Assembly (NCBI GenBank): GCA_045646345.1
Contig: JAZRKN010000015.1
Coordinates: forward strand, 192,001 to 256,000
Direction of reading: 5' to 3'
Source of the DNA: Candidatus Scatovivens sp.
GTDB taxonomy: Bacteria > Bacillota > Clostridia > TANB77 > CAG-508
Length of the DNA: 64,000 nt
Positions 1-64,000 of the stretch are shown one piece after another. The translations under genes and the position numbers were made by a program. The notes beneath the pieces were generated by a model. It was not told the DNA's origin and searched no databases. It was given only the letters and a program-made list of their open reading frames with translations. The stretch's first letter is position 1; every line of letters begins with the position of its first letter.

Positions 1-725
1 TTTATTATTGTAGATAGTAATGTTAAAATTCTTGGCAATTTAATAGTAGTACCATATGACATTAAAATATTTTGAAGATTTGGAATTATAATTAAAATTG
101 CCAAAACAAGCATTGCTAATATTCCGAAAAATGATAACATATTTGGAATTAAAATATTTTTAACTTTTCTTTTAATTTTTTGTTCATCTTCAAGATATGT
201 AATAGCATGTTTTAATGAAGCATCTAAAGATTTTGTAAGCTCACCTGTTTTAATTAAATTAATATAAACAAGTGGAAAAATATCTTTATGTTCTTTCATT
301 GCTTTATATAAATATTTTCCTGAATCTACTGCATTTATAACATCTTTTAAACATTCTTTAAATGTTGAATTTTCTGTTTTATTCATTATTGTTCGTAAAG
401 AATGTTTGCTTGAAAATCCTGACTTTCTTAAAGCATATAAGTCTTCTGTAAAATCTTTTATTTCTTCAATTGAAACCTTGTTAAATAATTCAATATCACT
501 TATTGTTTTTAATAAGAATGATTTTTTCTTTTTTCTAGAATGAATTGTTGCTGTTATTTTTTTGGATTTTTTATTATTCCAAATATTGAAAGAAGGTTCT
601 ATACTTATTGGTGTCATACCATGTTTTTTTAATTTTTTCATACATGATAGCTTATCATTTTCTTTTATTTTTATTTCTGCTATTTGCCCTTGTGGTGTTA
701 ATACTTTACATGAAAAAGTTTGCAT
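1..725 (-). CDS. pilC: Type IV pilus inner-membrane platform protein PilC / T2SS F family (runs off window start)
   Basis: Manually translated from ATG at 725 after GAAAGGAGG: MQTFSCKVLTPQGQ...AMKEHKDIFPLVYINLIKTGELTKSLDASLKHAITYLE...KKVKNILIP, the GspF/PilC signature; last gene of pil cluster. Confidence 0.85.
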   Translation of the reverse strand, partial: MQTFSCKVLTPQGQIAEIKIKENDKLSCMKKLKKHGMTPISIEPSFNIWNNKKSKKITATIHSRKKKKSFLLKTISDIELFNKVSIEEIKDFTEDLYALRKSGFSSKHSLRTIMNKTENSTFKECLKDVINAVDSGKYLYKAMKEHKDIFPLVYINLIKTGELTKSLDASLKHAITYLEDEQKIKRKVKNILIPNMLSFFGILAMLVLAILIIIPNLQNILMSYGTTIKLPRILTLLSTII

Positions 726-758
726 ATAGTTCCTCCTTTCTTAAATTTTATTTTTTAT

Positions 759-1763
759 TTAATAAATATTTACTGGTGCATATTTTGTTTGATTAAAGTT
801 TTTATAATATGCATCTTCATTATCGCCAATTTTTCTCCAAACTCCAGATATACCTTCAAAAGAACATTCTGGAGATATATCTTTTATATCTTCACCTGTT
901 TTATTTAAATATAAAAATTTATTATTACTATATAATAAATCCATCTTTATAGCTTTTTTTCCTGTTCCATATCTAAAATATGAAATGTCATCTTTTATTG
1001 AAAAATTAGGTATCCACACATAGATATAATTATTAACATCTAATACAGAGCCATCATAATTAGCAAATTTTTTTAAAGTGCCATCTGGATTTATAAATAA
1101 ATCTTTTAATGATTCTCCTTCTCTTGAAAATACTATAACTTTAGCCCATTTTTTTGAAGAATAATTATACCATTCAATATCATCAATACTTGTTGTTATA
1201 TACAAATCCTCGTTAGTAGAATATTTGATTGGTATAATTTCATAATCTTCTAATTTAATTCCAAGACTTTTAAAATATTCATCATTTATTATCGGTGGAT
1301 TACATTCTCCTATCGTTTCTCTTTCGATAACTGTAGAAACATCCACTGATTCTACTTTTTTATTTACTGAATATTTTACTGCTATTTTAATATTTTTAAT
1401 TAAATTAAATTGTTCTCCATAATTTTCAATTTGTAGTTCAACAACATAATCGTTTGGTATTTGTGTTCCAAAAAACTTTTCATTAAACTCATTACCATAT
1501 ACTGTTATGTATTGAATATCACCTTCAATTCTTTTGGAAATACCAACAAAAGAAAGTGATTCAATATATTTTTCTATGTCATCAAAATTTCTAATTTTGA
1601 TATTTTCTAATATATTACTAGAAAGAATTGCTGCTTCTGATTTTTTATTTATTCTTTGTGAAGATATTTTTATTTCAAAAGAAATTAAAGTTACACAAAA
1701 AATAATACTTAAAACTACAATTATTGAAAAAATTATTTCTAACGGCATAATTTTTTTCTTCAT
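759..1763 (-). CDS. Pilin-like / pilus-associated protein
   Basis: N-terminal KKK-IMPLE plus hydrophobic helix (degenerate prepilin), C-terminal YVWIP motif, located in pil cluster. Confidence 0.55.
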   Translation of the reverse strand: MKKKIMPLEIIFSIIVVLSIIFCVTLISFEIKISSQRINKKSEAAILSSNILENIKIRNFDDIEKYIESLSFVGISKRIEGDIQYITVYGNEFNEKFFGTQIPNDYVVELQIENYGEQFNLIKNIKIAVKYSVNKKVESVDVSTVIERETIGECNPPIINDEYFKSLGIKLEDYEIIPIKYSTNEDLYITTSIDDIEWYNYSSKKWAKVIVFSREGESLKDLFINPDGTLKKFANYDGSVLDVNNYIYVWIPNFSIKDDISYFRYGTGKKAIKMDLLYSNNKFLYLNKTGEDIKDISPECSFEGISGVWRKIGDNEDAYYKNFNQTKYAPVNIY

Positions 1764-1789
1764 AATTCAATCCTAAATATATACTAAAT

Positions 1790-1826
1790 TAGGCATATAC
1801 ATTATCTATAAAATGCATATGCCTAT
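1790..1826. terminator. Inverted repeat TAGGCATAT...ATATGCCTA after the small pilin-like gene
   Basis: 9-bp stem between 1831..2004 and 759..1763. Confidence 0.45.
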
Positions 1827-1830
1827 TTTT

Positions 1831-2004
1831 TTATTTTTGAGTTGTTTTAGCCTCTTCAACTAAATTGTTAACAAGAGGTTTTACTTCTCTGTCATAAATA
1901 CCATTATCTTGTAATACAACATAAGCAGTTACTCCTAATATCATTACTAATACTACTATTAATATTACAAATCTGTGTATTGCCATTCCTTTTTGAGATC
2001 TCAT
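1831..2004 (-). CDS. 57-aa type IV prepilin-like protein (not in ORF track)
   Basis: AAGGAG RBS, MRSQKG|MAIHRFVILIVVLVMILGVTAYVVLQDNGIYDREVKPLVNNLVEEAKTTQK: class III signal peptide plus hydrophobic helix. Confidence 0.7.
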   Translation of the reverse strand: MRSQKGMAIHRFVILIVVLVMILGVTAYVVLQDNGIYDREVKPLVNNLVEEAKTTQK

Positions 2005-2016
2005 ATTTTTTCTCCT

Positions 2017-2568
2017 TTATTTTGAATTTTCTTTTTCAAAGAAAGTTCCAACAGAGCTTTCAGTTTTATCTTTTGATACTCTATTTGTTATAGTGTTTTG
2101 TACACTACCTGTTACTTTATTTGGGGCTTTTTTTACTTCTTCTTTTTCAACTTTTTTGTTATCTTCAACATCTTCTGTTTTTACAGGATTTCCCGCTTGT
2201 GGATTTGTTGTTGTTCCTGTTTGTGTTGTAGTTGTTACTCTTTTATCAATAGATTCTGATGTCTCAGCAAAAGGATCTTTTTTTCCACTCTCATAATAAT
2301 TATCTTCTGCATAAATTTTCAAATCATCAGCATCTATACTATATGATTGTAATACTGAATTTGAAGTTTGTTTTTTTACATCAACTCCACTATTGTCTTG
2401 TATTTCTGTAAGAACATTATTTACAGTTTCACTTGTTTGGTATTTAACTGAAACAATATCTTTTGTATTTACTGACATAGAATCATAAAATAATATTCCT
2501 AAACAAAACATAATTACTATAAAAAGTAATACTATTATAAAAACTTCTTTAACAATTTTATTATTCAT
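2017..2568 (-). CDS. PilP-like pilus accessory membrane protein
   Basis: N-terminal TM helix, GKKDPF motif typical of PilP, position after PilO-like gene. Confidence 0.5.
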   Translation of the reverse strand: MNNKIVKEVFIIVLLFIVIMFCLGILFYDSMSVNTKDIVSVKYQTSETVNNVLTEIQDNSGVDVKKQTSNSVLQSYSIDADDLKIYAEDNYYESGKKDPFAETSESIDKRVTTTTQTGTTTNPQAGNPVKTEDVEDNKKVEKEEVKKAPNKVTGSVQNTITNRVSKDKTESSVGTFFEKENSK

Positions 2569-2585
2569 TACTTTTACCTCTTTAT

Positions 2586-3227
2586 TTAATATTCAACAAC
2601 AGTATCTTTATATACACTTCCTGATGTTGTTGGAACTGTTGATAATTTTTGGCTGTTGATTGGTATATCTTTTACAGTAAAGGTTGCTTGTAAATTTTCT
2701 CCACCTTTTTCCATCGAAAAGTTTCTTATTTCAAAATTTAATTTGTCATCATTTTCTACACTATAAACAAAATCTGTTATAGCTATATAATCACCTGTTA
2801 TTGTAAAATTCAAATCACAATACACATATTCTGGTGATATAGATGCTTTTATTGCACTTTTTGAAATATCAAATTGAAGAGTAACTCCTTTTTGTGTAGC
2901 ATAATTTCCTATTGTTGCCCATAAGAAATCTACATCATACATTTCCATTGAAGTTACTGTCTCTTCTGTTATTTTTCCTTCTTGCACTAATGTATCATAT
3001 TGTGCTTTTTTATTTTTATATTCTTGAACTGCAGAACTTAGTGCTGTTTGTTTGGCAAAAAATTCTGTTGAGTTTTTTGTACTAAGTTCAGTTAAAACTT
3101 GTCTTTTTTCAGCTAAGGAAGCATTAACTTCTTTGTAACTTGGAATAAATGTAAATCCAAAACTCATTACTAAAAAACATAAAATACAAGATATTATTAG
3201 CACAAGGATTAATAAATATTTTCTCAT
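2586..3227 (-). CDS. pilO: PilO-like type IV pilus assembly protein
   Basis: TM helix, coiled coil, then LNFTITGDYIAITDFVYSVEN (PilO/GspM ferredoxin-like signature). Confidence 0.7.
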   Translation of the reverse strand: MRKYLLILVLIISCILCFLVMSFGFTFIPSYKEVNASLAEKRQVLTELSTKNSTEFFAKQTALSSAVQEYKNKKAQYDTLVQEGKITEETVTSMEMYDVDFLWATIGNYATQKGVTLQFDISKSAIKASISPEYVYCDLNFTITGDYIAITDFVYSVENDDKLNFEIRNFSMEKGGENLQATFTVKDIPINSQKLSTVPTTSGSVYKDTVVEY

Positions 3228-4834
3228 TATTTTAAATCTCCTTCTATAGTAATTTGAACAAGCGAATCACTTTTTGTTCCAGGTGTAGATTTAATATTTG
3301 CAAACATTCCATCTGCTTCTATAGCAGCAAAGAAATATGCTAATTGTTCATATCTTTCTGATACCGCTTCTATAACTATATGGTTATTTTCTGTATTTTC
3401 TATAGAAATTAGTTGTACCTTTTGAGGTATTATAAACATTATTTTGTTTAACATATTTGGAACTGCATTTTTTGAAATTACTCTTGTATTTTTTGAAGTT
3501 GATTCTCCAGTTGATTCTGCACTACTAATTAAACTTGCATATGCATTTGTATAGCTTTGAATTTGTGAAAGTTCATTTTCTATTTTTGCAATTTCTGAAG
3601 TAGTTTCTTGTAATTTTTCTTTTGCAATTTCAGTTTGTTTTATATTCTTTAAGTATAATCCTCCACCAATACAAGAAAATCCTATAATAGCAATCAATGC
3701 TGCTGCCACTCCTCTTGCTATCATTTTTTCTTGAATATTAAGTGGTTCTTTAAATAATTCTCTCCAATTTTTAATATCAAAATTTTCTTTTGAATTTAAA
3801 ATTGTTTCAATTTCAATATTGTCGAATTTTGATGTTGGAGCAAAGTTTAAATCTTTATTTATATAACCTAATCCATCAAGTGCTAATGCTATAGCAGAGT
3901 TAACTTCAATATACTCTTTTGTTGGTATTTTTAATGAATTTGGTTCTATAAAAAATGGTTTTAATATTTCACAATTTATATTTTTCAAATAATCTTGTAA
4001 ATATAAATCTATATTGCTTATTGTTGCTCCCATTCCAGTTATATAAATTTTGTTTATTTTTTCTTTATAGCTACTAAATACTTTTTTCATCTCACTAGCT
4101 ATTTTATTTAATACTGGCATTACAATATCTATATATTCATTTTCGTTTTCATCTAAACTTTTTGCTTCATTATCATATATTGTTATGTTTTTGCAAACTT
4201 CATATGCTTTTTTCCAAGACATTTCAAGTTTATTTACTTTTTCAACAACAGTTTCTAAACCTGCATTTAAAACATCAACTCTTGTGATTTGTCCATCAAT
4301 TATCGTTGTTATTTTTGTCTCATTTTCTATATTAACGATTGCAATATTTTCATTTTCATTTGATTCAACTAAATTTGTTATACTTGTTGAAACAGGTGTC
4401 ATTGTAAATAATCTATAATCTGATAAAATATCTATTTTTTGATCTACTTCATTTTTATTTGCTGATATATATAAAGCTTTATACTTCTCATAATTTTCTT
4501 TATTATCCATCAAAATATATCTAGATTCTAAATACTTTTTATCATAACCTTTTTCTGAGCATAACATTTCAAATTCTATATCTAATGATTTTGTTATATC
4601 TTTTTTCTCTAGAATAGAAAATACATCAAAATAATTATATAATTCATTTGAAATATTGATACTAATAGGAACTTTATAACTATTTGTTTCATTAATTACT
4701 TTTACTAAAGCTTTTTCTAAATCTTCAAAAACTTCAACGTTAAATGCTTCAACTTTAAAAGTATCTCTTACTTTTTTTAATTTTGCATATTTTATTAAGT
4801 TCTTATCTACATAAATTCCTAAACAACTTGACAT
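3227..4834 (-). CDS. pilM: PilM-PilN fusion protein
   Basis: Actin-like PilM motifs (CLGIYVD, IYITGMGATISNIDLYL, AIALAL), then LNFAP, TM helix and PilN-like IPQKVQLISI domain. Confidence 0.8.
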   Translation of the reverse strand: MSSCLGIYVDKNLIKYAKLKKVRDTFKVEAFNVEVFEDLEKALVKVINETNSYKVPISINISNELYNYFDVFSILEKKDITKSLDIEFEMLCSEKGYDKKYLESRYILMDNKENYEKYKALYISANKNEVDQKIDILSDYRLFTMTPVSTSITNLVESNENENIAIVNIENETKITTIIDGQITRVDVLNAGLETVVEKVNKLEMSWKKAYEVCKNITIYDNEAKSLDENENEYIDIVMPVLNKIASEMKKVFSSYKEKINKIYITGMGATISNIDLYLQDYLKNINCEILKPFFIEPNSLKIPTKEYIEVNSAIALALDGLGYINKDLNFAPTSKFDNIEIETILNSKENFDIKNWRELFKEPLNIQEKMIARGVAAALIAIIGFSCIGGGLYLKNIKQTEIAKEKLQETTSEIAKIENELSQIQSYTNAYASLISSAESTGESTSKNTRVISKNAVPNMLNKIMFIIPQKVQLISIENTENNHIVIEAVSERYEQLAYFFAAIEADGMFANIKSTPGTKSDSLVQITIEGDLK

Positions 4835-5140
4835 TCTTTTCTCCTTTGTTATATTAACACTTATTTTGCTTTAATATAAAAAATATATGCAATCTATAAA
4901 GATTCATTTTATGTGTTATTAAACAAAATAAGGCAAATGAAATCTATTTGCCTTATCACCAAAATTTACTGTACTTTTATATAAAAATCATAACCTTTTT
5001 TGCTTCAAAATTTTTATCTTTTAAAGTTCAATTTTATTAAGGTAAAAAAACACATATTCCTATGTTATTTATACCTTTTTTTACAAAAAAAGTCAATATT
5101 TTTAGGGCATTTATTGGGTAAAAGTAACGTAAATGTAATA

Positions 5141-7087
5141 TTAAATTTTTTCTTTTAATTCGCCTTCTCTATAAGCTGATAATAGTAGTCTTAAATCCTC
5201 TACTTCTTCTTTTAATTTTGCACCAATATCGGTGTCTGCAACTCTCTTTCTTGTTTGAATATTTTCTTTCAAAATTGTTTGTGTTTTTATATCTAATCCT
5301 TCTAAAATTGCTTTGCATTTTGATTCAAATGGTTCGTTCATTGCAAGAACCAATCCATGAGAATTATATGTTAATGTATAACCTGCAATACCAGTTGTTG
5401 GTTGATATGCTTTTGCAAATCCACCATCTATTACTATTAATTTTCCGTTTGCCTTTACAGGACTTTCACCATCTTTGGCTTTTACTGGCATATGACCATT
5501 TATAATATGGCTTTCTTCTCCTTCTAGTCCAAAGTTTTCTAATATTTTATCACAAGTTTTTTCTTCGTTAATTAATGTATAATATGGATTTTTTGGTTCT
5601 TTATGAAGTTCTTTTTCTTCAACAAAATATCTTTCAAATGTTGCTGCTTTTTCTTTTCCAAATAATGGAGATTTTGGTCCAGCCCAAAAATACCACATTA
5701 GATCAATTGCTTCTTGAGTTTCTTCACTTTCTTCTCCAAAGTATGCTTTATGAGCAACATTTTCAATATAATCTAATAATTCTTTTCCTTTTAGAGATTT
5801 ACCCATAATTTCAACACTTTCAAAATCTCCGTTTGCTTTCATTGGAACACAACCATGGAATAAAAGATTAGAATTAAATTTTTGATACATATGACCTTTT
5901 GCATATAAGAAATTAACATGTTTATTTAATTTTTCACTATGCATAAAAGACATTTTTAATCTTTCAATAATTTCTTCTTCCTCTTTTGTTAATTTATATG
6001 GATTTTTCTTATCAACTGTTGGAAAATTAGTATCTGTTAATTTATATTCAACTCCTGCTATCGTAACAACACCTTTTTCTAAATCCATCTTATCTAATAA
6101 AAGTCTGTCTTTCATTTTATATTCAGGATGTTTTTTTATTAATTGTCCTTCAATTTTAAATTGAATAATAGCCATAGCTTTTTGAATCTTTGATAGAACA
6201 ATTTTATCTGTGTTACTGTATTTTGAAACTTCTTTATTTCTTGGTAAAAATGGTTTACAACTATCTCCTTTATATGTCTCTGTAGCAAATATAGAAAGCG
6301 GTCTAATATTTATTCCATATCCTTCTTCTAATGTTGCTAAATTATCATATCTACTACAAATTCTTACAACGTTTGCGATACAAGCTTCATTTCCACTTGC
6401 AGCTCCCATCCAAAGAATATCATGATTTCCCCATTCTATATCTAAACTGTGGAAATTCATTAATTTATCAATAATTATTGGTGCTCCTGGACCTCTGTCA
6501 TAAATATCACCAACAATATGAAGATGATCTATTGCCATTCTTTTAATTAATTCAGAAATTGCAACTATAAAATTATCTGCTCTATTTAAATCTATAATAC
6601 TGTCTATAATTTGACTATAATATAATTCTTTATTACTATCATCCCCTTGAAGATGTAAAAGTTCATCAATTATATAATCAAATCCTTGTGGCATTGCTTT
6701 TCTAACTTTAGAACGAGTATATTTAGAACTAACAGCTTTAGTAACTTCTATCAGTCTATATAAAGTTATTTTGTACCATTCTTCTATGTTTGTTTTTGTT
6801 TTCTTAACTATATTCAATTTTTCTTCAGGATAATAAATTAAAGTTGCTAAATCTTTTCTATCTTCTTCTGTTAAAGATTTTTCATATATACTTTCTATTT
6901 TACTTTTTATAATTCCTGAACCATTATTTAAAAGATGAATAAATGCTTCATATTCTCCATGAATATCACTTAAAAATAATTCTGTTCCTTTTGGTAAATT
7001 CAAAATCGCTTGAAGATTTATTATTTCTTCACTAACTTCTTGAATATTTTTATAAGTTTTACTTAATTGATTTAAATACTTATCCAT
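5141..7087 (-). CDS. fbp: Fructose-1,6-bisphosphatase class 3
   Basis: LNLPKGTELFLSDIHGE, GDIYDRGP, WGNHD, INGHMPVK, IDGGFAKAYQ motifs. Confidence 0.97.
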   Translation of the reverse strand: MDKYLNQLSKTYKNIQEVSEEIINLQAILNLPKGTELFLSDIHGEYEAFIHLLNNGSGIIKSKIESIYEKSLTEEDRKDLATLIYYPEEKLNIVKKTKTNIEEWYKITLYRLIEVTKAVSSKYTRSKVRKAMPQGFDYIIDELLHLQGDDSNKELYYSQIIDSIIDLNRADNFIVAISELIKRMAIDHLHIVGDIYDRGPGAPIIIDKLMNFHSLDIEWGNHDILWMGAASGNEACIANVVRICSRYDNLATLEEGYGINIRPLSIFATETYKGDSCKPFLPRNKEVSKYSNTDKIVLSKIQKAMAIIQFKIEGQLIKKHPEYKMKDRLLLDKMDLEKGVVTIAGVEYKLTDTNFPTVDKKNPYKLTKEEEEIIERLKMSFMHSEKLNKHVNFLYAKGHMYQKFNSNLLFHGCVPMKANGDFESVEIMGKSLKGKELLDYIENVAHKAYFGEESEETQEAIDLMWYFWAGPKSPLFGKEKAATFERYFVEEKELHKEPKNPYYTLINEEKTCDKILENFGLEGEESHIINGHMPVKAKDGESPVKANGKLIVIDGGFAKAYQPTTGIAGYTLTYNSHGLVLAMNEPFESKCKAILEGLDIKTQTILKENIQTRKRVADTDIGAKLKEEVEDLRLLLSAYREGELKEKI

Positions 7088-7170
7088 TTCTTATCAAAAA
7101 CTCCTAACTAAAAACACTTTTTTCACTTTATCTACGATAGAAATTTTACTAATCATTTGTGATTTTTTTA

Positions 7171-7201
7171 TGAATAACTAATGTATTTTTAGGAAAATAT
7201 A
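7171..7201 (+). promoter_or_regulatory. Forespore sigma (SigF/SigG-type) promoter of spoVA operon
   Basis: TGAATA-N15-GGAAAATATA upstream of spoVAC. Confidence 0.55.
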
Positions 7202-7235
7202 ATAATTGAAAATTTAAAAATTTTATAAAAAGGAG

Positions 7236-7709
7236 TTGATTATTATAAAACCTATTCAAAGTAAAGAAGAATATCAAATTTATGTTGATAAAAAGACACC
7301 AAATTCCCCTACTTTAAAAAATTGTTTTAATGCATTTTTAGTTGGTGGAATAATTTGTAGCATTGGCCAAATTATTTTTGAAATTTGTAAAACACGTGGT
7401 ATTGATGAAACAACGTCATACACAATCGTTTCCATTCTGCTTGTATTTACAAGTGCATTTTTAACTAGTCTTAACATCTTCAATAAGATTGGAAAATTTG
7501 CAGGTGCTGGTTCATTAATCCCAATTACAGGTTTCGCAAATTCAATTGTTTCACCTGCAATGGAATATAAATCAGAAGGATATATTATGGGTGTTGGAGC
7601 CAAAATGTTTACCGTTGCTGGCCCAGTTTTAGTATATGGAATTTCAACTAGTATTATTGTAGGAATTCTTTATATTATTTTTAATACACAAGGTTTAATA
7701 TTAGTTTAA
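7236..7709 (+). CDS. spoVAC: Stage V sporulation protein AC (start codon uncertain)
   Basis: AFLVGGIICSIGQ, GAGSLIPITGFANSIVSPAMEYKSEG, AGPVLVYG. Confidence 0.95.
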   Translation: MIIIKPIQSKEEYQIYVDKKTPNSPTLKNCFNAFLVGGIICSIGQIIFEICKTRGIDETTSYTIVSILLVFTSAFLTSLNIFNKIGKFAGAGSLIPITGFANSIVSPAMEYKSEGYIMGVGAKMFTVAGPVLVYGISTSIIVGILYIIFNTQGLILV

Positions 7710-7724
7710 AATAAAGGAGATTTT

Positions 7725-8735
7725 ATGAAAAAAGTTGGTAATCAAAGTTATATTTTAGAAAGTCCAGTAAACATTGCAACTACTGCAAGTATTGTTGGAC
7801 CTAAAGAAAGATCTGGTCCACTTCATATGTTTTTTGATCAATGTTTAGAAGATGAATTCTGGGGTGAAAAATCTTGGGAATCTGCTGAAAGTAAAATTGT
7901 AAAAGAAACTGTTAATATGGCAATTTCAAAATCAGGAATTGCAGCAAGAGATTTCGATTTTTGTTTTGCAGGAGATCTTTTAAATCAATGCATCGCATCT
8001 TCATTTGGATTAAGAGAAACCAATATTCCGTTTATAGGATTATTTGGTGCATGCTCTACTTTTGTTGAATCTATGATAGTAGCTTCTTCATTTATTGATG
8101 GAGGCTTTGCAACAAATTGTATTTGTGCAGCTTCAAGTCATTTTTGTAGTGCTGAAAAACAGTTTAGGTTTCCTTTAGAACTTGGAAATCAAAGACCACC
8201 ATCTAGTCAATGGACTGTTACTGGTTCTGGATGTTCTATTCTTACCAAACAAGGAACTGGTCCATTTATAACAAGTTTTACCCCAGGCAAAATTGTTGAT
8301 ATGGGAATTAAAGATGCAAACAATATGGGAGCTGCCATGGCTGGTGCTGCCGAAGACACTTTAATTCGTCATTTCAAAGATACTGGCAGAAATCCAAGTT
8401 ATTATGATGCTATTTTTACTGGAGATTTAGGTCATATTGGAAAAGATATATTAATAGATTTAGCAAGTTCAAAAGGTTATAATATTCGTTCAAATTATAA
8501 TGATTGTGGAGTATTAATCTTTGACAAAGACAATCAAGATACACACTCTGGTGGTTCTGGTTGTGGTTGCATTGCTACTGTTTTTTCTGGCTATATTTAT
8601 AAAATGCTTCAAGAACAAAAATTTAAAAAAGTTTTATTAATTGCAACAGGAGCATTAATGAATTCCACAAGTAGTCAACAAGGTGAGTCTATTCCAGGAA
8701 TAGCACATGCTGTTAGTATTGAATTGAAAGGATAA
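7725..8735 (+). CDS. spoVAD: Stage V sporulation protein AD
   Basis: AGDLLNQC, FGACST, AEKQFRFPLE, GGSGCGC, IPGIAHAV. Confidence 0.97.
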   Translation: MKKVGNQSYILESPVNIATTASIVGPKERSGPLHMFFDQCLEDEFWGEKSWESAESKIVKETVNMAISKSGIAARDFDFCFAGDLLNQCIASSFGLRETNIPFIGLFGACSTFVESMIVASSFIDGGFATNCICAASSHFCSAEKQFRFPLELGNQRPPSSQWTVTGSGCSILTKQGTGPFITSFTPGKIVDMGIKDANNMGAAMAGAAEDTLIRHFKDTGRNPSYYDAIFTGDLGHIGKDILIDLASSKGYNIRSNYNDCGVLIFDKDNQDTHSGGSGCGCIATVFSGYIYKMLQEQKFKKVLLIATGALMNSTSSQQGESIPGIAHAVSIELKG

Positions 8736-8740
8736 AATTT

Positions 8741-9109
8741 ATGGATTGGTATATGATTTTAAAAGCATTTTTGGTTGGAGGTTCTCTTTGTATAATTGCA
8801 CAAATTTTAATTGATAAAACAAAATTAACTCCAGCAAGAATCTTAGTTGGATATGTTACAATTGGTGCCATTTTAGGTGGACTTGGATGGTATAAACATT
8901 TAGTAGATTTTGCTGGTTGTGGAGCTACTGTTCCCCTTACTGGTTTTGGAAATTTACTTTCAAAAGGTGCAATTTCTGAAGTTCAATCTAGCGGTCTTCT
9001 AGGAGCTTTTACTGGTGGTATTAAAGCTGCTAGCGGTGGTATTGCTGCAGCTATCTTTTTTGGTTATATCGCCGCTTTAATTTCAAAACCAAAAATAAAA
9101 AAACAATAA
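8741..9109 (+). CDS. spoVAE: Stage V sporulation protein AE(b)
   Basis: AFLVGG...LIDKTKLTPARILV, GATVPLTGFG. Confidence 0.95.
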   Translation: MDWYMILKAFLVGGSLCIIAQILIDKTKLTPARILVGYVTIGAILGGLGWYKHLVDFAGCGATVPLTGFGNLLSKGAISEVQSSGLLGAFTGGIKAASGGIAAAIFFGYIAALISKPKIKKQ

Positions 9110-9171
9110 TAAAAAATTTTTTTAGTGTTTTCTTACTCTTTCTAAGAACAAAAAATGTTCGTAAAAAATAC

Positions 9172-9255
9172 CGAACATTTTTTCGAAAAAAGTATTGACA
9201 TTTTATAAATCAATATGTAAAATAAAACAAACAAACATTCGCGAACAAATATTTT
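9172..9255 (+). promoter_or_regulatory. SigA promoter flanked by imperfect LexA (Cheo) boxes
   Basis: TTGACA(9195)-N17-TAAAAT; CGAAC-ATTT-TTTCG (9172), CAAAC-AAAC-ATTCG (9228), CGAAC-AAAT-ATTTT (9242). Confidence 0.6.
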
Positions 9256-9271
9256 GTAGGAGGAAACAAAA

Positions 9272-9844
9272 ATGAATATTTTTAAAAGAGTAAACTTCAC
9301 TAATACTAAAGAAAAAGCCAATTTAAATAATAACTTTATACTAGGAAAAGATGAAACACTTTTACCAAAATTTACAAGAATTTTTGGAACAAAATATTCT
9401 GTTAATATTTACTATTTAAGAACAGAAAAACCTGAATTAAATTTAACAGAAAATTGTATAAATATTCATTTGCCTATGAACTATAGAAAAAGAAATAATC
9501 AAGATTTATTAGATGTAATTTTATTAAAAATGTATACAAAAATTGCAGAAAATGAGATTGAAAATATAATGGAAAAAGCAAGACATTCTTTTGGTTTTGC
9601 ACCTGAGGATTATGAAATCAAAAAAATGGCCTCTACACTTGCTTCATGCGATAAAGATACACAAAACATTTTAATAAATCCATATTTAGTAATGTACTCA
9701 AAAGAAATCGTTGAATATGTTGTTTTTCATCAATTTTGTCATTTAAAATACAAAACTCATTCTAAAAAATTTTATGACATGTTAAAAAAATATGTTCCTA
9801 ATTATGAAACTTTAGCAAGACAATTACCTAATCTAAAATATTAA
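9272..9844 (+). CDS. YgjP/DUF45 (M48-like) metallopeptidase-fold protein, HQxxH variant
   Basis: INPYLV...IVEYVVFHQFCHLKYKTHSKKFYDMLKKYVPNY matches the DUF45 C-terminus. Confidence 0.8.
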   Translation: MNIFKRVNFTNTKEKANLNNNFILGKDETLLPKFTRIFGTKYSVNIYYLRTEKPELNLTENCINIHLPMNYRKRNNQDLLDVILLKMYTKIAENEIENIMEKARHSFGFAPEDYEIKKMASTLASCDKDTQNILINPYLVMYSKEIVEYVVFHQFCHLKYKTHSKKFYDMLKKYVPNYETLARQLPNLKY

Positions 9845-9946
9845 TATATCTTTTCATTCGTAGCCTATAAGACTAGATATATGTACAAAATCTTTTATTT
9901 ATGGTATAATAGAATTCGGAAAAAATTTGGCGGAGGTCATTTAGAG

Positions 9947-10450
9947 ATGAGTTATTCAATTGAATCAGAAAGACTTCTGCTTCGGCCATTCAAATTAGCA
10001 GATGCAGAAGAATACTTTCAAATGACAAGTGATGCTACAATTAGACACTATATTCCCCACTGCTGGAAAAACACAATTGAAAAAACAAGAGATTTAATCT
10101 CAAAATATTATTTACATGGAGATTTTTCAAGAGACTTTTACATTATAGTCGAAGATAAATTCTCTCATGAAATAATTGGTTCAATTATCGCAGTTGCAAC
10201 AAGAACAAAACCTTTAGACCTTGATATATCATTCATGATAAAAGCAGAAAAACGCAATCAAGGTTATATGTTTGAAGCTCTTGAAGCATTCATGCGGTCT
10301 GTATCCAAACCAGCTTATCTTACCTTTATGATAAAGAAAGATAATGTTGCTTCATTAAAAACAATTGCGAAATTTCCAGTCATAAGAGAATACAAAATCT
10401 CAGGGAAAAATTACGAAAACGAGATATTCTTCGTTATCGAACACAAGTAG
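9947..10450 (+). CDS. GNAT family N-acetyltransferase (RimJ/RimL-like)
   Basis: IESERLLLRPFKLADAEE, RNQGYMFEAL, DNVASLK; GGAGG RBS before ATG 9947. Confidence 0.85.
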   Translation: MSYSIESERLLLRPFKLADAEEYFQMTSDATIRHYIPHCWKNTIEKTRDLISKYYLHGDFSRDFYIIVEDKFSHEIIGSIIAVATRTKPLDLDISFMIKAEKRNQGYMFEALEAFMRSVSKPAYLTFMIKKDNVASLKTIAKFPVIREYKISGKNYENEIFFVIEHK

Positions 10451-10503
10451 CACCCCAATATAAATCGTATCACTTTTCCAATTTTTGTATGCGATTTAAA
10501 CAA

Positions 10504-10537
10504 AAACCCCACTCAAGATATACTTGAGTGGGGTTTG
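10504..10537. terminator. Bidirectional intrinsic terminator
   Basis: AACCCCACTCAAG-ATATA-CTTGAGTGGGGTT between convergent genes. Confidence 0.85.
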
Positions 10538-10553
10538 TTTTTTAAAAATAACA

Positions 10554-11189
10554 TTAATAAAAATTTTCAACAAGGAAAATAAGTTTAATCCAAGGCAAAG
10601 ACACTTTGTAGATTTTTTTATCTGCGATAAACTCTTCAAACTCTTTCTCTAAATAAAATTTTTTGAGTCTAATATCACAGAGACGATTGAAATATACCTG
10701 CAGACGTCTTATGTTCATCATTTTGCTAGTTCTCCAAGAACCGGTATATTTTTTCTTTTTGAGTTTGTAATATTCGTCTGTAGGCTTCATTTTCACTCTT
10801 GCTTTTTGGAAAATGTTTTCCTCTAACAGATCTCCACCTTCCAGATAAATCTGATATGCAGCTACTGGAGCTTCGATATGGTAATTTGAAAGCCATAATT
10901 CATAATCCCAAATAAATTGCCGCAGATCGGCTGGAAAAACTTCCAAATTGGTAAAGAACTTTTCAAGCTTTGCTCTAAAAGCTTTCACTTCTTCAGATTC
11001 TTCTGGAAGCGCTTCTACACTTTCTTCGTATTCAAGGTCTCGTCTCTTATCTCTAATAAGATCACTGATAACTCTTCTTGGAACCTCGTATTCTACAGAA
11101 AGCTTTACCAAATTATCCAGTGCTAATAATACTTCTTCTGGAATATTACTTTCCTTTTCTTTTTCAATATTTACTGATGTCGTTCTCAT
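10554..11189 (-). CDS. Hypothetical protein, paralog of 11303..11938
   Basis: GGAGG RBS, own promoter; shares FR.K.EKFF.N, NYH.EA...AY, NI...A...M motifs with neighbour. Confidence 0.75.
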   Translation of the reverse strand: MRTTSVNIEKEKESNIPEEVLLALDNLVKLSVEYEVPRRVISDLIRDKRRDLEYEESVEALPEESEEVKAFRAKLEKFFTNLEVFPADLRQFIWDYELWLSNYHIEAPVAAYQIYLEGGDLLEENIFQKARVKMKPTDEYYKLKKKKYTGSWRTSKMMNIRRLQVYFNRLCDIRLKKFYLEKEFEEFIADKKIYKVSLPWIKLIFLVENFY

Positions 11190-11267
11190 AATTGTAGTAC
11201 CTCCATATTGAACGCGCTAAGGGTTAAGGGTTAACATAAGAAATTATAACATATATTTAAAAAAACT

Positions 11268-11295
11268 GCAAGAGGCTAGCAATGCTAGCCTCTTG
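11268..11295. terminator. Hairpin between the two paralogs
   Basis: CAAGAGGCTAGC-AAT-GCTAGCCTCTTG. Confidence 0.7.
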
Positions 11296-11302
11296 AGAAA
11301 TA

Positions 11303-11938
11303 TCAAGAATTACAGATTAAATATATCATTTTAAGCCAGACTTCTTCGCTGGCACTATAGTCATAGTCAAACAAGAATCTATTGCAATCTTTATTTAAAT
11401 CTTTATTTGAAAGAAGTAAATCCTTTGTTAAAGCTTCAAAATAGTTTTTCAAACCTTGGATATTTTCTTTTTTACTTGTTAAATGCCATACTTTTTCTTG
11501 CTTACCAACTAAGCGTTTTTTCATATCTATATAGAAATCAGATACTGACATTCTACTTTTTGCGTTATCATAGATATTTGCTATTGTAAGCGGAACATTT
11601 GCTTTAAACAACTTATATGCAGAGCACATAGCTTCTACATGATAATTTGCAAATTCAAATCTATAGTCGTTAAATGCTAAATTTCCGATTGGCAATAAAT
11701 CAGGATTTGAAAAAAACTTTTCTGTTTTTAATCTAAATTCAGAGAATTTATCATCTTTAATTGGGCAAATAGATTTTGATCTCTTATGCTTTTCTCTTGC
11801 AATATCAAGTTCTACTACAAGCTCTTTGTGAGTTATTCCATACTCATAAGCTTTTATTGCTGTTTCCTCAATTAAGATTTGTAATTCTTGTGGTATTGTT
11901 TTTTCCACGATACTTACTGCTGTCACTTTTGTCTTCAT
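11303..11938 (-). CDS. Hypothetical protein, paralog of 10554..11189
   Basis: GGAGG RBS before ATG 11938; sequence similarity to neighbour. Confidence 0.75.
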   Translation of the reverse strand: MKTKVTAVSIVEKTIPQELQILIEETAIKAYEYGITHKELVVELDIAREKHKRSKSICPIKDDKFSEFRLKTEKFFSNPDLLPIGNLAFNDYRFEFANYHVEAMCSAYKLFKANVPLTIANIYDNAKSRMSVSDFYIDMKKRLVGKQEKVWHLTSKKENIQGLKNYFEALTKDLLLSNKDLNKDCNRFLFDYDYSASEEVWLKMIYLICNS

Positions 11939-11971
11939 ATGTCTTTCCTCCGTACAGTGCCATGTAAACAT

Positions 11972-11999
11972 TGTTTACATAATTAATATTCTAACATAC
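11972..11999 (-). other. dif-like Xer site overlapping a promoter
   Basis: GTATGTTAGAA-TATTAA-TTATGTAAACA vs B. subtilis dif ACTTCCTAGAA-TATATA-TTATGTAAACT (20/28). Confidence 0.45.
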
Positions 12000-12059
12000 T
12001 TTTTTTATATTTGCAAATAAAAAAATAACGATACCTTAATCGGTATCGTTATTTGGATT

Positions 12060-14489
12060 TTATTTTACAACTATATTATAAATTCTTCCTTTTACATATA
12101 TTTCTTTAACCACTGTTTTTCCTTCTATAGCTTTTTGAACTGATTCATTTGCTGCAACAATAGCTTTTACTTCTTCTTCTGAAGCATCTTTAGCCACTAA
12201 AACAACAGCTTTTACTTTTCCATTTAATTGAACTGGAATTTCAATTTCATCATCAATTGTTTTTGCTTCATCAAATACTGGCCAAGGAGTTTCATTAATT
12301 GTTTTTGTTTCTCCTAATATAGCAAATAATTCTTCTGTCATATGAGGTGCAAATGGATTTAATAATTGTAAGAATGTTTTGTATTCAGCTTTATTTATAA
12401 CTTTATCTTTGTAGAATTCGTTTGTCATCTTCATAAATTCTGCAACAGATGTATTGAATTTCATTTCTTCAATATCAGAACTTACTTTTTTGATTGCTTT
12501 ATGCATCATTTTTTCGTGTTCTTTAGAATACTCTTCTCCATCTACTAAAATTTCTTGTAAATTCCATACTCTATCTAAGAATTTTCCACATCCACGAATT
12601 GATTCCATAGACCATGGAGCTGTTTGATCAAATGGTCCCATAAACATTTCATATACTCTAAATGTATCAGCACCAAATTCATTTACTATATCATCAGGAT
12701 TTATAACGTTTCCTTTTGATTTAGACATCTTCTCACCATTTGTTCCTAAAATCATACCATGAGATGTACGTTTTTGATATGGTTCTTTTGTTGGAACAGC
12801 ACCAATATCAAATAAGAATTTATGCCAAAATCTTGAGTATAATAAGTGAAGTGTTGTATGTTCCATACCACCATTATACCAATCGATTGGTGACCAATAA
12901 TCTAAAGCTTCTTTTGAAGCAAATTCTTTATCATTATGAGCATCCATATATCTTAAGAAGTACCAAGATGATCCTGCCCATTGAGGCATTGTATCAGTTT
13001 CTCTTCTTGCATCTTTTCCACAGCATGGACATTTTGTTTTAATCCATTCTGTTTGTTTTGCAAGAGGTGATTCTCCATTTTCACCTGGTTCATAATCTTC
13101 AATATCAGGTAATACAAGTGGAAGTTCTGATTCTGGAATTGGATTCCATCCACAATCTTCACAATATACCATTGGTATTGGTTCTCCCCAATATCTTTGA
13201 CGAGAAAATACCCAATCTCTTAATTTATAGTTAACTTTTCTTTCACCTAATTTGTTTTCTTCAACATACTCAATAGCTTTTTCAATTGCAACTTTACTAT
13301 CTAATCCTGTTAAGAATCCTGAATTAATTGAAACGCCATTATCAACATCTGTAAATGGTAGTTCATCATTTTCTCCATCTTTTGATTTGATAACTTGTTT
13401 AATATCTAATCCCATTTTTGTAGCAAATTCAAAATCTCTATCATCATGAGCTGGAACAGCCATAATAGCACCAGTTCCATAAGTAATTAAAACATAATCT
13501 GAAATCCAAACTGGAATTTCTTCTTGTGTAAATGGATTTACAGCTTTAATTCCTTTTATTTCAACTCCTGTTTTTTCTTTATTTAATTCAGCTCTTTCAA
13601 AATCAGATTTTAATGCAGCTTTTTCTTTATATGCTTTTACTTCATCTAAGTTTGTAATTTTATCAGCATATTTTTCTATTAAATTATGTTCTGGAGCAAC
13701 AACCATGTATGTAGCGCCAAACATTGTATCTGGTCTTGTTGTGTAAATTAATAGATTAGAATCTAATTCTTCTCCATTTGAAGATAATTTAAAATTAACT
13801 TCTGCTCCTTCACTTCTACCAATCCAATTTGTTTGTTGAGCTTTTATTTTATCTAAGAAATCTAAATCTCCTAAATCATCAATTAATCTTTGTGCATATT
13901 CTGTTATTTTTAACATCCATTGTGATTTTTCTTTTTGAACAACTGGACTTCCACATCTTTCACAAACACCATTTACAACTTCTTCGTTAGCTAAACCAAC
14001 TTTACATCCTGTACAGAAGTTAATAGGCATTGTAGCTTTGTATGCTAATCCTTTTTTATAAAGTTGAATAAATATCCATTGAGTCCATTTATAGTATTCT
14101 GGATCAGTTGTATTTATTTCTCTTGACCAGTCAAAAGAAAATCCTAATGCTTGTAATTGTTCTCTAAAATGATTAATATTATTTTCTGTTGTTATTTTAG
14201 GATGAACATGATTTTTAATCGCATAATTTTCAGCTGGGAGTCCGAAAGCATCAAAACCAATTGGATATAAAACATTATATCCTTCCATTCTTTTCTTTCT
14301 AGCAATAATATCTAGAGCTGTGTAACTTCTTGGATGTCCTACATGAAGACCTTGTCCTGATGGATATGGGAATTCAATTAATCCATACCATTTCTTTTCA
14401 TTACTAAAATCTTGTTTTGCATTAAATGTACCTTCTCGATACCATTTTTCTTGCCATTTTCCTTCAATTTCTTTAAAATTATACGCCAT
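12060..14489 (-). CDS. leuS: Leucine--tRNA ligase
   Basis: [36 protein letters not shown]. Confidence 0.99.
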
Positions 14490-14629
14490 AGCTTTCTCTC
14501 CCTTTTTATCAATTTTCGATAGCATGTATTATATACCAAAAATATAGCATTTTCAAGGCATTTATACCATTTTTTATGATTTGTTTTTTATTTATATATA
14601 TATTGTGATTTCGTGGAATATATTGAAAT

Positions 14630-14658
14630 TTGACCTTTTATGTAAACAGTGCTATAAT
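14630..14658 (+). promoter_or_regulatory. SigA promoter of orphan cassette, near-identical to 51750..51778
   Basis: TTGACC-ttttatgtaaacagtgc(17)-TATAAT. Confidence 0.8.
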
Positions 14659-14783
14659 TATAATAGAAAAAACCTAAATACAACCCAAAAACGATTAATT
14701 GTCGTTTTTCTACATTTAGGAGGATGTAGTTTTTGCATGTACGTATAACATTCACTCTCACACATTTTGAGGAGGATCATATT

Positions 14784-15104
14784 ATGCCTTATTCCCGTAC
14801 CGCTCGTCAGTCCAAGCACGATGTTGGCAGCTGCGTCATCGCCACCCTGCCCAAGATCGACTTCAGCTATGGTTACCTCCGGGAAACCGACAAGAATCCC
14901 AACCGTACGTCATACACGATCGGTCACCTCAAGAGGGATGCTCGTTTGTATCTCCGTAATGGTCAGTCCTTCCAGGAGTTCTCTGACTATGTCAACCGGA
15001 TCTACGTAGGCAACCCCGACTTCATCTGGAACCCCAAAAAGAAGGTTCTGTTCGAAGCCCACATGGAACAGCTCAAACAGGGCTGGCCTGTGAAGTACAT
15101 CTAA
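14784..15104 (+). CDS. Hypothetical protein (GC-rich cassette), paralog of 15773..16084
   Basis: GAGGAGG RBS, strong C-ending codon bias, own promoter and terminator. Confidence 0.8.
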   Translation: MPYSRTARQSKHDVGSCVIATLPKIDFSYGYLRETDKNPNRTSYTIGHLKRDARLYLRNGQSFQEFSDYVNRIYVGNPDFIWNPKKKVLFEAHMEQLKQGWPVKYI

Positions 15105-15116
15105 GCTACACACCTG

Positions 15117-15150
15117 TCTCCCTAGCGTCTTCGTTGGGGAGGCTTTTCTT
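15117..15150 (+). terminator. Intrinsic terminator
   Basis: CTCCCTAGCG-TCTT-CGTTGGGGAG followed by a T-tract. Confidence 0.75.
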
Positions 15151-15209
15151 TATATAAAGACAAAATTGTTAAACTTTTATCTATAATAATTTAATTTCAA
15201 CTCATCTTT

Positions 15210-15238
15210 TTGACATTTTATGTATACCATGTTATAAT
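15210..15238 (+). promoter_or_regulatory. SigA promoter of orphan cassette
   Basis: TTGACA-ttttatgtataccatgt(17)-TATAAT. Confidence 0.85.
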
Positions 15239-15304
15239 ATATTTAAGTAAATATACACCCCGTGGCAACTTAGCCACACGTTTGATGAAAAAGGAGAATG
15301 CAAC

Positions 15305-15577
15305 ATGAAGATTATCGTAAACAACCAGGAAACTGACAACACTGTGTACGGGTTCTTCCCTGAGATTCAGGGCAATTCCGGACGCATCGACATCCACACT
15401 GAGTGGGTCCTCGAAAACGTCACAGAGTACAAGAGGCTCGGGAAATCTCTCGAAGAATGCGATCACGATTTGACCGAAGTTTTAACCAAAGCGGCCGACG
15501 CCGATCTCTTCTTTTGGAGAACCCCTGAAATGGAAGCTGTTTTCCACGAAGACATTGCAAAGCTCTTCGCACAGTAA
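15305..15577 (+). CDS. Hypothetical protein (GC-rich cassette)
   Basis: AAGGAG RBS, C-ending codon bias, own promoter and terminator. Confidence 0.8.
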   Translation: MKIIVNNQETDNTVYGFFPEIQGNSGRIDIHTEWVLENVTEYKRLGKSLEECDHDLTEVLTKAADADLFFWRTPEMEAVFHEDIAKLFAQ

Positions 15578-15597
15578 CCCCTGGTTTAAACCCTTTT

Positions 15598-15632
15598 GCC
15601 CCCGCGAACTTACGCGGGGGGTTTTTCTTTTT
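15598..15632 (+). terminator. Intrinsic terminator
   Basis: CCCCCGCG-AACTTA-CGCGGGGG followed by a T-tract. Confidence 0.85.
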
Positions 15633-15651
15633 AGTTAACATCTTCGTAATT

Positions 15652-15680
15652 TTGACACATTATGTAAAATATAGTATAAT
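15652..15680 (+). promoter_or_regulatory. SigA promoter of orphan cassette
   Basis: TTGACA-cattatgtaaaatatag(17)-TATAAT. Confidence 0.85.
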
Positions 15681-15772
15681 ATATATATGATTAATTATAG
15701 ATAATCAGTAGGTCTATAGACCTAGATGCTCATGGAAAATTGCATAGAAAGATCAAACGAGGTATTAACATC

Positions 15773-16084
15773 ATGGCAAAAAAACTATTCAAAACAGGTG
15801 GAACTGGAATGACAACAGAAAGACACGCAAAAAAAGCTAAGATCAGATACGGCATCTTAGTTACCGACCCTACAAAAGTAGATAAGGACAACCGTGCCGA
15901 CATCAACATCAAGATGATTCACGATCAAGTGAAGATGTCTAGAATGTGCAAACATTCTTCTGAAGATTTCATGCGTGCGATTAAGGATTTAGCGGCTAAC
16001 CCTAATATCATTTGGGACCGCCCTTCTGCACAAGATGAATTCATCCAAACAGCTGAAGCAGTTTGGTTCAGAAGAGCTGCATAA
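15773..16084 (+). CDS. Hypothetical protein (cassette), paralog of 14784..15104
   Basis: GAGGT RBS; shared YG.L...NR...I...S..(E/D)F...NP..IW pattern. Confidence 0.8.
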   Translation: MAKKLFKTGGTGMTTERHAKKAKIRYGILVTDPTKVDKDNRADINIKMIHDQVKMSRMCKHSSEDFMRAIKDLAANPNIIWDRPSAQDEFIQTAEAVWFRRAA

Positions 16085-16109
16085 ACTCATATCCAACTCC
16101 CCAACAGTT

Positions 16110-16140
16110 ACCCTTGCGAGCTTTCGCAGGGGTTTTTCCA
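16110..16140 (+). terminator. Intrinsic terminator
   Basis: ACCCTTGCGA-GCTT-TCGCAGGGGT followed by a T-tract. Confidence 0.8.
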
Positions 16141-16190
16141 TTTTATAAACAAAACAAAAAGCAGCGGAAAACCGCTGCTTTTTTGGCTGA

Positions 16191-16835
16191 TTAGTACATC
16201 TTCATAACTTTTTCGAAAGAATCAGCTGCACTAGGTGTATTGTTATCGATTTTGTGGTATTCTGCACCTGCTCCGATAAGAATCTCAAGAATTGCAGGAG
16301 TTTGCTCGTTATACTGAGCAAGTCTCTTTCTCACAATTGCTTCTTCATCATCTTCTCTCTTAACAAGAGGAGCACCACAGTCATCGCACACGCCCTCCAC
16401 CTTAGGCGGATTAAACTCGTTAAGAGTATAAGGCTTTTTACATTTACTGCAGATAATTCTGTCTTTTGCTCGCTGTACGACAACATCGTCGTCTACATGA
16501 AGTTCAACAACAGCATCGGGTTTGTGCCCCATTGCCACCATTGCTTTTGCCTGTACATCAGTTCTCGGGAATCCGTTACAAATAACGGTCTTGGTTGCAG
16601 ATTTAAGTTCTTCTGCAACAAGATGAAGGATAATCTCATCAGGGACGAGTCCGCCTTCTTTCATGATACGCTCGATTGTTCCCCAAAGCTGAGGATCGGT
16701 TTCTTTAACCTTTCTGAGCAAATCACTCATTCCCATAACTTGGTACTTGGCATGGTTTTTCTCCATGAATTTGGCTAGCCGTGTGTCTTTACCAGCCCCG
16801 TTCTTTCCAGTCAATACAATTGTATTTACACTCAT
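16191..16835 (-). CDS. adk: Adenylate kinase family (divergent, zinc-lid type)
   Basis: GKNGAGKDT P-loop, GGLVPDE, GFPRT, CSKC...CDDC lid, REDD. Confidence 0.85.
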   Translation of the reverse strand: MSVNTIVLTGKNGAGKDTRLAKFMEKNHAKYQVMGMSDLLRKVKETDPQLWGTIERIMKEGGLVPDEIILHLVAEELKSATKTVICNGFPRTDVQAKAMVAMGHKPDAVVELHVDDDVVVQRAKDRIICSKCKKPYTLNEFNPPKVEGVCDDCGAPLVKREDDEEAIVRKRLAQYNEQTPAILEILIGAGAEYHKIDNNTPSAADSFEKVMKMY

Positions 16836-17056
16836 CTTAAACGCCCTCCTTCTAAAATTGTCTAATGCTTTAATGAGCACTCAAAATTATAACACAATTT
16901 TATGCAAACTTCAACCTAAATCTCTCTATTTATCAACATTTTTTCTTATTTATACTATTTATTTTACTTATTTATTTACAAAAAAATAAAAACCTCAAAT
17001 ATTAAATCAAATTAATACTTAAAGTTTTCATTCTTTATTATTATTTACTTAAAAGA

Positions 17057-17407
17057 TTAAGCTTTTTTTGCGATTTCAGCTAATTCAGCAAATGCTTTAG
17101 CATCTGATACAGCGATTTCAGCTAACATTTTTCTGTTGATTGTTACATTAGCTTTCTTTAATCCTGCGATTAATTTGCTATATGTTAAACCATTCATTCT
17201 TGCTGCTGCATTAATTCTTGTAATCCATAATTTTCTGAAATCAGATTTTTTATCTTTTCTTCCTACATATGCATACATTCCAGATTTCATAACTGCTTGT
17301 TTAGCATTTCTATATCTGTAGTGTTTTGCACCATAGTATCCTTTAGCCATTTTTAATACTTTTTTATGTCTTGCTCTTGTTGTTCTTGCTGTTTTTACTC
17401 TTGCCAT
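17057..17407 (-). CDS. rplT: 50S ribosomal protein L20
   Basis: MARVK...AKGYYG...[14 protein letters not shown]. Confidence 0.99.
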
Positions 17408-17440
17408 TTATTTTCAACTCCTTTTCTTTCCAATATCATT

Positions 17441-17644
17441 CTAGTTACCATATGGTAATAATCTTTTAATTCCTGCTTCTACTGTTTTATCTGCGTAAGC
17501 ATTTTGTACTTTTCCTGTTTTTCTTTGTCTTGCTGTTTTTGTAGCTAAACGGTGTCTTCTGTTAGCTTTTGTTCTTTTTACTTTTTCTGTAGCTGTATAA
17601 GAATATCTTTTCTTTGCAGCTTTATTTGTTTTTAATTTTGGCAT
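17441..17644 (-). CDS. rpmI: 50S ribosomal protein L35
   Basis: MPKLKTNKAAKKRY; lies between infC and rplT. Confidence 0.97.
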   Translation of the reverse strand: MPKLKTNKAAKKRYSYTATEKVKRTKANRRHRLATKTARQRKTGKVQNAYADKTVEAGIKRLLPYGN

Positions 17645-17665
17645 CTTGAAATCTCCCTTCATTTT

Positions 17666-18175
17666 TTATACTTTTTTTGATAATATTACAAACATTGTTT
17701 TACCTTCCAAGAATGGCTTTTTCTCAACTGTTGATATATCTGAAAGATCTTCAACAAATTTATTTAAAACAATTTCTCCTGCTTTAACATTGTTTAATTC
17801 TCTTCCTCTAAATCTTACAGTAAATTTTACCTTGTTACCAGCTTCTAAAAAGCTTCTAGCATTTTTACTTTTGAATGTAAAATCATGTTCACCAATGTTT
17901 GGTGTAACTCTTATCTCTTTAATTTCAACAGTCTTTTGATTTTTTCTAGACTCTTTTTCTTTTTTAGCTTGCTCAAATTTGTATTTTCCATAGTTCATTA
18001 ATTTACAAACTACTGGTTTTGCATTTGGAGCTACTAAAACTAAGTCTAAGTTTGCTTCTTCAGCAAGGTCTAAAGCTTTTTCAATAGAAACAACTCCTAT
18101 TTTTTCTCCTTCAGCACCTATTAATTGGACTTCTTTTTCTTTTATTTGTCCATTGATTGGCAATTCTTGTTTTAT
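17666..18175 (-). CDS. infC: Translation initiation factor IF-3 (probable ATA start)
   Basis: LDLVLVAPNAKPVVCKLMNYGKYKFE, RFRGRE; GGAGGTG RBS followed by ATA, in line with non-AUG infC autoregulation. Confidence 0.97.
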   Translation of the reverse strand: MKQELPINGQIKEKEVQLIGAEGEKIGVVSIEKALDLAEEANLDLVLVAPNAKPVVCKLMNYGKYKFEQAKKEKESRKNQKTVEIKEIRVTPNIGEHDFTFKSKNARSFLEAGNKVKFTVRFRGRELNNVKAGEIVLNKFVEDLSDISTVEKKPFLEGKTMFVILSKKV

Positions 18176-18189
18176 AGTAAAACACCTCC

Positions 18190-18325
18190 CCAAAAAAAAA
18201 TTTGACTTATTTTAAAAAGTCAAATCCACATACTAATTCATTATAATACTTTTATTATTGTTGAATTTTAACCCTATGCTCTTAACTTAAGATAAGGTGA
18301 GAAGTGGATGCTTCTTCTTAAAACA
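18190..18325 (-). ncRNA. L20 leader-like attenuator of infC-rpmI-rplT
   Basis: AAGAAGCATCCACTTCTC 5' segment can pair with GTGGAT; terminator ATTTGACTT...AAGTCAAAT plus T-tract before the infC RBS. Confidence 0.6.
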
Positions 18326-18442
18326 TTAATATATTACTACTTTTTTCCCCAGTTGTCAAGCATTTTTATTATTTTTTATGTCTTTTTTATAAAAAAGAAC
18401 AAAGGGGATAAAAAATCTTTTGCCTTCCCCTTTGTTTTTTGA

Positions 18443-19099
18443 TTATTGGTCTTTTACAAGTGTACATTTCTTTTTTCTGATTGTTGCTACTTTTTCCTTC
18501 AGTCTGAAGTAATAGAAAAGTTTTCTTAATACATCTTGATATTCTTTCCATTCTTCAATACAGTCATCCATATCATATAAATGAAGGCATTTTCTTTCAA
18601 CTTTAGGAATCAGCATTCTTGCTCCTCTTGCTCTTTCTTCAAAAGAAAGTTTGCAACCATCTTGAGTCAAAAGCATACATGGATCTCCTTTTAACTTTTT
18701 ACTCGAAACAGTTGCTATACCAGTTTTCCTGGTTCGTGTGCGTAAGATGTAGAAATACTTTCCTGTTGCCTTAGAACTTTTAAACGTTGACTCAACTATA
18801 TCTCCTGGAAAACTTACAATAGATATATATTGTTTTTCTTCCAGCAGTTTTTTCATAGCCTTAAACGAAAGTTCTTCAAAATCTCTAGGACTCCAATGAC
18901 ATGGTGCCCTTAGACAACACCGACCTCCACATTCTTCACAAATTTCAGGTTTCTCTGCTCTTTCATTCTTGTATAATTCCAATACCTTTTGGCGATAAGC
19001 TTCTGGATTTTTGCAAATTTCATCGATGATTTCAAACAATTCGTTATCCACTTTATCTTGTCCGAAAATCTTTATCAATGTTTCTCGACTTTTGTCCAT
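18443..19099 (-). CDS. CxxCxxxCC cysteine-cluster (YkgJ-like) protein, cassette
   Basis: ICEECGGRCC..PC, CMLLTQDGCKLSFEER. Confidence 0.65.
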   Translation of the reverse strand: MDKSRETLIKIFGQDKVDNELFEIIDEICKNPEAYRQKVLELYKNERAEKPEICEECGGRCCLRAPCHWSPRDFEELSFKAMKKLLEEKQYISIVSFPGDIVESTFKSSKATGKYFYILRTRTRKTGIATVSSKKLKGDPCMLLTQDGCKLSFEERARGARMLIPKVERKCLHLYDMDDCIEEWKEYQDVLRKLFYYFRLKEKVATIRKKKCTLVKDQ

Positions 19100-19242
19100 T
19101 TTTTTATAATTAGCACCTCCAAAAGTACACTTCAAAAAAGACTTCCATCCTATTTTAACACACTTTCAACAATTTTTCAATTATGTAAATCTATTTTAAA
19201 ACAACAAAAAACCCTTTTCAAAAGAAAAGGGCATTTTATATT

Positions 19243-19854
19243 TTATTTTTGTGTCGCTTTATTTTTTCCAAATATTGCAAATATTTTTTCTTTTAATTTT
19301 TCAAAAAATGATTTTGGAGTATTATCACTATTTGTTGGTAAATTATTTGTTTGAGAACCGCTTTGTGATGTTTCTTCATTAATAACATCAGTATAATCTT
19401 GAATATCCTCATTTTGAACTGCATATTGAGAATATCTTTGAACCGCTCTTGGTTTTGTAAAATCTTCTTTTTCTAAATCTTCTTCTGATTTTACAACTGT
19501 TGCAGATGCATTATCAAATAATTTTTCCACACTATATTTTTCACGCATTTGTTCATCTAATTTTTCTTGATTACGAAGCATTCTTCCATAAAGTTCTTTT
19601 TTTCTTTCTTCATCTTCACACCAATATTTTAAATGTAATAATGCAATTATTTCCAAAGCATATCTTTGTAACCCTTGTTTTTGTAAAGGTACATATGGAT
19701 TTACTTTCACTTCATATGTTGGGTCTTTGTAAGATTCAAAAAAATCCAACATTTTTTTTGGTACTTTTTCTACATATTTAGAATTCATATGTTTAATTAT
19801 ATAATCTACTTCTGCATATGCTCGTATATCATCTAATGTAATTACAACACTCAT
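19243..19854 (-). CDS. Hypothetical protein
   Basis: GGAGG RBS, host-like codon use, 203 aa. Confidence 0.75.
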   Translation of the reverse strand: MSVVITLDDIRAYAEVDYIIKHMNSKYVEKVPKKMLDFFESYKDPTYEVKVNPYVPLQKQGLQRYALEIIALLHLKYWCEDEERKKELYGRMLRNQEKLDEQMREKYSVEKLFDNASATVVKSEEDLEKEDFTKPRAVQRYSQYAVQNEDIQDYTDVINEETSQSGSQTNNLPTNSDNTPKSFFEKLKEKIFAIFGKNKATQK

Positions 19855-19883
19855 TTGTAATCCTCCAAAATCTTTAGTATTTA

Positions 19884-20324
19884 TTATCTTTCTACATTAT
19901 CTTTATTTGCTTCTATTCCAATCTCAGCTTTTCCGTTTTCTAAAACTTCGTTTACAATTTGTTCTGCTGTTCTAGAGTCTTTTTCTAATGCTTTTTGTTG
20001 TTCAGTAACTTTTTGACCTGCTTCTATCGTTGCATTTAGATTAGTAGATTCTGCATTTTCAAGAGATGCATCTAAAAGAGCTGCTTCATCTTTTGAACTC
20101 ACAACAGTTTCTGCTGAATATTTAGCAACTAATATAAGTCTTTCTGTTACAGACTCCATTTTTTCTTCGCCAATCCATCCTGCAAATGTATATGTCATCA
20201 TATTTGTTGGTTCTTTTGTTGGAGTTTGTCCTTTATATTCAACTTTATCTCCACTATTAACCATTTGTCTATCTAATACAGTTGTCTTATCATCATCTAA
20301 AAAAATTACTTCGTATTGTTCCAA
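19884..20324 (-). CDS. Hypothetical protein with Listeria/Bacteroides-repeat-like N-terminal domain
   Basis: GAGGAGG RBS before TTG 20324; YEVIFLDDD...TPTKEP...YTFAGW...AKY. Confidence 0.6.
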   Translation of the reverse strand: MEQYEVIFLDDDKTTVLDRQMVNSGDKVEYKGQTPTKEPTNMMTYTFAGWIGEEKMESVTERLILVAKYSAETVVSSKDEAALLDASLENAESTNLNATIEAGQKVTEQQKALEKDSRTAEQIVNEVLENGKAEIGIEANKDNVER

Positions 20325-20556
20325 CTCTAGTACCTCCTCTTTTTCATCCTTCGTAGTTTTAGTCATATTAATTATATTCTTAATTTTTTTATTTTGCAAT
20401 ACTTTTTATAATACATTTTGAATACAAAATATCAGCAAAAAAACCTTACAGACATGTGATTAATCGAAAAAATAAAATTCAAAAATTCAAACAAAAAAGA
20501 TACGATTTTCATCGTATCTTTTTTATATGAATTCATATATTATTTATATATAATTC

Positions 20557-20835
20557 TTATTTTTTATTTACTAAATCTTTTAATGCTTTTCCAGCTTTGA
20601 ATACTGGAGCTTTTGATGCTGGTATTTTGATTTCTTCTTTAGTTTGTGGGTTTTTTCCTTTTCTAGCAGCTCTTTTTCTTACTTCAAAAGATCCAAATCC
20701 AACTAATTGAACTTTGTCACCTTTTTCTAAAGATTCTGTTACTGTGCTAACAAAAGCGTTTACAAATTCTTCTGCAGCTTTTTTTGTGTTTCCTGTTTTT
20801 GCAGCGATTGCTGCGATTAATTCAGCTTTGTTCAT
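20557..20835 (-). CDS. hup: DNA-binding protein HU
   Basis: MNKAELI...[24 protein letters not shown]...[11 protein letters not shown]. Confidence 0.98.
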
Positions 20836-20904
20836 TTTAAAATTACCTCCTAATAGATTTTAGTATTATGTAGAAATCATATTTTTTTGTTCTACAATAT
20901 TTTT

Positions 20905-20931
20905 ATTCGCCAAAATCTGCTTAAATCCTTC
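20905..20931 (-). promoter_or_regulatory. SigH-type promoter of HU gene
   Basis: GAAGGATTT-N11-GGCGAAT. Confidence 0.65.
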
Positions 20932-20992
20932 TTTTTTTTTATTTTTTTTTGAATTTTTCCTTATTTTTCAAGTTTTTCACGTCTCTCACCTT

Positions 20993-22564
20993 CTAAAACC
21001 CTGTATTTTCAAGGGTTTCAGAAAAGTCATTTTTTTGTATCATTTTCATAACAAAAAGCCCCAATACGTAGATTATTACTGCAATTGAGATAGAAATTAC
21101 ACCAGAAATTCTAAAATTAAAATTATATTTTATTAAAATTATACATATCATTTTTGAAATAATTATCATAACTATACTTAAAAAAATTGGTTTAAAAATT
21201 AATATTAATATATTCCTTTTTAATAAAATGGTTTTATTTAATTCTCTATATACTATTATAAATGATATGCAACTTGAAATTATATTTCCAATAATCGCCC
21301 CTTTTTCATAAACACCACAAATTGGAATTAATAATATATTAGAAAAAACTTTTGCAATTACACCAATAAATGAAGCATACATTGGTATATTATTTTTTCC
21401 TAATCCTTGAAGAATTGAATTAATTGTTTGAGTCAGCATTGAAAATACTATACCAATAGAAGAAATTTGTAATAATATATCTCCTTCATTTGCTTTTGGA
21501 AATAATATAGTTAAAATTTCTTTGGAAAAAAATAAAACCCCAAATGTATATGGAATAGAAATTATTAATGTTATTAAAATTGAAAATTCAATTTTTTTAT
21601 AAATTGCATCAATGTCATTTCTACTTTTATTTTTTGCTATTTCTGGAATTAAAGCAGTTGCAACAGATGCATTAAAACTAAGTGGCATTGCTATTAATAT
21701 GTCTATTTTAGAACTAATTATTCCATATTTTTTTATTGCTAGTTTTTCACCTATTTTATTTTTTAGAAATCTCACAATAGTAACTGAATCCACATTTTTT
21801 CCTAAAGAAGTTAAAATTGAATTTAATGTCATTGGTAAAGAAATATTTATAATATTTATTATAGATTTTTTTATATTTTCTTTTTTATATTTATAACCTA
21901 TTTTTTGTTTTTTTGTATCTTTTAAATATTTTATATATATATGAATAAAACTAAAAAAAGTTGCAAAAGTTGTAGCAAGATTTGCAGCTGCAGCCATAAT
22001 TTCTGTATTATTATTTGAAAATCTAGATGTAATCTCAACAAAACTAATTGTAAAAACAGCTTTAAAAATCTGCTCTAAAAATTGATTTTTAGCTGTTACT
22101 TTTATTTTTCCAGTACCATTAAAATATCCTTTAAATACAGAATTTACCGAAACAAAAAACACGGCTGGTGATAACACATTTAAGCTTAGCATGGCTTTGG
22201 GAATTTCTAAAATTTCATGAGAAATAAATTTTGAAAACATAAATAAAACGATACTTCCACTCACTCCAATACACGCAAACAAAAATACTGAAAGTTTAAA
22301 AATTCTATTAGAATTACTATAATCTTTTATCGAATTTTTCTCGGAAATTAATTTAGAAATTGCATTCGGAACACCTATTGAAGAAACTGTAAGTAAAAGT
22401 GCATAAATTTGATATCCACTCATATAAATTGCATTCCCATCATCTCCAAATCCTGATTTATTTGTCATATAAATGCTATACATTACACCAAATATTTTTA
22501 TTAATATTTGAGAAATTACTAAAGATAATATGCCACTTGTAAAATCATTTAATTTCTTTTTCAA
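20993..22564 (-). CDS. MOP flippase, SpoVB/MurJ(YtgP)-like
   Basis: Multi-TM; SIGVPNAISKLISE, KGYFNG, NSILQGLG. Confidence 0.85.
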   Translation of the reverse strand: MKKKLNDFTSGILSLVISQILIKIFGVMYSIYMTNKSGFGDDGNAIYMSGYQIYALLLTVSSIGVPNAISKLISEKNSIKDYSNSNRIFKLSVFLFACIGVSGSIVLFMFSKFISHEILEIPKAMLSLNVLSPAVFFVSVNSVFKGYFNGTGKIKVTAKNQFLEQIFKAVFTISFVEITSRFSNNNTEIMAAAANLATTFATFFSFIHIYIKYLKDTKKQKIGYKYKKENIKKSIINIINISLPMTLNSILTSLGKNVDSVTIVRFLKNKIGEKLAIKKYGIISSKIDILIAMPLSFNASVATALIPEIAKNKSRNDIDAIYKKIEFSILITLIISIPYTFGVLFFSKEILTILFPKANEGDILLQISSIGIVFSMLTQTINSILQGLGKNNIPMYASFIGVIAKVFSNILLIPICGVYEKGAIIGNIISSCISFIIVYRELNKTILLKRNILILIFKPIFLSIVMIIISKMICIILIKYNFNFRISGVISISIAVIIYVLGLFVMKMIQKNDFSETLENTGF

Positions 22565-22729
22565 ACCCTAATACTCCTTTTATATAAATTGTATTATTTG
22601 TTTTTTTATATTATTCATCATTGGAAATATTATTTTTTCTTACGGAAATCCCGTTTTTTTGCCAAAAAAGCTTGATTTTTTTCCATTTTTGTAAGATAAT
22701 ATATATGTGTATATTTATGAGAAAAGGAA

Positions 22730-25099
22730 ATGTTAGTTATGATATTAAAATACATAGATAAATTTTTAAAGAAATTAAAAACAGATAGAAATACATTTTT
22801 AACTTATTTACTTACAATGTTTTCTATCTATATAGTAATTGATAGAATAGTTGAAATTTTATTAATAATGTTTACAGGGTTATCGGTTGATTATTGGGGA
22901 CCAATAAAATATACCTTCGCTTTAGCATGCCCTGTTTTTGCATTTTATTTTTCACCATCATCAAAATTCGCATCAGATAAGTATACAAAAACATATTTCT
23001 TCTATACATATGCAGTTGTATTATATATCGTAGCGATGTCAATGTTGGTACAATGGATTAACCAAGCTGGATGGCTTTTATTATTCTCTGTTCCAAACTA
23101 CTCTTATATCATAACAACATTTATGGATTTAATAAAACCTGCATTCTCAGCATTTGGTTGGTACATTCCAGTATGTACATTCTTCCCATTATTCAAATGG
23201 TTATATACAACTGTAGACGATACATTATATATCAAAGAATCTATATGGGATTATAAAGGAATTGACTTATCAGACAAATCAGTTGGTATGGGACCATTTA
23301 CTTGTGAAATGTTCCTATGTAAAGATAGAGAAACAGGAAAATCAGTAAAAACACCTGAAGCTAGAAGATTTGAATCTACATTAGTAGTCGGAGTTTCTGG
23401 TTCTGGTAAAACATCAATGGTTTATGAACCAATGATTGCTAGAGATATAGAGAAAAAACACTTCTTTAAAGAACAAGCAAAAGAATTAGGATATACAGCT
23501 TTAAAAACAAATATTGCTACATTAAATTGTCCATACTCAAATGATTATATTAATGAAAACTTCTCATTAAATATGATTACTCCAGTAGCAAATAAAGAAA
23601 AAATATTTAAAGCATTTTTCGATAAATTAATTTACGAATATAATGGCGAAAAAACAATTTATAAAAACTTAGGTATTACATACATGGCTCCAGATTATGA
23701 ATCAATTTCTCATATTAAAGATGTTGCTTCAAACTTTGGAATGCACTATAACATTATAGATCCAAGTGATAATGAATCAATAGGATTAAACCCATTTACA
23801 TATGAAGATCCACTAAAAACATCTATTGCTATATCTTCTATTCTAAAAAGAATGTATGCAACAGAATCAGTACACAATGGTGGAACACATGATGAAGCAT
23901 TTATGCAAAACATTGTAACTCAAGCTATTGAAAACTTAGTTTTAATGTTAAAAGAAGTTTATCCAAGATTACACGAAGGTCTACTACCAAACTTAGAAGA
24001 CTTATTAGATTTATTAAATGACTTTGATTTAATTGAGCAAATGGCAGAACAAATGAAAACATTCCCTGACTTAGCTCAAGCATATAAAATACAATTAGGA
24101 TACTTTAAGAAAACATTCTATAAAGATGCACACAACAGAGCTGAAACAGAAAAATATTTACAAGCATCTGCTGCTCAACTTGAAAACTTATTAAGATATC
24201 CTGGAATTAGAACAATTTTATGTAATAGAACAAATAACTTAAATTATGATAAAGCATTAGCAAACGGAGATATCACTCTTGTTTGTACACGTCGTGGAGA
24301 TTTAGGTGCAAGTATTCATAAAGCATTCGGTCTATTCTTTATATTATTAATGCAACAATCAGTTTTATCTAGACCTGGAAATGAGAAAAATAGAATACCT
24401 CACTTCTTATATATTGATGAGTTCCCTCCTTTCGTATGTAAAGCAACTGAAGACATCTTCACTTTATATAGAAAATACAGAGTTGGAACAATAATCTCTG
24501 CACAAAACTTATCACAATTTGGAAATAAAGGTGATCAAAACTATAGACAAACAATCTTAGCTAACTGTACTACAAAAATTATCTTTGGTAACAACACTCC
24601 AGAAGATAACGAATGGTGGGAAAAAGAACTTGGAGATAAGAGACGTTGGATGTTCACCCATGATTATAAAACAGATAAAGGTGAATACGATTCTACATAT
24701 AAAGGAATCAAATGGCAATGGATTTCTAACTACAAGGCTGGTAAGGTTCAATCATTAAAATTCAAATACATTATTTACAAAACTAAAGATTTAAAAGGAG
24801 CAAACTTAGTTGGTCAAGCAAAAATTGACTTCCTAGAAACAAGATATAAAGAAAAACAAAAAATTAAAACATTTAACTTTAGCAAATTTGCAAATAGTGG
24901 AATTACAACAGCATCAAAAGATGATGAAAAAGCAGCAAAATCAAAATTTGATTTAAAAAATATAAACTTCAATAGTAATCCAAACAATCCAAATGATATG
25001 GACCCTATTCAAACAAACACATCAGATTTAAATTATACATTTGATAATGAAAATGCAATAACATCATTTAATGGTGGAAATAATAACAATAATAATTAA
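22730..25099 (+). CDS. VirD4/TraG/TraD-type coupling ATPase with N-terminal TM helices
   Basis: Walker A GVSGSGKT, GLNPF, Walker B LYIDEF, RKY, AQNLSQ, ILANCTTKIIFG. Confidence 0.85.
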   Translation: MLVMILKYIDKFLKKLKTDRNTFLTYLLTMFSIYIVIDRIVEILLIMFTGLSVDYWGPIKYTFALACPVFAFYFSPSSKFASDKYTKTYFFYTYAVVLYIVAMSMLVQWINQAGWLLLFSVPNYSYIITTFMDLIKPAFSAFGWYIPVCTFFPLFKWLYTTVDDTLYIKESIWDYKGIDLSDKSVGMGPFTCEMFLCKDRETGKSVKTPEARRFESTLVVGVSGSGKTSMVYEPMIARDIEKKHFFKEQAKELGYTALKTNIATLNCPYSNDYINENFSLNMITPVANKEKIFKAFFDKLIYEYNGEKTIYKNLGITYMAPDYESISHIKDVASNFGMHYNIIDPSDNESIGLNPFTYEDPLKTSIAISSILKRMYATESVHNGGTHDEAFMQNIVTQAIENLVLMLKEVYPRLHEGLLPNLEDLLDLLNDFDLIEQMAEQMKTFPDLAQAYKIQLGYFKKTFYKDAHNRAETEKYLQASAAQLENLLRYPGIRTILCNRTNNLNYDKALANGDITLVCTRRGDLGASIHKAFGLFFILLMQQSVLSRPGNEKNRIPHFLYIDEFPPFVCKATEDIFTLYRKYRVGTIISAQNLSQFGNKGDQNYRQTILANCTTKIIFGNNTPEDNEWWEKELGDKRRWMFTHDYKTDKGEYDSTYKGIKWQWISNYKAGKVQSLKFKYIIYKTKDLKGANLVGQAKIDFLETRYKEKQKIKTFNFSKFANSGITTASKDDEKAAKSKFDLKNINFNSNPNNPNDMDPIQTNTSDLNYTFDNENAITSFNGGNNNNNN

Positions 25100-25103
25100 T
25101 ATA

Positions 25104-25138
25104 AAAAAAGCCTCACCTTTTGGGTGAGACTTTTTTTG
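25104..25138. terminator. Bidirectional terminator
   Basis: A-tract, CTCACC-TTTTG-GGTGAG, T-tract. Confidence 0.75.
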
Positions 25139-25139
25139 T

Positions 25140-25604
25140 TTACTTGGAATTCAATTCATCACAGATTTGGAAATACTTCTCTTTTGCCACACGGTGTTCC
25201 ATATAGTCAGCTCTTTCCTTATACTCGAACACAGGAAGAGTTTCGTCAGACCAAGGAAGTTTGGTAATAGCATAAACCGGCCCGGTAACGCCCAAAGAAC
25301 CATATGTCTCTTCCCTAACAGTAACGAGACCATATTCCTCTGTTAAACGTTCCATGATTTTATTTCTGTCAGATATATTAGTGTAACAGGTTGCAACACG
25401 AATATATCCCAAAGGGGTATAAATGCGACTAGGTAAACCGTAGTAGATCTCTAAGCCAATACCTCCATTTTCTACAATTTGATTGTAAAATGTATTTATC
25501 GACTCAGTATTCTCCCAGACCTGAGTTCCCATTTCTTTAATCGTATTGCAAATACCATCCCGGACTTTGAAAATGTTTTCCCAGTATGCAATATTGATTT
25601 CCAT
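25140..25604 (-). CDS. Hypothetical protein (GC-richer cassette)
   Basis: GGAGG RBS, own promoter (TTGAAA...TATAAT), codon use unlike neighbours. Confidence 0.7.
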   Translation of the reverse strand: MEINIAYWENIFKVRDGICNTIKEMGTQVWENTESINTFYNQIVENGGIGLEIYYGLPSRIYTPLGYIRVATCYTNISDRNKIMERLTEEYGLVTVREETYGSLGVTGPVYAITKLPWSDETLPVFEYKERADYMEHRVAKEKYFQICDELNSK

Positions 25605-25771
25605 TTTTTTCATCCTCCAAAATTAATTTTAATATATGATTATAGCTAGTTGAAAACGCGAAGATTTTTTATGCCTGATACTTTATTATAACATATTTCA
25701 AGCATTTTTTCAAATCGACTTAATTTAACGCAAAAAAGAGCGATTTTATTATCGCTCTTCTCCATTTTCTT

Positions 25772-26707
25772 TTATTCTAATATTTTAAATTCTACGTTTT
25801 TAGCTGAGAATTTTCCTGTTTCTTCATTCTTAACAAATTCAGTTAAAGATTTTTCTAAACTTTCAGAATTTTGTTTTAAATCTGTTGTATAGTAAACTTT
25901 AATTCCATTTAATTCTAAATTGTTTTTAACAATCTCTTTAAATGTTTCAACCATATGTTTATCATCTTCACAAACAAGAATTAATTGTGGTCTAGCTTCA
26001 TATCCAGAATCGAATGGTACAAAGTTTTCTAAGAAATCTTTATATAATCTCATTCTATCAACAAATTTTGCTTCCCAATCATCTTCTCTTCTTACAGCTT
26101 CAAATAATAAGCATAATGATTTTCCAGCTTTAGCTATTTTAACTTCTCCGTGACCTTTAAATGTTTTTCCTGTCATTTTTGCTGTTATAGCAGGTTTAAC
26201 TTTAAATCCATCAAAGTTTTTAGATTTTCTCATATATGCAACTATGATTTGGTTACCAGCTAATCTCTTTTTCATTAAAGCTACTGGTTTTGTATTGTCT
26301 GTTGGTTGCCATTTACATTCAACTTCTTTTGAGTTTAGTAAATATTTACCCATTTTTTCCATACAATATACTCTATAAATTCCTTTACCTTCTTCTGAAG
26401 TAAAGTAGTATCTTGTTAATATTTTTGTTTTTACTAATTGATCTAATTTTGTATTTAATTTATCTTGAGATTTAATGTCATCACCTTTATGTTTTAGCAT
26501 TTGATAAATTTGTCTTGATGTTAAAAATTCGAATTCATTTACTAAATCTAGTATTTTGAAATGTACATCTGATATATGGCCTAGGTTAATTTTATGGATA
26601 ATTTGATTTATAGACACATATCCATCCTTTCCATCAAATGTCTTTATTTCTCCCTCTCTAATAGCGAATGGAGAAACGGTAGTTTTAATTTCTTGATCTT
26701 CTACCAT
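25772..26707 (-). CDS. Replication-relaxation (Replic_Relax)-like protein, wHTH plus degenerate nuclease fold
   Basis: KILDLVNEFEFLTSRQI...KLDQLVKTKILTR...VYCMEKMGKYLL, then LLFEAVR...RMRLY...PQLILVCED...YTTD. Confidence 0.65.
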   Translation of the reverse strand: MVEDQEIKTTVSPFAIREGEIKTFDGKDGYVSINQIIHKINLGHISDVHFKILDLVNEFEFLTSRQIYQMLKHKGDDIKSQDKLNTKLDQLVKTKILTRYYFTSEEGKGIYRVYCMEKMGKYLLNSKEVECKWQPTDNTKPVALMKKRLAGNQIIVAYMRKSKNFDGFKVKPAITAKMTGKTFKGHGEVKIAKAGKSLCLLFEAVRREDDWEAKFVDRMRLYKDFLENFVPFDSGYEARPQLILVCEDDKHMVETFKEIVKNNLELNGIKVYYTTDLKQNSESLEKSLTEFVKNEETGKFSAKNVEFKILE

Positions 26708-26722
26708 TTTTACAAACCCTCC

Positions 26723-27527
26723 TTAAATGATTAAAAGTTTAATCTTTTTTCTTTCTTTTATTATTTTTTTTATATAAACATTTACTTTCTGACCGTACTC
26801 AACACCTTCTTTGTATTCAGCAAGACCAACCAGATTAGGTTTTAGTTCAATAAAAATTCCGTTTTTGAATTTATCTGTTTCTTTTACAATGCCTTCAACA
26901 ACAGTCTTTTCAGTGTACTCTTTTACATTTTCATCCCAATCCCCAAGTAACTCTTTATACGACAACACAATTTTGTTGTTATCTTTGTCAATTGATTTTA
27001 TCATAACATTAATTTTTTGTCCAATAGAAAATCTTTCTTCTGGAGATTTTATTCTTGAAACTGAAATATCTTCTATATGAAGTAATCCTACAACTCCTCC
27101 ACCTATTTCAACAAAGGCTCCAAATTTCCTCATATTTTTAACAATTCCGATTAACAATACTTCCAGGTTTTAATTCTTCTTTTGCCCATACAAGAGCTTC
27201 TTCTTGAACATTTTTTCTAGACAAAAGAACATTTTCATCATCATAGATTTCCTTAATCTTAAATTGAACAAATTGATTAACTTTATTTTTGCAAATATTG
27301 GTACTACAAAAACCAAAGTCGTCTACATTTATTCCTTCTAATTCATTTCTAGGAATAATACCTTTAATATTATTTCCTAGGTTCAAATGTAAATTATAAT
27401 TTGAATCACATTCATTTACATATCCTTGTAAAACTTTACCTGTTTCAAAAGCATTTTGAATAAACGATGTATTCAAACTTTCTTTGGTTTCATCCCAACC
27501 TTCTGGAATAAATTTTTGATATTCCAT
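26723..27527 (-). CDS. Multi-S1-domain RNA-binding protein interrupted by a +1 frameshift at 27149
   Basis: 27138..27527 ends LKPGSIVN-R-N-C-stop; skipping one base gives GIVKNMRKFGAFVEIGGG, restoring a complete S1 domain. Confidence 0.8.
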
Positions 27528-27556
27528 AAATTTCTCCTCTTTTGTGTTTTTTATAC

Positions 27557-28276
27557 TTATCTTAAAATGTCTTCAACTTCTTTTTTAGTCATATATCTCC
27601 AGGTACCTAATTTTAAATCTTTAACCCCAAGATTTCCAATTTTTGCTCTATGAAGCGCTAATACCTTTTTACCTATAGCCTCACACATTTTTCTTACTTG
27701 GCGATTTTTACCTTCATGAATTGTTATTTCAACTCTAGAAATATTTTTCTCTTCATCTATTTTCATTATTCTAGCTTTAGCAGGTTTTGTTATATATCCA
27801 CCGTCTATTTCAACACCTTGTCTTAATTTTTCGACATCATCATTTGAAACTTTACCTACTAAAGTAACTGTATATGTTTTATTTATTTCATGTTTTGGAT
27901 GAGTAACTTTATAAATAAAATCACCATCATCAGTTAAAATTAGCGCACCAGAAGTATACATATCCAATCTACCAACAGGAACAACTCTTGTTTTTACTTT
28001 TACTAAATCTAAAACAGTTTCTCTATCAAATTGATCTTCTGCTGTTGTTACTACTCCTATTGGTTTATTTAACAATATGTATGTAAAATCTTTTTTTACT
28101 TGTTTAACTAATGTTCCATCAAATTCAATCTTGTCAGTTTCTGGATTTATTTTATTTCCAATTTCTGCAATTCTTCCGTTTATTGTTACTCTACCTTCTT
28201 CAATAAATTCTTCACATTTTCTACGTGAAGCTATCCCACATTCTGCAAGATATTTTTGAAGTCTTATTTCTTCCAT
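27557..28276 (-). CDS. rRNA pseudouridine synthase, RsuA/RluB family
   Basis: RLQKYLAECGIASRRK S4 domain, PVGRLD, EGKNRQVRKM. Confidence 0.95.
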   Translation of the reverse strand: MEEIRLQKYLAECGIASRRKCEEFIEEGRVTINGRIAEIGNKINPETDKIEFDGTLVKQVKKDFTYILLNKPIGVVTTAEDQFDRETVLDLVKVKTRVVPVGRLDMYTSGALILTDDGDFIYKVTHPKHEINKTYTVTLVGKVSNDDVEKLRQGVEIDGGYITKPAKARIMKIDEEKNISRVEITIHEGKNRQVRKMCEAIGKKVLALHRAKIGNLGVKDLKLGTWRYMTKKEVEDILR

Positions 28277-28277
28277 A

Positions 28278-29189
28278 TTATCCTCTCAATTCTTTAAGGA
28301 CATTTTCAAAATATTCAGGTAATTTAGCTTCTAAATTCATTTGTTTTCCATTAGTTGGATGAACAAATTCTAATCTGCTACTATGAAGCATTTGTCCCTC
28401 AACTCCAAATGGATTTCTTCCATTTGAATAAACAAAATCTCCTACAATAGGATATCCTATTTGTGATAAATGTACTCTAATTTGATGAGTTCTACCTGTT
28501 TCTATATTTACTTCTAAAAGTGTAAATCCATCAAATCTTTCAAGTACTGTTATATGAGTTATTGCTTCTTTACCTTTTTTTGAAACTGCCATCTTAGTTC
28601 TATCTTTAGTACTTCTAGCTATAGGCATATTTATTGTTGCTTGATTTTCTTTAAGCACGCCTCTTACTAGAGCTATATATGTTTTCTTTACTTCATGATT
28701 TTTTATTTGCTCACTTACATTAATATGAGCAGCATCATTTTTGGCAATAATCAAAAGTCCTGAAGTATCTTTATCTATTCTGTGTACTATTCCTGGTCTT
28801 ATTTCTCCGCCTATTCCAGAAAGGCTATCTTTACATCTTGCCATAATAGCATTAACTAAAGTTCCATCTGGATTTCCATTTCCTGGATGTACAACTAAAC
28901 CTTTTTGTTTGTTTACTACTAATATATCATTATCTTCATAAACAACGTCTAAAGGAATTTCTTCAGCTTTAATTTCAACTTCCTTTGGTTCTTCTTTTAT
29001 TATTGTTACTACGTCATTTAATTTTAATTTGTATGAAGTCTTTGTTTGATTATTGTTAATTAATATATTTCCTTCATCTATCATTCTTTGAACTGCAACT
29101 CTAGATAAAGATGAATCTTTCATACTTACTGCTTTATCTAACCTTAATCCTACAAATTCTTCAGAAATTTTATATTCTTTTTTATCCAT
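28278..29189 (-). CDS. rluD: RluA/RluD family pseudouridine synthase
   Basis: RPGIVHRIDKDTSG, TGRTHQIRVH. Confidence 0.93.
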   Translation of the reverse strand: MDKKEYKISEEFVGLRLDKAVSMKDSSLSRVAVQRMIDEGNILINNNQTKTSYKLKLNDVVTIIKEEPKEVEIKAEEIPLDVVYEDNDILVVNKQKGLVVHPGNGNPDGTLVNAIMARCKDSLSGIGGEIRPGIVHRIDKDTSGLLIIAKNDAAHINVSEQIKNHEVKKTYIALVRGVLKENQATINMPIARSTKDRTKMAVSKKGKEAITHITVLERFDGFTLLEVNIETGRTHQIRVHLSQIGYPIVGDFVYSNGRNPFGVEGQMLHSSRLEFVHPTNGKQMNLEAKLPEYFENVLKELRG

Positions 29190-29198
29190 GATTTTCCC

Positions 29199-29954
29199 CT
29201 ATTTATCAAATTTTCCTTTTGTTATATCTTTTGTAAATGTGATTTTCATTAAATAAATTGGTAATACAATCATTCTTAAAAATCTTGATGGTTGAAGCAT
29301 TAATCTCCAGAACCATTCGATTCCAAGCTTTTGGAATATAACTGGAGCTCTTTTTATTTTTCCAGCTTCATAATCAAATGTTCCACCTTGTCCAGCTGCA
29401 ACATCAACTTTTAATTCATGTTTATGTTTTTCTATCCATTTTTCTTGAAGTGGAGCTCCCATAGCAACAAATAAAACATTAGGCTTTAATTTGTTGATTT
29501 CGTTAATTACTGCTTCTTCTGAATCTTGTTCAAAAAAGCCTTCATGATACCCAACAATTTTAATATTTGGATATAGCTTTTTTATATTTTCTGTTGCAAG
29601 TTCAGGAACATCATCTTTTCCACCTAAAAGATAGAAAGTCCAACCTTCTTTTTCTCCAACTTCTAAAACTTTTCTAAAATACATTTGTCCTGGTATTCTT
29701 TGTTTGAATGGTTTCTTTTGAAGTTTTCCACCAATCATAACACCAACACTATCTGGAGTTGCTAAATCTGCTCCTTTTAAAATATTATAAAACTCTTCAT
29801 CTTTTTGAGCCATCATAATAAATTCAGTATTAGGAGCTACAATTACCTTGCAACTTTTATTGCTATTTTCAATTAAATTCTTTGTTATTTCCCCTGCTTC
29901 CTCAGCATTAATATTATCAATATCAATACCTAGAATTCTAACTGTTTCTCGCAA
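29199..29954 (-). CDS. WecB/TagA/CpsF glycosyltransferase
   Basis: ADLATPDSVG, VAMGAPLQEKW, GGTFDYEAG...RAP...GIEWFWRL; TTG start after GAGGTG. Confidence 0.92.
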   Translation of the reverse strand: MRETVRILGIDIDNINAEEAGEITKNLIENSNKSCKVIVAPNTEFIMMAQKDEEFYNILKGADLATPDSVGVMIGGKLQKKPFKQRIPGQMYFRKVLEVGEKEGWTFYLLGGKDDVPELATENIKKLYPNIKIVGYHEGFFEQDSEEAVINEINKLKPNVLFVAMGAPLQEKWIEKHKHELKVDVAAGQGGTFDYEAGKIKRAPVIFQKLGIEWFWRLMLQPSRFLRMIVLPIYLMKITFTKDITKGKFDK

Positions 29955-29956
29955 AA

Positions 29957-30412
29957 TTACACCTCTATTTTCCTTGTAAATATTACTAAAAATATTATTA
30001 ATAAAATTGTTCCAATAACAACTAAACAATCTGCCATATTAAAAAGTGGAAAACTAAAAACTTTTATAAAATCTAATACTGCACCTCTAAAAATTCTGTC
30101 TAATAAATTCCCTATTCCTCCACCTAATACCATTGAAAGAGCAACTGCTGTTTTGGTATCTATTAATTCTATTTGGTTTTTTATAAATCTAATTACAATA
30201 AATATTACAAATATCATTAGAAAGATATTTTTTGTATTACTTCCATCATTGAATCCCCATGCTAGTCCCGTATTATTTGCAATTTGAAATCCTACGTTCC
30301 CATATAAAACTTGTCCATCAACAAATTTTGTAATTAGTATTTTACTTAATTGATCTAATATTACTAATATTGTTACTAAAACAATAATAAGTCTTATTTT
30401 TTTATTTTTCAA
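29957..30412 (-). CDS. lspA: Lipoprotein signal peptidase II
   Basis: [34 protein letters not shown]. Confidence 0.93.
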
Positions 30413-30444
30413 ATTTCCCCTCCAAAATCGGATATCTTTTGAAT

Positions 30445-32343
30445 TTATCTTGTCGCATCTAAAACTGCTTGTTGAGCTTCTTGTGCAGTTTTTGCAGTTA
30501 ATCTTTCAAATATAACAAAATAATCATCTCTGTAAATTTCTTTGTACTCTGCATCTTCTTCTAATCTTTTTGCTAGTTTTGAATTATCAAACAAAATAGC
30601 ATGAGTTACATCATATTCTTTAAATTCTCTTTTATAATCTAAAGATAATCCTGCAATATCTAATGCATCTGAGAATATATCTCTACCATCATATTCTTTT
30701 GTTTCTTTATTATATTCTCCGTTAAATTCTGGTGAATATAAATCACATCTAGAATCTATAAATACTGGTACTCCTCTAAATACAAGGTATGCACCATAAT
30801 TATATTCGTTATATGGTCTTATATTTTCAACATCTAAATTTTCTAAAATCCAAGTTGCTGCATCTACTGGATATTCAGTAAAATCAACAAAATTTTCTCT
30901 TAATGTCGGTTTAATTAATCTTGTACACCATATAATACATAAACAAATAACTACAGTTGCACCAAACCAACCAGCAATCCACTTTTCAATTTTCTTGAAT
31001 GTTTCTTTATCATATTTATAAACTAAACCGCCAATCAATCCTGCTAGTATTGGAACACAAAATAGCGCAAACATTGAAACTTGTCTTCTAGAATTGAATG
31101 CTAAAAATGTTATTCCACCAAGCATAAATACATCTGATAATCTAATTTTTGAATCTGTAAATGTTAATACTAATATATATATAACAAGAGCTACAGCAAA
31201 TTCTGTATTATCTACTAAAGTAAGTGGTAAGTGTTCATTAATTGATTGTGTTGTATTTCCTTGAAGTGTTTTTACTAAATAAGTGTAAGCACCTGTTCCT
31301 GCTGGATTTAAGAATCCTGTTAGAACTGCTATTGCCATTACTGCGATAAGTAATAAAACAACATGATTTTTTTCAGCAATTACTTTGTAAGGATTTTCTC
31401 TTATTTTATTTCTTTTTCTTATTCTTTCATTTTTCTCTTCTTCTACTCTTGCTATTTTTCTATCACAAGCTGCTTTTTTCTCATCAGTCTTTGCAAATTT
31501 CTTTTTAATCATAAATATTCTTCTAAATAATTTATAATCTAAATCTGCATCTTCTAATGATAATAACAGATACTCGCCTATATATGGCAAGAATAAAATA
31601 AAGTAAAATGGAAATACCGCACAGTGTAAATTAGTTATTAAAAGTGGAATTAAAATAAGTAATAATGCAAATCTTAATTTCTTTGTTTCTAAAAACTTCT
31701 CTATTGCAAGTATCGCCCAAACAAATAATATAAATGTCACAAGTTGTGCTCTTGCTGCAACGAAAGATTTTACTAAATACATAGCACCTAAAGTTAAAAC
31801 AAGTGATACTACTTTATCTTTTGATTTTTTATTGCATAGCACATATACTGAAATTCCTAGTATTGCATTTAGAATCATTGTTGAATAAAAAATTCCTTGA
31901 TGCCCAAATGAATTATATACTAAGAAAATACACAAATCATAAAGCCAGTGTGGATAAGTATATGGTAATTCATGCCAAGAATATACATCTTCTGTCAAAT
32001 TAGAAATACCATTATTATAAATATACTCTCCTATTGCTATTGTGTAATAAGTATCATTTTGTAAGCATTTTGGTGATATTGCAGCACAAAACATTGCTAT
32101 ACACAATACAGCAATTATATGAAATATTATTCCATGTCTTTTTTTAAAAAAGGTTGACTCTTTTTTGGGTTCCTCTTTTGCTACTTCTATTATTTCTTTT
32201 TTATCTTCATTTATATTTTCTTCGCTATACGCTTGTTCTTCTTTTGTATCAGCGCTTTCAACGCCTTCTGTTTCTGTTAGAGATTCTGCTTCTTGCTCTA
32301 ACATTTTTTCGTTCTCATCGTTTTCTTGGTTTTCTATTTTCAT
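30445..32343 (-). CDS. Polytopic membrane protein, probable GT-C fold glycosyltransferase
   Basis: [38 protein letters not shown]; about 11 TM helices. Confidence 0.55.
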
Positions 32344-32531
32344 AGCGTCCTCTTCTCGTATTAATATTGATTGGATTATATCAAATAACGAAAAAAAAAT
32401 ATATAGTTTAATCAAAAAATTCATACAATTTTCAAACAAAAAGAAAACGCCCATATACCAACCTCTGTTAGCACATGAACGTTATATAATTTGCTAAAAT
32501 CTATATAAAAATAATTTATATACTAGTTATT

Positions 32532-33197
32532 CTAAACAACCTCTTCAGCTTGGCTTTCAGTTTCTTCTTCGTTTACAATTTCCATACTTGCAATTGAAAC
32601 TTCATAAGCAACTCTAGTTTCTGTAGTTCCATCTTCATGTTTTTTCTCATAAGTTCTTGATTGAACTCTACCTGTAATTTTAACTTCTGTTCCAACTTCC
32701 ATGTTTTGGCAGAATCTAGCGTTTCTTCCCCAAGCAATACTTGGTATGTAATCTGATTTGTTATAAGCTCTATTTACAGCTAATAATACGTCTGCAATTT
32801 CTCTTCCAAATGGTGTTTGTCTGTAGATTGGTTTTTTACATACATAACCCACTAAAACAACTTCATTTGTTACTTCATCTTTATCTTCTTCGCCTTCAAC
32901 TTCTTGAATTTCTTTAGCGAATACTGTTAAGATTAATCTGTTTCTTTCATTTTCGTAGTTGTTATAAGATCTAAATTGTCCTTCTACAACAACATTTTTT
33001 CCTATTTCTAGGTTTAATCCTGTTAATAATCTTTCTGATATTGTAATTGGAATAATATCAACTGTTGAACTTAATCTAATTACTTCTAGATTAAAAACAT
33101 AAAATTTTTCTCCGTATATCTCATGACTGTAACTTCTTTCACTTACTATTTTACCTCTTAATACTAAGTGATTGTTTTCTGAATAATTTGTATTCAA
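32532..33197 (-). CDS. ssb: Clostridial double-OB single-stranded DNA-binding protein
   Basis: GQFRSYN, YRQTPFGREIADVLLAVNRAYNKSDYIP, GRVQSR. Confidence 0.92.
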   Translation of the reverse strand: MNTNYSENNHLVLRGKIVSERSYSHEIYGEKFYVFNLEVIRLSSTVDIIPITISERLLTGLNLEIGKNVVVEGQFRSYNNYENERNRLILTVFAKEIQEVEGEEDKDEVTNEVVLVGYVCKKPIYRQTPFGREIADVLLAVNRAYNKSDYIPSIAWGRNARFCQNMEVGTEVKITGRVQSRTYEKKHEDGTTETRVAYEVSIASMEIVNEEETESQAEEVV

Positions 33198-33446
33198 TTT
33201 TAAATCCTCCTTAAAATTCATCTACTGTATTCTTCATATAATGTGTACCTCTAATTTCGTTTTTTTCCCTAAAAACAATTCAATTATAGCACATTTTTTA
33301 TCCTTTGTCTACATAAAATTGTAAACTTTTCCGATTTTTGTAATATTTTTGTAATATTTTTTAATCTTTTTGCGCTTATTATCTGCATTTAATCGTTTTT
33401 TCATTATTTGTAAACTACTTTTTTGTTATGTTAATTATACTTATTA

Positions 33447-34811
33447 TTAATTATTATCTAAAACGTACTCTTTAAAAAGCTTACCTCTTTCTTCAAAGTT
33501 TTTGAAGTAGCCGTAGCTAGAAGCTGCTGGTGATAAAAGACAAATTGTATTTGGTTTAGTAACTTCTTTTGCATATTCTACAGCATCTTTTAATTCTTCA
33601 AAAAATACAATATTTTTATTTATTCCATCTAAACCTTCTTTAATATATTCTCCAGTTTTAGGAAGACATATTATATTTTCGATTGTTTCATGATTTCTTA
33701 AAAATTCTATAAGAGAAGTTAAATCTATCCCCCTATCATTTCCACCTACCAAAATTGTATTTACTTTGCCAAGAGCATTTACTGCATTAATAGTAGATGC
33801 TGGAATTGTAGCAATAGAATCATTATAATATGAAACATCATTTATTGAAGCTACAAACTCCATTCTGTGTTCTAAAGGTTTAAATTCTTTCATAGAATTA
33901 ATTGCTTTATAAAAATCTAAGTTTAAAATATCACAAGCAGATAATATAAACATCATATTGTTTATATTATGCATTCCTTTTAAATTCATTTCTTCATTTA
34001 TATTCATTAACTTTTTATCATTAATATAAATAAAATCATTTTCAATATATACATTATTCTTTTTGTTTGGTTTTGTTTCCAATGAAATTGCATAATCATT
34101 TTCTTTATAATTGAATCCAAAATTTTTCATATTTTGATTATCCCAATTATAAATTAGATAGTCATTTTCTCCTTGAAATTTTGCAACATTAAATTTAGCT
34201 TCAATATATCTTTCAAAAGATTTATAGTGATCTAAATGTTCTTCATAAATATCTAAAAGAATAGCAATATTAGGTGATTTTTTTACAAACTCTAATGCAT
34301 GTGATGAAAGTTCTAAAACAACTATGCTATCATCTTGAATTTCTTCAATATAATTAAATATAGGTTCTCCTATATTTCCAAGTAAAAATGTATCTTTACC
34401 TTGGTCAAGTAATACTTTATACATTAAAGAACTCGTTGTACTTTTTCCTTTTGTTCCTGTAACACCAATTTTATAAACATTAGTATACTCTAAAAATAAT
34501 TCTAATTGACTTGTTATTTTATTTTCTATATTACTTAAATCAACATCTTTTAAAGAAATTCCTGGAGCCTTTATTATTAAGTCATATTCTTCTATACCAT
34601 TTAAGTAATTTTCACCTAAAGATACTTCTAAATATGGATCTTCCATTAATTCTATTTTTTCATTTAATAAGTTCATATTTTTATCTGCAATAAATAAATT
34701 TTTCTCCGGAAAGTATTTTCTTAATAATTTGTAAGAAGATTCTCCTTCTCTTCCAAATCCCAATATAAGTATTCTTTTATTTTCTAAATAATCTAGTAGT
34801 CTTTCTATCAT
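33447..34811 (-). CDS. murD: UDP-MurNAc-L-Ala--glutamate ligase (MurD, probably MurD2-type)
   Basis: GFGREG, GTKGKSTTS, ELSSH, EEHLD, HRME, NDSIAT, SPAASSY; adjacent to murL. Confidence 0.9.
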   Translation of the reverse strand: MIERLLDYLENKRILILGFGREGESSYKLLRKYFPEKNLFIADKNMNLLNEKIELMEDPYLEVSLGENYLNGIEEYDLIIKAPGISLKDVDLSNIENKITSQLELFLEYTNVYKIGVTGTKGKSTTSSLMYKVLLDQGKDTFLLGNIGEPIFNYIEEIQDDSIVVLELSSHALEFVKKSPNIAILLDIYEEHLDHYKSFERYIEAKFNVAKFQGENDYLIYNWDNQNMKNFGFNYKENDYAISLETKPNKKNNVYIENDFIYINDKKLMNINEEMNLKGMHNINNMMFILSACDILNLDFYKAINSMKEFKPLEHRMEFVASINDVSYYNDSIATIPASTINAVNALGKVNTILVGGNDRGIDLTSLIEFLRNHETIENIICLPKTGEYIKEGLDGINKNIVFFEELKDAVEYAKEVTKPNTICLLSPAASSYGYFKNFEERGKLFKEYVLDNN

Positions 34812-34835
34812 ATAAACTCCTTGCTTAATAACAAA

Positions 34836-35009
34836 TTATTTTGTAATAACTGGTTTTCCTTCTGCATCTAACAATACAGTTAAACCGCCAGCATATCCTG
34901 AATGTCTAAATATATAATTTACACCAGTTTCTTTATCTCTTAAAATTTCAACAGTATTTATAGCACCTTGTTCATAAATTTTTTCAAATCTTTCTTCTTT
35001 TCGTCCCAT
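34836..35009 (-). CDS. DUF6440-like small protein (57 aa, not in ORF track)
   Basis: AAGGAG RBS; EILRDKETGVNYIF..GYAGGLTVLLDAEGKPV. Confidence 0.8.
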   Translation of the reverse strand: MGRKEERFEKIYEQGAINTVEILRDKETGVNYIFRHSGYAGGLTVLLDAEGKPVITK

Positions 35010-35028
35010 ATCTTTACTCCTTATATTT

Positions 35029-36390
35029 TTATTTTAATTTTTCTTTTAATTTTTCTTTTAATATTCTTTCAAATTCTTTTGGAACATTATGTTCTTCATT
35101 ATAATATTTTAATAAATCTTCGTTTGAAAGTTCATAATTTTCTTTATAGTATTTTAGTAAATAAGGTAACACTTTATTTTCTTTTTCTAATTTATTTATG
35201 GTCTCAGAAATTGCGAATCTTATTTCACTATAAGTTCCTACACATTCAAACGGTTTTGTTTCTCCAAATCCACAAAGTTCTATAAATGTTTTTAATAAAG
35301 ATTCTTTTTCATATAAATCTTCACCAAATATATTTACTAATTCCTCTTTATATAAAAATGGACTTAGTATTGTATAAACAAATAAACATTTTGGACAATC
35401 GCAGCACCATCTCCATGGTTCAGATTTACTTCCAACATTACAACTTTTAAAAATTGAATGATATTCTTTTAATCTAGAAAACATCATTGCAATTTGAAGT
35501 TCTGATACCGGTCTTAGCATGCTAAAATATTCTACTTTTCCTTTTAAATACTTTTGGCTATACTCTCTAAAATCATTTTCAAATTCTATAGTTTTTGAAT
35601 ATTGATGATTTATATTTTCTCCGTCAACATTAGATTCATTTGCACTTGCCTCATTAGATAACGCTACATATTCTTTTCCTAGTAAATATGAACATAAATA
35701 TGTTAAAAATGCAACCATAGCTGAAAACGGTGTATGACCATTTAAAAAGCCTTTTGAATTTAACTCAATTAAATTCTTATCTATTACTCTTTTTACTTCT
35801 ATAATTTCATTCTCGCTAAATCCTGCCGCCTTTGCACAATCAGTTGAGACTTGATTTTTACCAATTCTAAATGCTAATGTTTTATCTTTATATTCTTTTA
35901 ATAAATCTAAAGTAACATTAGAATCTTTTCCCCCACCAACAGGAATTATTATTCCTTCTAATTTATCGGTATTTTCTTCAATTTCTAAAGTTTCACCTTC
36001 AGAGATAAATTCTAATAATTCATCTTCTGACACATTTATATTATTTACATATCTAAATTCACCTAAACCTAGATAGAATAATTTTTTAAACCATTTTTCT
36101 TGAAAAGCATCTACTTTTCCACATTTTATAACAAACTGTGGACTACAAGTAGCTTTAAAATAGCTTATTGCTTCAACCATTCCTAGATTAAATACCATAT
36201 TTTTCACCAAATTAGAATTTATATTTTTAAATTTAAATTCTTTTTTTAATATCTCTACTCTAGGATTAAATTTAGTTAAATTTTCAATCTCAAAATCATA
36301 TTTAATAATAATGCTATTTTCTTCTTCAGAAATTTCGTAATTATTATAAATAAATCTTGGATATTTAATTCTTAACTCTTCAAAATTCAT
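35029..36390 (-). CDS. murL: UDP-MurNAc-L-Ala-L-Glu epimerase MurL-like
   Basis: GLGEFRY.N, PVGGGKDS, NGHTP, SNEASA, NHQYSK, SCN, WCCDCPKCLF, KPFECVG. Confidence 0.85.
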   Translation of the reverse strand: MNFEELRIKYPRFIYNNYEISEEENSIIIKYDFEIENLTKFNPRVEILKKEFKFKNINSNLVKNMVFNLGMVEAISYFKATCSPQFVIKCGKVDAFQEKWFKKLFYLGLGEFRYVNNINVSEDELLEFISEGETLEIEENTDKLEGIIIPVGGGKDSNVTLDLLKEYKDKTLAFRIGKNQVSTDCAKAAGFSENEIIEVKRVIDKNLIELNSKGFLNGHTPFSAMVAFLTYLCSYLLGKEYVALSNEASANESNVDGENINHQYSKTIEFENDFREYSQKYLKGKVEYFSMLRPVSELQIAMMFSRLKEYHSIFKSCNVGSKSEPWRWCCDCPKCLFVYTILSPFLYKEELVNIFGEDLYEKESLLKTFIELCGFGETKPFECVGTYSEIRFAISETINKLEKENKVLPYLLKYYKENYELSNEDLLKYYNEEHNVPKEFERILKEKLKEKLK

Positions 36391-36420
36391 AAATAAATTT
36401 ACCTTTCTTATAAAAGTCGC

Positions 36421-37026
36421 TTATTTTGAAAATTCCCCAATCTTCATTCCATAAGTGATTGAATCTGTTTCAATAATTACATATGTATAATATTTACTTT
36501 GGGAATCTTGTTTTACATACAAACATTTATCTTTAGCTGCATCTATTTTTGTGTACCCTTCTTTTGTCTCAAGAGCATTTTTATATAAATCTATATCTGA
36601 TTGCATTAATCTGTCATAATAAATTTTTATTATTGTAGAATTTAAAGCTGCGACATTATCCTCTTTTGTATGAATATAATTTGTTGCATTTCCATATTTG
36701 GTATATTTATAAAAAGTAGGAATCTTTGCTCCACCACTAAATGTTATATCTGTAAATGTTGAATATACATTTAATAATTTTGGATCACTATACGAAAATT
36801 TTGATTCTTCTTGTAACTTATTATCTTCGTGCACTTCATTATAAAATGCTTTTTCAATTTCTTCTAAAGATATTTCATTTTTATCAACTTCGTTTTCATG
36901 CACTGTTGTGCCGCTATAATAAAAAAGAGCAATACATACAACAATAGTTGAAATAAAATCTATCATTTTGTTTTTTCTTCTTTGTTTTTCAGATACATTT
37001 GTTGTATCAAACAACTTTCCAAACAT
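36421..37026 (-). CDS. Membrane-anchored hypothetical protein, paralog of 37058..37660
   Basis: TM helix; shared G..IPT..KY, D.YK..L....GYT, YV.Q....YVIIE. Confidence 0.75.
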   Translation of the reverse strand: MFGKLFDTTNVSEKQRRKNKMIDFISTIVVCIALFYYSGTTVHENEVDKNEISLEEIEKAFYNEVHEDNKLQEESKFSYSDPKLLNVYSTFTDITFSGGAKIPTFYKYTKYGNATNYIHTKEDNVAALNSTIIKIYYDRLMQSDIDLYKNALETKEGYTKIDAAKDKCLYVKQDSQSKYYTYVIIETDSITYGMKIGEFSK

Positions 37027-37057
37027 ATTTATACCACTTATCTTTCGTATTTTTATT

Positions 37058-37660
37058 TTAAAACTTATTTATTTCTATGTTTGCTACTGGATCACCATAT
37101 GATATACCAAAAGTAACATTACATCCTTCTATAATTACATATGAAAAATAACCATTTTTTTCTTGTCTTACATAAACAAATTTATTTCTAAGATTTTGAT
37201 GCATTAATCTTGTATAACCATCTTGTTTAACAAGTTCTGTTTTATACATATCAACACATAAATCATTTATATAAACAAATTTTACTACTGGAGACTGTCT
37301 TGCAACAATATTATTCTCTCTTGCAGTATCATATGAAACTATGCCATCAACTTTTTTATATTTTCTTAAAGTAGGGATATTTATTCCATTATCATATTTT
37401 ATTTCTTCCATATTCTTTACATCAACATATTCATCATCAAAGTCATAGACTAAAACTACTTTTCTGTTATTTTCTTCAATTTCTTTAGTCATTTCAATTT
37501 TATTTTGTTCATTCTCTACTATCTCATTACATTTGTTATAAATTGTTATAGCCGAATTAACAATATATATAATTATTAAAACTTTAATAACTGTAATTAT
37601 TAATCGTTTCGACGATACCTTTTTATAATCTTTAATTGGTTCATTTTCTTTATTCTCCAT
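37058..37660 (-). CDS. Membrane-anchored hypothetical protein, paralog of 36421..37026
   Basis: As above. Confidence 0.75.
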   Translation of the reverse strand: MENKENEPIKDYKKVSSKRLIITVIKVLIIIYIVNSAITIYNKCNEIVENEQNKIEMTKEIEENNRKVVLVYDFDDEYVDVKNMEEIKYDNGINIPTLRKYKKVDGIVSYDTARENNIVARQSPVVKFVYINDLCVDMYKTELVKQDGYTRLMHQNLRNKFVYVRQEKNGYFSYVIIEGCNVTFGISYGDPVANIEINKF

Positions 37661-37802
37661 AAATTTCCCCTTTTAATATTTTTCAACAATCAGTATATCA
37701 CTTAACAGATTATCATTCAACTTATTAACAAAATTTAAAGAATTTTCATAAGATACAATAAGGACATTTGTCTTAAAATTTTTTCGAAAGGAATTTATAG
37801 AT

Positions 37803-38261
37803 ATGGAATTTGATAAAAAAGTTATTGTTGATGTTGATGGAGTTATAGAAACAGGAAAACAATTTGATTTAGATTTAAAATTACCTGAAGATAATAGAAA
37901 TGTAGTATACGGAATAATAAAAGATTGTGAAGGAAAACCAGTTGTTGATGCTGTTGTAAAATTAGTCGAAGTATGTAAAGACGAAAGAAAACCAGTTACT
38001 CACACATTTACTGATAAAGATGGTGAATTTGTTTTTGGTCCTCTTTGCCATGACAAATCATATGCAATTGAAATCTGGGTTAATAGAGTTAAACATGTTA
38101 AAATCTGCAAAATTTGCGAACGTGAAGGAAAATGTTTAAAAGGAATTGATTTTGATTGCGAACCTCACTATTTTGAAAAAGATGATTGTTGTCACAAAGA
38201 ACACGAGCATAAAGATAAATTCGAAGAAAAATGTGATTTAAATTATGATGAAAAAGAATAA
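37803..38261 (+). CDS. Carboxypeptidase-regulatory-like domain protein with Cys/His-rich tail (possibly spore-associated)
   Basis: VYGIIKDCEGKPVVDAVVKL, THTFTDKDGEFVFGPL; CCHKEHEH tail. Confidence 0.6.
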   Translation: MEFDKKVIVDVDGVIETGKQFDLDLKLPEDNRNVVYGIIKDCEGKPVVDAVVKLVEVCKDERKPVTHTFTDKDGEFVFGPLCHDKSYAIEIWVNRVKHVKICKICEREGKCLKGIDFDCEPHYFEKDDCCHKEHEHKDKFEEKCDLNYDEKE

Positions 38262-38295
38262 CAAAATAAGCCCCCAATATAATTGGGGGCTTATT

Positions 38296-38439
38296 TTACA
38301 TTGACATTTTTACTTTTTTAGCAATTTGTTTTCCTTTTTTCATCATTCTTTTCTTGTTCTCGTCAATACCTTCAGAATACATCATCATAGTACCTGCTGT
38401 AATTAAGCTGCCGATTACAACACCTTTCATAAAACTCAT
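38296..38439 (-). CDS. Small membrane protein (47 aa, YtxH-like N-terminus; not in ORF track)
   Basis: MSFMKGVVIGSLITAGTMMMY...KKRMMKKGKQIAKK. Confidence 0.65.
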   Translation of the reverse strand: MSFMKGVVIGSLITAGTMMMYSEGIDENKKRMMKKGKQIAKKVKMSM

Positions 38440-38467
38440 ATTTATTTTCCTGCCTTTCTTTATAATT

Positions 38468-38857
38468 TCAATATTTATTATTATTCTCTTCTTTTCTTAT
38501 TCTATACTGTTTTACTAAAGAATAAATTTCAAACGCTGCGATAAAAAGTAAAAAAATCCCAAAATATTTTTTTAAACTTTTACTATCAAATTTAAATGAT
38601 AACTTACTTCCAATTATTGCACCTATACATCCAAATATACTTATAATAAGTGCCATTTTATAATTAATCGTTTTATTTTTTATATTCATATATATTGCTG
38701 TAATAGAAGTTGGTATAAAAAATATTAAATTAGTCCCTTGAATTAAATGTTGATCAAGGCTTGAAAATATCCCAAGTAATAAAATTAAAACTGTCCCACC
38801 ACCCATTCCAAGCGCTGCAACAGTTCCTGATATTGTTCCAATTAAAATTTCTTTCAT
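38468..38857 (-). CDS. TauE/SafE (TSUP) family half-transporter
   Basis: LGMGGGTVLI, QGTNLIFFIPT. Confidence 0.85.
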   Translation of the reverse strand: MKEILIGTISGTVAALGMGGGTVLILLLGIFSSLDQHLIQGTNLIFFIPTSITAIYMNIKNKTINYKMALIISIFGCIGAIIGSKLSFKFDSKSLKKYFGIFLLFIAAFEIYSLVKQYRIRKEENNNKY

Positions 38858-38867
38858 ATATTATCTC

Positions 38868-39248
38868 CTAAATTAATATAATCATTTTTATTCCTGAATA
38901 AATCAAAAGTACAATAAAAATAATTTGTAAGATTTTTTTATCAAGTGTTATAAGCAATTTAGAACCAAGTACTCCTCCTATTATCCCTCCTATAGATGCT
39001 TTAACAGCCACATACCAATCAATTGAATTCTCTCTATAATAAAAAATAGAACTTATTAAAACCATACAAAATATACAAAGAATAGTAGTCGCTCTTGCTT
39101 CAACTTCTTCTTTTTTCAAAACTAATGTTAAAAATGGAACTAGTATCATTCCTCCACCAGCGCCAAAAAATCCACTTACAATTCCTGCAGCGATTCCTGC
39201 AATTGCATATAAAAAAATACTCTTATTCATAAGAGTATTTTTTAACAA
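38868..39248 (-). CDS. TauE/SafE (TSUP) family half-transporter
   Basis: AGIVSGFFGAGGGMILVP, ARATT. Confidence 0.85.
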   Translation of the reverse strand: MLKNTLMNKSIFLYAIAGIAAGIVSGFFGAGGGMILVPFLTLVLKKEEVEARATTILCIFCMVLISSIFYYRENSIDWYVAVKASIGGIIGGVLGSKLLITLDKKILQIIFIVLLIYSGIKMIILI

Positions 39249-39258
39249 TTTTATTTTT

Positions 39259-40500
39259 TTATTCTATATTTTCATCTTTAATAAAGTATTTTGTACCTAC
39301 CATTTTATCTGGAAGATATTGTTGTTCTACGTAGTGACCTGGATAATCATGTGGATATTTATATCCTTCGTGATATCCAAATTGTTCCATCCCTTCAGCT
39401 GGTGCATTTCTAATATGCATTGGTATTGTTCCAGTATCTTTATTGGCTACATCTTCTAACGCCATATTTATTGCATTATATGATGCATTTGATTTTTTAG
39501 AGTTAGCAACATAAATGGCTGCTTCTGATAAAATAATTCTTGCTTCTGGCATTCCTACCATAGTTACAGCTTGCATTGCTGATGTTGCAAGTTGAAGTGC
39601 CATTGGATTTGCTAATCCTACATCTTCTGCTGCTGCAATTACAATTCTTCTTGCTAAAAATACAGGATCTTCTCCTCCATTTAAAGCTCTTGCCAAATAA
39701 AATACTGTAGCATCAGGATCAGAACCTCTCATTGATTTTATAAAAGCACTTATATTATCGTAATGACTATCTCCTGATTTATCAAACATTGCTTTTCTTT
39801 TATTCATACTTTGACTTGCGATTTCATTTGTTATTTCTATAACACCTTCAGCATTCATTTTGGTTGTAAGTACTGCAACTTCCAATCCATTTAATGCTGT
39901 TCTCACATCACCACCAGATACTTCTGCAATTGTTTTTAAAGTTTCATCTGATACTTTGATATTAAACCCACCAAGTCCATCTTTATTTGTTAATGCATTT
40001 TTTAAAACTTTAAAAATATCATCTACTGTTAATGGTTCTAGTTTTATTACCATTGATCTTGATATTAAAGCTTTATTAACTTCAAAATAAGGATTTTCTG
40101 TAGTAGCACCTATTAGTATTACTGTCCCATCTTCTACATATGGTAATAAAGCATCTTGTTGAAGCTTATTAAATCTATGTATCTCATCTATAAAAAGTAT
40201 ACATTTTCCACTTGGATTTAAAAGTGGATTATCAGCTTCTTCTATTGCTTTTTTAATATCACCAACACCTGAAGTTACCGCATTTAATTTTGTAAATTTA
40301 TATTTTGTTGTTTCACTAATTACTTTAGCAAGTGATGTCTTCCCACATCCTGGAGGTCCCCACAAAATTAAGCTAGATAATCTATCAGCTTTTATTGTTC
40401 TATATAGTAATTTATCTTTTCCAACAACATGTTCTTGACCAACAAATTCTTCTAAAGATTTTGGTCTCATTCTATAAGCTAATGGCTTACTTAAGTCCAT
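39259..40500 (-). CDS. rarA: Replication-associated recombination protein A (RarA/MgsA)
   Basis: PLAYRMRP, GPPGCGKT, DEIHRFNK, ATTENP, SAFIKSMRGSDPDA, YPHDYP. Confidence 0.96.
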   Translation of the reverse strand: MDLSKPLAYRMRPKSLEEFVGQEHVVGKDKLLYRTIKADRLSSLILWGPPGCGKTSLAKVISETTKYKFTKLNAVTSGVGDIKKAIEEADNPLLNPSGKCILFIDEIHRFNKLQQDALLPYVEDGTVILIGATTENPYFEVNKALISRSMVIKLEPLTVDDIFKVLKNALTNKDGLGGFNIKVSDETLKTIAEVSGGDVRTALNGLEVAVLTTKMNAEGVIEITNEIASQSMNKRKAMFDKSGDSHYDNISAFIKSMRGSDPDATVFYLARALNGGEDPVFLARRIVIAAAEDVGLANPMALQLATSAMQAVTMVGMPEARIILSEAAIYVANSKKSNASYNAINMALEDVANKDTGTIPMHIRNAPAEGMEQFGYHEGYKYPHDYPGHYVEQQYLPDKMVGTKYFIKDENIE

Positions 40501-40503
40501 ATA

Positions 40504-41169
40504 TTATTTACCTTTCTTTATGCTAAAATTTTTTAATATTTTTATAAATATTGGTATTTCTACAAGAATAACTAGTATAACTTTTAATGCTACACTATAA
40601 TCTCCTTTTTTAAGATGTGCAATAATTGATGAAAGTTCAATTGATATAATTGTCATAAACATTAATGAGAAGATTACTATTATAAATAAATTTGTTAAAG
40701 TAACTTCAATAGTTTCTGAACTATCTTCATCATCTTCTGTATCTTCATCTAATTCATTTTTTATAGGTTCTGAAAAATCTTCTTCAATTGGTTCTTTTTG
40801 CATTGTTTCTTCAAATTCTTCTTGCTTTAGTTTTTCTTCTGCTTCTTTTATCGCTTCTTCTGAAAGTGGTACATCTAATACTATTTTTTCATCTAAATCG
40901 ACATAGTATCCTAATGTTCCATCTTGATCAAATAATTCAATTACTTTATCAACATCAATCATTTTTACGAACACACTTAAAATAAATTCATGTGAGACAT
41001 ATCTTCCTCTTTCACTAATTCTAGGTGTCTCTTCTAATAAAATCAAATAATCAATTGAATTTTCTTTTAATATATCATCAACAATACTTCTTTCTCTTTC
41101 AATTGCTTCGTAATCATTTCCTAACTCTAAAGTTGATTCTAATATTATTCTTTGGTAGGCTACACTCAT
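40504..41169 (-). CDS. Hypothetical acidic membrane protein, paralog of 41225..41818
   Basis: Shared Q.I.L...E...V..I.K...IDY...VK.ID...V..L.D, acidic linker, two C-terminal TM helices. Confidence 0.7.
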   Translation of the reverse strand: MSVAYQRIILESTLELGNDYEAIERERSIVDDILKENSIDYLILLEETPRISERGRYVSHEFILSVFVKMIDVDKVIELFDQDGTLGYYVDLDEKIVLDVPLSEEAIKEAEEKLKQEEFEETMQKEPIEEDFSEPIKNELDEDTEDDEDSSETIEVTLTNLFIIVIFSLMFMTIISIELSSIIAHLKKGDYSVALKVILVILVEIPIFIKILKNFSIKKGK

Positions 41170-41224
41170 ACATTTTCCCTTCTTATCTATAATGATAAGT
41201 CTTTCTTATTTATTACATTTAATT

Positions 41225-41818
41225 TTATAAATGATTATCTTTTTTCTTAAAAAATTTAAAGAAAAATTTATAAACTGGAATTTGTAATATCAAAAATGCA
41301 ATTATTCCTAATACATATTGATAACATCTAATTGTATAACAATAATACGCAAGACATATTGCACAAACATCTATCGAACCAAAAATAAGTGAAAATCCAA
41401 TTCTAACTGAAGTATCTGCTTTTTCTATTTGTTCTTCTGTTAGTTCATTTGGAACTTCTTCTGCTGCTTCCTCATCTTCAACAATTTCGTCTTCATCATA
41501 ATCAATATCATTTGACTCGATAGCTGCCCATTTTTCTTTATTATTTAAAAAATATCCTATTTTATTTTCATCTAACAGTTTTACAACATAATTTAAATCT
41601 ATCTTTTTTACAATTAAATAAAGAGTATAACCATTATTATATGTATTTTCAAAAAAGCTATTTTCTTGATTTTCTACTACTTCTAAAGCATAATCAATCA
41701 ATTTGTCTTTCATAATAGATTCAACAGCTTCTTTTTCTTTATGAAATTTACTATCTAAATCTGATATATCATTAGAAAATTGAAGTTCTATTTTTTGATA
41801 TATATCGTCCATATTCAT
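41225..41818 (-). CDS. Hypothetical acidic membrane protein, paralog of 40504..41169
   Basis: As above. Confidence 0.7.
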   Translation of the reverse strand: MNMDDIYQKIELQFSNDISDLDSKFHKEKEAVESIMKDKLIDYALEVVENQENSFFENTYNNGYTLYLIVKKIDLNYVVKLLDENKIGYFLNNKEKWAAIESNDIDYDEDEIVEDEEAAEEVPNELTEEQIEKADTSVRIGFSLIFGSIDVCAICLAYYCYTIRCYQYVLGIIAFLILQIPVYKFFFKFFKKKDNHL

Positions 41819-41828
41819 ACCTTTTATT

Positions 41829-42431
41829 TTATCTTGCTAAAATTGATAAACCTTTCTTAATTAATTCTTCAACAGAAACATCTGTATTGGCAATTTTCTC
41901 GAAAGCTTTTTCTATTTCTTTTTTGTTGTATCCTAATATTTGAAGAGCTTGCATTGCTTCTTCTACATTTTCACTATTATTAATTACTTTTATTTCTTCT
42001 TGAGCATCTTGTTTTGCAAGTTCTTGTTCTGATTTTAATTTATCTTGAAGTTCTAAAATAATTCTTTGAGCAGTTTTTGGTCCTATTCCTGGAATCTTTT
42101 TAAGAAGTGCAACATTATTTGAAATAATTGCACAAGCAAATCCAGCTGGAGTAATATTAGAAAGCATACTAATTGCAGATTTTGCTCCTATTCCACTTAC
42201 TGATAATAAAAGCTCAAACATTTTTAATTCTTCATGTGTTAAGAATCCATATAAACTAATATTATCTTCTCTTACATAATAATGTGTATGAACCTTAACT
42301 TTATTTCCTAATTCTCCTATTTCATTTATAGAAATATTAGACATAAATATTTTATAACCAATTCCACCAACATCAATTACAACATAGTTAGTAGATTTTT
42401 CTTCTAAAGTACCTTTAATATACGCAAACAT
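41829..42431 (-). CDS. ruvA: Holliday junction branch migration protein RuvA
   Basis: VIDVGGIGY, VREDNISLYGF, VSGIGAK, IPGIGPKTAQRIILEL. Confidence 0.97.
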   Translation of the reverse strand: MFAYIKGTLEEKSTNYVVIDVGGIGYKIFMSNISINEIGELGNKVKVHTHYYVREDNISLYGFLTHEELKMFELLLSVSGIGAKSAISMLSNITPAGFACAIISNNVALLKKIPGIGPKTAQRIILELQDKLKSEQELAKQDAQEEIKVINNSENVEEAMQALQILGYNKKEIEKAFEKIANTDVSVEELIKKGLSILAR

Positions 42432-42590
42432 ACATAATCTCCTTCGTTTAATACAAACATCTTTTTGCTACATTCTATCACATATATATAAATTTTCAAG
42501 CAGTTTTATAAAAAATATTAATTAATTATTTTCCTAAAAAAACTAAAAAGCCACCGAATTTAATCAGTGGCCTTTAGCTTATTTTGATAT

Positions 42591-43037
42591 TTACTTTTTC
42601 TTTACAATTTTCACATAGGTATCAAAGAAATTCACCTTTACATCCCAGTATTCATCCTGGAAAAACCACACTCTGATTTCATGCTGTTCATAATGAAGTT
42701 CAAAGGAATCTCCTTTACCAGATTCACTCATCCATGCACCATTAGGATTTTTCATAAAACAGTTTCCGCCAATAATACGGTACTTGGCGTTTTCATACAT
42801 TTTCACATCATTAAAAACGCGAATAATGCAATTGGCCTGAGACGGTTTTACGAATTTCACTTCATAACCAAGCTCTTCAATCTGCTCAATCAACTTTTTT
42901 CTGAGTTGGTCCCATCTCAAATCCATAAAAACTCTTTTAGACTTCCTGTTTGCAGGATTTCCGTCTTTATCCAGTAAGTAAAAATCCCAGAGTTTCATTT
43001 CCCGAATTCTGGCTTTTTGCTCCTTTGTAAATATCAT
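42591..43037 (-). CDS. Hypothetical protein (cassette), paralog of 43113..43598
   Basis: Shared ANC.IR, G..CF.K...G.W, N.FD.Y.K. Confidence 0.75.
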   Translation of the reverse strand: MIFTKEQKARIREMKLWDFYLLDKDGNPANRKSKRVFMDLRWDQLRKKLIEQIEELGYEVKFVKPSQANCIIRVFNDVKMYENAKYRIIGGNCFMKNPNGAWMSESGKGDSFELHYEQHEIRVWFFQDEYWDVKVNFFDTYVKIVKKK

Positions 43038-43112
43038 TTTGCTCCCCCCATTGAAGTTTTTGATTCGCAAAAGGCGATTTTGACATTTGTCTCTATCGCC
43101 TTTTACTTTGGT

Positions 43113-43598
43113 TTACTTGTGATGATCCACTTTGAGATACACATCAAAGTAATTTGCCGCCACAGGATTTTCGTAGACAGTCAGCAAAGACGTCCAGTAC
43201 GTAACCATGTAGTGTTTACCATGAGTGATCTCAACAAATTCGCCATCTTTGTTGATTCTCGTCCATCTGCCCATAAAGTCCTTTACAAAACATACAGCTC
43301 CGCAAAGTCCTCCCTGAACATCGTTGATTTTGAGTTCTTTTCGATAGATGCGAATTACGCAGTTTGCAGCTTCCGGAGATACTATGTAGTGAGAAAATCC
43401 AGAATCAGTTAGTTTGTCTAACATCTCCTTTTTCATCTCATCATAGGTCGGAATCGGCATTCTAGCATTTGCTTTGTAAGTATCCTCAAAATCTATTCTG
43501 GCTTCAATATTTCCAGATTGGACATACCAGTTAGTAGTATACTTACAAAAAACTGTTTCCATGCGTCTCAGTGTATTACATAATTGCCTGTTTAACAT
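43113..43598 (-). CDS. Hypothetical protein (cassette), paralog of 42591..43037
   Basis: GAGGTG RBS; promoter TTGATA-ttatgtaaatactgtgc-TAAAAT at 43663..43691. Confidence 0.75.
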   Translation of the reverse strand: MLNRQLCNTLRRMETVFCKYTTNWYVQSGNIEARIDFEDTYKANARMPIPTYDEMKKEMLDKLTDSGFSHYIVSPEAANCVIRIYRKELKINDVQGGLCGAVCFVKDFMGRWTRINKDGEFVEITHGKHYMVTYWTSLLTVYENPVAANYFDVYLKVDHHK

Positions 43599-43789
43599 CA
43601 CCATCACCTCTTGTAAATTTACAAATATGCGATTACTCGCACGACACTTGAGTTGCCTAACCATTTTAGCACAGTATTTACATAATATCAACAATTCTCA
43701 TAAAATACTTTAATTTTTTCAATATTTTTCAAGAAAATGCTTGACTTTTAAGGCTATTTGTATTAAAATAACTAAGCATTATATGTAAA

Positions 43790-43870
43790 AGTACGTGATT
43801 TTGAACTGACTTCTCCCCGGTAGTCTGGAAAATGAAGGTATTTTTATATAGAATCGGAAAATAAAATTAA
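43790..43870 (+). promoter_or_regulatory. Probable L13 leader of rplM-rpsI
   Basis: Structured 5' UTR (CTTC-TCCCCGG-TAGT-CTGG...GAAG) downstream of TTGACT...TAAAAT promoter. Confidence 0.4.
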
Positions 43871-43896
43871 AAATTGAAATGGAGGGTATTAGTACC

Positions 43897-44334
43897 ATGA
43901 ATAATACTACATATAGCCCAAAAGCTGGGGAAATTGAAAGAAAATGGTATGTAATCGATGCAACAGATAAATCTTTAGGTAGAGTAGCTACTGAAGTTGC
44001 AAGACTTTTAAGAGGAAAACACAAACCAACATTCACACCAAACCAAGATGTTGGAGATCATGTAATAGTAATAAATTGTAAAGACGCTGTTTTAACAGGA
44101 CACAAATTAGATCAAAAAATGTATAGACATCACTCAGGATTCATTGGAGGAATGAAAGAAACTCCAGCTAGAGTAATGATGGAAAAATCTCCTGAAAAAG
44201 CTATGTATTTAGCTGTTAAAGGTATGCTTCCTCATACAAAATTAGGAAGACAAATGATTAAAAAATTAAGAGTATATGCAGGTTCTGAACATGACAATGC
44301 AGCTCAAAAACCTGAAGTTTGGGAGGTTAAATAA
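43897..44334 (+). CDS. rplM: 50S ribosomal protein L13
   Basis: [29 protein letters not shown]. Confidence 0.99.
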
Positions 44335-44336
44335 TT

Positions 44337-44741
44337 ATGGCAAAGAAAACTGAAAATATAGTATTCCAAGGAACTGGAAGAAGAAAAGAATCAATCGCAA
44401 GAGTAAGATTAATGGCTGGTAAAGGTGAAGTTACAGTTAATGGTAAAAAATTAGACGAATATTTCGGATCTGATATATTAAAAGTTATCGTTAACCAACC
44501 TTTCGCTGTTACAAATACAGTTGCTAAATATGATGTTGTAGTTAAAGTTGTTGGTGGAGGTTTAACAGGACAAGCTGGTGCTATCAGACATGGTATCGCT
44601 AGAGCATTAAACGAAGCTAACTCAGAATTCAGACCAGCTTTAAAAGCTGCTGGATTATTAACTAGAGATCCAAGAATGAAAGAAAGAAAAAAATACGGAA
44701 TGAAAAAAGCTAGAAAAGCTCCACAATTCTCAAAAAGATAA
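44337..44741 (+). CDS. rpsI: 30S ribosomal protein S9
   Basis: [32 protein letters not shown]. Confidence 0.99.
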
Positions 44742-44873
44742 TCTTTCAAAAATATACAAAATCAAAGGAAGTATTTATATACTTCCTTTTTTGTTTTCTT
44801 ATTTATTTCCCCTATTTATAAAATGCAAAAAGCACTCGCCGATGCGAGCGCCTCTCCTGTCAAAGAAATTTTT

Positions 44874-45260
44874 TTAGTCAACCAGTTTAAGAATTCTTGC
44901 AAGTCTTGTTAAAAAACTCTTTTTCTTTGCACGAGCATTTTCTTTTTCTTGCTCGTTAATTGAATCTAAGTCTTCAAGTGCCACTTCCATTAAGTCATAA
45001 TCGTCGATAATTTCCATCAGAGCAGCTGGACTCTCAAAGAATATACATTTTGCCTTTGCCTTTTTGTTTTCTTTTTCGTCCTTGTCAGCAATTTCTAGAT
45101 ACTTCCACTCACCGACTTCCTTATCATGTTTTGCATATATGTAACCATATTTCATGCTACTAATGCAATCCATTTCTCTCCTTGCAATGTTTCTTAACAG
45201 TCTTCTGCTTTCTTTACTTTTCAATACTTCAGTGCTTACGCCAAATACCATTTCTCCCAT
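44874..45260 (-). CDS. Hypothetical protein (cassette)
   Basis: GAGG RBS, own terminator (44831..44852) and promoter, GC-richer than host genes. Confidence 0.65.
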   Translation of the reverse strand: MGEMVFGVSTEVLKSKESRRLLRNIARREMDCISSMKYGYIYAKHDKEVGEWKYLEIADKDEKENKKAKAKCIFFESPAALMEIIDDYDLMEVALEDLDSINEQEKENARAKKKSFLTRLARILKLVD

Positions 45261-45495
45261 GCTGTTTTTCCTCTTATTTTCTATCTTTGACAAAAATCTG
45301 TTAATACACTTTGTACTTATACAGATTTAACACACTAGTTACAATTATTATTATACAACATTTTCCTTTAAATTTCAATGCTTTCAGTTAAATGTTTACA
45401 TAATTTTCTGTTTAGTATTTATCATAAGCTTGTTTTAATTAATAAAACAAAAACCGAATTGAGCTTTCAATTCGGCTTTTATCTTTTATTTACTT

Positions 45496-48066
45496 TTAAC
45501 CAATTCTTGGTTTATTTCTTTTTGTAGATTCTTTTACATTAATTTTTGAAATTGAAGGAGTTCTTCTCTTTCTTATAACATTTATTAATCTGTATCTATA
45601 TACTAAAACTAATAATACAGATGCTATTGTTATAGTTTTAATTAAGTTTGCTCTATAATCTGTATCTCCTGTTTTTGGAGTATTATAGTTTGGATTAGTT
45701 CCTGGTTGAGGTGCAGGTTGTGCTGCTCCTTGACCATTTCCAGATGGTGCTACGTAATTTCCAACTTGTTTGAATTCAGACTCTATTGTTTCATCTTCTT
45801 CAATAACACCTTCTGTTTTAATTTTTGTAATTTCATCTTCTGTACTTTCATCAATTTCATATATTTTATAATTTAAGTTTACTGGTAAGGAACTAATTTC
45901 TATACTTTCACCTTTTTTTAATGTAAAGTTTGCAGAACCATTTCTGAACATTAAAGCACCATATCTACCTGTTAAATCTGAATTTTCAAATTCAATTGTA
46001 AATTTGTATTCTTTGTCTGCTGGATCAGCTGATGTTATAACTGTTTTCTTAACAATTAATGATCCACTTTTTTCTTTTCTGTTTTCAATTTTTATTGAGT
46101 TAATATTTGTTACAGTTTCTGTTAAATCTACTCTTTTATAAGTATTTAATCCTCCAGCCCAATTAGCATTTGTTGTTGCTTCTGGAGTACCTTGTTGTCC
46201 CATAAATATCCAATATAAACTACTTTCACCGTTATCAAAATATACAGTACACATTAATTTTCCTGAGTTATAATCAAACCAAAATGTAGTATTATAGTAT
46301 CTGTCTGTACCTTCATCTTTATATTTATCAGGGCTATCAACCATTGTCAATCTAAAATTATCTGGATTATTATCTGATGTTCCTGTTAGAGCTAAATATT
46401 TTCCATTATTTTCAAATTGCCATTGAAATTCATTTCCGTTATTATGAGCTGTCCACACTTGACTATCTAAAGGATTTGATTCATAAATTGTATTTCCATT
46501 AGCATCTTGAGTATATGTATCTATTATATCTAAACCACTTGCTGTAAATAAACTTCCTGTTGTTTGTTCATAATGAGAAAATCCTTTCCAAACATTATCG
46601 TTAGCCCAGTCAAAACCTGTAATTAAATATTTTTCTCCATCTTCAAAGTTTGTTGAATCAATCCAATAGCTATCTTCTATTACTTCTTCTTCTCTACCTA
46701 TTTCGTAGTAAGGTACATATCCAGGAATTTCTTTTTGTTGAATTGTATAATCAATGAATATTGCTTCACCATTTTCATCAACTATAAATCTTGGAATATC
46801 TGTAAATGTTCCTTTCCAATTATTGTCTTTATTTAAAACTAAAACTTTATCTTCAACTAATTCATTATTTGAAAATAGTTTAACTTCAACATTATCACTT
46901 GCATGATCTAATTGATCAATGTCACTCCATGTAACTTCAACTGGTATATCTACTTTTCCTTCATCTACAACATCAAACACATTTGTTTTGATTGATGCAT
47001 TTGAATAGCATCCACCTCTTTCAATGTAGTAGAATTTTAATGTATGTTTTGAATATTCTGTTTTATCAAATGTTTTTCCTGCTTTAGCAAAAATTTCATC
47101 TATTGTAGTTGTCTTTCCATATATTTCTGATTCATGACCTTCTACAGCTGTTACATCAGTTGTTACTGAAACTTCTCCAGTAGTTAAGTTAATTGTACCA
47201 CCTAATACATGGTGAATACCACCTAAGTCTAATACAAGAACATCATCTATGTAAATAAATGCATCATCATCTCCAGTAAAATTAAAAATTATATCTTTTC
47301 CATCTACTTTTCCGCCTTCAGCATAGAAGAAATTTGATTCAACTGTTAATGCGAAGTGGTGATTATATCCTTCATAATTCATATTCTCTAAAAATTCTGT
47401 TGGTCCCATATCTGTTTTACTTGGGTTATATTGATCAAATGGGAAGAATCCAGCTTTTGTTTTATTTCCTGAATTATTTAATGCCCACATATTTTTCACT
47501 TCATATACATCATATGTGTCATTGTATACAACAAAGTCTCCACCATTTCCTTGGTTTACATCATAATATGCATAGTTTTTTGTACAGTCATATATATAAT
47601 ATCCATCTTCTTTTTTAAATAAATTGTTTAAATCTTTATAAACTTTTTTGGCACCTTCTATATCATTATCATCAAATAATGCTTTTAAGCTATTTCCATT
47701 TACAGAAACCGGATATCCATCTGCACCTATAATATTTTTATAAATACCTTGTCTTGCAATTGCATCTCCTGTATATGTATTTTCATCTCCTATTAACGAA
47801 GGAGATCCACCTTGTCCAAAGAAATATAAATCAGTATATTGATTTATTCCTACTGTTGAATGATTATTTGGAAAATTGTTTGGACTATCTTCTGTTTCAT
47901 AATCTATTAAATTAATTTTAACACCTGTTGATTTCGTATCTTCAGTTTTTATTGTTTTAGGAATGTCTGCTGCGGCTGCATTTGACTTTTGCATTGGTAA
48001 TCCAATCAATAATCCAACACTAATTAAAATAAATAAAACAGTAATAAGTTTTAATTTTTTTGACAT
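45496..48066 (-). CDS. Sortase-anchored surface protein: fibro-slime/PA14-like, Cna-B and pilin-type Ig domains
   Basis: Signal peptide, FTGDDDAFIYIDDVLVLDLGGIH, FYYIERG, NNWKGTFTDIP, PKTGD plus TM and basic tail. Confidence 0.88.
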   Translation of the reverse strand: MSKKLKLITVLFILISVGLLIGLPMQKSNAAAADIPKTIKTEDTKSTGVKINLIDYETEDSPNNFPNNHSTVGINQYTDLYFFGQGGSPSLIGDENTYTGDAIARQGIYKNIIGADGYPVSVNGNSLKALFDDNDIEGAKKVYKDLNNLFKKEDGYYIYDCTKNYAYYDVNQGNGGDFVVYNDTYDVYEVKNMWALNNSGNKTKAGFFPFDQYNPSKTDMGPTEFLENMNYEGYNHHFALTVESNFFYAEGGKVDGKDIIFNFTGDDDAFIYIDDVLVLDLGGIHHVLGGTINLTTGEVSVTTDVTAVEGHESEIYGKTTTIDEIFAKAGKTFDKTEYSKHTLKFYYIERGGCYSNASIKTNVFDVVDEGKVDIPVEVTWSDIDQLDHASDNVEVKLFSNNELVEDKVLVLNKDNNWKGTFTDIPRFIVDENGEAIFIDYTIQQKEIPGYVPYYEIGREEEVIEDSYWIDSTNFEDGEKYLITGFDWANDNVWKGFSHYEQTTGSLFTASGLDIIDTYTQDANGNTIYESNPLDSQVWTAHNNGNEFQWQFENNGKYLALTGTSDNNPDNFRLTMVDSPDKYKDEGTDRYYNTTFWFDYNSGKLMCTVYFDNGESSLYWIFMGQQGTPEATTNANWAGGLNTYKRVDLTETVTNINSIKIENRKEKSGSLIVKKTVITSADPADKEYKFTIEFENSDLTGRYGALMFRNGSANFTLKKGESIEISSLPVNLNYKIYEIDESTEDEITKIKTEGVIEEDETIESEFKQVGNYVAPSGNGQGAAQPAPQPGTNPNYNTPKTGDTDYRANLIKTITIASVLLVLVYRYRLINVIRKRRTPSISKINVKESTKRNKPRIG

Positions 48067-48087
48067 TTTTTCTACCTCTTTCGTATA

Positions 48088-48852
48088 TTATTTTATTTTC
48101 TTTGCTACTACAACTAATCTTCCATCCTCTTGAGAATATTCACAAGTTGACAATGTAAGAAGCTTTTCTCCATATTCTGCTGTAAGATCAATTTTATATA
48201 AAGATTTTTCTTTAACTTTATTTATATAATCTTCATATTCTGCTACTTCTGTCATATCATGATATTCATAATATTTAAACTCTTCATCAGTTGCTAAGAT
48301 TTTAAATACAGATATTACTTCATAATTTCTTTTAAAAGTAACACCATCTTTTAAAACAAATAATTCTATTATTTTGTTTTCTTCATAAAATTCTTTATTT
48401 TTATATTTTTCTAAATCTGCAAACATCATTCCATTTTTCATATGATGTCCGTAAATAATTGTATTATCGTCTAAATTAATATCACAATATTCAGCTGCAA
48501 AAGGAAGACCATATTTAGAATATTTCTTTTCAAAATCCCTATGTAAGTAATAATCATTTTCTTTTTGCATTACTGGATAATTAATACTAGTTCCTTCAAT
48601 CTTTATCCAACCAACAGTATCACTATTTTTCTCAAATAACTTTTGTAAATCTGGCATTACTTCTTCATAATTCGTATCACTACTTTTTTCAGTTTCAACA
48701 TTTGAAATTTGAGCAAGCTCTTCAAATCCAGATTTTCTATTTTTCTCTTCTTTTAAGTCTCTTATTAATAAAATTGAACAAACTAATATTACAATGCTTA
48801 ATATAAAAATTAATTGTTTTGTAATTTTATCTTTCAATTTCTTTGGTTTCAA
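48088..48852 (-). CDS. srtB: Class B sortase
   Basis: GWIKIEGTSINYPVMQ, YLHRDF, IYGHHMKNGMMF, LTLSTC, RLVV. Confidence 0.95.
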   Translation of the reverse strand: MKPKKLKDKITKQLIFILSIVILVCSILLIRDLKEEKNRKSGFEELAQISNVETEKSSDTNYEEVMPDLQKLFEKNSDTVGWIKIEGTSINYPVMQKENDYYLHRDFEKKYSKYGLPFAAEYCDINLDDNTIIYGHHMKNGMMFADLEKYKNKEFYEENKIIELFVLKDGVTFKRNYEVISVFKILATDEEFKYYEYHDMTEVAEYEDYINKVKEKSLYKIDLTAEYGEKLLTLSTCEYSQEDGRLVVVAKKIK

Positions 48853-49040
48853 GTATATATTTCTCCCGATATTTACTGAATATTTTTCAATCTATATTAT
48901 ATTCTTAAGTTCTATTTATTACCAATATATTTAAGTTAAATTTATGATACAAATATATTACAAAAATAATCTAAAAACATTGATACAAAAGAAAAAGAAG
49001 TAGATATTACTTTTCTACTTCTCTACGATTTTACTTTATT

Positions 49041-50060
49041 TTATTCTTCAACTTCTATCAAACCTTCACTTGTAAATCTTACTGTTTGGTCTCCTTCAAA
49101 CGCAACATAGTTTGTAACACCTTTGTCTTTCATCCATTCATTTCTAACAATTAAAGTTTGCCATGAACCAGAGTTTTCTCCTCCACCATTATCATTATTC
49201 CAAAGCCATTTTGGAGAATTGTAAAAACAAACGTCAGGATCAATTGCATCATAAACTTCTTTTGTTACTCCATTTTGTCCATGATGAGCCATCTGAACAG
49301 CATCAGCTTTTAATTTATCTTTGTGTTCATTTAAAAGTTCTTCACTAGCTTTTTTCATTGCATCACCTAAAAATATCATAGACTTATTTACATCTTCTGC
49401 AGTTACTTTAAATACCATACTAGCTTCGTTACCATTATCTGAATTTGTTATTTCAGGATTTGCTACTCTTATAATATCACATCTTATATTATCTATTTTT
49501 ATAACTTGTCCCTCTTGGCAATTTACTATATTTTTTATTTTATTACTTGAAAGGCTTTCTAAAAATGCATGTTCTGATTCATATCCTCTTTTATCATGCT
49601 CTTTATACCATTCATCTGATAAAAGTGAAACATATATATTTTCAATTTGTAAATTATTCTCTTGTTTAATTAAATCACATATAGCACCAACATGATCACT
49701 ATGAGCATGTGTTATAAACCAATGATCTACTTTACCATTACCATATTTATCTATAAAAAATTTTACTAAATCTGTATCGAAGTTTCTTCCACCATCAATA
49801 AGAATTACTTCATTATTTTTAGTTTTTATTAAATATCCCATGGAATTAACGTTACCTTTATTCTCTTGGTTACTTCCACCAAACATTATAACTGTCATTC
49901 CTTCTATAGATTTCTCATAATCTAATAATTCTTCATTAATACAAGCTATATGCTCTTCCCCTACTTTTTTTATAAAGCAAAATCTAATAGCTATTCCTAA
50001 TATAAGAATTAAAACACAAATTAAAAATATTACTCCGAATTTTTTCATTTTTTTCTCCAT
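49041..50060 (-). CDS. Membrane-anchored MBL-fold hydrolase (ComEC/Pce-like)
   Basis: LIDGG, THAHSDHVG, FLGD, MAHHG. Confidence 0.85.
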   Translation of the reverse strand: MEKKMKKFGVIFLICVLILILGIAIRFCFIKKVGEEHIACINEELLDYEKSIEGMTVIMFGGSNQENKGNVNSMGYLIKTKNNEVILIDGGRNFDTDLVKFFIDKYGNGKVDHWFITHAHSDHVGAICDLIKQENNLQIENIYVSLLSDEWYKEHDKRGYESEHAFLESLSSNKIKNIVNCQEGQVIKIDNIRCDIIRVANPEITNSDNGNEASMVFKVTAEDVNKSMIFLGDAMKKASEELLNEHKDKLKADAVQMAHHGQNGVTKEVYDAIDPDVCFYNSPKWLWNNDNGGGENSGSWQTLIVRNEWMKDKGVTNYVAFEGDQTVRFTSEGLIEVEE

Positions 50061-50107
50061 TTAATAATTGATAAATTACTGCATTTAATTTCTTTATGTA
50101 TTATATT

Positions 50108-50680
50108 TTATAAAACTAAAATTCCTAAATGTTCTAATAAGATCTTAAGACCAATTAATATTAAAACTATTCCACCAGCAAGCTCTGCTTTTTTCTCGTA
50201 TTTATCTCCAAATACATTTCCTAATTTTACACCTATACAAGATAGCGCAAATGTTATTAATGTTATTAATAATACTGATAAAACTATATTTACTTCTAAG
50301 AATGCAAATGTTACACCTACTGCTAAAGCATCTATGCTAGTTGCAACAGCTAGAATAAACATTGTTTTAAAATCTACTTTATCATCTAATTCATCATCTT
50401 CTTCTCTTTTTGATAAAGCTTCTTTTATCATATTTCCACCAATAAATGCTAATAATCCAAAAGCAATCCAGTGATCTATGAATTTAATACTTTGTTCAAA
50501 TCCCACTCCTAGTAAATATCCAATTATAGGCATACCACCTTGGAATAGACCAAAGTATAAACCTATAATTAAAGCTTTTTTCCAGTCCATCTTTTTCATA
50601 GATAAACCTTTACAAATTGATACTGCAAAAGCATCCATTGCTAAACTTATTGCTATTAAAATAATTTCTATTAATCCCAT
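50108..50680 (-). CDS. mntP: Manganese efflux pump MntP
   Basis: [26 protein letters not shown]. Confidence 0.95.
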
Positions 50681-50720
50681 CTTACTCTCCTATTGTATCT
50701 TTTTTTATTCTCTCATTTTA

Positions 50721-51596
50721 TTATTTATCGAATTTGCCTCTAAATCCACACCTTTTACATAAATTGTGCAATATTTTATTCTCTTCAAAGGCTTTTACAA
50801 ATTCTTTTGAATATTCAGAATTTATAATACTTTCAAAACTATTTTCAAATATATTTCCTAAGTTTATTATTCCTTCTCCATCTAAACAACATGGTACAAC
50901 ATCGCCATTTACAAGGATTGCCACCTGATTTCTTAATCCCCAGCAAGTTCCTTCTTCTGATATAATATCATTATCTAAACAAGGCCAAACAAATTCTAAG
51001 TCTTGATTTAAGAATGCATTTCGAGCAAGTTTTACAAATGAATTTTCTCTTGCTTTTTCTGTTAAATTTTCCACAGAATATGCACATTCTAATCTTTTTA
51101 ATATATGTAAATTTTCACTATTTTCGGAAATATTTTCTAAATTCCAAAGTCTGTATGAAATTATAATATTTGTTTTTTCTAAAATTTCTTTTGAAGTACT
51201 TAGTACATTATTAATATATGTTTCAAAATTATAAGTATCTGTATTTTCATTTTTTGTTATACTGTGAAGTGATAAATTTAATTGTCTAACTGCTTTGCTT
51301 GAAATTAAAATATCTTTATTCTTCTCAAGTAAAGTCGCATTAGTAGTAATGTTTACTAATATATTTTCTTTTTCACAAATATCTAATATCTCTTTTAGCT
51401 TTGGATGTAAAAGTGGCTCACCTTTTACATGAAGAGCAATTAAATTTGTATACGGTTTTATCTGATTAATTATTATCTCAAAATTTTCGACCGAAATAAA
51501 TTCTTTTATTCTTTTCCCTTCTGGACAAAAAGAACATTTTAAATTACAAGAATTTGTTATTTCTATATATATTTTCTTAAATCTTTTTTTCTCCAT
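50721..51596 (-). CDS. Radical SAM protein with SPASM/Twitch domain
   Basis: CNLKCSFC, GEPLLHP, C...GDVVPCC...LGN...CKRC. Confidence 0.9.
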   Translation of the reverse strand: MEKKRFKKIYIEITNSCNLKCSFCPEGKRIKEFISVENFEIIINQIKPYTNLIALHVKGEPLLHPKLKEILDICEKENILVNITTNATLLEKNKDILISSKAVRQLNLSLHSITKNENTDTYNFETYINNVLSTSKEILEKTNIIISYRLWNLENISENSENLHILKRLECAYSVENLTEKARENSFVKLARNAFLNQDLEFVWPCLDNDIISEEGTCWGLRNQVAILVNGDVVPCCLDGEGIINLGNIFENSFESIINSEYSKEFVKAFEENKILHNLCKRCGFRGKFDK

Positions 51597-51749
51597 AAAA
51601 TATTCTTTCCTTAAACCAATTATCCTAAGTTCATTATTATAACTTTATTTACTTTTGTAATTATATCATTTTATATATGTAATTTAAAGATTTTTAAAAC
51701 AAAATAATTTTAGAATTAAAACATTATTTTATATGTAAACATCACGAAT

Positions 51750-51778
51750 TTGACCTTTTTTATGTAAAGTGCTATAAT
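51750..51778 (+). promoter_or_regulatory. SigA promoter of orphan cassette, near-identical to 14630..14658
   Basis: TTGACC-ttttttatgtaaagtgc(17)-TATAAT. Confidence 0.8.
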
Positions 51779-51908
51779 TATATTACATAGGAATGCCCTA
51801 TTTTATATATAATAACCCTTTTAATCGCTCCAACTGGAGTGTTAACTTATACACCGGAACAATCAATCATTATCATACAACAGAACATCATAAAAAAGAG
51901 GTAATTAC

Positions 51909-52343
51909 ATGGAAAATAAGAATATGAACAATAACACACTCAAGACCAAAAAAGACTCCAAGATTAAGCTCGTTTGGAATCGTTTCAAGAACATCGTTTG
52001 CCGCGCCAAGACTGCTATCAGCAAGGTAACTACTCCTGTCGGCAAATTCATCAGAAAGTACCTTTTCCCGATCGCACGAATGATCACCAGTGGCATCATC
52101 ATTGCCATTGCGCTGAACGTCATCACCGCGAATTTCTGGCCTGAGCTGCCTGATACCATCCCTACCATTTATGAATTCTTCAACGGATTCCTGGTATTGG
52201 GAGAATATCTCTTCAAGGTGGCAATTGGCGGTCTCGCCTCCATCTTTAATGGAAGCTTCTTCGAGTTCTCCGCAATGAACTCCGAGGAAATCAGTGCTAT
52301 GTGGAATGCTTTCTGGAACTGGGCTAACGGAATCAAATTCTAA
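51909..52343 (+). CDS. Hypothetical membrane protein (GC-rich cassette)
   Basis: GAGGT RBS, basic N-terminus plus two hydrophobic segments, C-ending codons. Confidence 0.75.
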   Translation: MENKNMNNNTLKTKKDSKIKLVWNRFKNIVCRAKTAISKVTTPVGKFIRKYLFPIARMITSGIIIAIALNVITANFWPELPDTIPTIYEFFNGFLVLGEYLFKVAIGGLASIFNGSFFEFSAMNSEEISAMWNAFWNWANGIKF

Positions 52344-52356
52344 TCAAAATCCATGG

Positions 52357-52390
52357 CACTCGCTGACTCTAAGTCAGCGAGTGTTTTTTC
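52357..52390 (+). terminator. Intrinsic terminator
   Basis: CACTCGCTGACT-CTA-AGTCAGCGAGTG followed by a T-tract. Confidence 0.85.
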
Positions 52391-52524
52391 TATTTTATTC
52401 ACAAACAATTCACTTTACATAATATTTCTTTTGTGTTATAATTAGTTAGATTCACACTTTGAAAAAAAGGTGATATCGCATCAACAAATAGCTGTAGTTT
52501 AACGAACTGAAAGGAGTGTTGTTT

Positions 52525-53559
52525 ATGAAAAAACACACCAAGAAAAACACCAAGACTAAGGCTTCTTCTCAGAAGACAGCCAAGCACCCATCCGTTATAA
52601 CTATTTGTTGCCTGGTGACCCTTGTACTCATCGCCTGCGCAGGTACCTTCTTCGGGTATCAATATTACATTAATTCTGGAAGTACAACAAACATCGATGA
52701 ATCTATCGATTTTGAGCAGAACTTTATCGATCTCTACTCTACTCCGTTTGTTCCGGAAGGAACTTATCGGATTGAGTCTATCGTTCTCAACGGATTTGAT
52801 CCAGTAGAAGGAATGGAAACCTATGACGTTTTCACAAACTTCAGTTCCTCTCCTTTTCCTTTTGGAATCGACCTTTCGTTCCAGGAGGTAATTGAAAACT
52901 GTCCGAGTCCTTCGGAAGAAAATACCAAATTCGTACAGTTTTCTAAAAAAGAGCAGAAAATGATCGAATCTGCAAGAAAGCTTGTGGTTCAGTACGTCAA
53001 AAACTCTGATATTTTTAAAGACAAGGATGAACTGATTGAATCCGTTCAAACCGTTCCTTTTTATCTTTACAAAGAATCAGATCTTGAGAGCCTTAATGTT
53101 GAATGGGTTCCAGCCCAGACTCAGGGAACTGGAATTTACTGCAACAAGCAGTATGATTTCTCTTTCTCTGAAGCAATGTTTGTACATGAACTTATCCATC
53201 ATATTCGATATCAGACTAATCACACTACATCTCCTACATATTCTGGAACGATGTACGATGAAACTCTTGTCGAAATGATTACTGACTCCATCAATCCTAA
53301 GGATCATACTAATACTCAGGTAGAATACGATCTGTTTGCCTACCCGATGACTCAGTATCTTTCTCTGTTTGGAGCAGAAGAAGTTCTTACAGCATTCTTC
53401 TATGGCTATGATGAGTTCTTTGCAAGTCACAGCGAACACCTTTCTAAAGTCGAGCACAATGCCTTCACCGATATTGTTGGTGCATTTGGGTATCACCCTA
53501 ATGGAGCAAATATCCTTCAGGGATTCTGTAATACCTGGCATGATCGGCTTACTGCATAA
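52525..53559 (+). CDS. Membrane-anchored HExxH zinc metallopeptidase-like protein (cassette)
   Basis: TM helix, FVHELIHH and downstream YDETLVE (gluzincin-type third ligand). Confidence 0.65.
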   Translation: MKKHTKKNTKTKASSQKTAKHPSVITICCLVTLVLIACAGTFFGYQYYINSGSTTNIDESIDFEQNFIDLYSTPFVPEGTYRIESIVLNGFDPVEGMETYDVFTNFSSSPFPFGIDLSFQEVIENCPSPSEENTKFVQFSKKEQKMIESARKLVVQYVKNSDIFKDKDELIESVQTVPFYLYKESDLESLNVEWVPAQTQGTGIYCNKQYDFSFSEAMFVHELIHHIRYQTNHTTSPTYSGTMYDETLVEMITDSINPKDHTNTQVEYDLFAYPMTQYLSLFGAEEVLTAFFYGYDEFFASHSEHLSKVEHNAFTDIVGAFGYHPNGANILQGFCNTWHDRLTA

Positions 53560-53604
53560 CTTTAAGTATGCAAAAACAATAGTCGCTTGAAATAGTAGCG
53601 ATAT

Positions 53605-53637
53605 ACCCCGCAAAATTTAATTGCGGGGTGTTTTTTT
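53605..53637 (+). terminator. Intrinsic terminator
   Basis: ACCCCGCAA-AATTTAA-TTGCGGGGT followed by a T-tract. Confidence 0.85.
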
Positions 53638-53711
53638 ATACAAAAAAAGAACTCCTTTTTTAGGAGCTCTTTTCCTTGCTACGAACATCATCTATTTATA
53701 TTAAGCTATTT

Positions 53712-53831
53712 TTAGTTATCGAAATATGAATCACTGTGATAAATTGCATTAGCATTATTTATATAATTTGCTTCTGCTGTTTGATAAATATTATTCATTA
53801 TATTTTCATTAATTTTATTATTTTCTTCCAT
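53712..53831 (-). CDS. Possible 39-aa Asn-rich peptide
   Basis: GTGGTGGCGGGT upstream; MEENNKINENIMNNIYQTAEANYINNANAIYHSDSYFDN; hairpin terminator at about 53647..53672. Confidence 0.35.
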   Translation of the reverse strand: MEENNKINENIMNNIYQTAEANYINNANAIYHSDSYFDN

Positions 53832-54228
53832 ACCCGCCACCACTTGTTAAACCTTTCTTCAATTAATTTAATTTTAACTTGAATGAATTATATCACTATG
53901 AAAAAAAGTTTTGGTGTTTTCTTTGTGAACATTATCTCAACTTTTTGTGCTCATATTGAACACATTTATGACTAAAAAGTGAACTAAACATAAAATTTTA
54001 ATCTTTAGACAACAAATTAGACCCGTGCATCGCCCCCGGGTCTATATTTGTCTTATATAATATGCGCTCTTATATATTTTCAAAATACAATCCAAAAATC
54101 AAACTTGTATTTTGAACTTGAATAAATTATAACATTAAGAACCTTTTTTTGAGTGTTTTTTATATGAAATCTTCTTTAATTTCTTGTAACTAACAAATGT
54201 ATATTTTGTGAAAATTGTGCCTATCTTG

Positions 54229-54591
54229 TTAATTTCGAAGCAATTCCAAAAGCTCTGGATAGCTTCTAGTTACAAAGTCTTGAGGTATTTCTTTCCCCTC
54301 TTCTTTTAAAGCTTTATATACTGCAATCAAATATAATCTATCTCTTAAGTTAATTAAAACTTGAAGTGCTGGATCATCATAATTATTATCAAAACCAAAT
54401 TTAAGAGAATTTTCAAACTTAAGTAAGAAATTAGTTTCCACTGAATATTTATCTTCTATTCTTATAACTTCATCTTTGTCATATATATTCCTAACTATCA
54501 TTTCTCTAACACAATCTATATCTTTTAAAATTCTAATATCTACTTTATGATTTTCAAGCTCATCATGTAATTCTTCTATTCTATTTTGCAT
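54229..54591 (-). CDS. Hypothetical protein
   Basis: GGAGG RBS, 120 aa. Confidence 0.65.
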   Translation of the reverse strand: MQNRIEELHDELENHKVDIRILKDIDCVREMIVRNIYDKDEVIRIEDKYSVETNFLLKFENSLKFGFDNNYDDPALQVLINLRDRLYLIAVYKALKEEGKEIPQDFVTRSYPELLELLRN

Positions 54592-54688
54592 AACGCCTCC
54601 AAAAAAACTCTTTTTGTTAGTTTGCGCATATTAATATATTTTATGCAAAAAAAGAAGGCAGATGCCTTCTTTTTTTATAAATTTTATA

Positions 54689-55153
54689 TTACAATATATA
54701 AGTATTATGGAAATAATTAAATATCGATTCATCTGTTATTTGTGACGTACATCTTTTAGAGTCACAACTAATTGGATTGTATGCATTTTTCCAAGGATCT
54801 TCTGAATGTGTCATTTCTTCTAATTCTGAACCTGAATATCTTCCAAAAACAGCAACAACTTTATCTACAAAATTTTCATTTTCTTTTTGCTCTAATTTAA
54901 TATTTTTTGAATGAGTCATTAGACTATTACTTTTTCCATACTGTTTCATATAAAAATATACCTTTCTTATTACTGGTCCATGCTCCCAAGCTTCAAACTT
55001 TTCATCAAATAGCTTATTCATATTTTCTGAATATTTCTCATTATATTTTATTAGATATATTGAATAAGCATAGTATAGTATTTTTTGTACTTGCTTAGGA
55101 GTATAAGCGCCTTTTGATAATATGAATTTTGCTACATTTATAACATTTTCCAT
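54689..55153 (-). CDS. Panacea (DUF4065 / SocA-GepA) antitoxin-domain protein
   Basis: VAKFIL, QKILYYA, FEAWEHGPV, LEEMTHSEDPW. Confidence 0.9.
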   Translation of the reverse strand: MENVINVAKFILSKGAYTPKQVQKILYYAYSIYLIKYNEKYSENMNKLFDEKFEAWEHGPVIRKVYFYMKQYGKSNSLMTHSKNIKLEQKENENFVDKVVAVFGRYSGSELEEMTHSEDPWKNAYNPISCDSKRCTSQITDESIFNYFHNTYIL

Positions 55154-55168
55154 TTTTTATTCCTCCTT

Positions 55169-56014
55169 TTACATTATACCTAAATTTTTTATTACCACTT
55201 CTCCAAACGGAGTTATAATATACATTTCTTCACCTTCATCTGATTCAATTATATCATTGTTTTCCAAAAAAACAATAATATTTTTTGCTTTTCTCGTTTT
55301 GCTTATGTCAGACATATTTCTATATCCCTTCATTTCCGAAATAATTTTTTTTACTTGTTCTTGGCTTATTTCCAGCTTTTCATAATATAACTTTCTAAGA
55401 ATATATTTCGTTAAATTTTTCATATATACTATCACTTCTATACTTTTTAATTCATATCTATTCAATAAATCTTTTTCCGAATAATCTTTTAACAATTCAA
55501 TTTCATTTCTTTCATCATTATTGTTCTCATCATCAGAACCAATAATAGTTCCTATTGAAGGCTTTAAATCTTTTTTATCTGATTGAACTATTTTTTCATT
55601 GGTCTGGTCATCTTCATCAAAAGTTTCTATACCATCTTTCCCAAATTTTTTTATTCTCCCTAACATTCTTATAATTGGAACGAGAAATATCCCTACTACT
55701 ATTATTATTCCAATTGTAAAGTTATAGTTACTAAACACCTTTTCTGCAATAACATTATTATTTAAATTATATTTTTGGCTTAATACAAATGGATATTCTA
55801 ACATATCTTTTCCCAATTCAATTACTTGAAAAGTTGAATATATTACTAATATACAATTTATAATGATATTCCAAACTTTCTTGTCTTCTCTACTTATATA
55901 AATTTCTATTTTAGCAATTTCACAAAGTTTTTTCCAAAATTCTTTTACATTTTGCTTCATATTTATTGTTGCCTCTTTCTTATATTTATTATCTGTTACT
56001 CTGTTTATCACCAT
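55169..56014 (-). CDS. Hypothetical protein: two TM helices plus C-terminal winged-helix-like region
   Basis: Hydrophobic segments; FLENNDIIE...YIITPFG wHTH wing. Confidence 0.6.
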   Translation of the reverse strand: MVINRVTDNKYKKEATINMKQNVKEFWKKLCEIAKIEIYISREDKKVWNIIINCILVIYSTFQVIELGKDMLEYPFVLSQKYNLNNNVIAEKVFSNYNFTIGIIIVVGIFLVPIIRMLGRIKKFGKDGIETFDEDDQTNEKIVQSDKKDLKPSIGTIIGSDDENNNDERNEIELLKDYSEKDLLNRYELKSIEVIVYMKNLTKYILRKLYYEKLEISQEQVKKIISEMKGYRNMSDISKTRKAKNIIVFLENNDIIESDEGEEMYIITPFGEVVIKNLGIM

Positions 56015-56951
56015 ATTGACTCATTATCTCGTCATATATAACTTGAACACTATTCACATAATCATATGAACAATTATAATCAAAAATAGTTTGACTTATA
56101 GCACTTTCATATAAGCAGTTGCCCTCTTGCTTTTTATTTTTTTTATAGTATTTTTTTATTAATTTATATCCATTTTTTACACTTGTTTTATTGTTGATAA
56201 TTACTTTTGATTTTACTTGCATTATTCCTAATGTTGCTTCTTTACCCAACAAAACTTTAATGTTTTCTAACATTCTAATAATTGAAGGTCTATTAAAATC
56301 TTCATTTATCATTATTGCATAAACTAAATTGGATATTTCTTCATCTTTTTCATTTATTATCTCTCCATATTTATTTCTGAATTTTTCATATTTTTTAGCA
56401 ATATATTTTTCTTTTATTATTTTTTCTTTTTCCATATCTATATAAGTATAATTATAAATATATTCTCTTATTACAACAAATATGAATATTATAAATGCAG
56501 TCCAAATCCCATCTCTTAAAGATTCCATTGAAATAAATATATCTTCTGTTTTAGTTAAAAACACCTCGTATAAACTCCAAGTCAGTAATATTCCAATTCC
56601 TGCTACAATAATTTCTGCTCTCCAATCTTGTAATTCACCTCTTCCCAATATTATAGTTAAATATACAATTCTTACAATATAATAAAACACACTGATTAAA
56701 TATACGTCTTCTACAAATTGATTTAGATTACATTCATAAAATATTCCAGATAATATTGTTACATATATCACAGGAAACAATACTCTTATTAATATATTTA
56801 ATCCTAAAGGTCTTTTCTCCATATCAGAAAATTCCATCGAAGAATATTTTATTTCAACACAATCTCTTCTCAATGTTGCTATTTTACTGCACATCAAAAT
56901 TGTTACTACATATCCCAAAACAGATAAAACAAAAAATATTAAATATTTCAT
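55989..56951 (-). CDS. Polytopic membrane protein with C-terminal lysozyme/SLT-like domain
   Basis: About 5 TM helices; AIMINE...ATLGIMQV...DYN...YVNSV. Confidence 0.55.
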   Translation of the reverse strand: MKYLIFFVLSVLGYVVTILMCSKIATLRRDCVEIKYSSMEFSDMEKRPLGLNILIRVLFPVIYVTILSGIFYECNLNQFVEDVYLISVFYYIVRIVYLTIILGRGELQDWRAEIIVAGIGILLTWSLYEVFLTKTEDIFISMESLRDGIWTAFIIFIFVVIREYIYNYTYIDMEKEKIIKEKYIAKKYEKFRNKYGEIINEKDEEISNLVYAIMINEDFNRPSIIRMLENIKVLLGKEATLGIMQVKSKVIINNKTSVKNGYKLIKKYYKKNKKQEGNCLYESAISQTIFDYNCSYDYVNSVQVIYDEIMSQYGDKQSNR

Positions 56952-56992
56952 TTTTTTAACCCCTTTACTTTAAATTTTCAAAACAATCTTAC

Positions 56993-58228
56993 TTATAAAA
57001 TTCCAACTTCTTCTGTAAATAATCTTTTGCATTCTTCTTTTGTAATTTCTTGTTTCTTAAATTTATCATATAAATCTAGTAATGTTTGAGTTTCTATTAT
57101 TAAAGCACCATTCCTTGTCGCTATTCTTAATTGATTTTCATGAATTTTTTGTCTTTTGTCTAATGGAATTTTTCTTTGATGATTTATTATCAATACCCCT
57201 TTTACATTTTCTTCTTTTTTCTCAAGTTCTAATTTGTCCATATATTCTTGAACATGATTATCTAATTGTGCTACATTCTTATTAGCTACTGATTGTGATA
57301 TTCCTTTTATCTCTCCTATAAATGTTATATCATCTTTTTTTATTAAAAAGTCTTCTCTTCTTTCATCTATAAAAGTGCTAGAATCGTTATCTAGAAGTTC
57401 ATCTAATATTTCTAATACAATTTTAACCAATTTATCTCCAGTAGAATATAAAATACTTTTATATTCTAAATTTTTTCTCAATTTCTTTTCTAATACTTCA
57501 TTTTCATTTTTTAAATCCTCTATTTTTTCTATATTTTTCTCTTTAGCAGCAATTAAAACCTCATCGTCAAAAAAATTAATATCTTCAATCCATTCTGGAA
57601 TCTCTTCTTGTTCATTGGAATCAATACAAAATTCATTTATAAAAGCATTTAATTCTTCTATATTATTATTTATACCCAAAAAATCTAATGTCGTTAGAAT
57701 TATAGTTTCTTTTTTTATTGTTGTTGGTTTTCCACTATTATTAGATTGAGATAATATCTCATAATGGGCTAATGCAAAATCAGAAAAATAAAAATCAGCA
57801 TTTATATTACAATCTTCAACTTTAGTAATAGTTTTTTCTGAACATATTCTAAAATACGATATATCTATAACATTTTCTGTAATAATTGAAAATAATGCAT
57901 CTCTCATATTTTTAAGACTTTCTTTTCTCATAAATGTTACCCCATCATTAGCAGAATAATAATTGTATGTTAAATTTTGAGGTAAAACAATTAATATTTT
58001 ACATTTTTCACTCCTACTAATTGCTTCTTTGAGATTTCCTAAATCTTTCGCACAATTAAGACCCGTTTTAGTTGCTGCATTATATTTCCAAATATCTGAT
58101 TTATTCAAATCAATTATGCATAATTCAAAATCATCTAAAGCTTGAAAATTATCAAAAGTAGAAATAACATATTTTCCTTTAGTTTCTTCTTCATATAATT
58201 TTTTATTAATTCCTATTATTTGTATCAT
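56993..58228 (-). CDS. Protein with coiled coil and C-terminal PD-(D/E)xK nuclease-like domain
   Basis: REDFLIK...FIGEIKG...VAQL...KGVLIINH. Confidence 0.65.
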   Translation of the reverse strand: MIQIIGINKKLYEEETKGKYVISTFDNFQALDDFELCIIDLNKSDIWKYNAATKTGLNCAKDLGNLKEAISRSEKCKILIVLPQNLTYNYYSANDGVTFMRKESLKNMRDALFSIITENVIDISYFRICSEKTITKVEDCNINADFYFSDFALAHYEILSQSNNSGKPTTIKKETIILTTLDFLGINNNIEELNAFINEFCIDSNEQEEIPEWIEDINFFDDEVLIAAKEKNIEKIEDLKNENEVLEKKLRKNLEYKSILYSTGDKLVKIVLEILDELLDNDSSTFIDERREDFLIKKDDITFIGEIKGISQSVANKNVAQLDNHVQEYMDKLELEKKEENVKGVLIINHQRKIPLDKRQKIHENQLRIATRNGALIIETQTLLDLYDKFKKQEITKEECKRLFTEEVGIL

Positions 58229-58942
58229 AAAACCTCCATTTATTCATTTGAATACAAGCCAATTATATTACGCTTTCCAAATTAATCAATACCAGTAAAT
58301 CGTAAAAAACACAAAACGAGAAAACGTCTAATGACGTTTCCTCGTTTCTCTGCAGTTAGTATATCATATTTAAAGCTTTAAAACAAGCTATTTACATATA
58401 TTTCTTCTTTTTTCGACAGAATTTAAATTTATCTTTTTGCCGAAACTATATCACCGCTTTTCACCACTTTTTATTGTATTTTTATATTTGTATGTATTAT
58501 ATTATCGATGTACGAGCATTGTGCTTTATCATGATGACTCGTTTCTCTAGATGCCAGAAACTATATCAAATTATTACATATAGTTTCTGGCTTCTTTTAT
58601 TTTAATTTGTAACTTTATTGACATTTATTCATATACTATATCTAATTATTCTAATAAAAAAGAAAAGAGCTTTTGCTCTTTGCCATTAAGTTAGTTTTGG
58701 TTGAAGTTAGATGCGGTGCCGACTTCAATCTTTTCTTTTTCCATAGAAATTCTTGAATTCATATGTATTTACATCTATTGTCACCAAGATAGCAGATGCA
58801 TCAATTAACAAATAACATTAATTCGCTATCTGCTAACTAATACATCTGCCAAAAAGAAGATTACTACTTCAACAAAAATAACTTGCAGTGGATTATAATA
58901 CTGCAAATTACATTTGTCAATATAATTTTTAATTTCAATAAA

Positions 58943-61066
58943 TTATGATTTCATTGTATCAAAATGAATTTTGTCTCTCTGTTCAATTTTTTTCATAAGA
59001 AATTTTGCAGATTTCAAAATTTCATCTGGATTTCTTGAAGATGTATGTGATAGTATATTACATACATTTAACAATGTTCCTAACCTCATCAAATCATTAT
59101 TAGAAGGATTTTCACCACATAATCCCAATTTTACATTAGTTATATTTCCATTTGTTGGTAAAGAGTTCTTCACTTTAAACTGTAAAAATTCCTCTAAAAT
59201 TTTTCTCATAATATTAGGATAATGATATATCTCACAATCTGTCAAATCACTCGCATCACTTTTCCTTGAAAATTCATAAATTTCTTTAAAATTATGTTTA
59301 TATGGTGATTCATTTTTTGGAGCAGAAACTATTTTACTTCCATTAGAATCTTTTTTTATTTCTAATAATCTATATGGTGTATTATCTTTATCTTCTTTAT
59401 TATAACAGATATCACAAAAATCTCCCCAAACATGTGTAAAAATAAATATTTGAGCATTATTTATATCACACATTTTCTTAACTAATTCTAAAACATACAT
59501 TCTATTTATATCATCCATACTAGCAATAGGATCATCAACTACAAGTAATTTAATAGAATTTTTAAATTTTTTTTGATCTTTATCTTCATATAATTCATAA
59601 TAAAAATACAACAACGATAATAAGTTTTGTTCTCCTTCACTTATATCTTCTAATTTTAAAATTTGATTTGTAGTTGCATGTTTAATAATATAATTGTCAC
59701 CAGATAAATCTATTTTTAAATTAATTTCTAAATCTTTTAATACATTTGTAATATGAACAGCAAAATCTTTTGTATTAGATTTGCTTTTTTTTAGTTCCTC
59801 TATTTGTAATTGATTTTCTTGATTTTTCTTTAAGATTTTTTCCATTTCTTTAGTTTTTTCACCAACTATTTTCATATTTTCATTTATAAATGTATTATTT
59901 ATTATCTCTAGGCCTATTGAACCTTTTATTAATTGGCTTAAATTAGAAATCATCAAATCTATTTGCAAAATTTTTCCAGCTTTAACAGATTGAATTTCCA
60001 TAAATGAATCAAAAATAATATTAAATGCATTTTTCAAAAATTCAAAATCATATTTTATTTTATTTTCCATATGACTTAATTTATTTTCAACAAAATTTTC
60101 AAATTCAATTATAGCATCTTTAGATTCTTCTATTCTATTAACAGCATTCTCACATTCAAAATTTTCAGTAATGTTATCTTTATTTTTTAATAATTCCATT
60201 ATTTGATAATTAAATAGCTTAATTTTTATATATATTTCATTTAATAATTTCGACTTTTTTTGTTTTTCATTTCTATTATATTGTTCTAAATCAAATTTTA
60301 TTTTATCTAAATTTATTTCATTTCCGCAAAACCAGCATTTTGAGCCTTTTTCATGTATATTGATGCCTTGTTCTATCCATTGAACAACAAGTGAACTTGG
60401 TACTTTTACATCTTCAAATATTTCATTAAAAATATTTTCAACTACCTTTAGTTCCTCTTCTTCAAAAAATGTTAATTCTGGTATACTTGTTCTTTCCATT
60501 TTGAGTTTTTTTCTTTGTAAAGAAAAATCTCCTTTTATGTTTCTTAGTATATCTTCCTTATCTTCAATTTTCTTTGCATTATCTAAATCTTCTAAATATA
60601 ATCTTATAACCTCTCCAACTGATTTAGTTGATGATTTTTTCTGGATATTAATACCACCCTTCTTTAAATCATGAATACGGTCAATTTCAGTTCTTATACT
60701 TTTATTTAAAGATTTAATTTCGTTTTTCAAACTTGTTGTATCTACTATCTGTGAACTTAATTCAACGATCCTTTTTTCTATATCAACATCTTTTTCTCCA
60801 AAATTAGCTATAACACCTTTTATTTTCGGACTAGAACTTTCTTTTAAATCTAAATTTCTATTTATAAAACTACGATTAAAAAATCTAAAGTTGTCATTAG
60901 TATTTGATGACTCTTTTAAAAATTCTTGTATAATTCCACTTGCTAACGAAGATTTTCCTCTGCCATTGTATCCAAAAATTATATTTTTTTGTTTAAATTG
61001 TGGATTTGGCCCAGTATAATTTTTAAAAGACTTTTCTGTTAAATTATTTACTTTTTCTATTATCAT
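58943..61066 (-). CDS. RloC-like AAA_13 ABC-ATPase with zinc hook and C-terminal HEPN (anticodon nuclease-type)
   Basis: GYNGRGKSS, CWFC hook, ISEGE signature, VVDDPIASMD, FTH, PNIMRKILEEF, NILSH. Confidence 0.8.
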   Translation of the reverse strand: MIIEKVNNLTEKSFKNYTGPNPQFKQKNIIFGYNGRGKSSLASGIIQEFLKESSNTNDNFRFFNRSFINRNLDLKESSSPKIKGVIANFGEKDVDIEKRIVELSSQIVDTTSLKNEIKSLNKSIRTEIDRIHDLKKGGINIQKKSSTKSVGEVIRLYLEDLDNAKKIEDKEDILRNIKGDFSLQRKKLKMERTSIPELTFFEEEELKVVENIFNEIFEDVKVPSSLVVQWIEQGINIHEKGSKCWFCGNEINLDKIKFDLEQYNRNEKQKKSKLLNEIYIKIKLFNYQIMELLKNKDNITENFECENAVNRIEESKDAIIEFENFVENKLSHMENKIKYDFEFLKNAFNIIFDSFMEIQSVKAGKILQIDLMISNLSQLIKGSIGLEIINNTFINENMKIVGEKTKEMEKILKKNQENQLQIEELKKSKSNTKDFAVHITNVLKDLEINLKIDLSGDNYIIKHATTNQILKLEDISEGEQNLLSLLYFYYELYEDKDQKKFKNSIKLLVVDDPIASMDDINRMYVLELVKKMCDINNAQIFIFTHVWGDFCDICYNKEDKDNTPYRLLEIKKDSNGSKIVSAPKNESPYKHNFKEIYEFSRKSDASDLTDCEIYHYPNIMRKILEEFLQFKVKNSLPTNGNITNVKLGLCGENPSNNDLMRLGTLLNVCNILSHTSSRNPDEILKSAKFLMKKIEQRDKIHFDTMKS

Positions 61067-61306
61067 ATTATCACTCCATTTCCAATAATATAAAATTATT
61101 TAGTTTTCCCATTAAACATTTCAAAAATATTATACTATCCTATTTTTTAAATTTCTAGTTTTCTTATAAAACATTCATTTATTCAATTTTTATATTCCTT
61201 GTATTCATTGCTATGACTGTTTTTTGCCACTTTTCCATATCTTCAAAATTTCTAGATAAAAAACAAAACCTAGCACAATCTTTTGACTATGCTAAGTTTT
61301 TCTTTC

Positions 61307-62380
61307 TTATTCAACTTCCATTACTTTATCTATTTTATCAAACCATTTATCAAATTTCTTAATTTTAAAAATTGGTTCTTCTATAATTTTAACTCTAATT
61401 AATTCTATTAATGTACCTATTAAATAAATAGCAATTACAGATCCAATAATATGTAATATTAATATATATGGTTCTGCATTATAGAAACTTTCTACTTCAA
61501 ATATTTTTTTCCAAAAAGCTTCTCTGAAATAAGAATCATGAAATAGATATACACCAAAACTTGTTTTTCCTAATAAGTTTATAAATTTATTATTTGAAAC
61601 ATCCAAATTTTCAAATAATAAAAACATAAATATAGATATAAAAAATGGAATTAGATAATTCATTTCTATAACTTGATAAATTCTTGAAAATTGTTTTGAA
61701 TCCGTTTGACTAATATATGTAATACCACAAACTACTATGGCATAAACAATATATAATCCTATCACCCACCATTTTAAAGTAGATTTTTTTATTTTATTTA
61801 TTCCATATAATTGTATGTATGCCCCAAGCATATACAGGAAAATAAACCATTGTAAATTTCCCATAAACTTAGTAATTGATGTTATTGTTGGTATTACGCA
61901 AAATAAAATAAATAAGATTATGAATAACACCTGAAGATTTTTCTGAGAAACACTTTTAATAAATTTATTTATAAAAGGACTTAATATATATAATCCTATA
62001 TATGTTGTTATAAACCAATATGTTCCATAAGTTATTGGAAAAAACGTATATTTTATAATTTGTTTGCTTATATCGTTTTTTATAAAAACATAAATCAAAC
62101 ATAATGGAATTGTATAAGAGAATACTTGAAAAATTAATTTCAAAACTTTTTTCATTTTAAATTTAGAATTAATTAAAAAATATCCACTTATTAATACAAA
62201 TAAATTTACACCTATTTTTCCACTCAAAAAACATAAACTTCCTATATATTTGTTTACAGAAAAGCTTTGAATTGTTAATAGTCCTCCATGTAATGAATAA
62301 TGATGTAATATAATTAATGCCATAGCTATTATTCTTAACAGTTCAAAATTTGATTTTCTTTCTATACATATCTTTTTCAC
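61307..62380 (-). CDS. Acyltransferase-3 family O-acyltransferase
   Basis: RKSNFELLRIIAM, GVNLFVLISGYF, YWFI, SFGVYLFH. Confidence 0.9.
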   Translation of the reverse strand: MKKICIERKSNFELLRIIAMALIILHHYSLHGGLLTIQSFSVNKYIGSLCFLSGKIGVNLFVLISGYFLINSKFKMKKVLKLIFQVFSYTIPLCLIYVFIKNDISKQIIKYTFFPITYGTYWFITTYIGLYILSPFINKFIKSVSQKNLQVLFIILFILFCVIPTITSITKFMGNLQWFIFLYMLGAYIQLYGINKIKKSTLKWWVIGLYIVYAIVVCGITYISQTDSKQFSRIYQVIEMNYLIPFFISIFMFLLFENLDVSNNKFINLLGKTSFGVYLFHDSYFREAFWKKIFEVESFYNAEPYILILHIIGSVIAIYLIGTLIELIRVKIIEEPIFKIKKFDKWFDKIDKVMEVE

Positions 62381-62479
62381 TTCATATCACACTCATTTTA
62401 TAATTTTATTTTTAGAAAAAATATTCATTTTACAAAAAAGAACATTATCTTTACTTTTAAGTTCTCTTTTGTATTTATA

Positions 62480-63625
62480 TTAACTTCTCTTTAAAATCTT
62501 CTTCGCAATTCTCTTGCATTTTCTCAATAATTTTCTAACCAAACTAACCTTCAAGCACTTATTGATATTCTCAATAATAGGCATTTTATCTAAATTTTCA
62601 AAGAATAATTGTCTATTTTTATGCGGTAGTAAATTCCCATGATGATTATATGAAAAAGCATTCTCTTTATCTACTGCTTTAAATTCTATATAATCATTAA
62701 CTTCTTCAAAAATATCTTTAGCTTTTTGAGAATTTACAGTTAATAAAGAAATTCCTGTGTTATCATCTATAACTTCCGGCATTACTTTATCTATTCCCCA
62801 AAAATCACCAATAGTGAAATCAGTTACCCTATTAGTTGTAGAAAATTTACAATCATGGCAAGATGGTCTGTCAAACAATTCTCCTACAAATGCATTGTAA
62901 AATGATTTTTCTTCCATTTTACTTCCATCTTCAAAATATATAATTGGAACAGAATTTTTCCAACCATTTGATTTATCTCTAAAATTAACTCTCAAAATTT
63001 TTTTATTTTCTTTTTCTTCAAGTTCTTTTATATATTTATCAAAAACTTTTTGAGATGGATTAGCATGACAAATAATATCACATACAATTAGTCTTTCATA
63101 TTCTTTACCTAAATATGTTTTTAAAGCATCACATTGACAAGGTGTTCCTGTGAATAACACAAATCTGTCTTGTTTTAAAAATTCTTTTACTTTTTCATAA
63201 GAATTTCCAATATCACTTCTAACATATTTTGAACCTTGAAAATTTTTGCAGCCTTCTAAAGTTTCATAATAGTTATGTTGTACTTTGTGATTTTTACCAT
63301 ATTCTACCCCGAATACAACTCCATTTTTTTCTATAACATATTTAGCTAATATATAAAACATTCCACCAGATGCACTATTATCTAGTTGTTTTTTATTTTT
63401 ATTGATAGCCATATAGGCTTGTTCATTTCCTTTAGAATCATTGTAATTACTACAAATATTTTTACATTTGCCGCAATTTATACACTTTTCTTCATCAATT
63501 TGAGGATAATAAAATCCTTCATTATCTTCTATCATTTTTATTGCACTAGTTGGACATCCTATTGTACAAATCCCACAACCATTACAATCTTTTTTATTTT
63601 TCGTTTCCAAATATAAATTCTTCAT
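62480..63625 (-). CDS. F420 hydrogenase/dehydrogenase beta-subunit family 4Fe-4S protein (polysaccharide-locus type)
   Basis: CNGCGIC...CINCGKC, SASGG, GSKYVRS, GTPCQ, DIICH, RPSCHDC, DFTIGDFWG. Confidence 0.9.
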   Translation of the reverse strand: MKNLYLETKNKKDCNGCGICTIGCPTSAIKMIEDNEGFYYPQIDEEKCINCGKCKNICSNYNDSKGNEQAYMAINKNKKQLDNSASGGMFYILAKYVIEKNGVVFGVEYGKNHKVQHNYYETLEGCKNFQGSKYVRSDIGNSYEKVKEFLKQDRFVLFTGTPCQCDALKTYLGKEYERLIVCDIICHANPSQKVFDKYIKELEEKENKKILRVNFRDKSNGWKNSVPIIYFEDGSKMEEKSFYNAFVGELFDRPSCHDCKFSTTNRVTDFTIGDFWGIDKVMPEVIDDNTGISLLTVNSQKAKDIFEEVNDYIEFKAVDKENAFSYNHHGNLLPHKNRQLFFENLDKMPIIENINKCLKVSLVRKLLRKCKRIAKKILKRS

Positions 63626-63638
63626 CAACTCACCCAAT

Positions 63639-64000
63639 TTATTTCTTTATAATTCTTTTAATAATAGCAATAGTTCCTGCCATTTCATCTGATTTTCTAT
63701 ACGTTAAAATCCATATTAAATTGCTAACTCCAACACAGATTATTCCTCTAATAATCAACGATATTATACTACATCTCGTTATAATATTACAAATCATATA
63801 ACTTAATAATACACTTATAAAAACCGTAATTGTATATTTTAAAAGTTGAATAACATATTTTTTTGCACTCCTATTAAATAACTCTGTAAATAAATTATGT
63901 ATTAACCATGGCATTCCTATAAATAACATTGTTAGTACCGTTGATAATATTACTCCATAAATTCCTATAAAGTTTACAAGTGTTAAATTTAAAATCAAAT
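63639..64000 (-). CDS. Polysaccharide flippase (Wzx/MOP), C-terminal part only
   Basis: NLTL...IGIYGVILST multi-TM C-terminus in a polysaccharide cluster. Confidence 0.7.
   Translation of the reverse strand, partial: LILNLTLVNFIGIYGVILSTVLTMLFIGMPWLIHNLFTELFNRSAKKYVIQLLKYTITVFISVLLSYMICNIITRCSIISLIIRGIICVGVSNLIWILTYRKSDEMAGTIAIIKRIIKK

Follow-up and report, generated by a model that had tools for sequence, protein, structure and literature searches.

A dif-like stretch in a Clostridia genome is a promoter carrying one copy of a genome-wide XerD-arm motif

The 28 bp at positions 11972-11999 of the window (the whole stretch of 64,000 nucleotides that was analysed, G000:C15:192001-256000) are an ordinary sigma-A promoter carrying one copy of a genome-wide motif, and not a dif site. 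The earlier, sequence-only reading had built its dif out of a real XerD-type half-site and the -10 box beside it. The motif family to which the half-site belongs is solid and has the traits of an operator: it is enriched in promoters, restricted in its positions there, depleted from genes and conserved while its flanks drift. As to what reads it, we lean, without strong conviction, towards the view that XerD would bind single half-sites, repress its own gene and damp acquired genes.

The flagged promoter and its homologues

The genome (G000) measures 1.79 Mb in 19 contigs, with 27% GC and 12% non-coding DNA. The closest relatives of its XerD are labelled Clostridium sp. CAG:508, CAG:273, CAG:567, Ca. 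Merdicola and Ca. Scatovivens, a grouping that we take to be family CAG-508 of the order TANB77. The flagged stretch is flanked by the terminator of leuS on one side and by two orphan genes in tandem on the other (Table 1; genes and promoters were called with simple purpose-written scripts). These two genes are paralogs (29% identity, E 7e-20), and GC3 of the first is 0.22 versus a genome median of 0.13. Pfam gave no family for the orphan protein at E 0.1, a GTDB pattern search returned none and the Atlas had no match; a protein search gave three homologues, and there are two metagenome loci. The model of the gene 1 protein (pLDDT 77) is predicted to be all-helical and has no match in the PDB at E 0.001. 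From the RNA runs, a small share of which was assembled to contigs, two short contigs span part of the paralog, a coverage that fixes neither its expression level nor its start point. The neighbouring GNAT gene (9947-10450; GC3 0.24-0.30) points toward the orphan pair; compared with loci L011 and L015, it is quite diverged among close relatives, in some of which the motif lies over its -35 box.

Read on the minus strand, the stretch is indeed GTATGTTAGAA-TATTAA-TTATGTAAACA in an 11-6-11 arrangement, identical at 20 of 28 positions to the B. subtilis dif as printed in PMC3025954. This score is at chance level: 20 or 21 is reached at 18 places in the genome, five of them better than the flagged one, and 12 simulated order-3 Markov genomes contain 20-35 such sites each. 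The right arm matches the B. subtilis XerD arm at 10 of 11 positions (TTATGT-N-AA). TAGAAT had been correctly recognized as a -10 box, and it is part of a TTGCAA-17-TG-TAGAAT promoter; what was taken for the XerC-side arm of a near-complete dif is thus the extended -10 box itself, and the 6-nt spacing is kept neither in the paralog nor in G239. The genome has no second instance of the exact 15-nt core TAGAA-N6-TTATGTAAAC, and the 12 simulations have none (0.038 expected); the reason is that a -10 box here adjoins one of 114 copies of a motif. Among these 114, TAnAA stands before the motif at a 6-nt gap four times, no more often than at gaps of 4, 11 or 13 nt (3, 6 and 4 copies, respectively). 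The suspicion that this may not be the chromosomal dif was well founded: on either side GC skew stays between -0.18 and -0.25, with no inversion on the 294-kb contig, gene orientation does not flip at the site (129 of 153 long ORFs to the left and 66 of 73 to the right are on the minus strand), and the GC-skew inversion lies on another contig (C3, near 8,336). When the genome, its terminus region included, was scanned with the dif of B. subtilis and that of E. coli, no site stood out.

The 19-nt palindrome described over the half-site (11962-11980) is present, but it is not conserved among relatives. Its second arm differs in L306, a 98%-identical locus, and carries T11965C in a contig of run X4; it is respaced in G410 and missing from the paralog and G239. 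Only one motif copy among the 114 shows such an arm at the palindrome distance. The possibility that the palindrome is an operator in its own right was rejected, as it is unique in the genome up to two mismatches and is not conserved. The copy in the promoter of the paralog (11229-11254), with its 4-nt gap, is there as described, but instead of being decayed it is a full member of the motif family, and the layout of this promoter is the same in G239.

The comparison took in six homologous promoters, two of them (L306 and L307) being near-copies of the flagged locus and of G410. All six keep the half-site, as TTATGT(A/T)AAC. G410 has TAAAAT as its -10 box, whereas the paralog and G239 have TATAAT; the left arm agrees with dif at 3-6 of 11 positions, and the gap between the arm on the -10 side and the half-site is 6 nt in G410 (19/28 to dif) and 4 nt in the paralog and G239. 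As regards the disappearance of the match in orthologous promoters, which the sequence-only reading had named as its own check, the right arm persists and the dif geometry is lost. Downstream of leuS, where 6 of 8 loci could be parsed, five relatives have empty alleles and none of these carries the site. The promoter-gene-terminator unit that has been gained or lost begins just past the leuS terminator, about 40 nt upstream of the site, and no half-site is found at the far end of the orphan unit; in G445 the same spot holds an unrelated gene whose -35 box closely follows the motif. Since 0/5 empty alleles carry the site and the boundary is at the terminator, the flagged site is not a crossover point. 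The site does not bound the gene gain or loss seen here, the edge of the unit being the leuS terminator. Nor is the proposed secondary Xer recombination site supported: the spacing is not kept, the closest relative has a broken palindrome and the site does not delimit the unit.

Table 1. Features of the orphan-gene locus, further motif copies in the window and the element at the skew inversion (positions are those of the window unless a contig is named)
Feature	Position	Strand	Remarks
Orphan gene 1	11303..11938	-	211 aa; no family found; RBS GGAGG at 11947-11951
Orphan gene 2, paralog	10554..11189	-	GC3 0.28
Intrinsic terminator between the two orphan paralogs	11269..11295	-	
Intrinsic terminator of leuS	12023..12054	-	
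Bidirectional terminator at the end of the orphan unit	10504..10536	.	
Extended -10 box TG-N-TAGAAT	11988..11999	-	the claimed 'XerC arm'
-35 box TTGCAA	12011..12016	-	17 nt from -10; also in G410, L306, L307
XerD-type half-site TTATGTAAAC	11973..11982	-	5 nt past the -10 hexamer, around the likely transcription start
Second arm of the 19-nt palindrome	11962..11970	+	possibly a weak second half-site; not conserved
Paralog promoter	11230..11248	-	-10 TATAAT (11243-11248), 3 nt, then half-site TTATGTTAAC (11230-11239)
Motif in -35/-10 spacer of orphan gene promoter	14638..14647	+	gene GC3 0.71
Variant TTATGTATAC in -35/-10 spacer, next orphan gene	15218..15227	+	gene GC3 0.62
Variant TTATGTAAAA in -35/-10 spacer, third orphan gene	15660..15669	+	gene GC3 0.39
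Motif 55 nt upstream of a minus-strand gene	19181..19190	+	reverse orientation to the gene, which has no significant Pfam match
Variant TTATGTAGAC over a promoter	33307..33316	-	
Motif in promoter spacer	43676..43685	-	gene GC3 0.40
Motif upstream of promoter	45394..45403	-	gene GC3 0.32
Conserved skew-inversion element	G000:C3 about 7,950-8,070 (L008)		also in G244, G170, G295, G119, G020, G018, G017, G005

Among the genes with further copies in the window, three short orphan genes at 14733-16084, each with a consensus promoter, a spacer motif and a terminator, may be remote paralogs, as judged by eye. Next to them, an adenylate-kinase-like gene (16191-16880) has a GC3 of 0.37 versus the genome median of 0.13 and is probably an acquired copy.

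The TTATGTHAAY motif and the xerD promoter

TTATGTHAAY occurs in G000 in 101 non-coding copies, the flagged half-site being one of them, and in 13 coding copies. The non-coding number (99 in the intergenic count) compares with 14.6 expected, and the coding number with about 54 expected from synonymous shuffles; the exact form TTATGTAAAC is present 19 times, always in non-coding DNA. The seventh base of the motif is A in 49, C in 29, T in 21 and G in 2 cases, and an alignment of the copies revealed no conserved flanking column outside the 10-mer. A called sigma-A promoter is found at 81 of the 101 non-coding copies, of which 37 lie in the spacer, 19 over the -35 box, 10 immediately upstream of that box, 7 farther upstream and 8 on or past the -10 box, with sharp peaks relative to the -10 box (20 copies at -15/-14 and 22 at -25/-24). 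The copies are distributed over 16 of the 19 contigs. Compositionally foreign genes, taken as those with a GC3 above 0.25, have the motif upstream in 38 of 118 cases versus 53 of 860 for the others (OR 7.2); when only strong promoters are considered and the TTGACA form is dropped, the figures are 25 of 85 high-GC3 genes and 30 of 394 other genes. A phage origin of the promoter layout was considered and rejected, the 16 viral-contig matches being scattered, with no cluster among the matches listed.

The same pattern is found beyond this genome. In 880 kb of G244, which belongs to another genus, there are 33 non-coding copies versus 9.4 expected and 7 coding copies versus 24 expected, that is, a 3.5-fold enrichment and a depletion to 0.29, with a foreign-gene OR of 8.5. 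In 399 kb of G467, from another family of the order, the numbers are 25 versus 5.2 and 5 versus 19 (4.9-fold and 0.26), foreign genes being too few there for an OR. In the closed genomes G244 and G295, copies counted by thirds from the terminus number 24/27/21 and 22/21/14; this is a uniform spread (KS p 0.79 and 0.19), and there is no leading-strand polarity that would fit a ter system. The layout with the motif in the promoter spacer is seen 20 times versus once in the control in G000 and 10 times versus twice in G467, 1 and 4 times in two other members of the family, and near control level in most of 145 Clostridia of other orders, many of which have XerD. Because spacer-type counts differ in this way among genomes, the large set of promoters is peculiar to this lineage and unevenly developed within it. 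Taken alone, raw motif counts over class, genus or family are uninformative, since they blend enrichment in promoters with depletion in genes. Copies were also seen near scpB (upstream, in G244) and rplM (upstream, in G467 and G000), those of G000 being nearer the divergent neighbour.

The motif equals the XerD arm of dif, variable seventh base included; in three dif sequences printed in PMC3025954 that base is T, A and C. The xerD gene of these bacteria (C7:80230-81111 in G000) is linked to spoIIM, has its own promoter and encodes a product above the NCBIfam XerD cut-off. In a set of 29 xerD loci, one of which is cut off, all 28 genera with a located promoter have the half-site at most 40 nt past the -10 box (22 by the strict form), at offsets of 0-20, and a half-site within 300 nt accompanies 2 of 27 xerC-like loci. 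A larger set of 80 loci, partly overlapping the first, gave a half-site in 69 of 78 located promoters against controls of 2/78 and 2.1%, in counts over relatives that ignore kinship. The nine promoters without the half-site include four from a clade that has TTACG instead and four from a clade that has lost the site. Possible co-evolution of XerD and its site was looked at in a quick tree, from which one of the 80 rows was omitted on account of a stop or a faulty frame; each variant group is a single clade there, and XerD has one candidate residue change (position 32) in the TTACG clade and none in the site-loss clade. When orthologues shared by G000, G244 and G467 were compared (49% of G244 and about a third of G467 sampled), xerD was the only one with a site at most 100 nt from the start in all three. 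Outside the order, about 4 of 16 parsed xerD promoters have a copy, 8 of 24 loci having been misparsed and left out.

XerD, the XerC-like proteins and the terminus

XerD keeps the sequence LTRQGFW in 80 of 80 proteins, and this aligns with TRQTFW of E. coli XerD, a helix that reads DNA bases. The catalytic residues R-H-R-H-Y are present in 78 of 80, and the position of the E. coli K172 lysine is occupied by Lys in 1 of 80 (otherwise by T, S, N, V and others). According to the relevant passages of PMC2943603 and PMC5241119, the K172-type lysine is the general acid, mutants in it are inactive, and it is essential in Cre, Flp and Xer. There is a lysine three residues past this position, two before the conserved Arg, in 77 of 80 proteins, and a Lys or Arg one residue before it in 43 of 80; given these other basic residues in the loop, catalysis by XerD may survive. 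Several XerD proteins of other Clostridia keep the loop lysine and others are without it; in the XerC-like proteins the loop is intact. In four XerD proteins of other families (L087, L088, L091 and L097) there is no loop lysine and a Lys replaces the first catalytic Arg, which suggests repeated decay of catalysis. One PDB chain named RaiA (9i5v_14, 401 residues) matches XerD over about 290 residues (E 1.5e-37), and is possibly a fusion or an annotation slip.

G000 encodes XerD, two XerC-like proteins, FtsK/SpoIIIE, SMC and ScpB, and XerD was matched in 197 of 201 genomes of the family. Two of the four genomes without a match, G028 and G032, were sampled over 200 kb each, and an assembly gap is possible in them. 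In G028 there are 8 non-coding copies of the motif versus 2.0 expected and 0 coding copies versus 4.5, and SpoIIM was likewise not found; in G032 the numbers (4 versus 1.8 and 2 versus 4.1) are not significant. The pattern of G028 could reflect an assembly gap, a recent loss of XerD or the existence of another protein that reads the motif.

No canonical dif was detected near the terminus of G000 or of ten relatives. In the supplement of PMC3025954, six Clostridium rows give either no dif prediction or one at 137-175 degrees from the skew shift. What lies 0.3-1.3 kb from the skew maximum is a non-coding element with the core CTTAAAAHCGATTCTCGTG and a conserved upstream block, found there in G000 (C3:8006), G244, G170, G295, G119 and G020. 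It occurs in 149 of 201 family genomes in 1-4 often clustered copies, with one match in the control; it is not in Rfam, which near the terminus recognizes T-box leaders only, and it has no TTATGT arm. Guessing from its position, we regard it as a better candidate for dimer resolution, and a possible target of integration. G295 has two copies, about 14.6 kb from each other, on either side of a second Xer-like gene.

Beside the xerC-like genes (27 loci of +/-1.5 kb) there is no conserved dif, and one shared block only, which to us looks like a LexA-controlled promoter. A similar block is present at 9150-9260 of the window, where the promoter of a YgjP-like metallopeptidase gene has CGAAC/GTTCG repeats that resemble LexA boxes. 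The two XerC-like paralogs of G000 (C3:61-1059 and C4:38404-39405) are 78% identical and located near contig ends close to skew maxima; the relatives searched mostly have one such gene, so that the pair may represent a duplication or a mixture of strains. In G244 the xerC-like gene (C1:910045-911041) is split by a frame change, due to a sequencing error or to its being a pseudogene. In G295 it lies at 538 kb of C1, far from the skew inversion near 6.7 kb; that contig shows a second local skew change, possibly caused by a large inversion or a misassembly.

Explanations and comparison with known systems

How might XerD work at such sites? A XerD monomer would clamp one half-site, and would block RNA polymerase wherever that site lies in the spacer or covers the -35 box or the start point. 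B. subtilis RipX binds either half-site, according to the text of PMC5357621. A half-site past a gene's own -10 box being the usual mark of autorepression, XerD would seem to limit its own synthesis through the site in the xerD promoter, and it may damp genes that arrive with strong stand-alone promoters, such as the orphan pair. Dimer resolution could then be left to a XerC-like recombinase acting at a different element of the terminus. A fuller version of this scheme is more doubtful than the core and we put it forward as tentative: in this family of uncultured gut Clostridia, XerD would have given up dimer resolution together with its catalytic lysine and become an autoregulated global repressor that silences GC-richer acquired genes via half-sites, a lone XerC-like enzyme resolving dimers at a non-canonical terminus element. 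Counting against XerD as the reader are the pattern kept by G028, the loss of the site at xerD in one clade with no corresponding change in the protein, the low spacer-site counts of two family members, and the many XerD-bearing Clostridia without the promoter set. The label 'XerD-only site' of the sequence-only reading holds in so far as the right arm is a copy of the genome-wide XerD-arm motif that also marks the xerD promoter.

The main alternative, which we find unlikely but serious, is that the motif is the operator of another lineage-specific global transcription factor, xerD being one member of its regulon and the likeness to dif a coincidence. Such a regulator would account equally well for the promoter placement, the depletion from coding regions and the foreign-gene bias; it fits the G028 pattern without a XerD match and the weak signal in other Clostridia that have XerD; and G000 encodes two diverged proteins with a Spo0A_C domain. 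However, it needs two coincidences, namely that the 10-mer equals the XerD arm and that xerD is the common target in G000, G244 and G467, and the obvious regulators fit badly: Spo0A is canonical, with a 0A box in its own promoter, the Spo0A_C paralogs are without an upstream motif and CodY was not matched. Spo0A was rejected as the binder on the grounds that the motif differs from the 0A box, whose consensus is TGNCGAA, and that its recognition helix is canonical; the 0A box is separately and weakly enriched in G000 (58 versus 40). CodY was rejected since the genome has no match to it, and the motifs of BirA, WalR, CcpA and PhoP need paired sites, which are absent here. The two Spo0A_C-domain genes (G000:C9:14906-15595 and C16:37346-38020) share a distinctive upstream sequence unlike sigma-A promoters.

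It is less probable still that XerD half-sites serve chromosome organisation through XDS-like unloading or stalling of SMC, their location in promoters reflecting no more than the tolerance of non-coding DNA. SMC and ScpB are encoded, XerD unloads SMC at XDS in B. subtilis and the depletion from coding DNA is strong, but this explanation sits badly with the uniform spread, the sharp promoter positions, the foreign-gene bias and the lack of ter-type polarity. The analogy with SMC unloading that had been suggested for the flagged site is thus a poor fit: the copies are not concentrated at the terminus and occupy fixed places inside promoters, which points to control of transcription. We consider it very improbable that sigma-A itself reads the motif as an extended -35 element (RTTDACATAA) and that the other copies serve reverse or overlapping promoters. 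Its reverse complement does hold TTGACA, TTTACA or TTAACA, and 19 of 101 copies overlap a -35 box; but a good -10 box follows after 16-18 nt in 22 of 100 copies, about the rate for such hexamers (122/817), 37 copies lie in the spacer and 8 at or after the -10 box, the xerD copy slides 0-20 nt past its -10 box, and the link to foreign genes survives the omission of the TTGACA form. We give least credence of all to the idea that the 28 bp are a true secondary dif-like XerC/XerD site that mediated insertion or duplication of the orphan genes. The uniqueness of the exact core, the 6-nt spacing kept in G410 and the presence of Xer proteins and FtsK/SpoIIIE are in its favour, and are offset by the chance level of the 20/28 score, a left arm that varies as -10 boxes do, the 4-nt gap in the paralog and G239, the absence of a skew flip, the five of five empty alleles without the site and the unit boundary at the terminator.

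If XerD is the binder, a housekeeping recombinase would have been turned into a global transcription regulator, a new job for this enzyme, and low-GC Clostridia without H-NS-type proteins would possess a sequence-specific means of taming GC-richer acquired genes. This bears on the role of clostridial XerD and on where such bacteria resolve chromosome dimers. Were another regulator at work, the motif would still mark a large regulon of orphan genes, so far undescribed, in a lineage common in the gut. The case also counsels care when AT-rich genomes are searched for dif.

With the chromosomal dif of B. subtilis or E. coli the flagged stretch shares the right arm, and the 11-6-11 register can be drawn at this copy alone; whereas dif is terminal and single-copy, the flagged site is neither, its left arm is a -10 box and its spacing is not conserved. 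The pdif sites of Acinetobacter are full paired sites that bracket modules beside accessory genes. Here too a dif-like sequence stands beside accessory genes, but it is one half-site in a promoter, with none at the far end or in the empty alleles. The XDS of B. subtilis are dif-like sites of the terminus region that are bound by XerD and unload SMC (Karaboja et al. 2021, as described in PMC11840125, PMC11894783 and PMC13220808). In both cases there is a XerD-type sequence away from dif, without a XerC arm and likely without recombination, in a genome encoding SMC and XerD; going by those descriptions, the difference is between sites of the terminus region and about 100 evenly spread promoter copies, that of xerD itself included, with a bias to foreign genes.

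For XerS/difSL of streptococci, the authors of PMC1914069 speculated that binding of the recombinase beside its own promoter autoregulates the gene. The putative self-regulation is similar here, and one recombinase alone may likewise act at the terminus, but difSL is a full 31-bp, single-copy terminus site, in contrast to a lone half-site that lies past the xerD promoter, far from the terminus, and is repeated at about 100 promoters. Like the xenogeneic silencers H-NS, Lsr2, MvaT and Rok, as the sources describe them, the proposed system would prefer horizontally acquired genes and likely repress them. Those proteins recognize AT-rich DNA loosely and spread along it, whereas here there is one specific 10-bp site per promoter, the foreign genes exceed the host in GC content and the protein proposed belongs to the tyrosine-recombinase family. 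Titles and abstracts of the open-access literature gave no report of XerD as a transcription regulator or silencer of acquired genes, or of the motif in Clostridia. XerD binding away from dif is already known, and the sequence comparisons suggest that what is new here is a family of promoter motifs tied to foreign genes and to xerD.

Follow-up and report, generated by a model that had tools for sequence, protein, structure and literature searches.

A set of about 100 inherited single-gene transcription units with a codon dialect of its own and promoters often marked by XerD-arm motifs in Candidatus Scatovivens

Acinetobacter pdif modules are plasmid-borne and flanked by an inverted pair of sites. 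Neisseria minimal mobile elements are variable cassettes between conserved genes, and the T4-type PeSL early cassettes share an early-promoter design. With regard to the Xer system, the XerD arms of three seed dif sites read TTATGTTAAAT, TTATGTAAACT and TTATGTCAAGT in the available part of the source (PMC3025954), and XerD binding without recombination also has a precedent in the accessible text of PMC11894783.

The locus described here comes from a Candidatus Scatovivens draft genome (G000, the source genome; 1.79 Mb, 27-28% GC) whose order is probably TANB77, which the available part of PMC11680825 portrays as uncultured, genome-reduced and without many growth traits. The window, meaning the whole analysed stretch of 64,000 nucleotides, corresponds to G000:C15:192001-256000. 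Three promoter-ORF-terminator units with TTGAC(A/C)-N17-TATAAT promoters, hairpins in their 5' leaders and terminators follow each other at 14630-16140, largely as the original prediction had described them. Compared to a genome GC3 mode of 0.10-0.15, their ORFs reach a GC3 of 0.71, 0.62 and 0.39. In correction of the claimed wealth of C-ending codons, unit 3 is just moderately C-rich. Similar units are indeed present elsewhere in the window, but the codon atypicality of those at 9947, 11303 and 18443 is weak (scores of -0.08, -0.17 and about 0), and not all of them are orphans as had been proposed: the unit at 16191 encodes the second adenylate kinase of the genome, and the one at 9947 belongs to the GNAT proteins. 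The motif positions given earlier are mostly right, apart from two that were off by one (correctly 14638 and 43677) and a copy in a core gene at 50754 that had been overlooked. The features are as follows, with class membership as defined further below:

14630..14658, + strand: unit 1 promoter, TTGACC-17-TATAAT plus TG extension, its spacer containing the XerD-arm motif (14638-14646)
14784..15104, + strand: unit 1 ORF, an orphan of 106 aa; GC3 0.71, the genome's strongest codon dialect
15116..15150, + strand: unit 1 intrinsic terminator, -20.9 kcal/mol
15210..15238, + strand: unit 2 promoter, TTGACA-17-TATAAT with TG extension; one-mismatch motif at 15218-15226
15305..15577, + strand: unit 2 ORF, 90 aa; GC3 0.62
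15599..15632, + strand: unit 2 terminator, -19.4 kcal/mol
15652..15680, + strand: unit 3 promoter, TTGACA-17-TATAAT without TG extension; motif at 15660-15668
15773..16084, + strand: unit 3 ORF, an orphan of 103 aa; GC3 0.39, C3 0.25
16110..16142, + strand: unit 3 terminator, -16.7 kcal/mol
16191..16835, - strand: second adenylate kinase (adk2), class member with its own promoter; one-mismatch motif near 16900; 79% identity with G043 and 53-54% with G005, whose rplT is 98-99% identical
9947..10450, + strand: GNAT acetyltransferase unit that belongs only weakly to the class; several relatives have it in synteny (37-66%)
10554..11938, - strand: two paralogous 211-aa orphan units (10554-11189 and 11303-11938); motifs at 11231 and 11974
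18443..19099, - strand: Cys-rich unit (weak CxxCxxCC), weak class member; motif at 19181 overlaps its -35 region
25140..25604, - strand: orphan unit; GC3 0.37
42591..43598, - strand: paralogous pair (42591-43037 and 43113-43598) from a family internal to the order, with a motif at 43677
44874..45293, - strand: orphan unit with a motif at 45395 and an orthologue in G050 (61%)
51909..52343, + strand: unit for a membrane protein, with its motif at 51760; four relatives have it in synteny (40-49% identity), and GC3 is 0.59-0.72 throughout
52525..53559, + strand: 344-aa unit; reverse motif at 52414 forms its -35; orthologue in G045 at 34%

Units 1 and 3 are restricted to the species. The ORF of unit 1 has no match in Pfam or PHROG, was found in 0 of the 74 other genomes of the genus and forms one cluster among 5.8 billion proteins. 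Unit 2, on the other hand, has a syntenic orthologue in the relative G043 (39% identity, GC3 0.68), and promoter and terminator are homologous too. For the protein encoded at 42591, a model with a confident predicted fold (pLDDT 89.5) gave a best Z of 3.6 among 48,161 chains, which is not proof of a new fold, and no viral match at E 0.001; its family comprises 47 clusters, the named ones being 'Clostridia bacterium' only, with no viral locus among them. Looking up orphans in the ESM Atlas returned nothing for two out of two proteins. Towards the ends of the window, a type IV pilus-like gene run (PilM, pilin-like) occupies 759-4834, and 54229-64000 is low in GC and variable, with a different content in each relative; its genes, which include defence-like and capsule-like ones, use core codons, unlike those of the class.

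The units are part of a set of about 100 transcription units, each with a single gene, that are inherited and evolve fast. We called 1680 ORFs on G000 and defined the class by a log-likelihood score for codon usage, for which genes whose GC3 is at least 0.33 served as training set; this yielded 103 atypical genes at 80 loci on 16 contigs. As this definition rests on codons, features independent of it were tested. Class genes stand alone in 78 of 105 cases (core: 384 of 1376), a T(G/A)TG extension precedes TATAAT in 43 of 72 (core: 40 of 318), and the median terminator amounts to -19.3 kcal/mol (n=90) versus -10.4 kcal/mol in a one-in-three sample of the core (n=230). If genes are picked by the promoter motif alone, 31 of 61 are atypical, compared to 61 of 805 otherwise. 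A Pfam match at E 0.001 was obtained for 19 of 57 class proteins outside the window, including two cell-wall hydrolases, HNH and colicin-like nucleases, a DarT-associated NADAR protein, a beta-CASP nuclease, an FtsH-like protease and a HIT protein, and several class genes are second copies that have diverged from core genes. HIT-like class genes occur as three paralogues, at G000:C1:195283, C11:78053 and C19:36784, two of them matching phrog_23000.

The comparison with G043 covered 920 kb, about 54% of that genome. All 31 reciprocal best matches of class genes (31/31) are syntenic, with a median identity of 66% versus 90% for 549 core genes. Between G000 and G043, class genes diverge about 2.7-fold faster than the core (dS 1.61 versus 0.58, dN 0.23 versus 0.09), and four-fold-site divergence is 0.97 versus 0.58; since both dS and dN are raised, the rate is higher while purifying selection is similar. 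From the side of G043, 34 of its 57 class genes have a syntenic partner, in comparison to 543 of 719 core genes. More distant relatives are likewise divergent, with synonymous sites near saturation. Nevertheless, the dialect is kept in 29 of the 31 partners, the gene-specific codon score is conserved (rho 0.87), and polarised synonymous changes, which come from five genes only, amount to 40 AT>GC and 34 GC>AT. The codon dialect is at equilibrium and not decaying. Together with the synteny of all 31 orthologues, this does not support the part of the original prediction that regarded the genes as foreign and captured, and the old syntenic orthologues in relatives also speak against gene capture by Xer; what stands is a regulon, likely under XerD. 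Four relatives have nothing between leuS and rplT (116-169 bp), where others have various fills, which indicates that units come and go, even though most of them are old. The relatives also differ in LeuRS itself, which is 809 to 969 aa long and has in-frame insertions at roughly one place (L035:6030-8939, L033:6285-8822, L032:6020-8509 and L094 of G043) and alignment gaps near query position 1300.

The dialect consists of a collapse of particular codons. Among the 55 genes of G000 and G043 in which it is strongest, this affects CCA, TCA, CTA, TTA, ATA, ACA and CAA, with GCA unchanged. The strongest class genes use CCA at 0.07 (core counterparts: 0.68), TCA at 0.03 (0.36), ATA at 0.02 (0.47), TTA at 0.06 (0.67) and CAA at 0.26 (0.97). 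Out of frame, TCA and CAA occur in these genes at 1.2-1.3 of expectation, and class leaders contain TCA, ACA and CAA more commonly than core leaders do. As TCA and CAA are avoided neither out of frame nor in leaders, the pattern points to selection on translation and not to mutational context. For Pro, Ser-TCN, Leu-CTN and Gln, the tRNAs found in G000 and G043 are just UGG, UGA, UAG and UUG, respectively, in draft genomes that may miss tRNAs (Ala and Ile are absent from the G000 set). The cognate codons CCA, TCA, CTA and CAA make up 71 of 1005 (7%) in 29 strong class genes and 5 of 45 in units 1-3, compared to 62% in the core and 57 of 82 (70%) in nine ribosomal/HU genes. Among the tRNA loci of G010 (L152-L181) are Thr-AGU and Gln-CUG, neither of which was seen in G000 or G043. 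In 20 GC-neutral codon ratios, class genes do not follow their own core (r -0.14) but correlate with G173 (0.79), G167 (0.77) and G191 (0.73), in a panel of 20 genomes with 12-20 kb each, of which 11 exceed 0.55 and in which G173 fails in the Pro and Val C/G ratios. The well-matching Clostridia have 42-54% GC, and the L13 cluster of G173 is labelled Ruminococcaceae/Oscillospiraceae. The match in codon ratios shows a general clostridial dialect and not one named host. Since three motif-promoter genes of family f3 have a GC3 of 0.15-0.21 only, the strong dialect may be limited to the genus.

The second common denominator is the promoter motif. Exact TTATGTAAA occurs nine times in the window (4.14 expected), a number reached by one of 100 shuffles, which makes the enrichment at window level alone modest; genome-wide, with 104 copies of which 78 are intergenic, it is strong. 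Enrichment between genes is 3-6-fold. Coding DNA is about threefold depleted (50 versus 159 expected in G000, 20 versus 84 in G043), as are pooled loci, mostly of the source genus (18 versus 41), while 20 Clostridia of other orders show no such depletion (19 versus 18.5). A single-base scan in G000 and G043 defines the site as TTATGT(A/T/C)AA with T favoured two bases on (117/212) and the G variant of the seventh base at background level. This TTATGTHAA(N)T motif and the XerD arms of the seed dif sites follow one pattern, and the identification as a XerD arm in the original prediction thus agrees down to the degenerate seventh base and the final T. Two other identities were rejected: canonical DnaA boxes cluster separately (G000:C11:3128-3490), and the motif differs from the Spo0A box, with Spo0A retaining its usual recognition helix. 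The comparison of atypical with typical promoters, which the prediction had suggested as a check, places the motif inside the -35/-10 interval in 46 of the 101 promoters of class genes, compared to 18 of 246 in the core, and shuffling the spacers of the class promoters gave a mean of 1.4 and a maximum of 6 in 500 rounds. Sense copies prefer spacer offsets 9-11 (25 of 35), and 10 of 25 reverse copies lie on the -35 box. Of 101 order genomes, 97 contain the composite promoter pattern, with as many as 19 copies; among 135 Clostridia from other orders, whose genomes are mostly GC-richer, 23 have it, with three copies at most. The reversed-pattern control is weak here because it also destroys the -10 box, so that the spacer shuffle is the better control. 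The overlap of motif and dialect is partial: about half of the class promoters are without an exact copy, and of the 61 promoters with the motif, 30 belong to genes in the core dialect.

A XerD orthologue is encoded at G000:C7:80230-81111 (L255:831-1712; E 1e-61 to 1a0p) behind spoIIM-like genes. All six order genomes inspected (G000 and five more, from five families) carry the exact motif within 200 bp upstream of xerD, where about 0.13 copies per 200 bp are expected at the site density of G000 itself; outside the order, sites were found upstream of xerD in one of three Clostridia. With about 150 sites in promoter spacers and upstream of xerD, the arrangement points to transcriptional control, and XerD probably binds these half-sites as an autoregulated repressor without recombination, as judged from the sequences. 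The hairpin lysine in the GKG of E. coli XerD is missing in nine of nine XerD proteins (six from the order, three from other orders), and the recombination activity of the clostridial XerD clade may be impaired. A loss special to the XerD of this order was discarded, because the other-order proteins (3/3) are also without the lysine.

The original prediction had also considered the units as modules mobilised by dif and Xer, i.e. excised and inserted by XerC/XerD at the motif sites like pdif modules. In its favour, the motif does represent a XerD arm, the genome codes for XerD as well as for two recombinases of XerC/XerS type, and units are gained and lost as whole blocks. However, none of the 158 motif sites has a conserved XerC arm next to it (best left-arm match 6/11; 0-6 in the window), and a single site lies inside each unit's promoter, mostly at the fixed spacer position given above, with no paired flanking sites; the spacers have diverged, which blurs insertion boundaries. 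Contigs from three DNA runs of three studies contain conspecific units at about 97-99% with no clean excision joint, bearing in mind that contigs drop rare forms and that the best unit-bearing run may be the source sample itself. With the old syntenic orthologues on top, this reading is already largely refuted, and we give it next to no chance. A real dif was not found in G000: the best match to the B. subtilis site reaches 20 of 28 positions, and a loose palindrome scan also came up without one; as the GC-skew switch falls on contig ends, dif may be unassembled. The two paralogous XerC/XerS-like recombinase genes lie at contig ends as well (G000:C3:61-1059 and C4:38404-39405) with motif-like sites upstream, and the real dif may be near them.

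For the class as a whole, we tentatively favour the explanation that its genes have been selected for translation in another, mid-GC clostridial cytoplasm in the manner of phage early genes. Strong promoters and terminators, a silencer site, evolutionary rates as in an arms race, takeover-type cargo and codons fitted to foreign tRNAs would all be expected of genes that have to be expressed immediately on arrival in a new cell. Under this scheme, XerD would repress many units by occupying the half-site over the promoter. The organism would attach to a host bacterium, its DNA or whole cytoplasm would reach the RNA polymerase and ribosomes of the host, and repression would lift there since XerD would be scarce. 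The products, mostly orphans but also nucleases, cell-wall hydrolases, the NADAR antitoxin and extra copies of adenylate kinase, of an FtsH-like protease and of a beta-CASP nuclease, would then subdue the host and be under arms-race selection. A bolder version, which we consider doubtful, would make this small-genome uncultured order intracellular invaders of other Clostridia with a phage-like eclipse phase, in which the chromosome enters the host cell and about 100 dispersed, host-codon-optimised early genes escape the XerD silencer, are read by host polymerase and ribosomes and take over the host before the invader's own machinery and sporulation come into play. Against a host speaks that host XerD should bind the same arm, and one in three other-order Clostridia also has sites upstream of xerD. 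Further points against it are the otherwise complete sporulation set of G000, the partial overlap of motif and dialect, the weak dialect of the three family f3 genes and the somewhat higher C content of class leaders. A search for a DNA-delivery machine in G000 returned one FtsK/SpoIIIE alone and no PilB/PilT-level match, and ComEC was not found in G000, likely due to an assembly gap. F/V-ATP synthase has no match (Rho only) in G000 and in 28 of 41 order genomes and is patchy within the genus, which is compatible with host dependence. In the RNA run X20, near-identical contigs cover adk2 as well as unit 3, the latter from 15747 to 16102 with the end at the terminator, and none covers leuS; this is only a hint at expression of unit 3 and adk2, as the cell of origin is unspecified, DNA is possibly present and contigs cannot rank levels. 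The RNA runs X16, X18 and X19 contain mainly core genes of relatives, and missing unit cover in them is uninformative.

Instead of a second cell, a XerD-controlled programme in a special state of the own cell, such as spore outgrowth, stress or infection by a tRNA-bringing phage or plasmid, could have fitted the dialect to the tRNA pool of that state. It would require no transfer route, the spore-former set is complete in G000 (sigE, K, G, H, Spo0A, SpoIVA and FabF), the motif system is order-wide and the strong dialect perhaps not, and the X20 contigs, be they transcripts or DNA, fit as well. Yet Pro, Ser-TCN and Leu-CTN are each served by at most one tRNA type with U34 in three genomes, so that shifts in the level of own tRNAs cannot favour CCT or CCG over CCA, and a helper element was not seen; we therefore regard this programme as rather unlikely. 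A sporulation-type sigma gene, possibly sigF, appears split in gene calling (G000:C5:95375-95645), which may reflect a frameshift or an assembly error. A local mutational or conversion bias on strongly transcribed units, by transcription-linked mutagenesis, A-to-N copying by a reverse transcriptase or GC-biased conversion, would account for the raised dS next to dN, for third positions at which A falls and T is stable, and for leaders that are mildly GC-richer (C content 0.18 versus 0.07 in the core). What makes it improbable is that avoidance depends on the amino acid, with CCA, TCA and ACA lost and GCA kept, and disappears out of frame and in leaders.

Two further explanations place the origin of the codons outside the lineage. 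Homologous allele replacement by competence, in the style of minimal mobile elements and from an unseen pool of phages or elements of mid-GC Clostridia, would keep codons foreign and divergence high. ComEC is present in 39 of the 41 order genomes, relatives have either no gene or different genes at sites like leuS-rplT, and adk2 looks mosaic against G043. A donor of class genes was nonetheless found neither in genus genomes nor in protein clusters, viral contigs or PHROGs, where 3 of 58 class proteins have a match; for adk2, a species-level genome scan gave no close relative beyond the genus and viral contigs just two 33% matches, its identities across relatives track host relatedness, the 47 clusters of the 42591 family are without a viral locus, and the promoter motif is order-specific. 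We judge this replacement to be unlikely. Ordinary, recently imported islets (morons) in the course of amelioration would suit the species-restricted units 1 and 3 and the graded GC3, and single orphans may still have such a history. For genes with orthologues, near-saturated synonymous divergence, a dialect kept in both lineages, balanced polarised changes and again the order-specific motif argue against it, which leaves recent import as highly improbable for the class.

Irrespective of the mechanism, two codon dialects at equilibrium within one genome, one of them mismatched to the own tRNAs, are undescribed in the searched literature, and the same applies to an order-wide promoter class marked by XerD half-sites. 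Among the openly accessible papers searched, none deals with the class, with repression of promoters by XerD or with a parasitic lifestyle in the group; the available part of PMC13249217 does not cover Clostridia. For XerD, acting as a global repressor would likely be a new job. If translation in a foreign cytoplasm is true, it would explain why a common gut order resists culture, make hosts predictable from codon usage and provide about 100 candidate host-takeover or anti-defence proteins per genome, mostly of unknown fold.

In comparison with known systems, the XerD-dependent SMC unloading at XDS in B. subtilis, as far as the accessible part of PMC11894783 describes it, likewise uses XerD as a site-specific DNA-binding protein with no recombination, whereas the sites here number about 150, are distributed genome-wide and lie in promoter spacers and upstream of xerD. 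The 11-bp consensus of the XerD arm is common to dif and pdif (available part of PMC3025954). Unlike these, the units have no XerC arm, no architecture with a 6-bp spacer and no inverted flanking pair, and they are not plasmid-borne. Phage early genes and genes of plasmid leading regions also combine strong host-type promoters, short stand-alone ORFs and many orphans with anti-defence-type cargo (NADAR in our case) and recipient-tuned codons (10.1101/2025.04.03.647016, available part). In contrast to them, phage homologues are limited to 3 of 58, no transfer origin or integrase is linked, and no location in a phage or prophage was found for the class genes, which sit singly at 80 loci dispersed over the chromosome of a cell that has ribosomes itself, and which are inherited vertically. 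Minimal mobile elements and PeSL cassettes are likewise variable between conserved genes or built on a shared promoter design, and competence machinery as well as alternative fills between conserved genes are present here, too. Near-identical cassettes across lineages were not found, as orthologues outpace core divergence in step with relatedness. Unlike in minimal mobile elements and PeSL, variation is mostly the divergence of old orthologues, and neither of the two is known to involve a second codon dialect at equilibrium.
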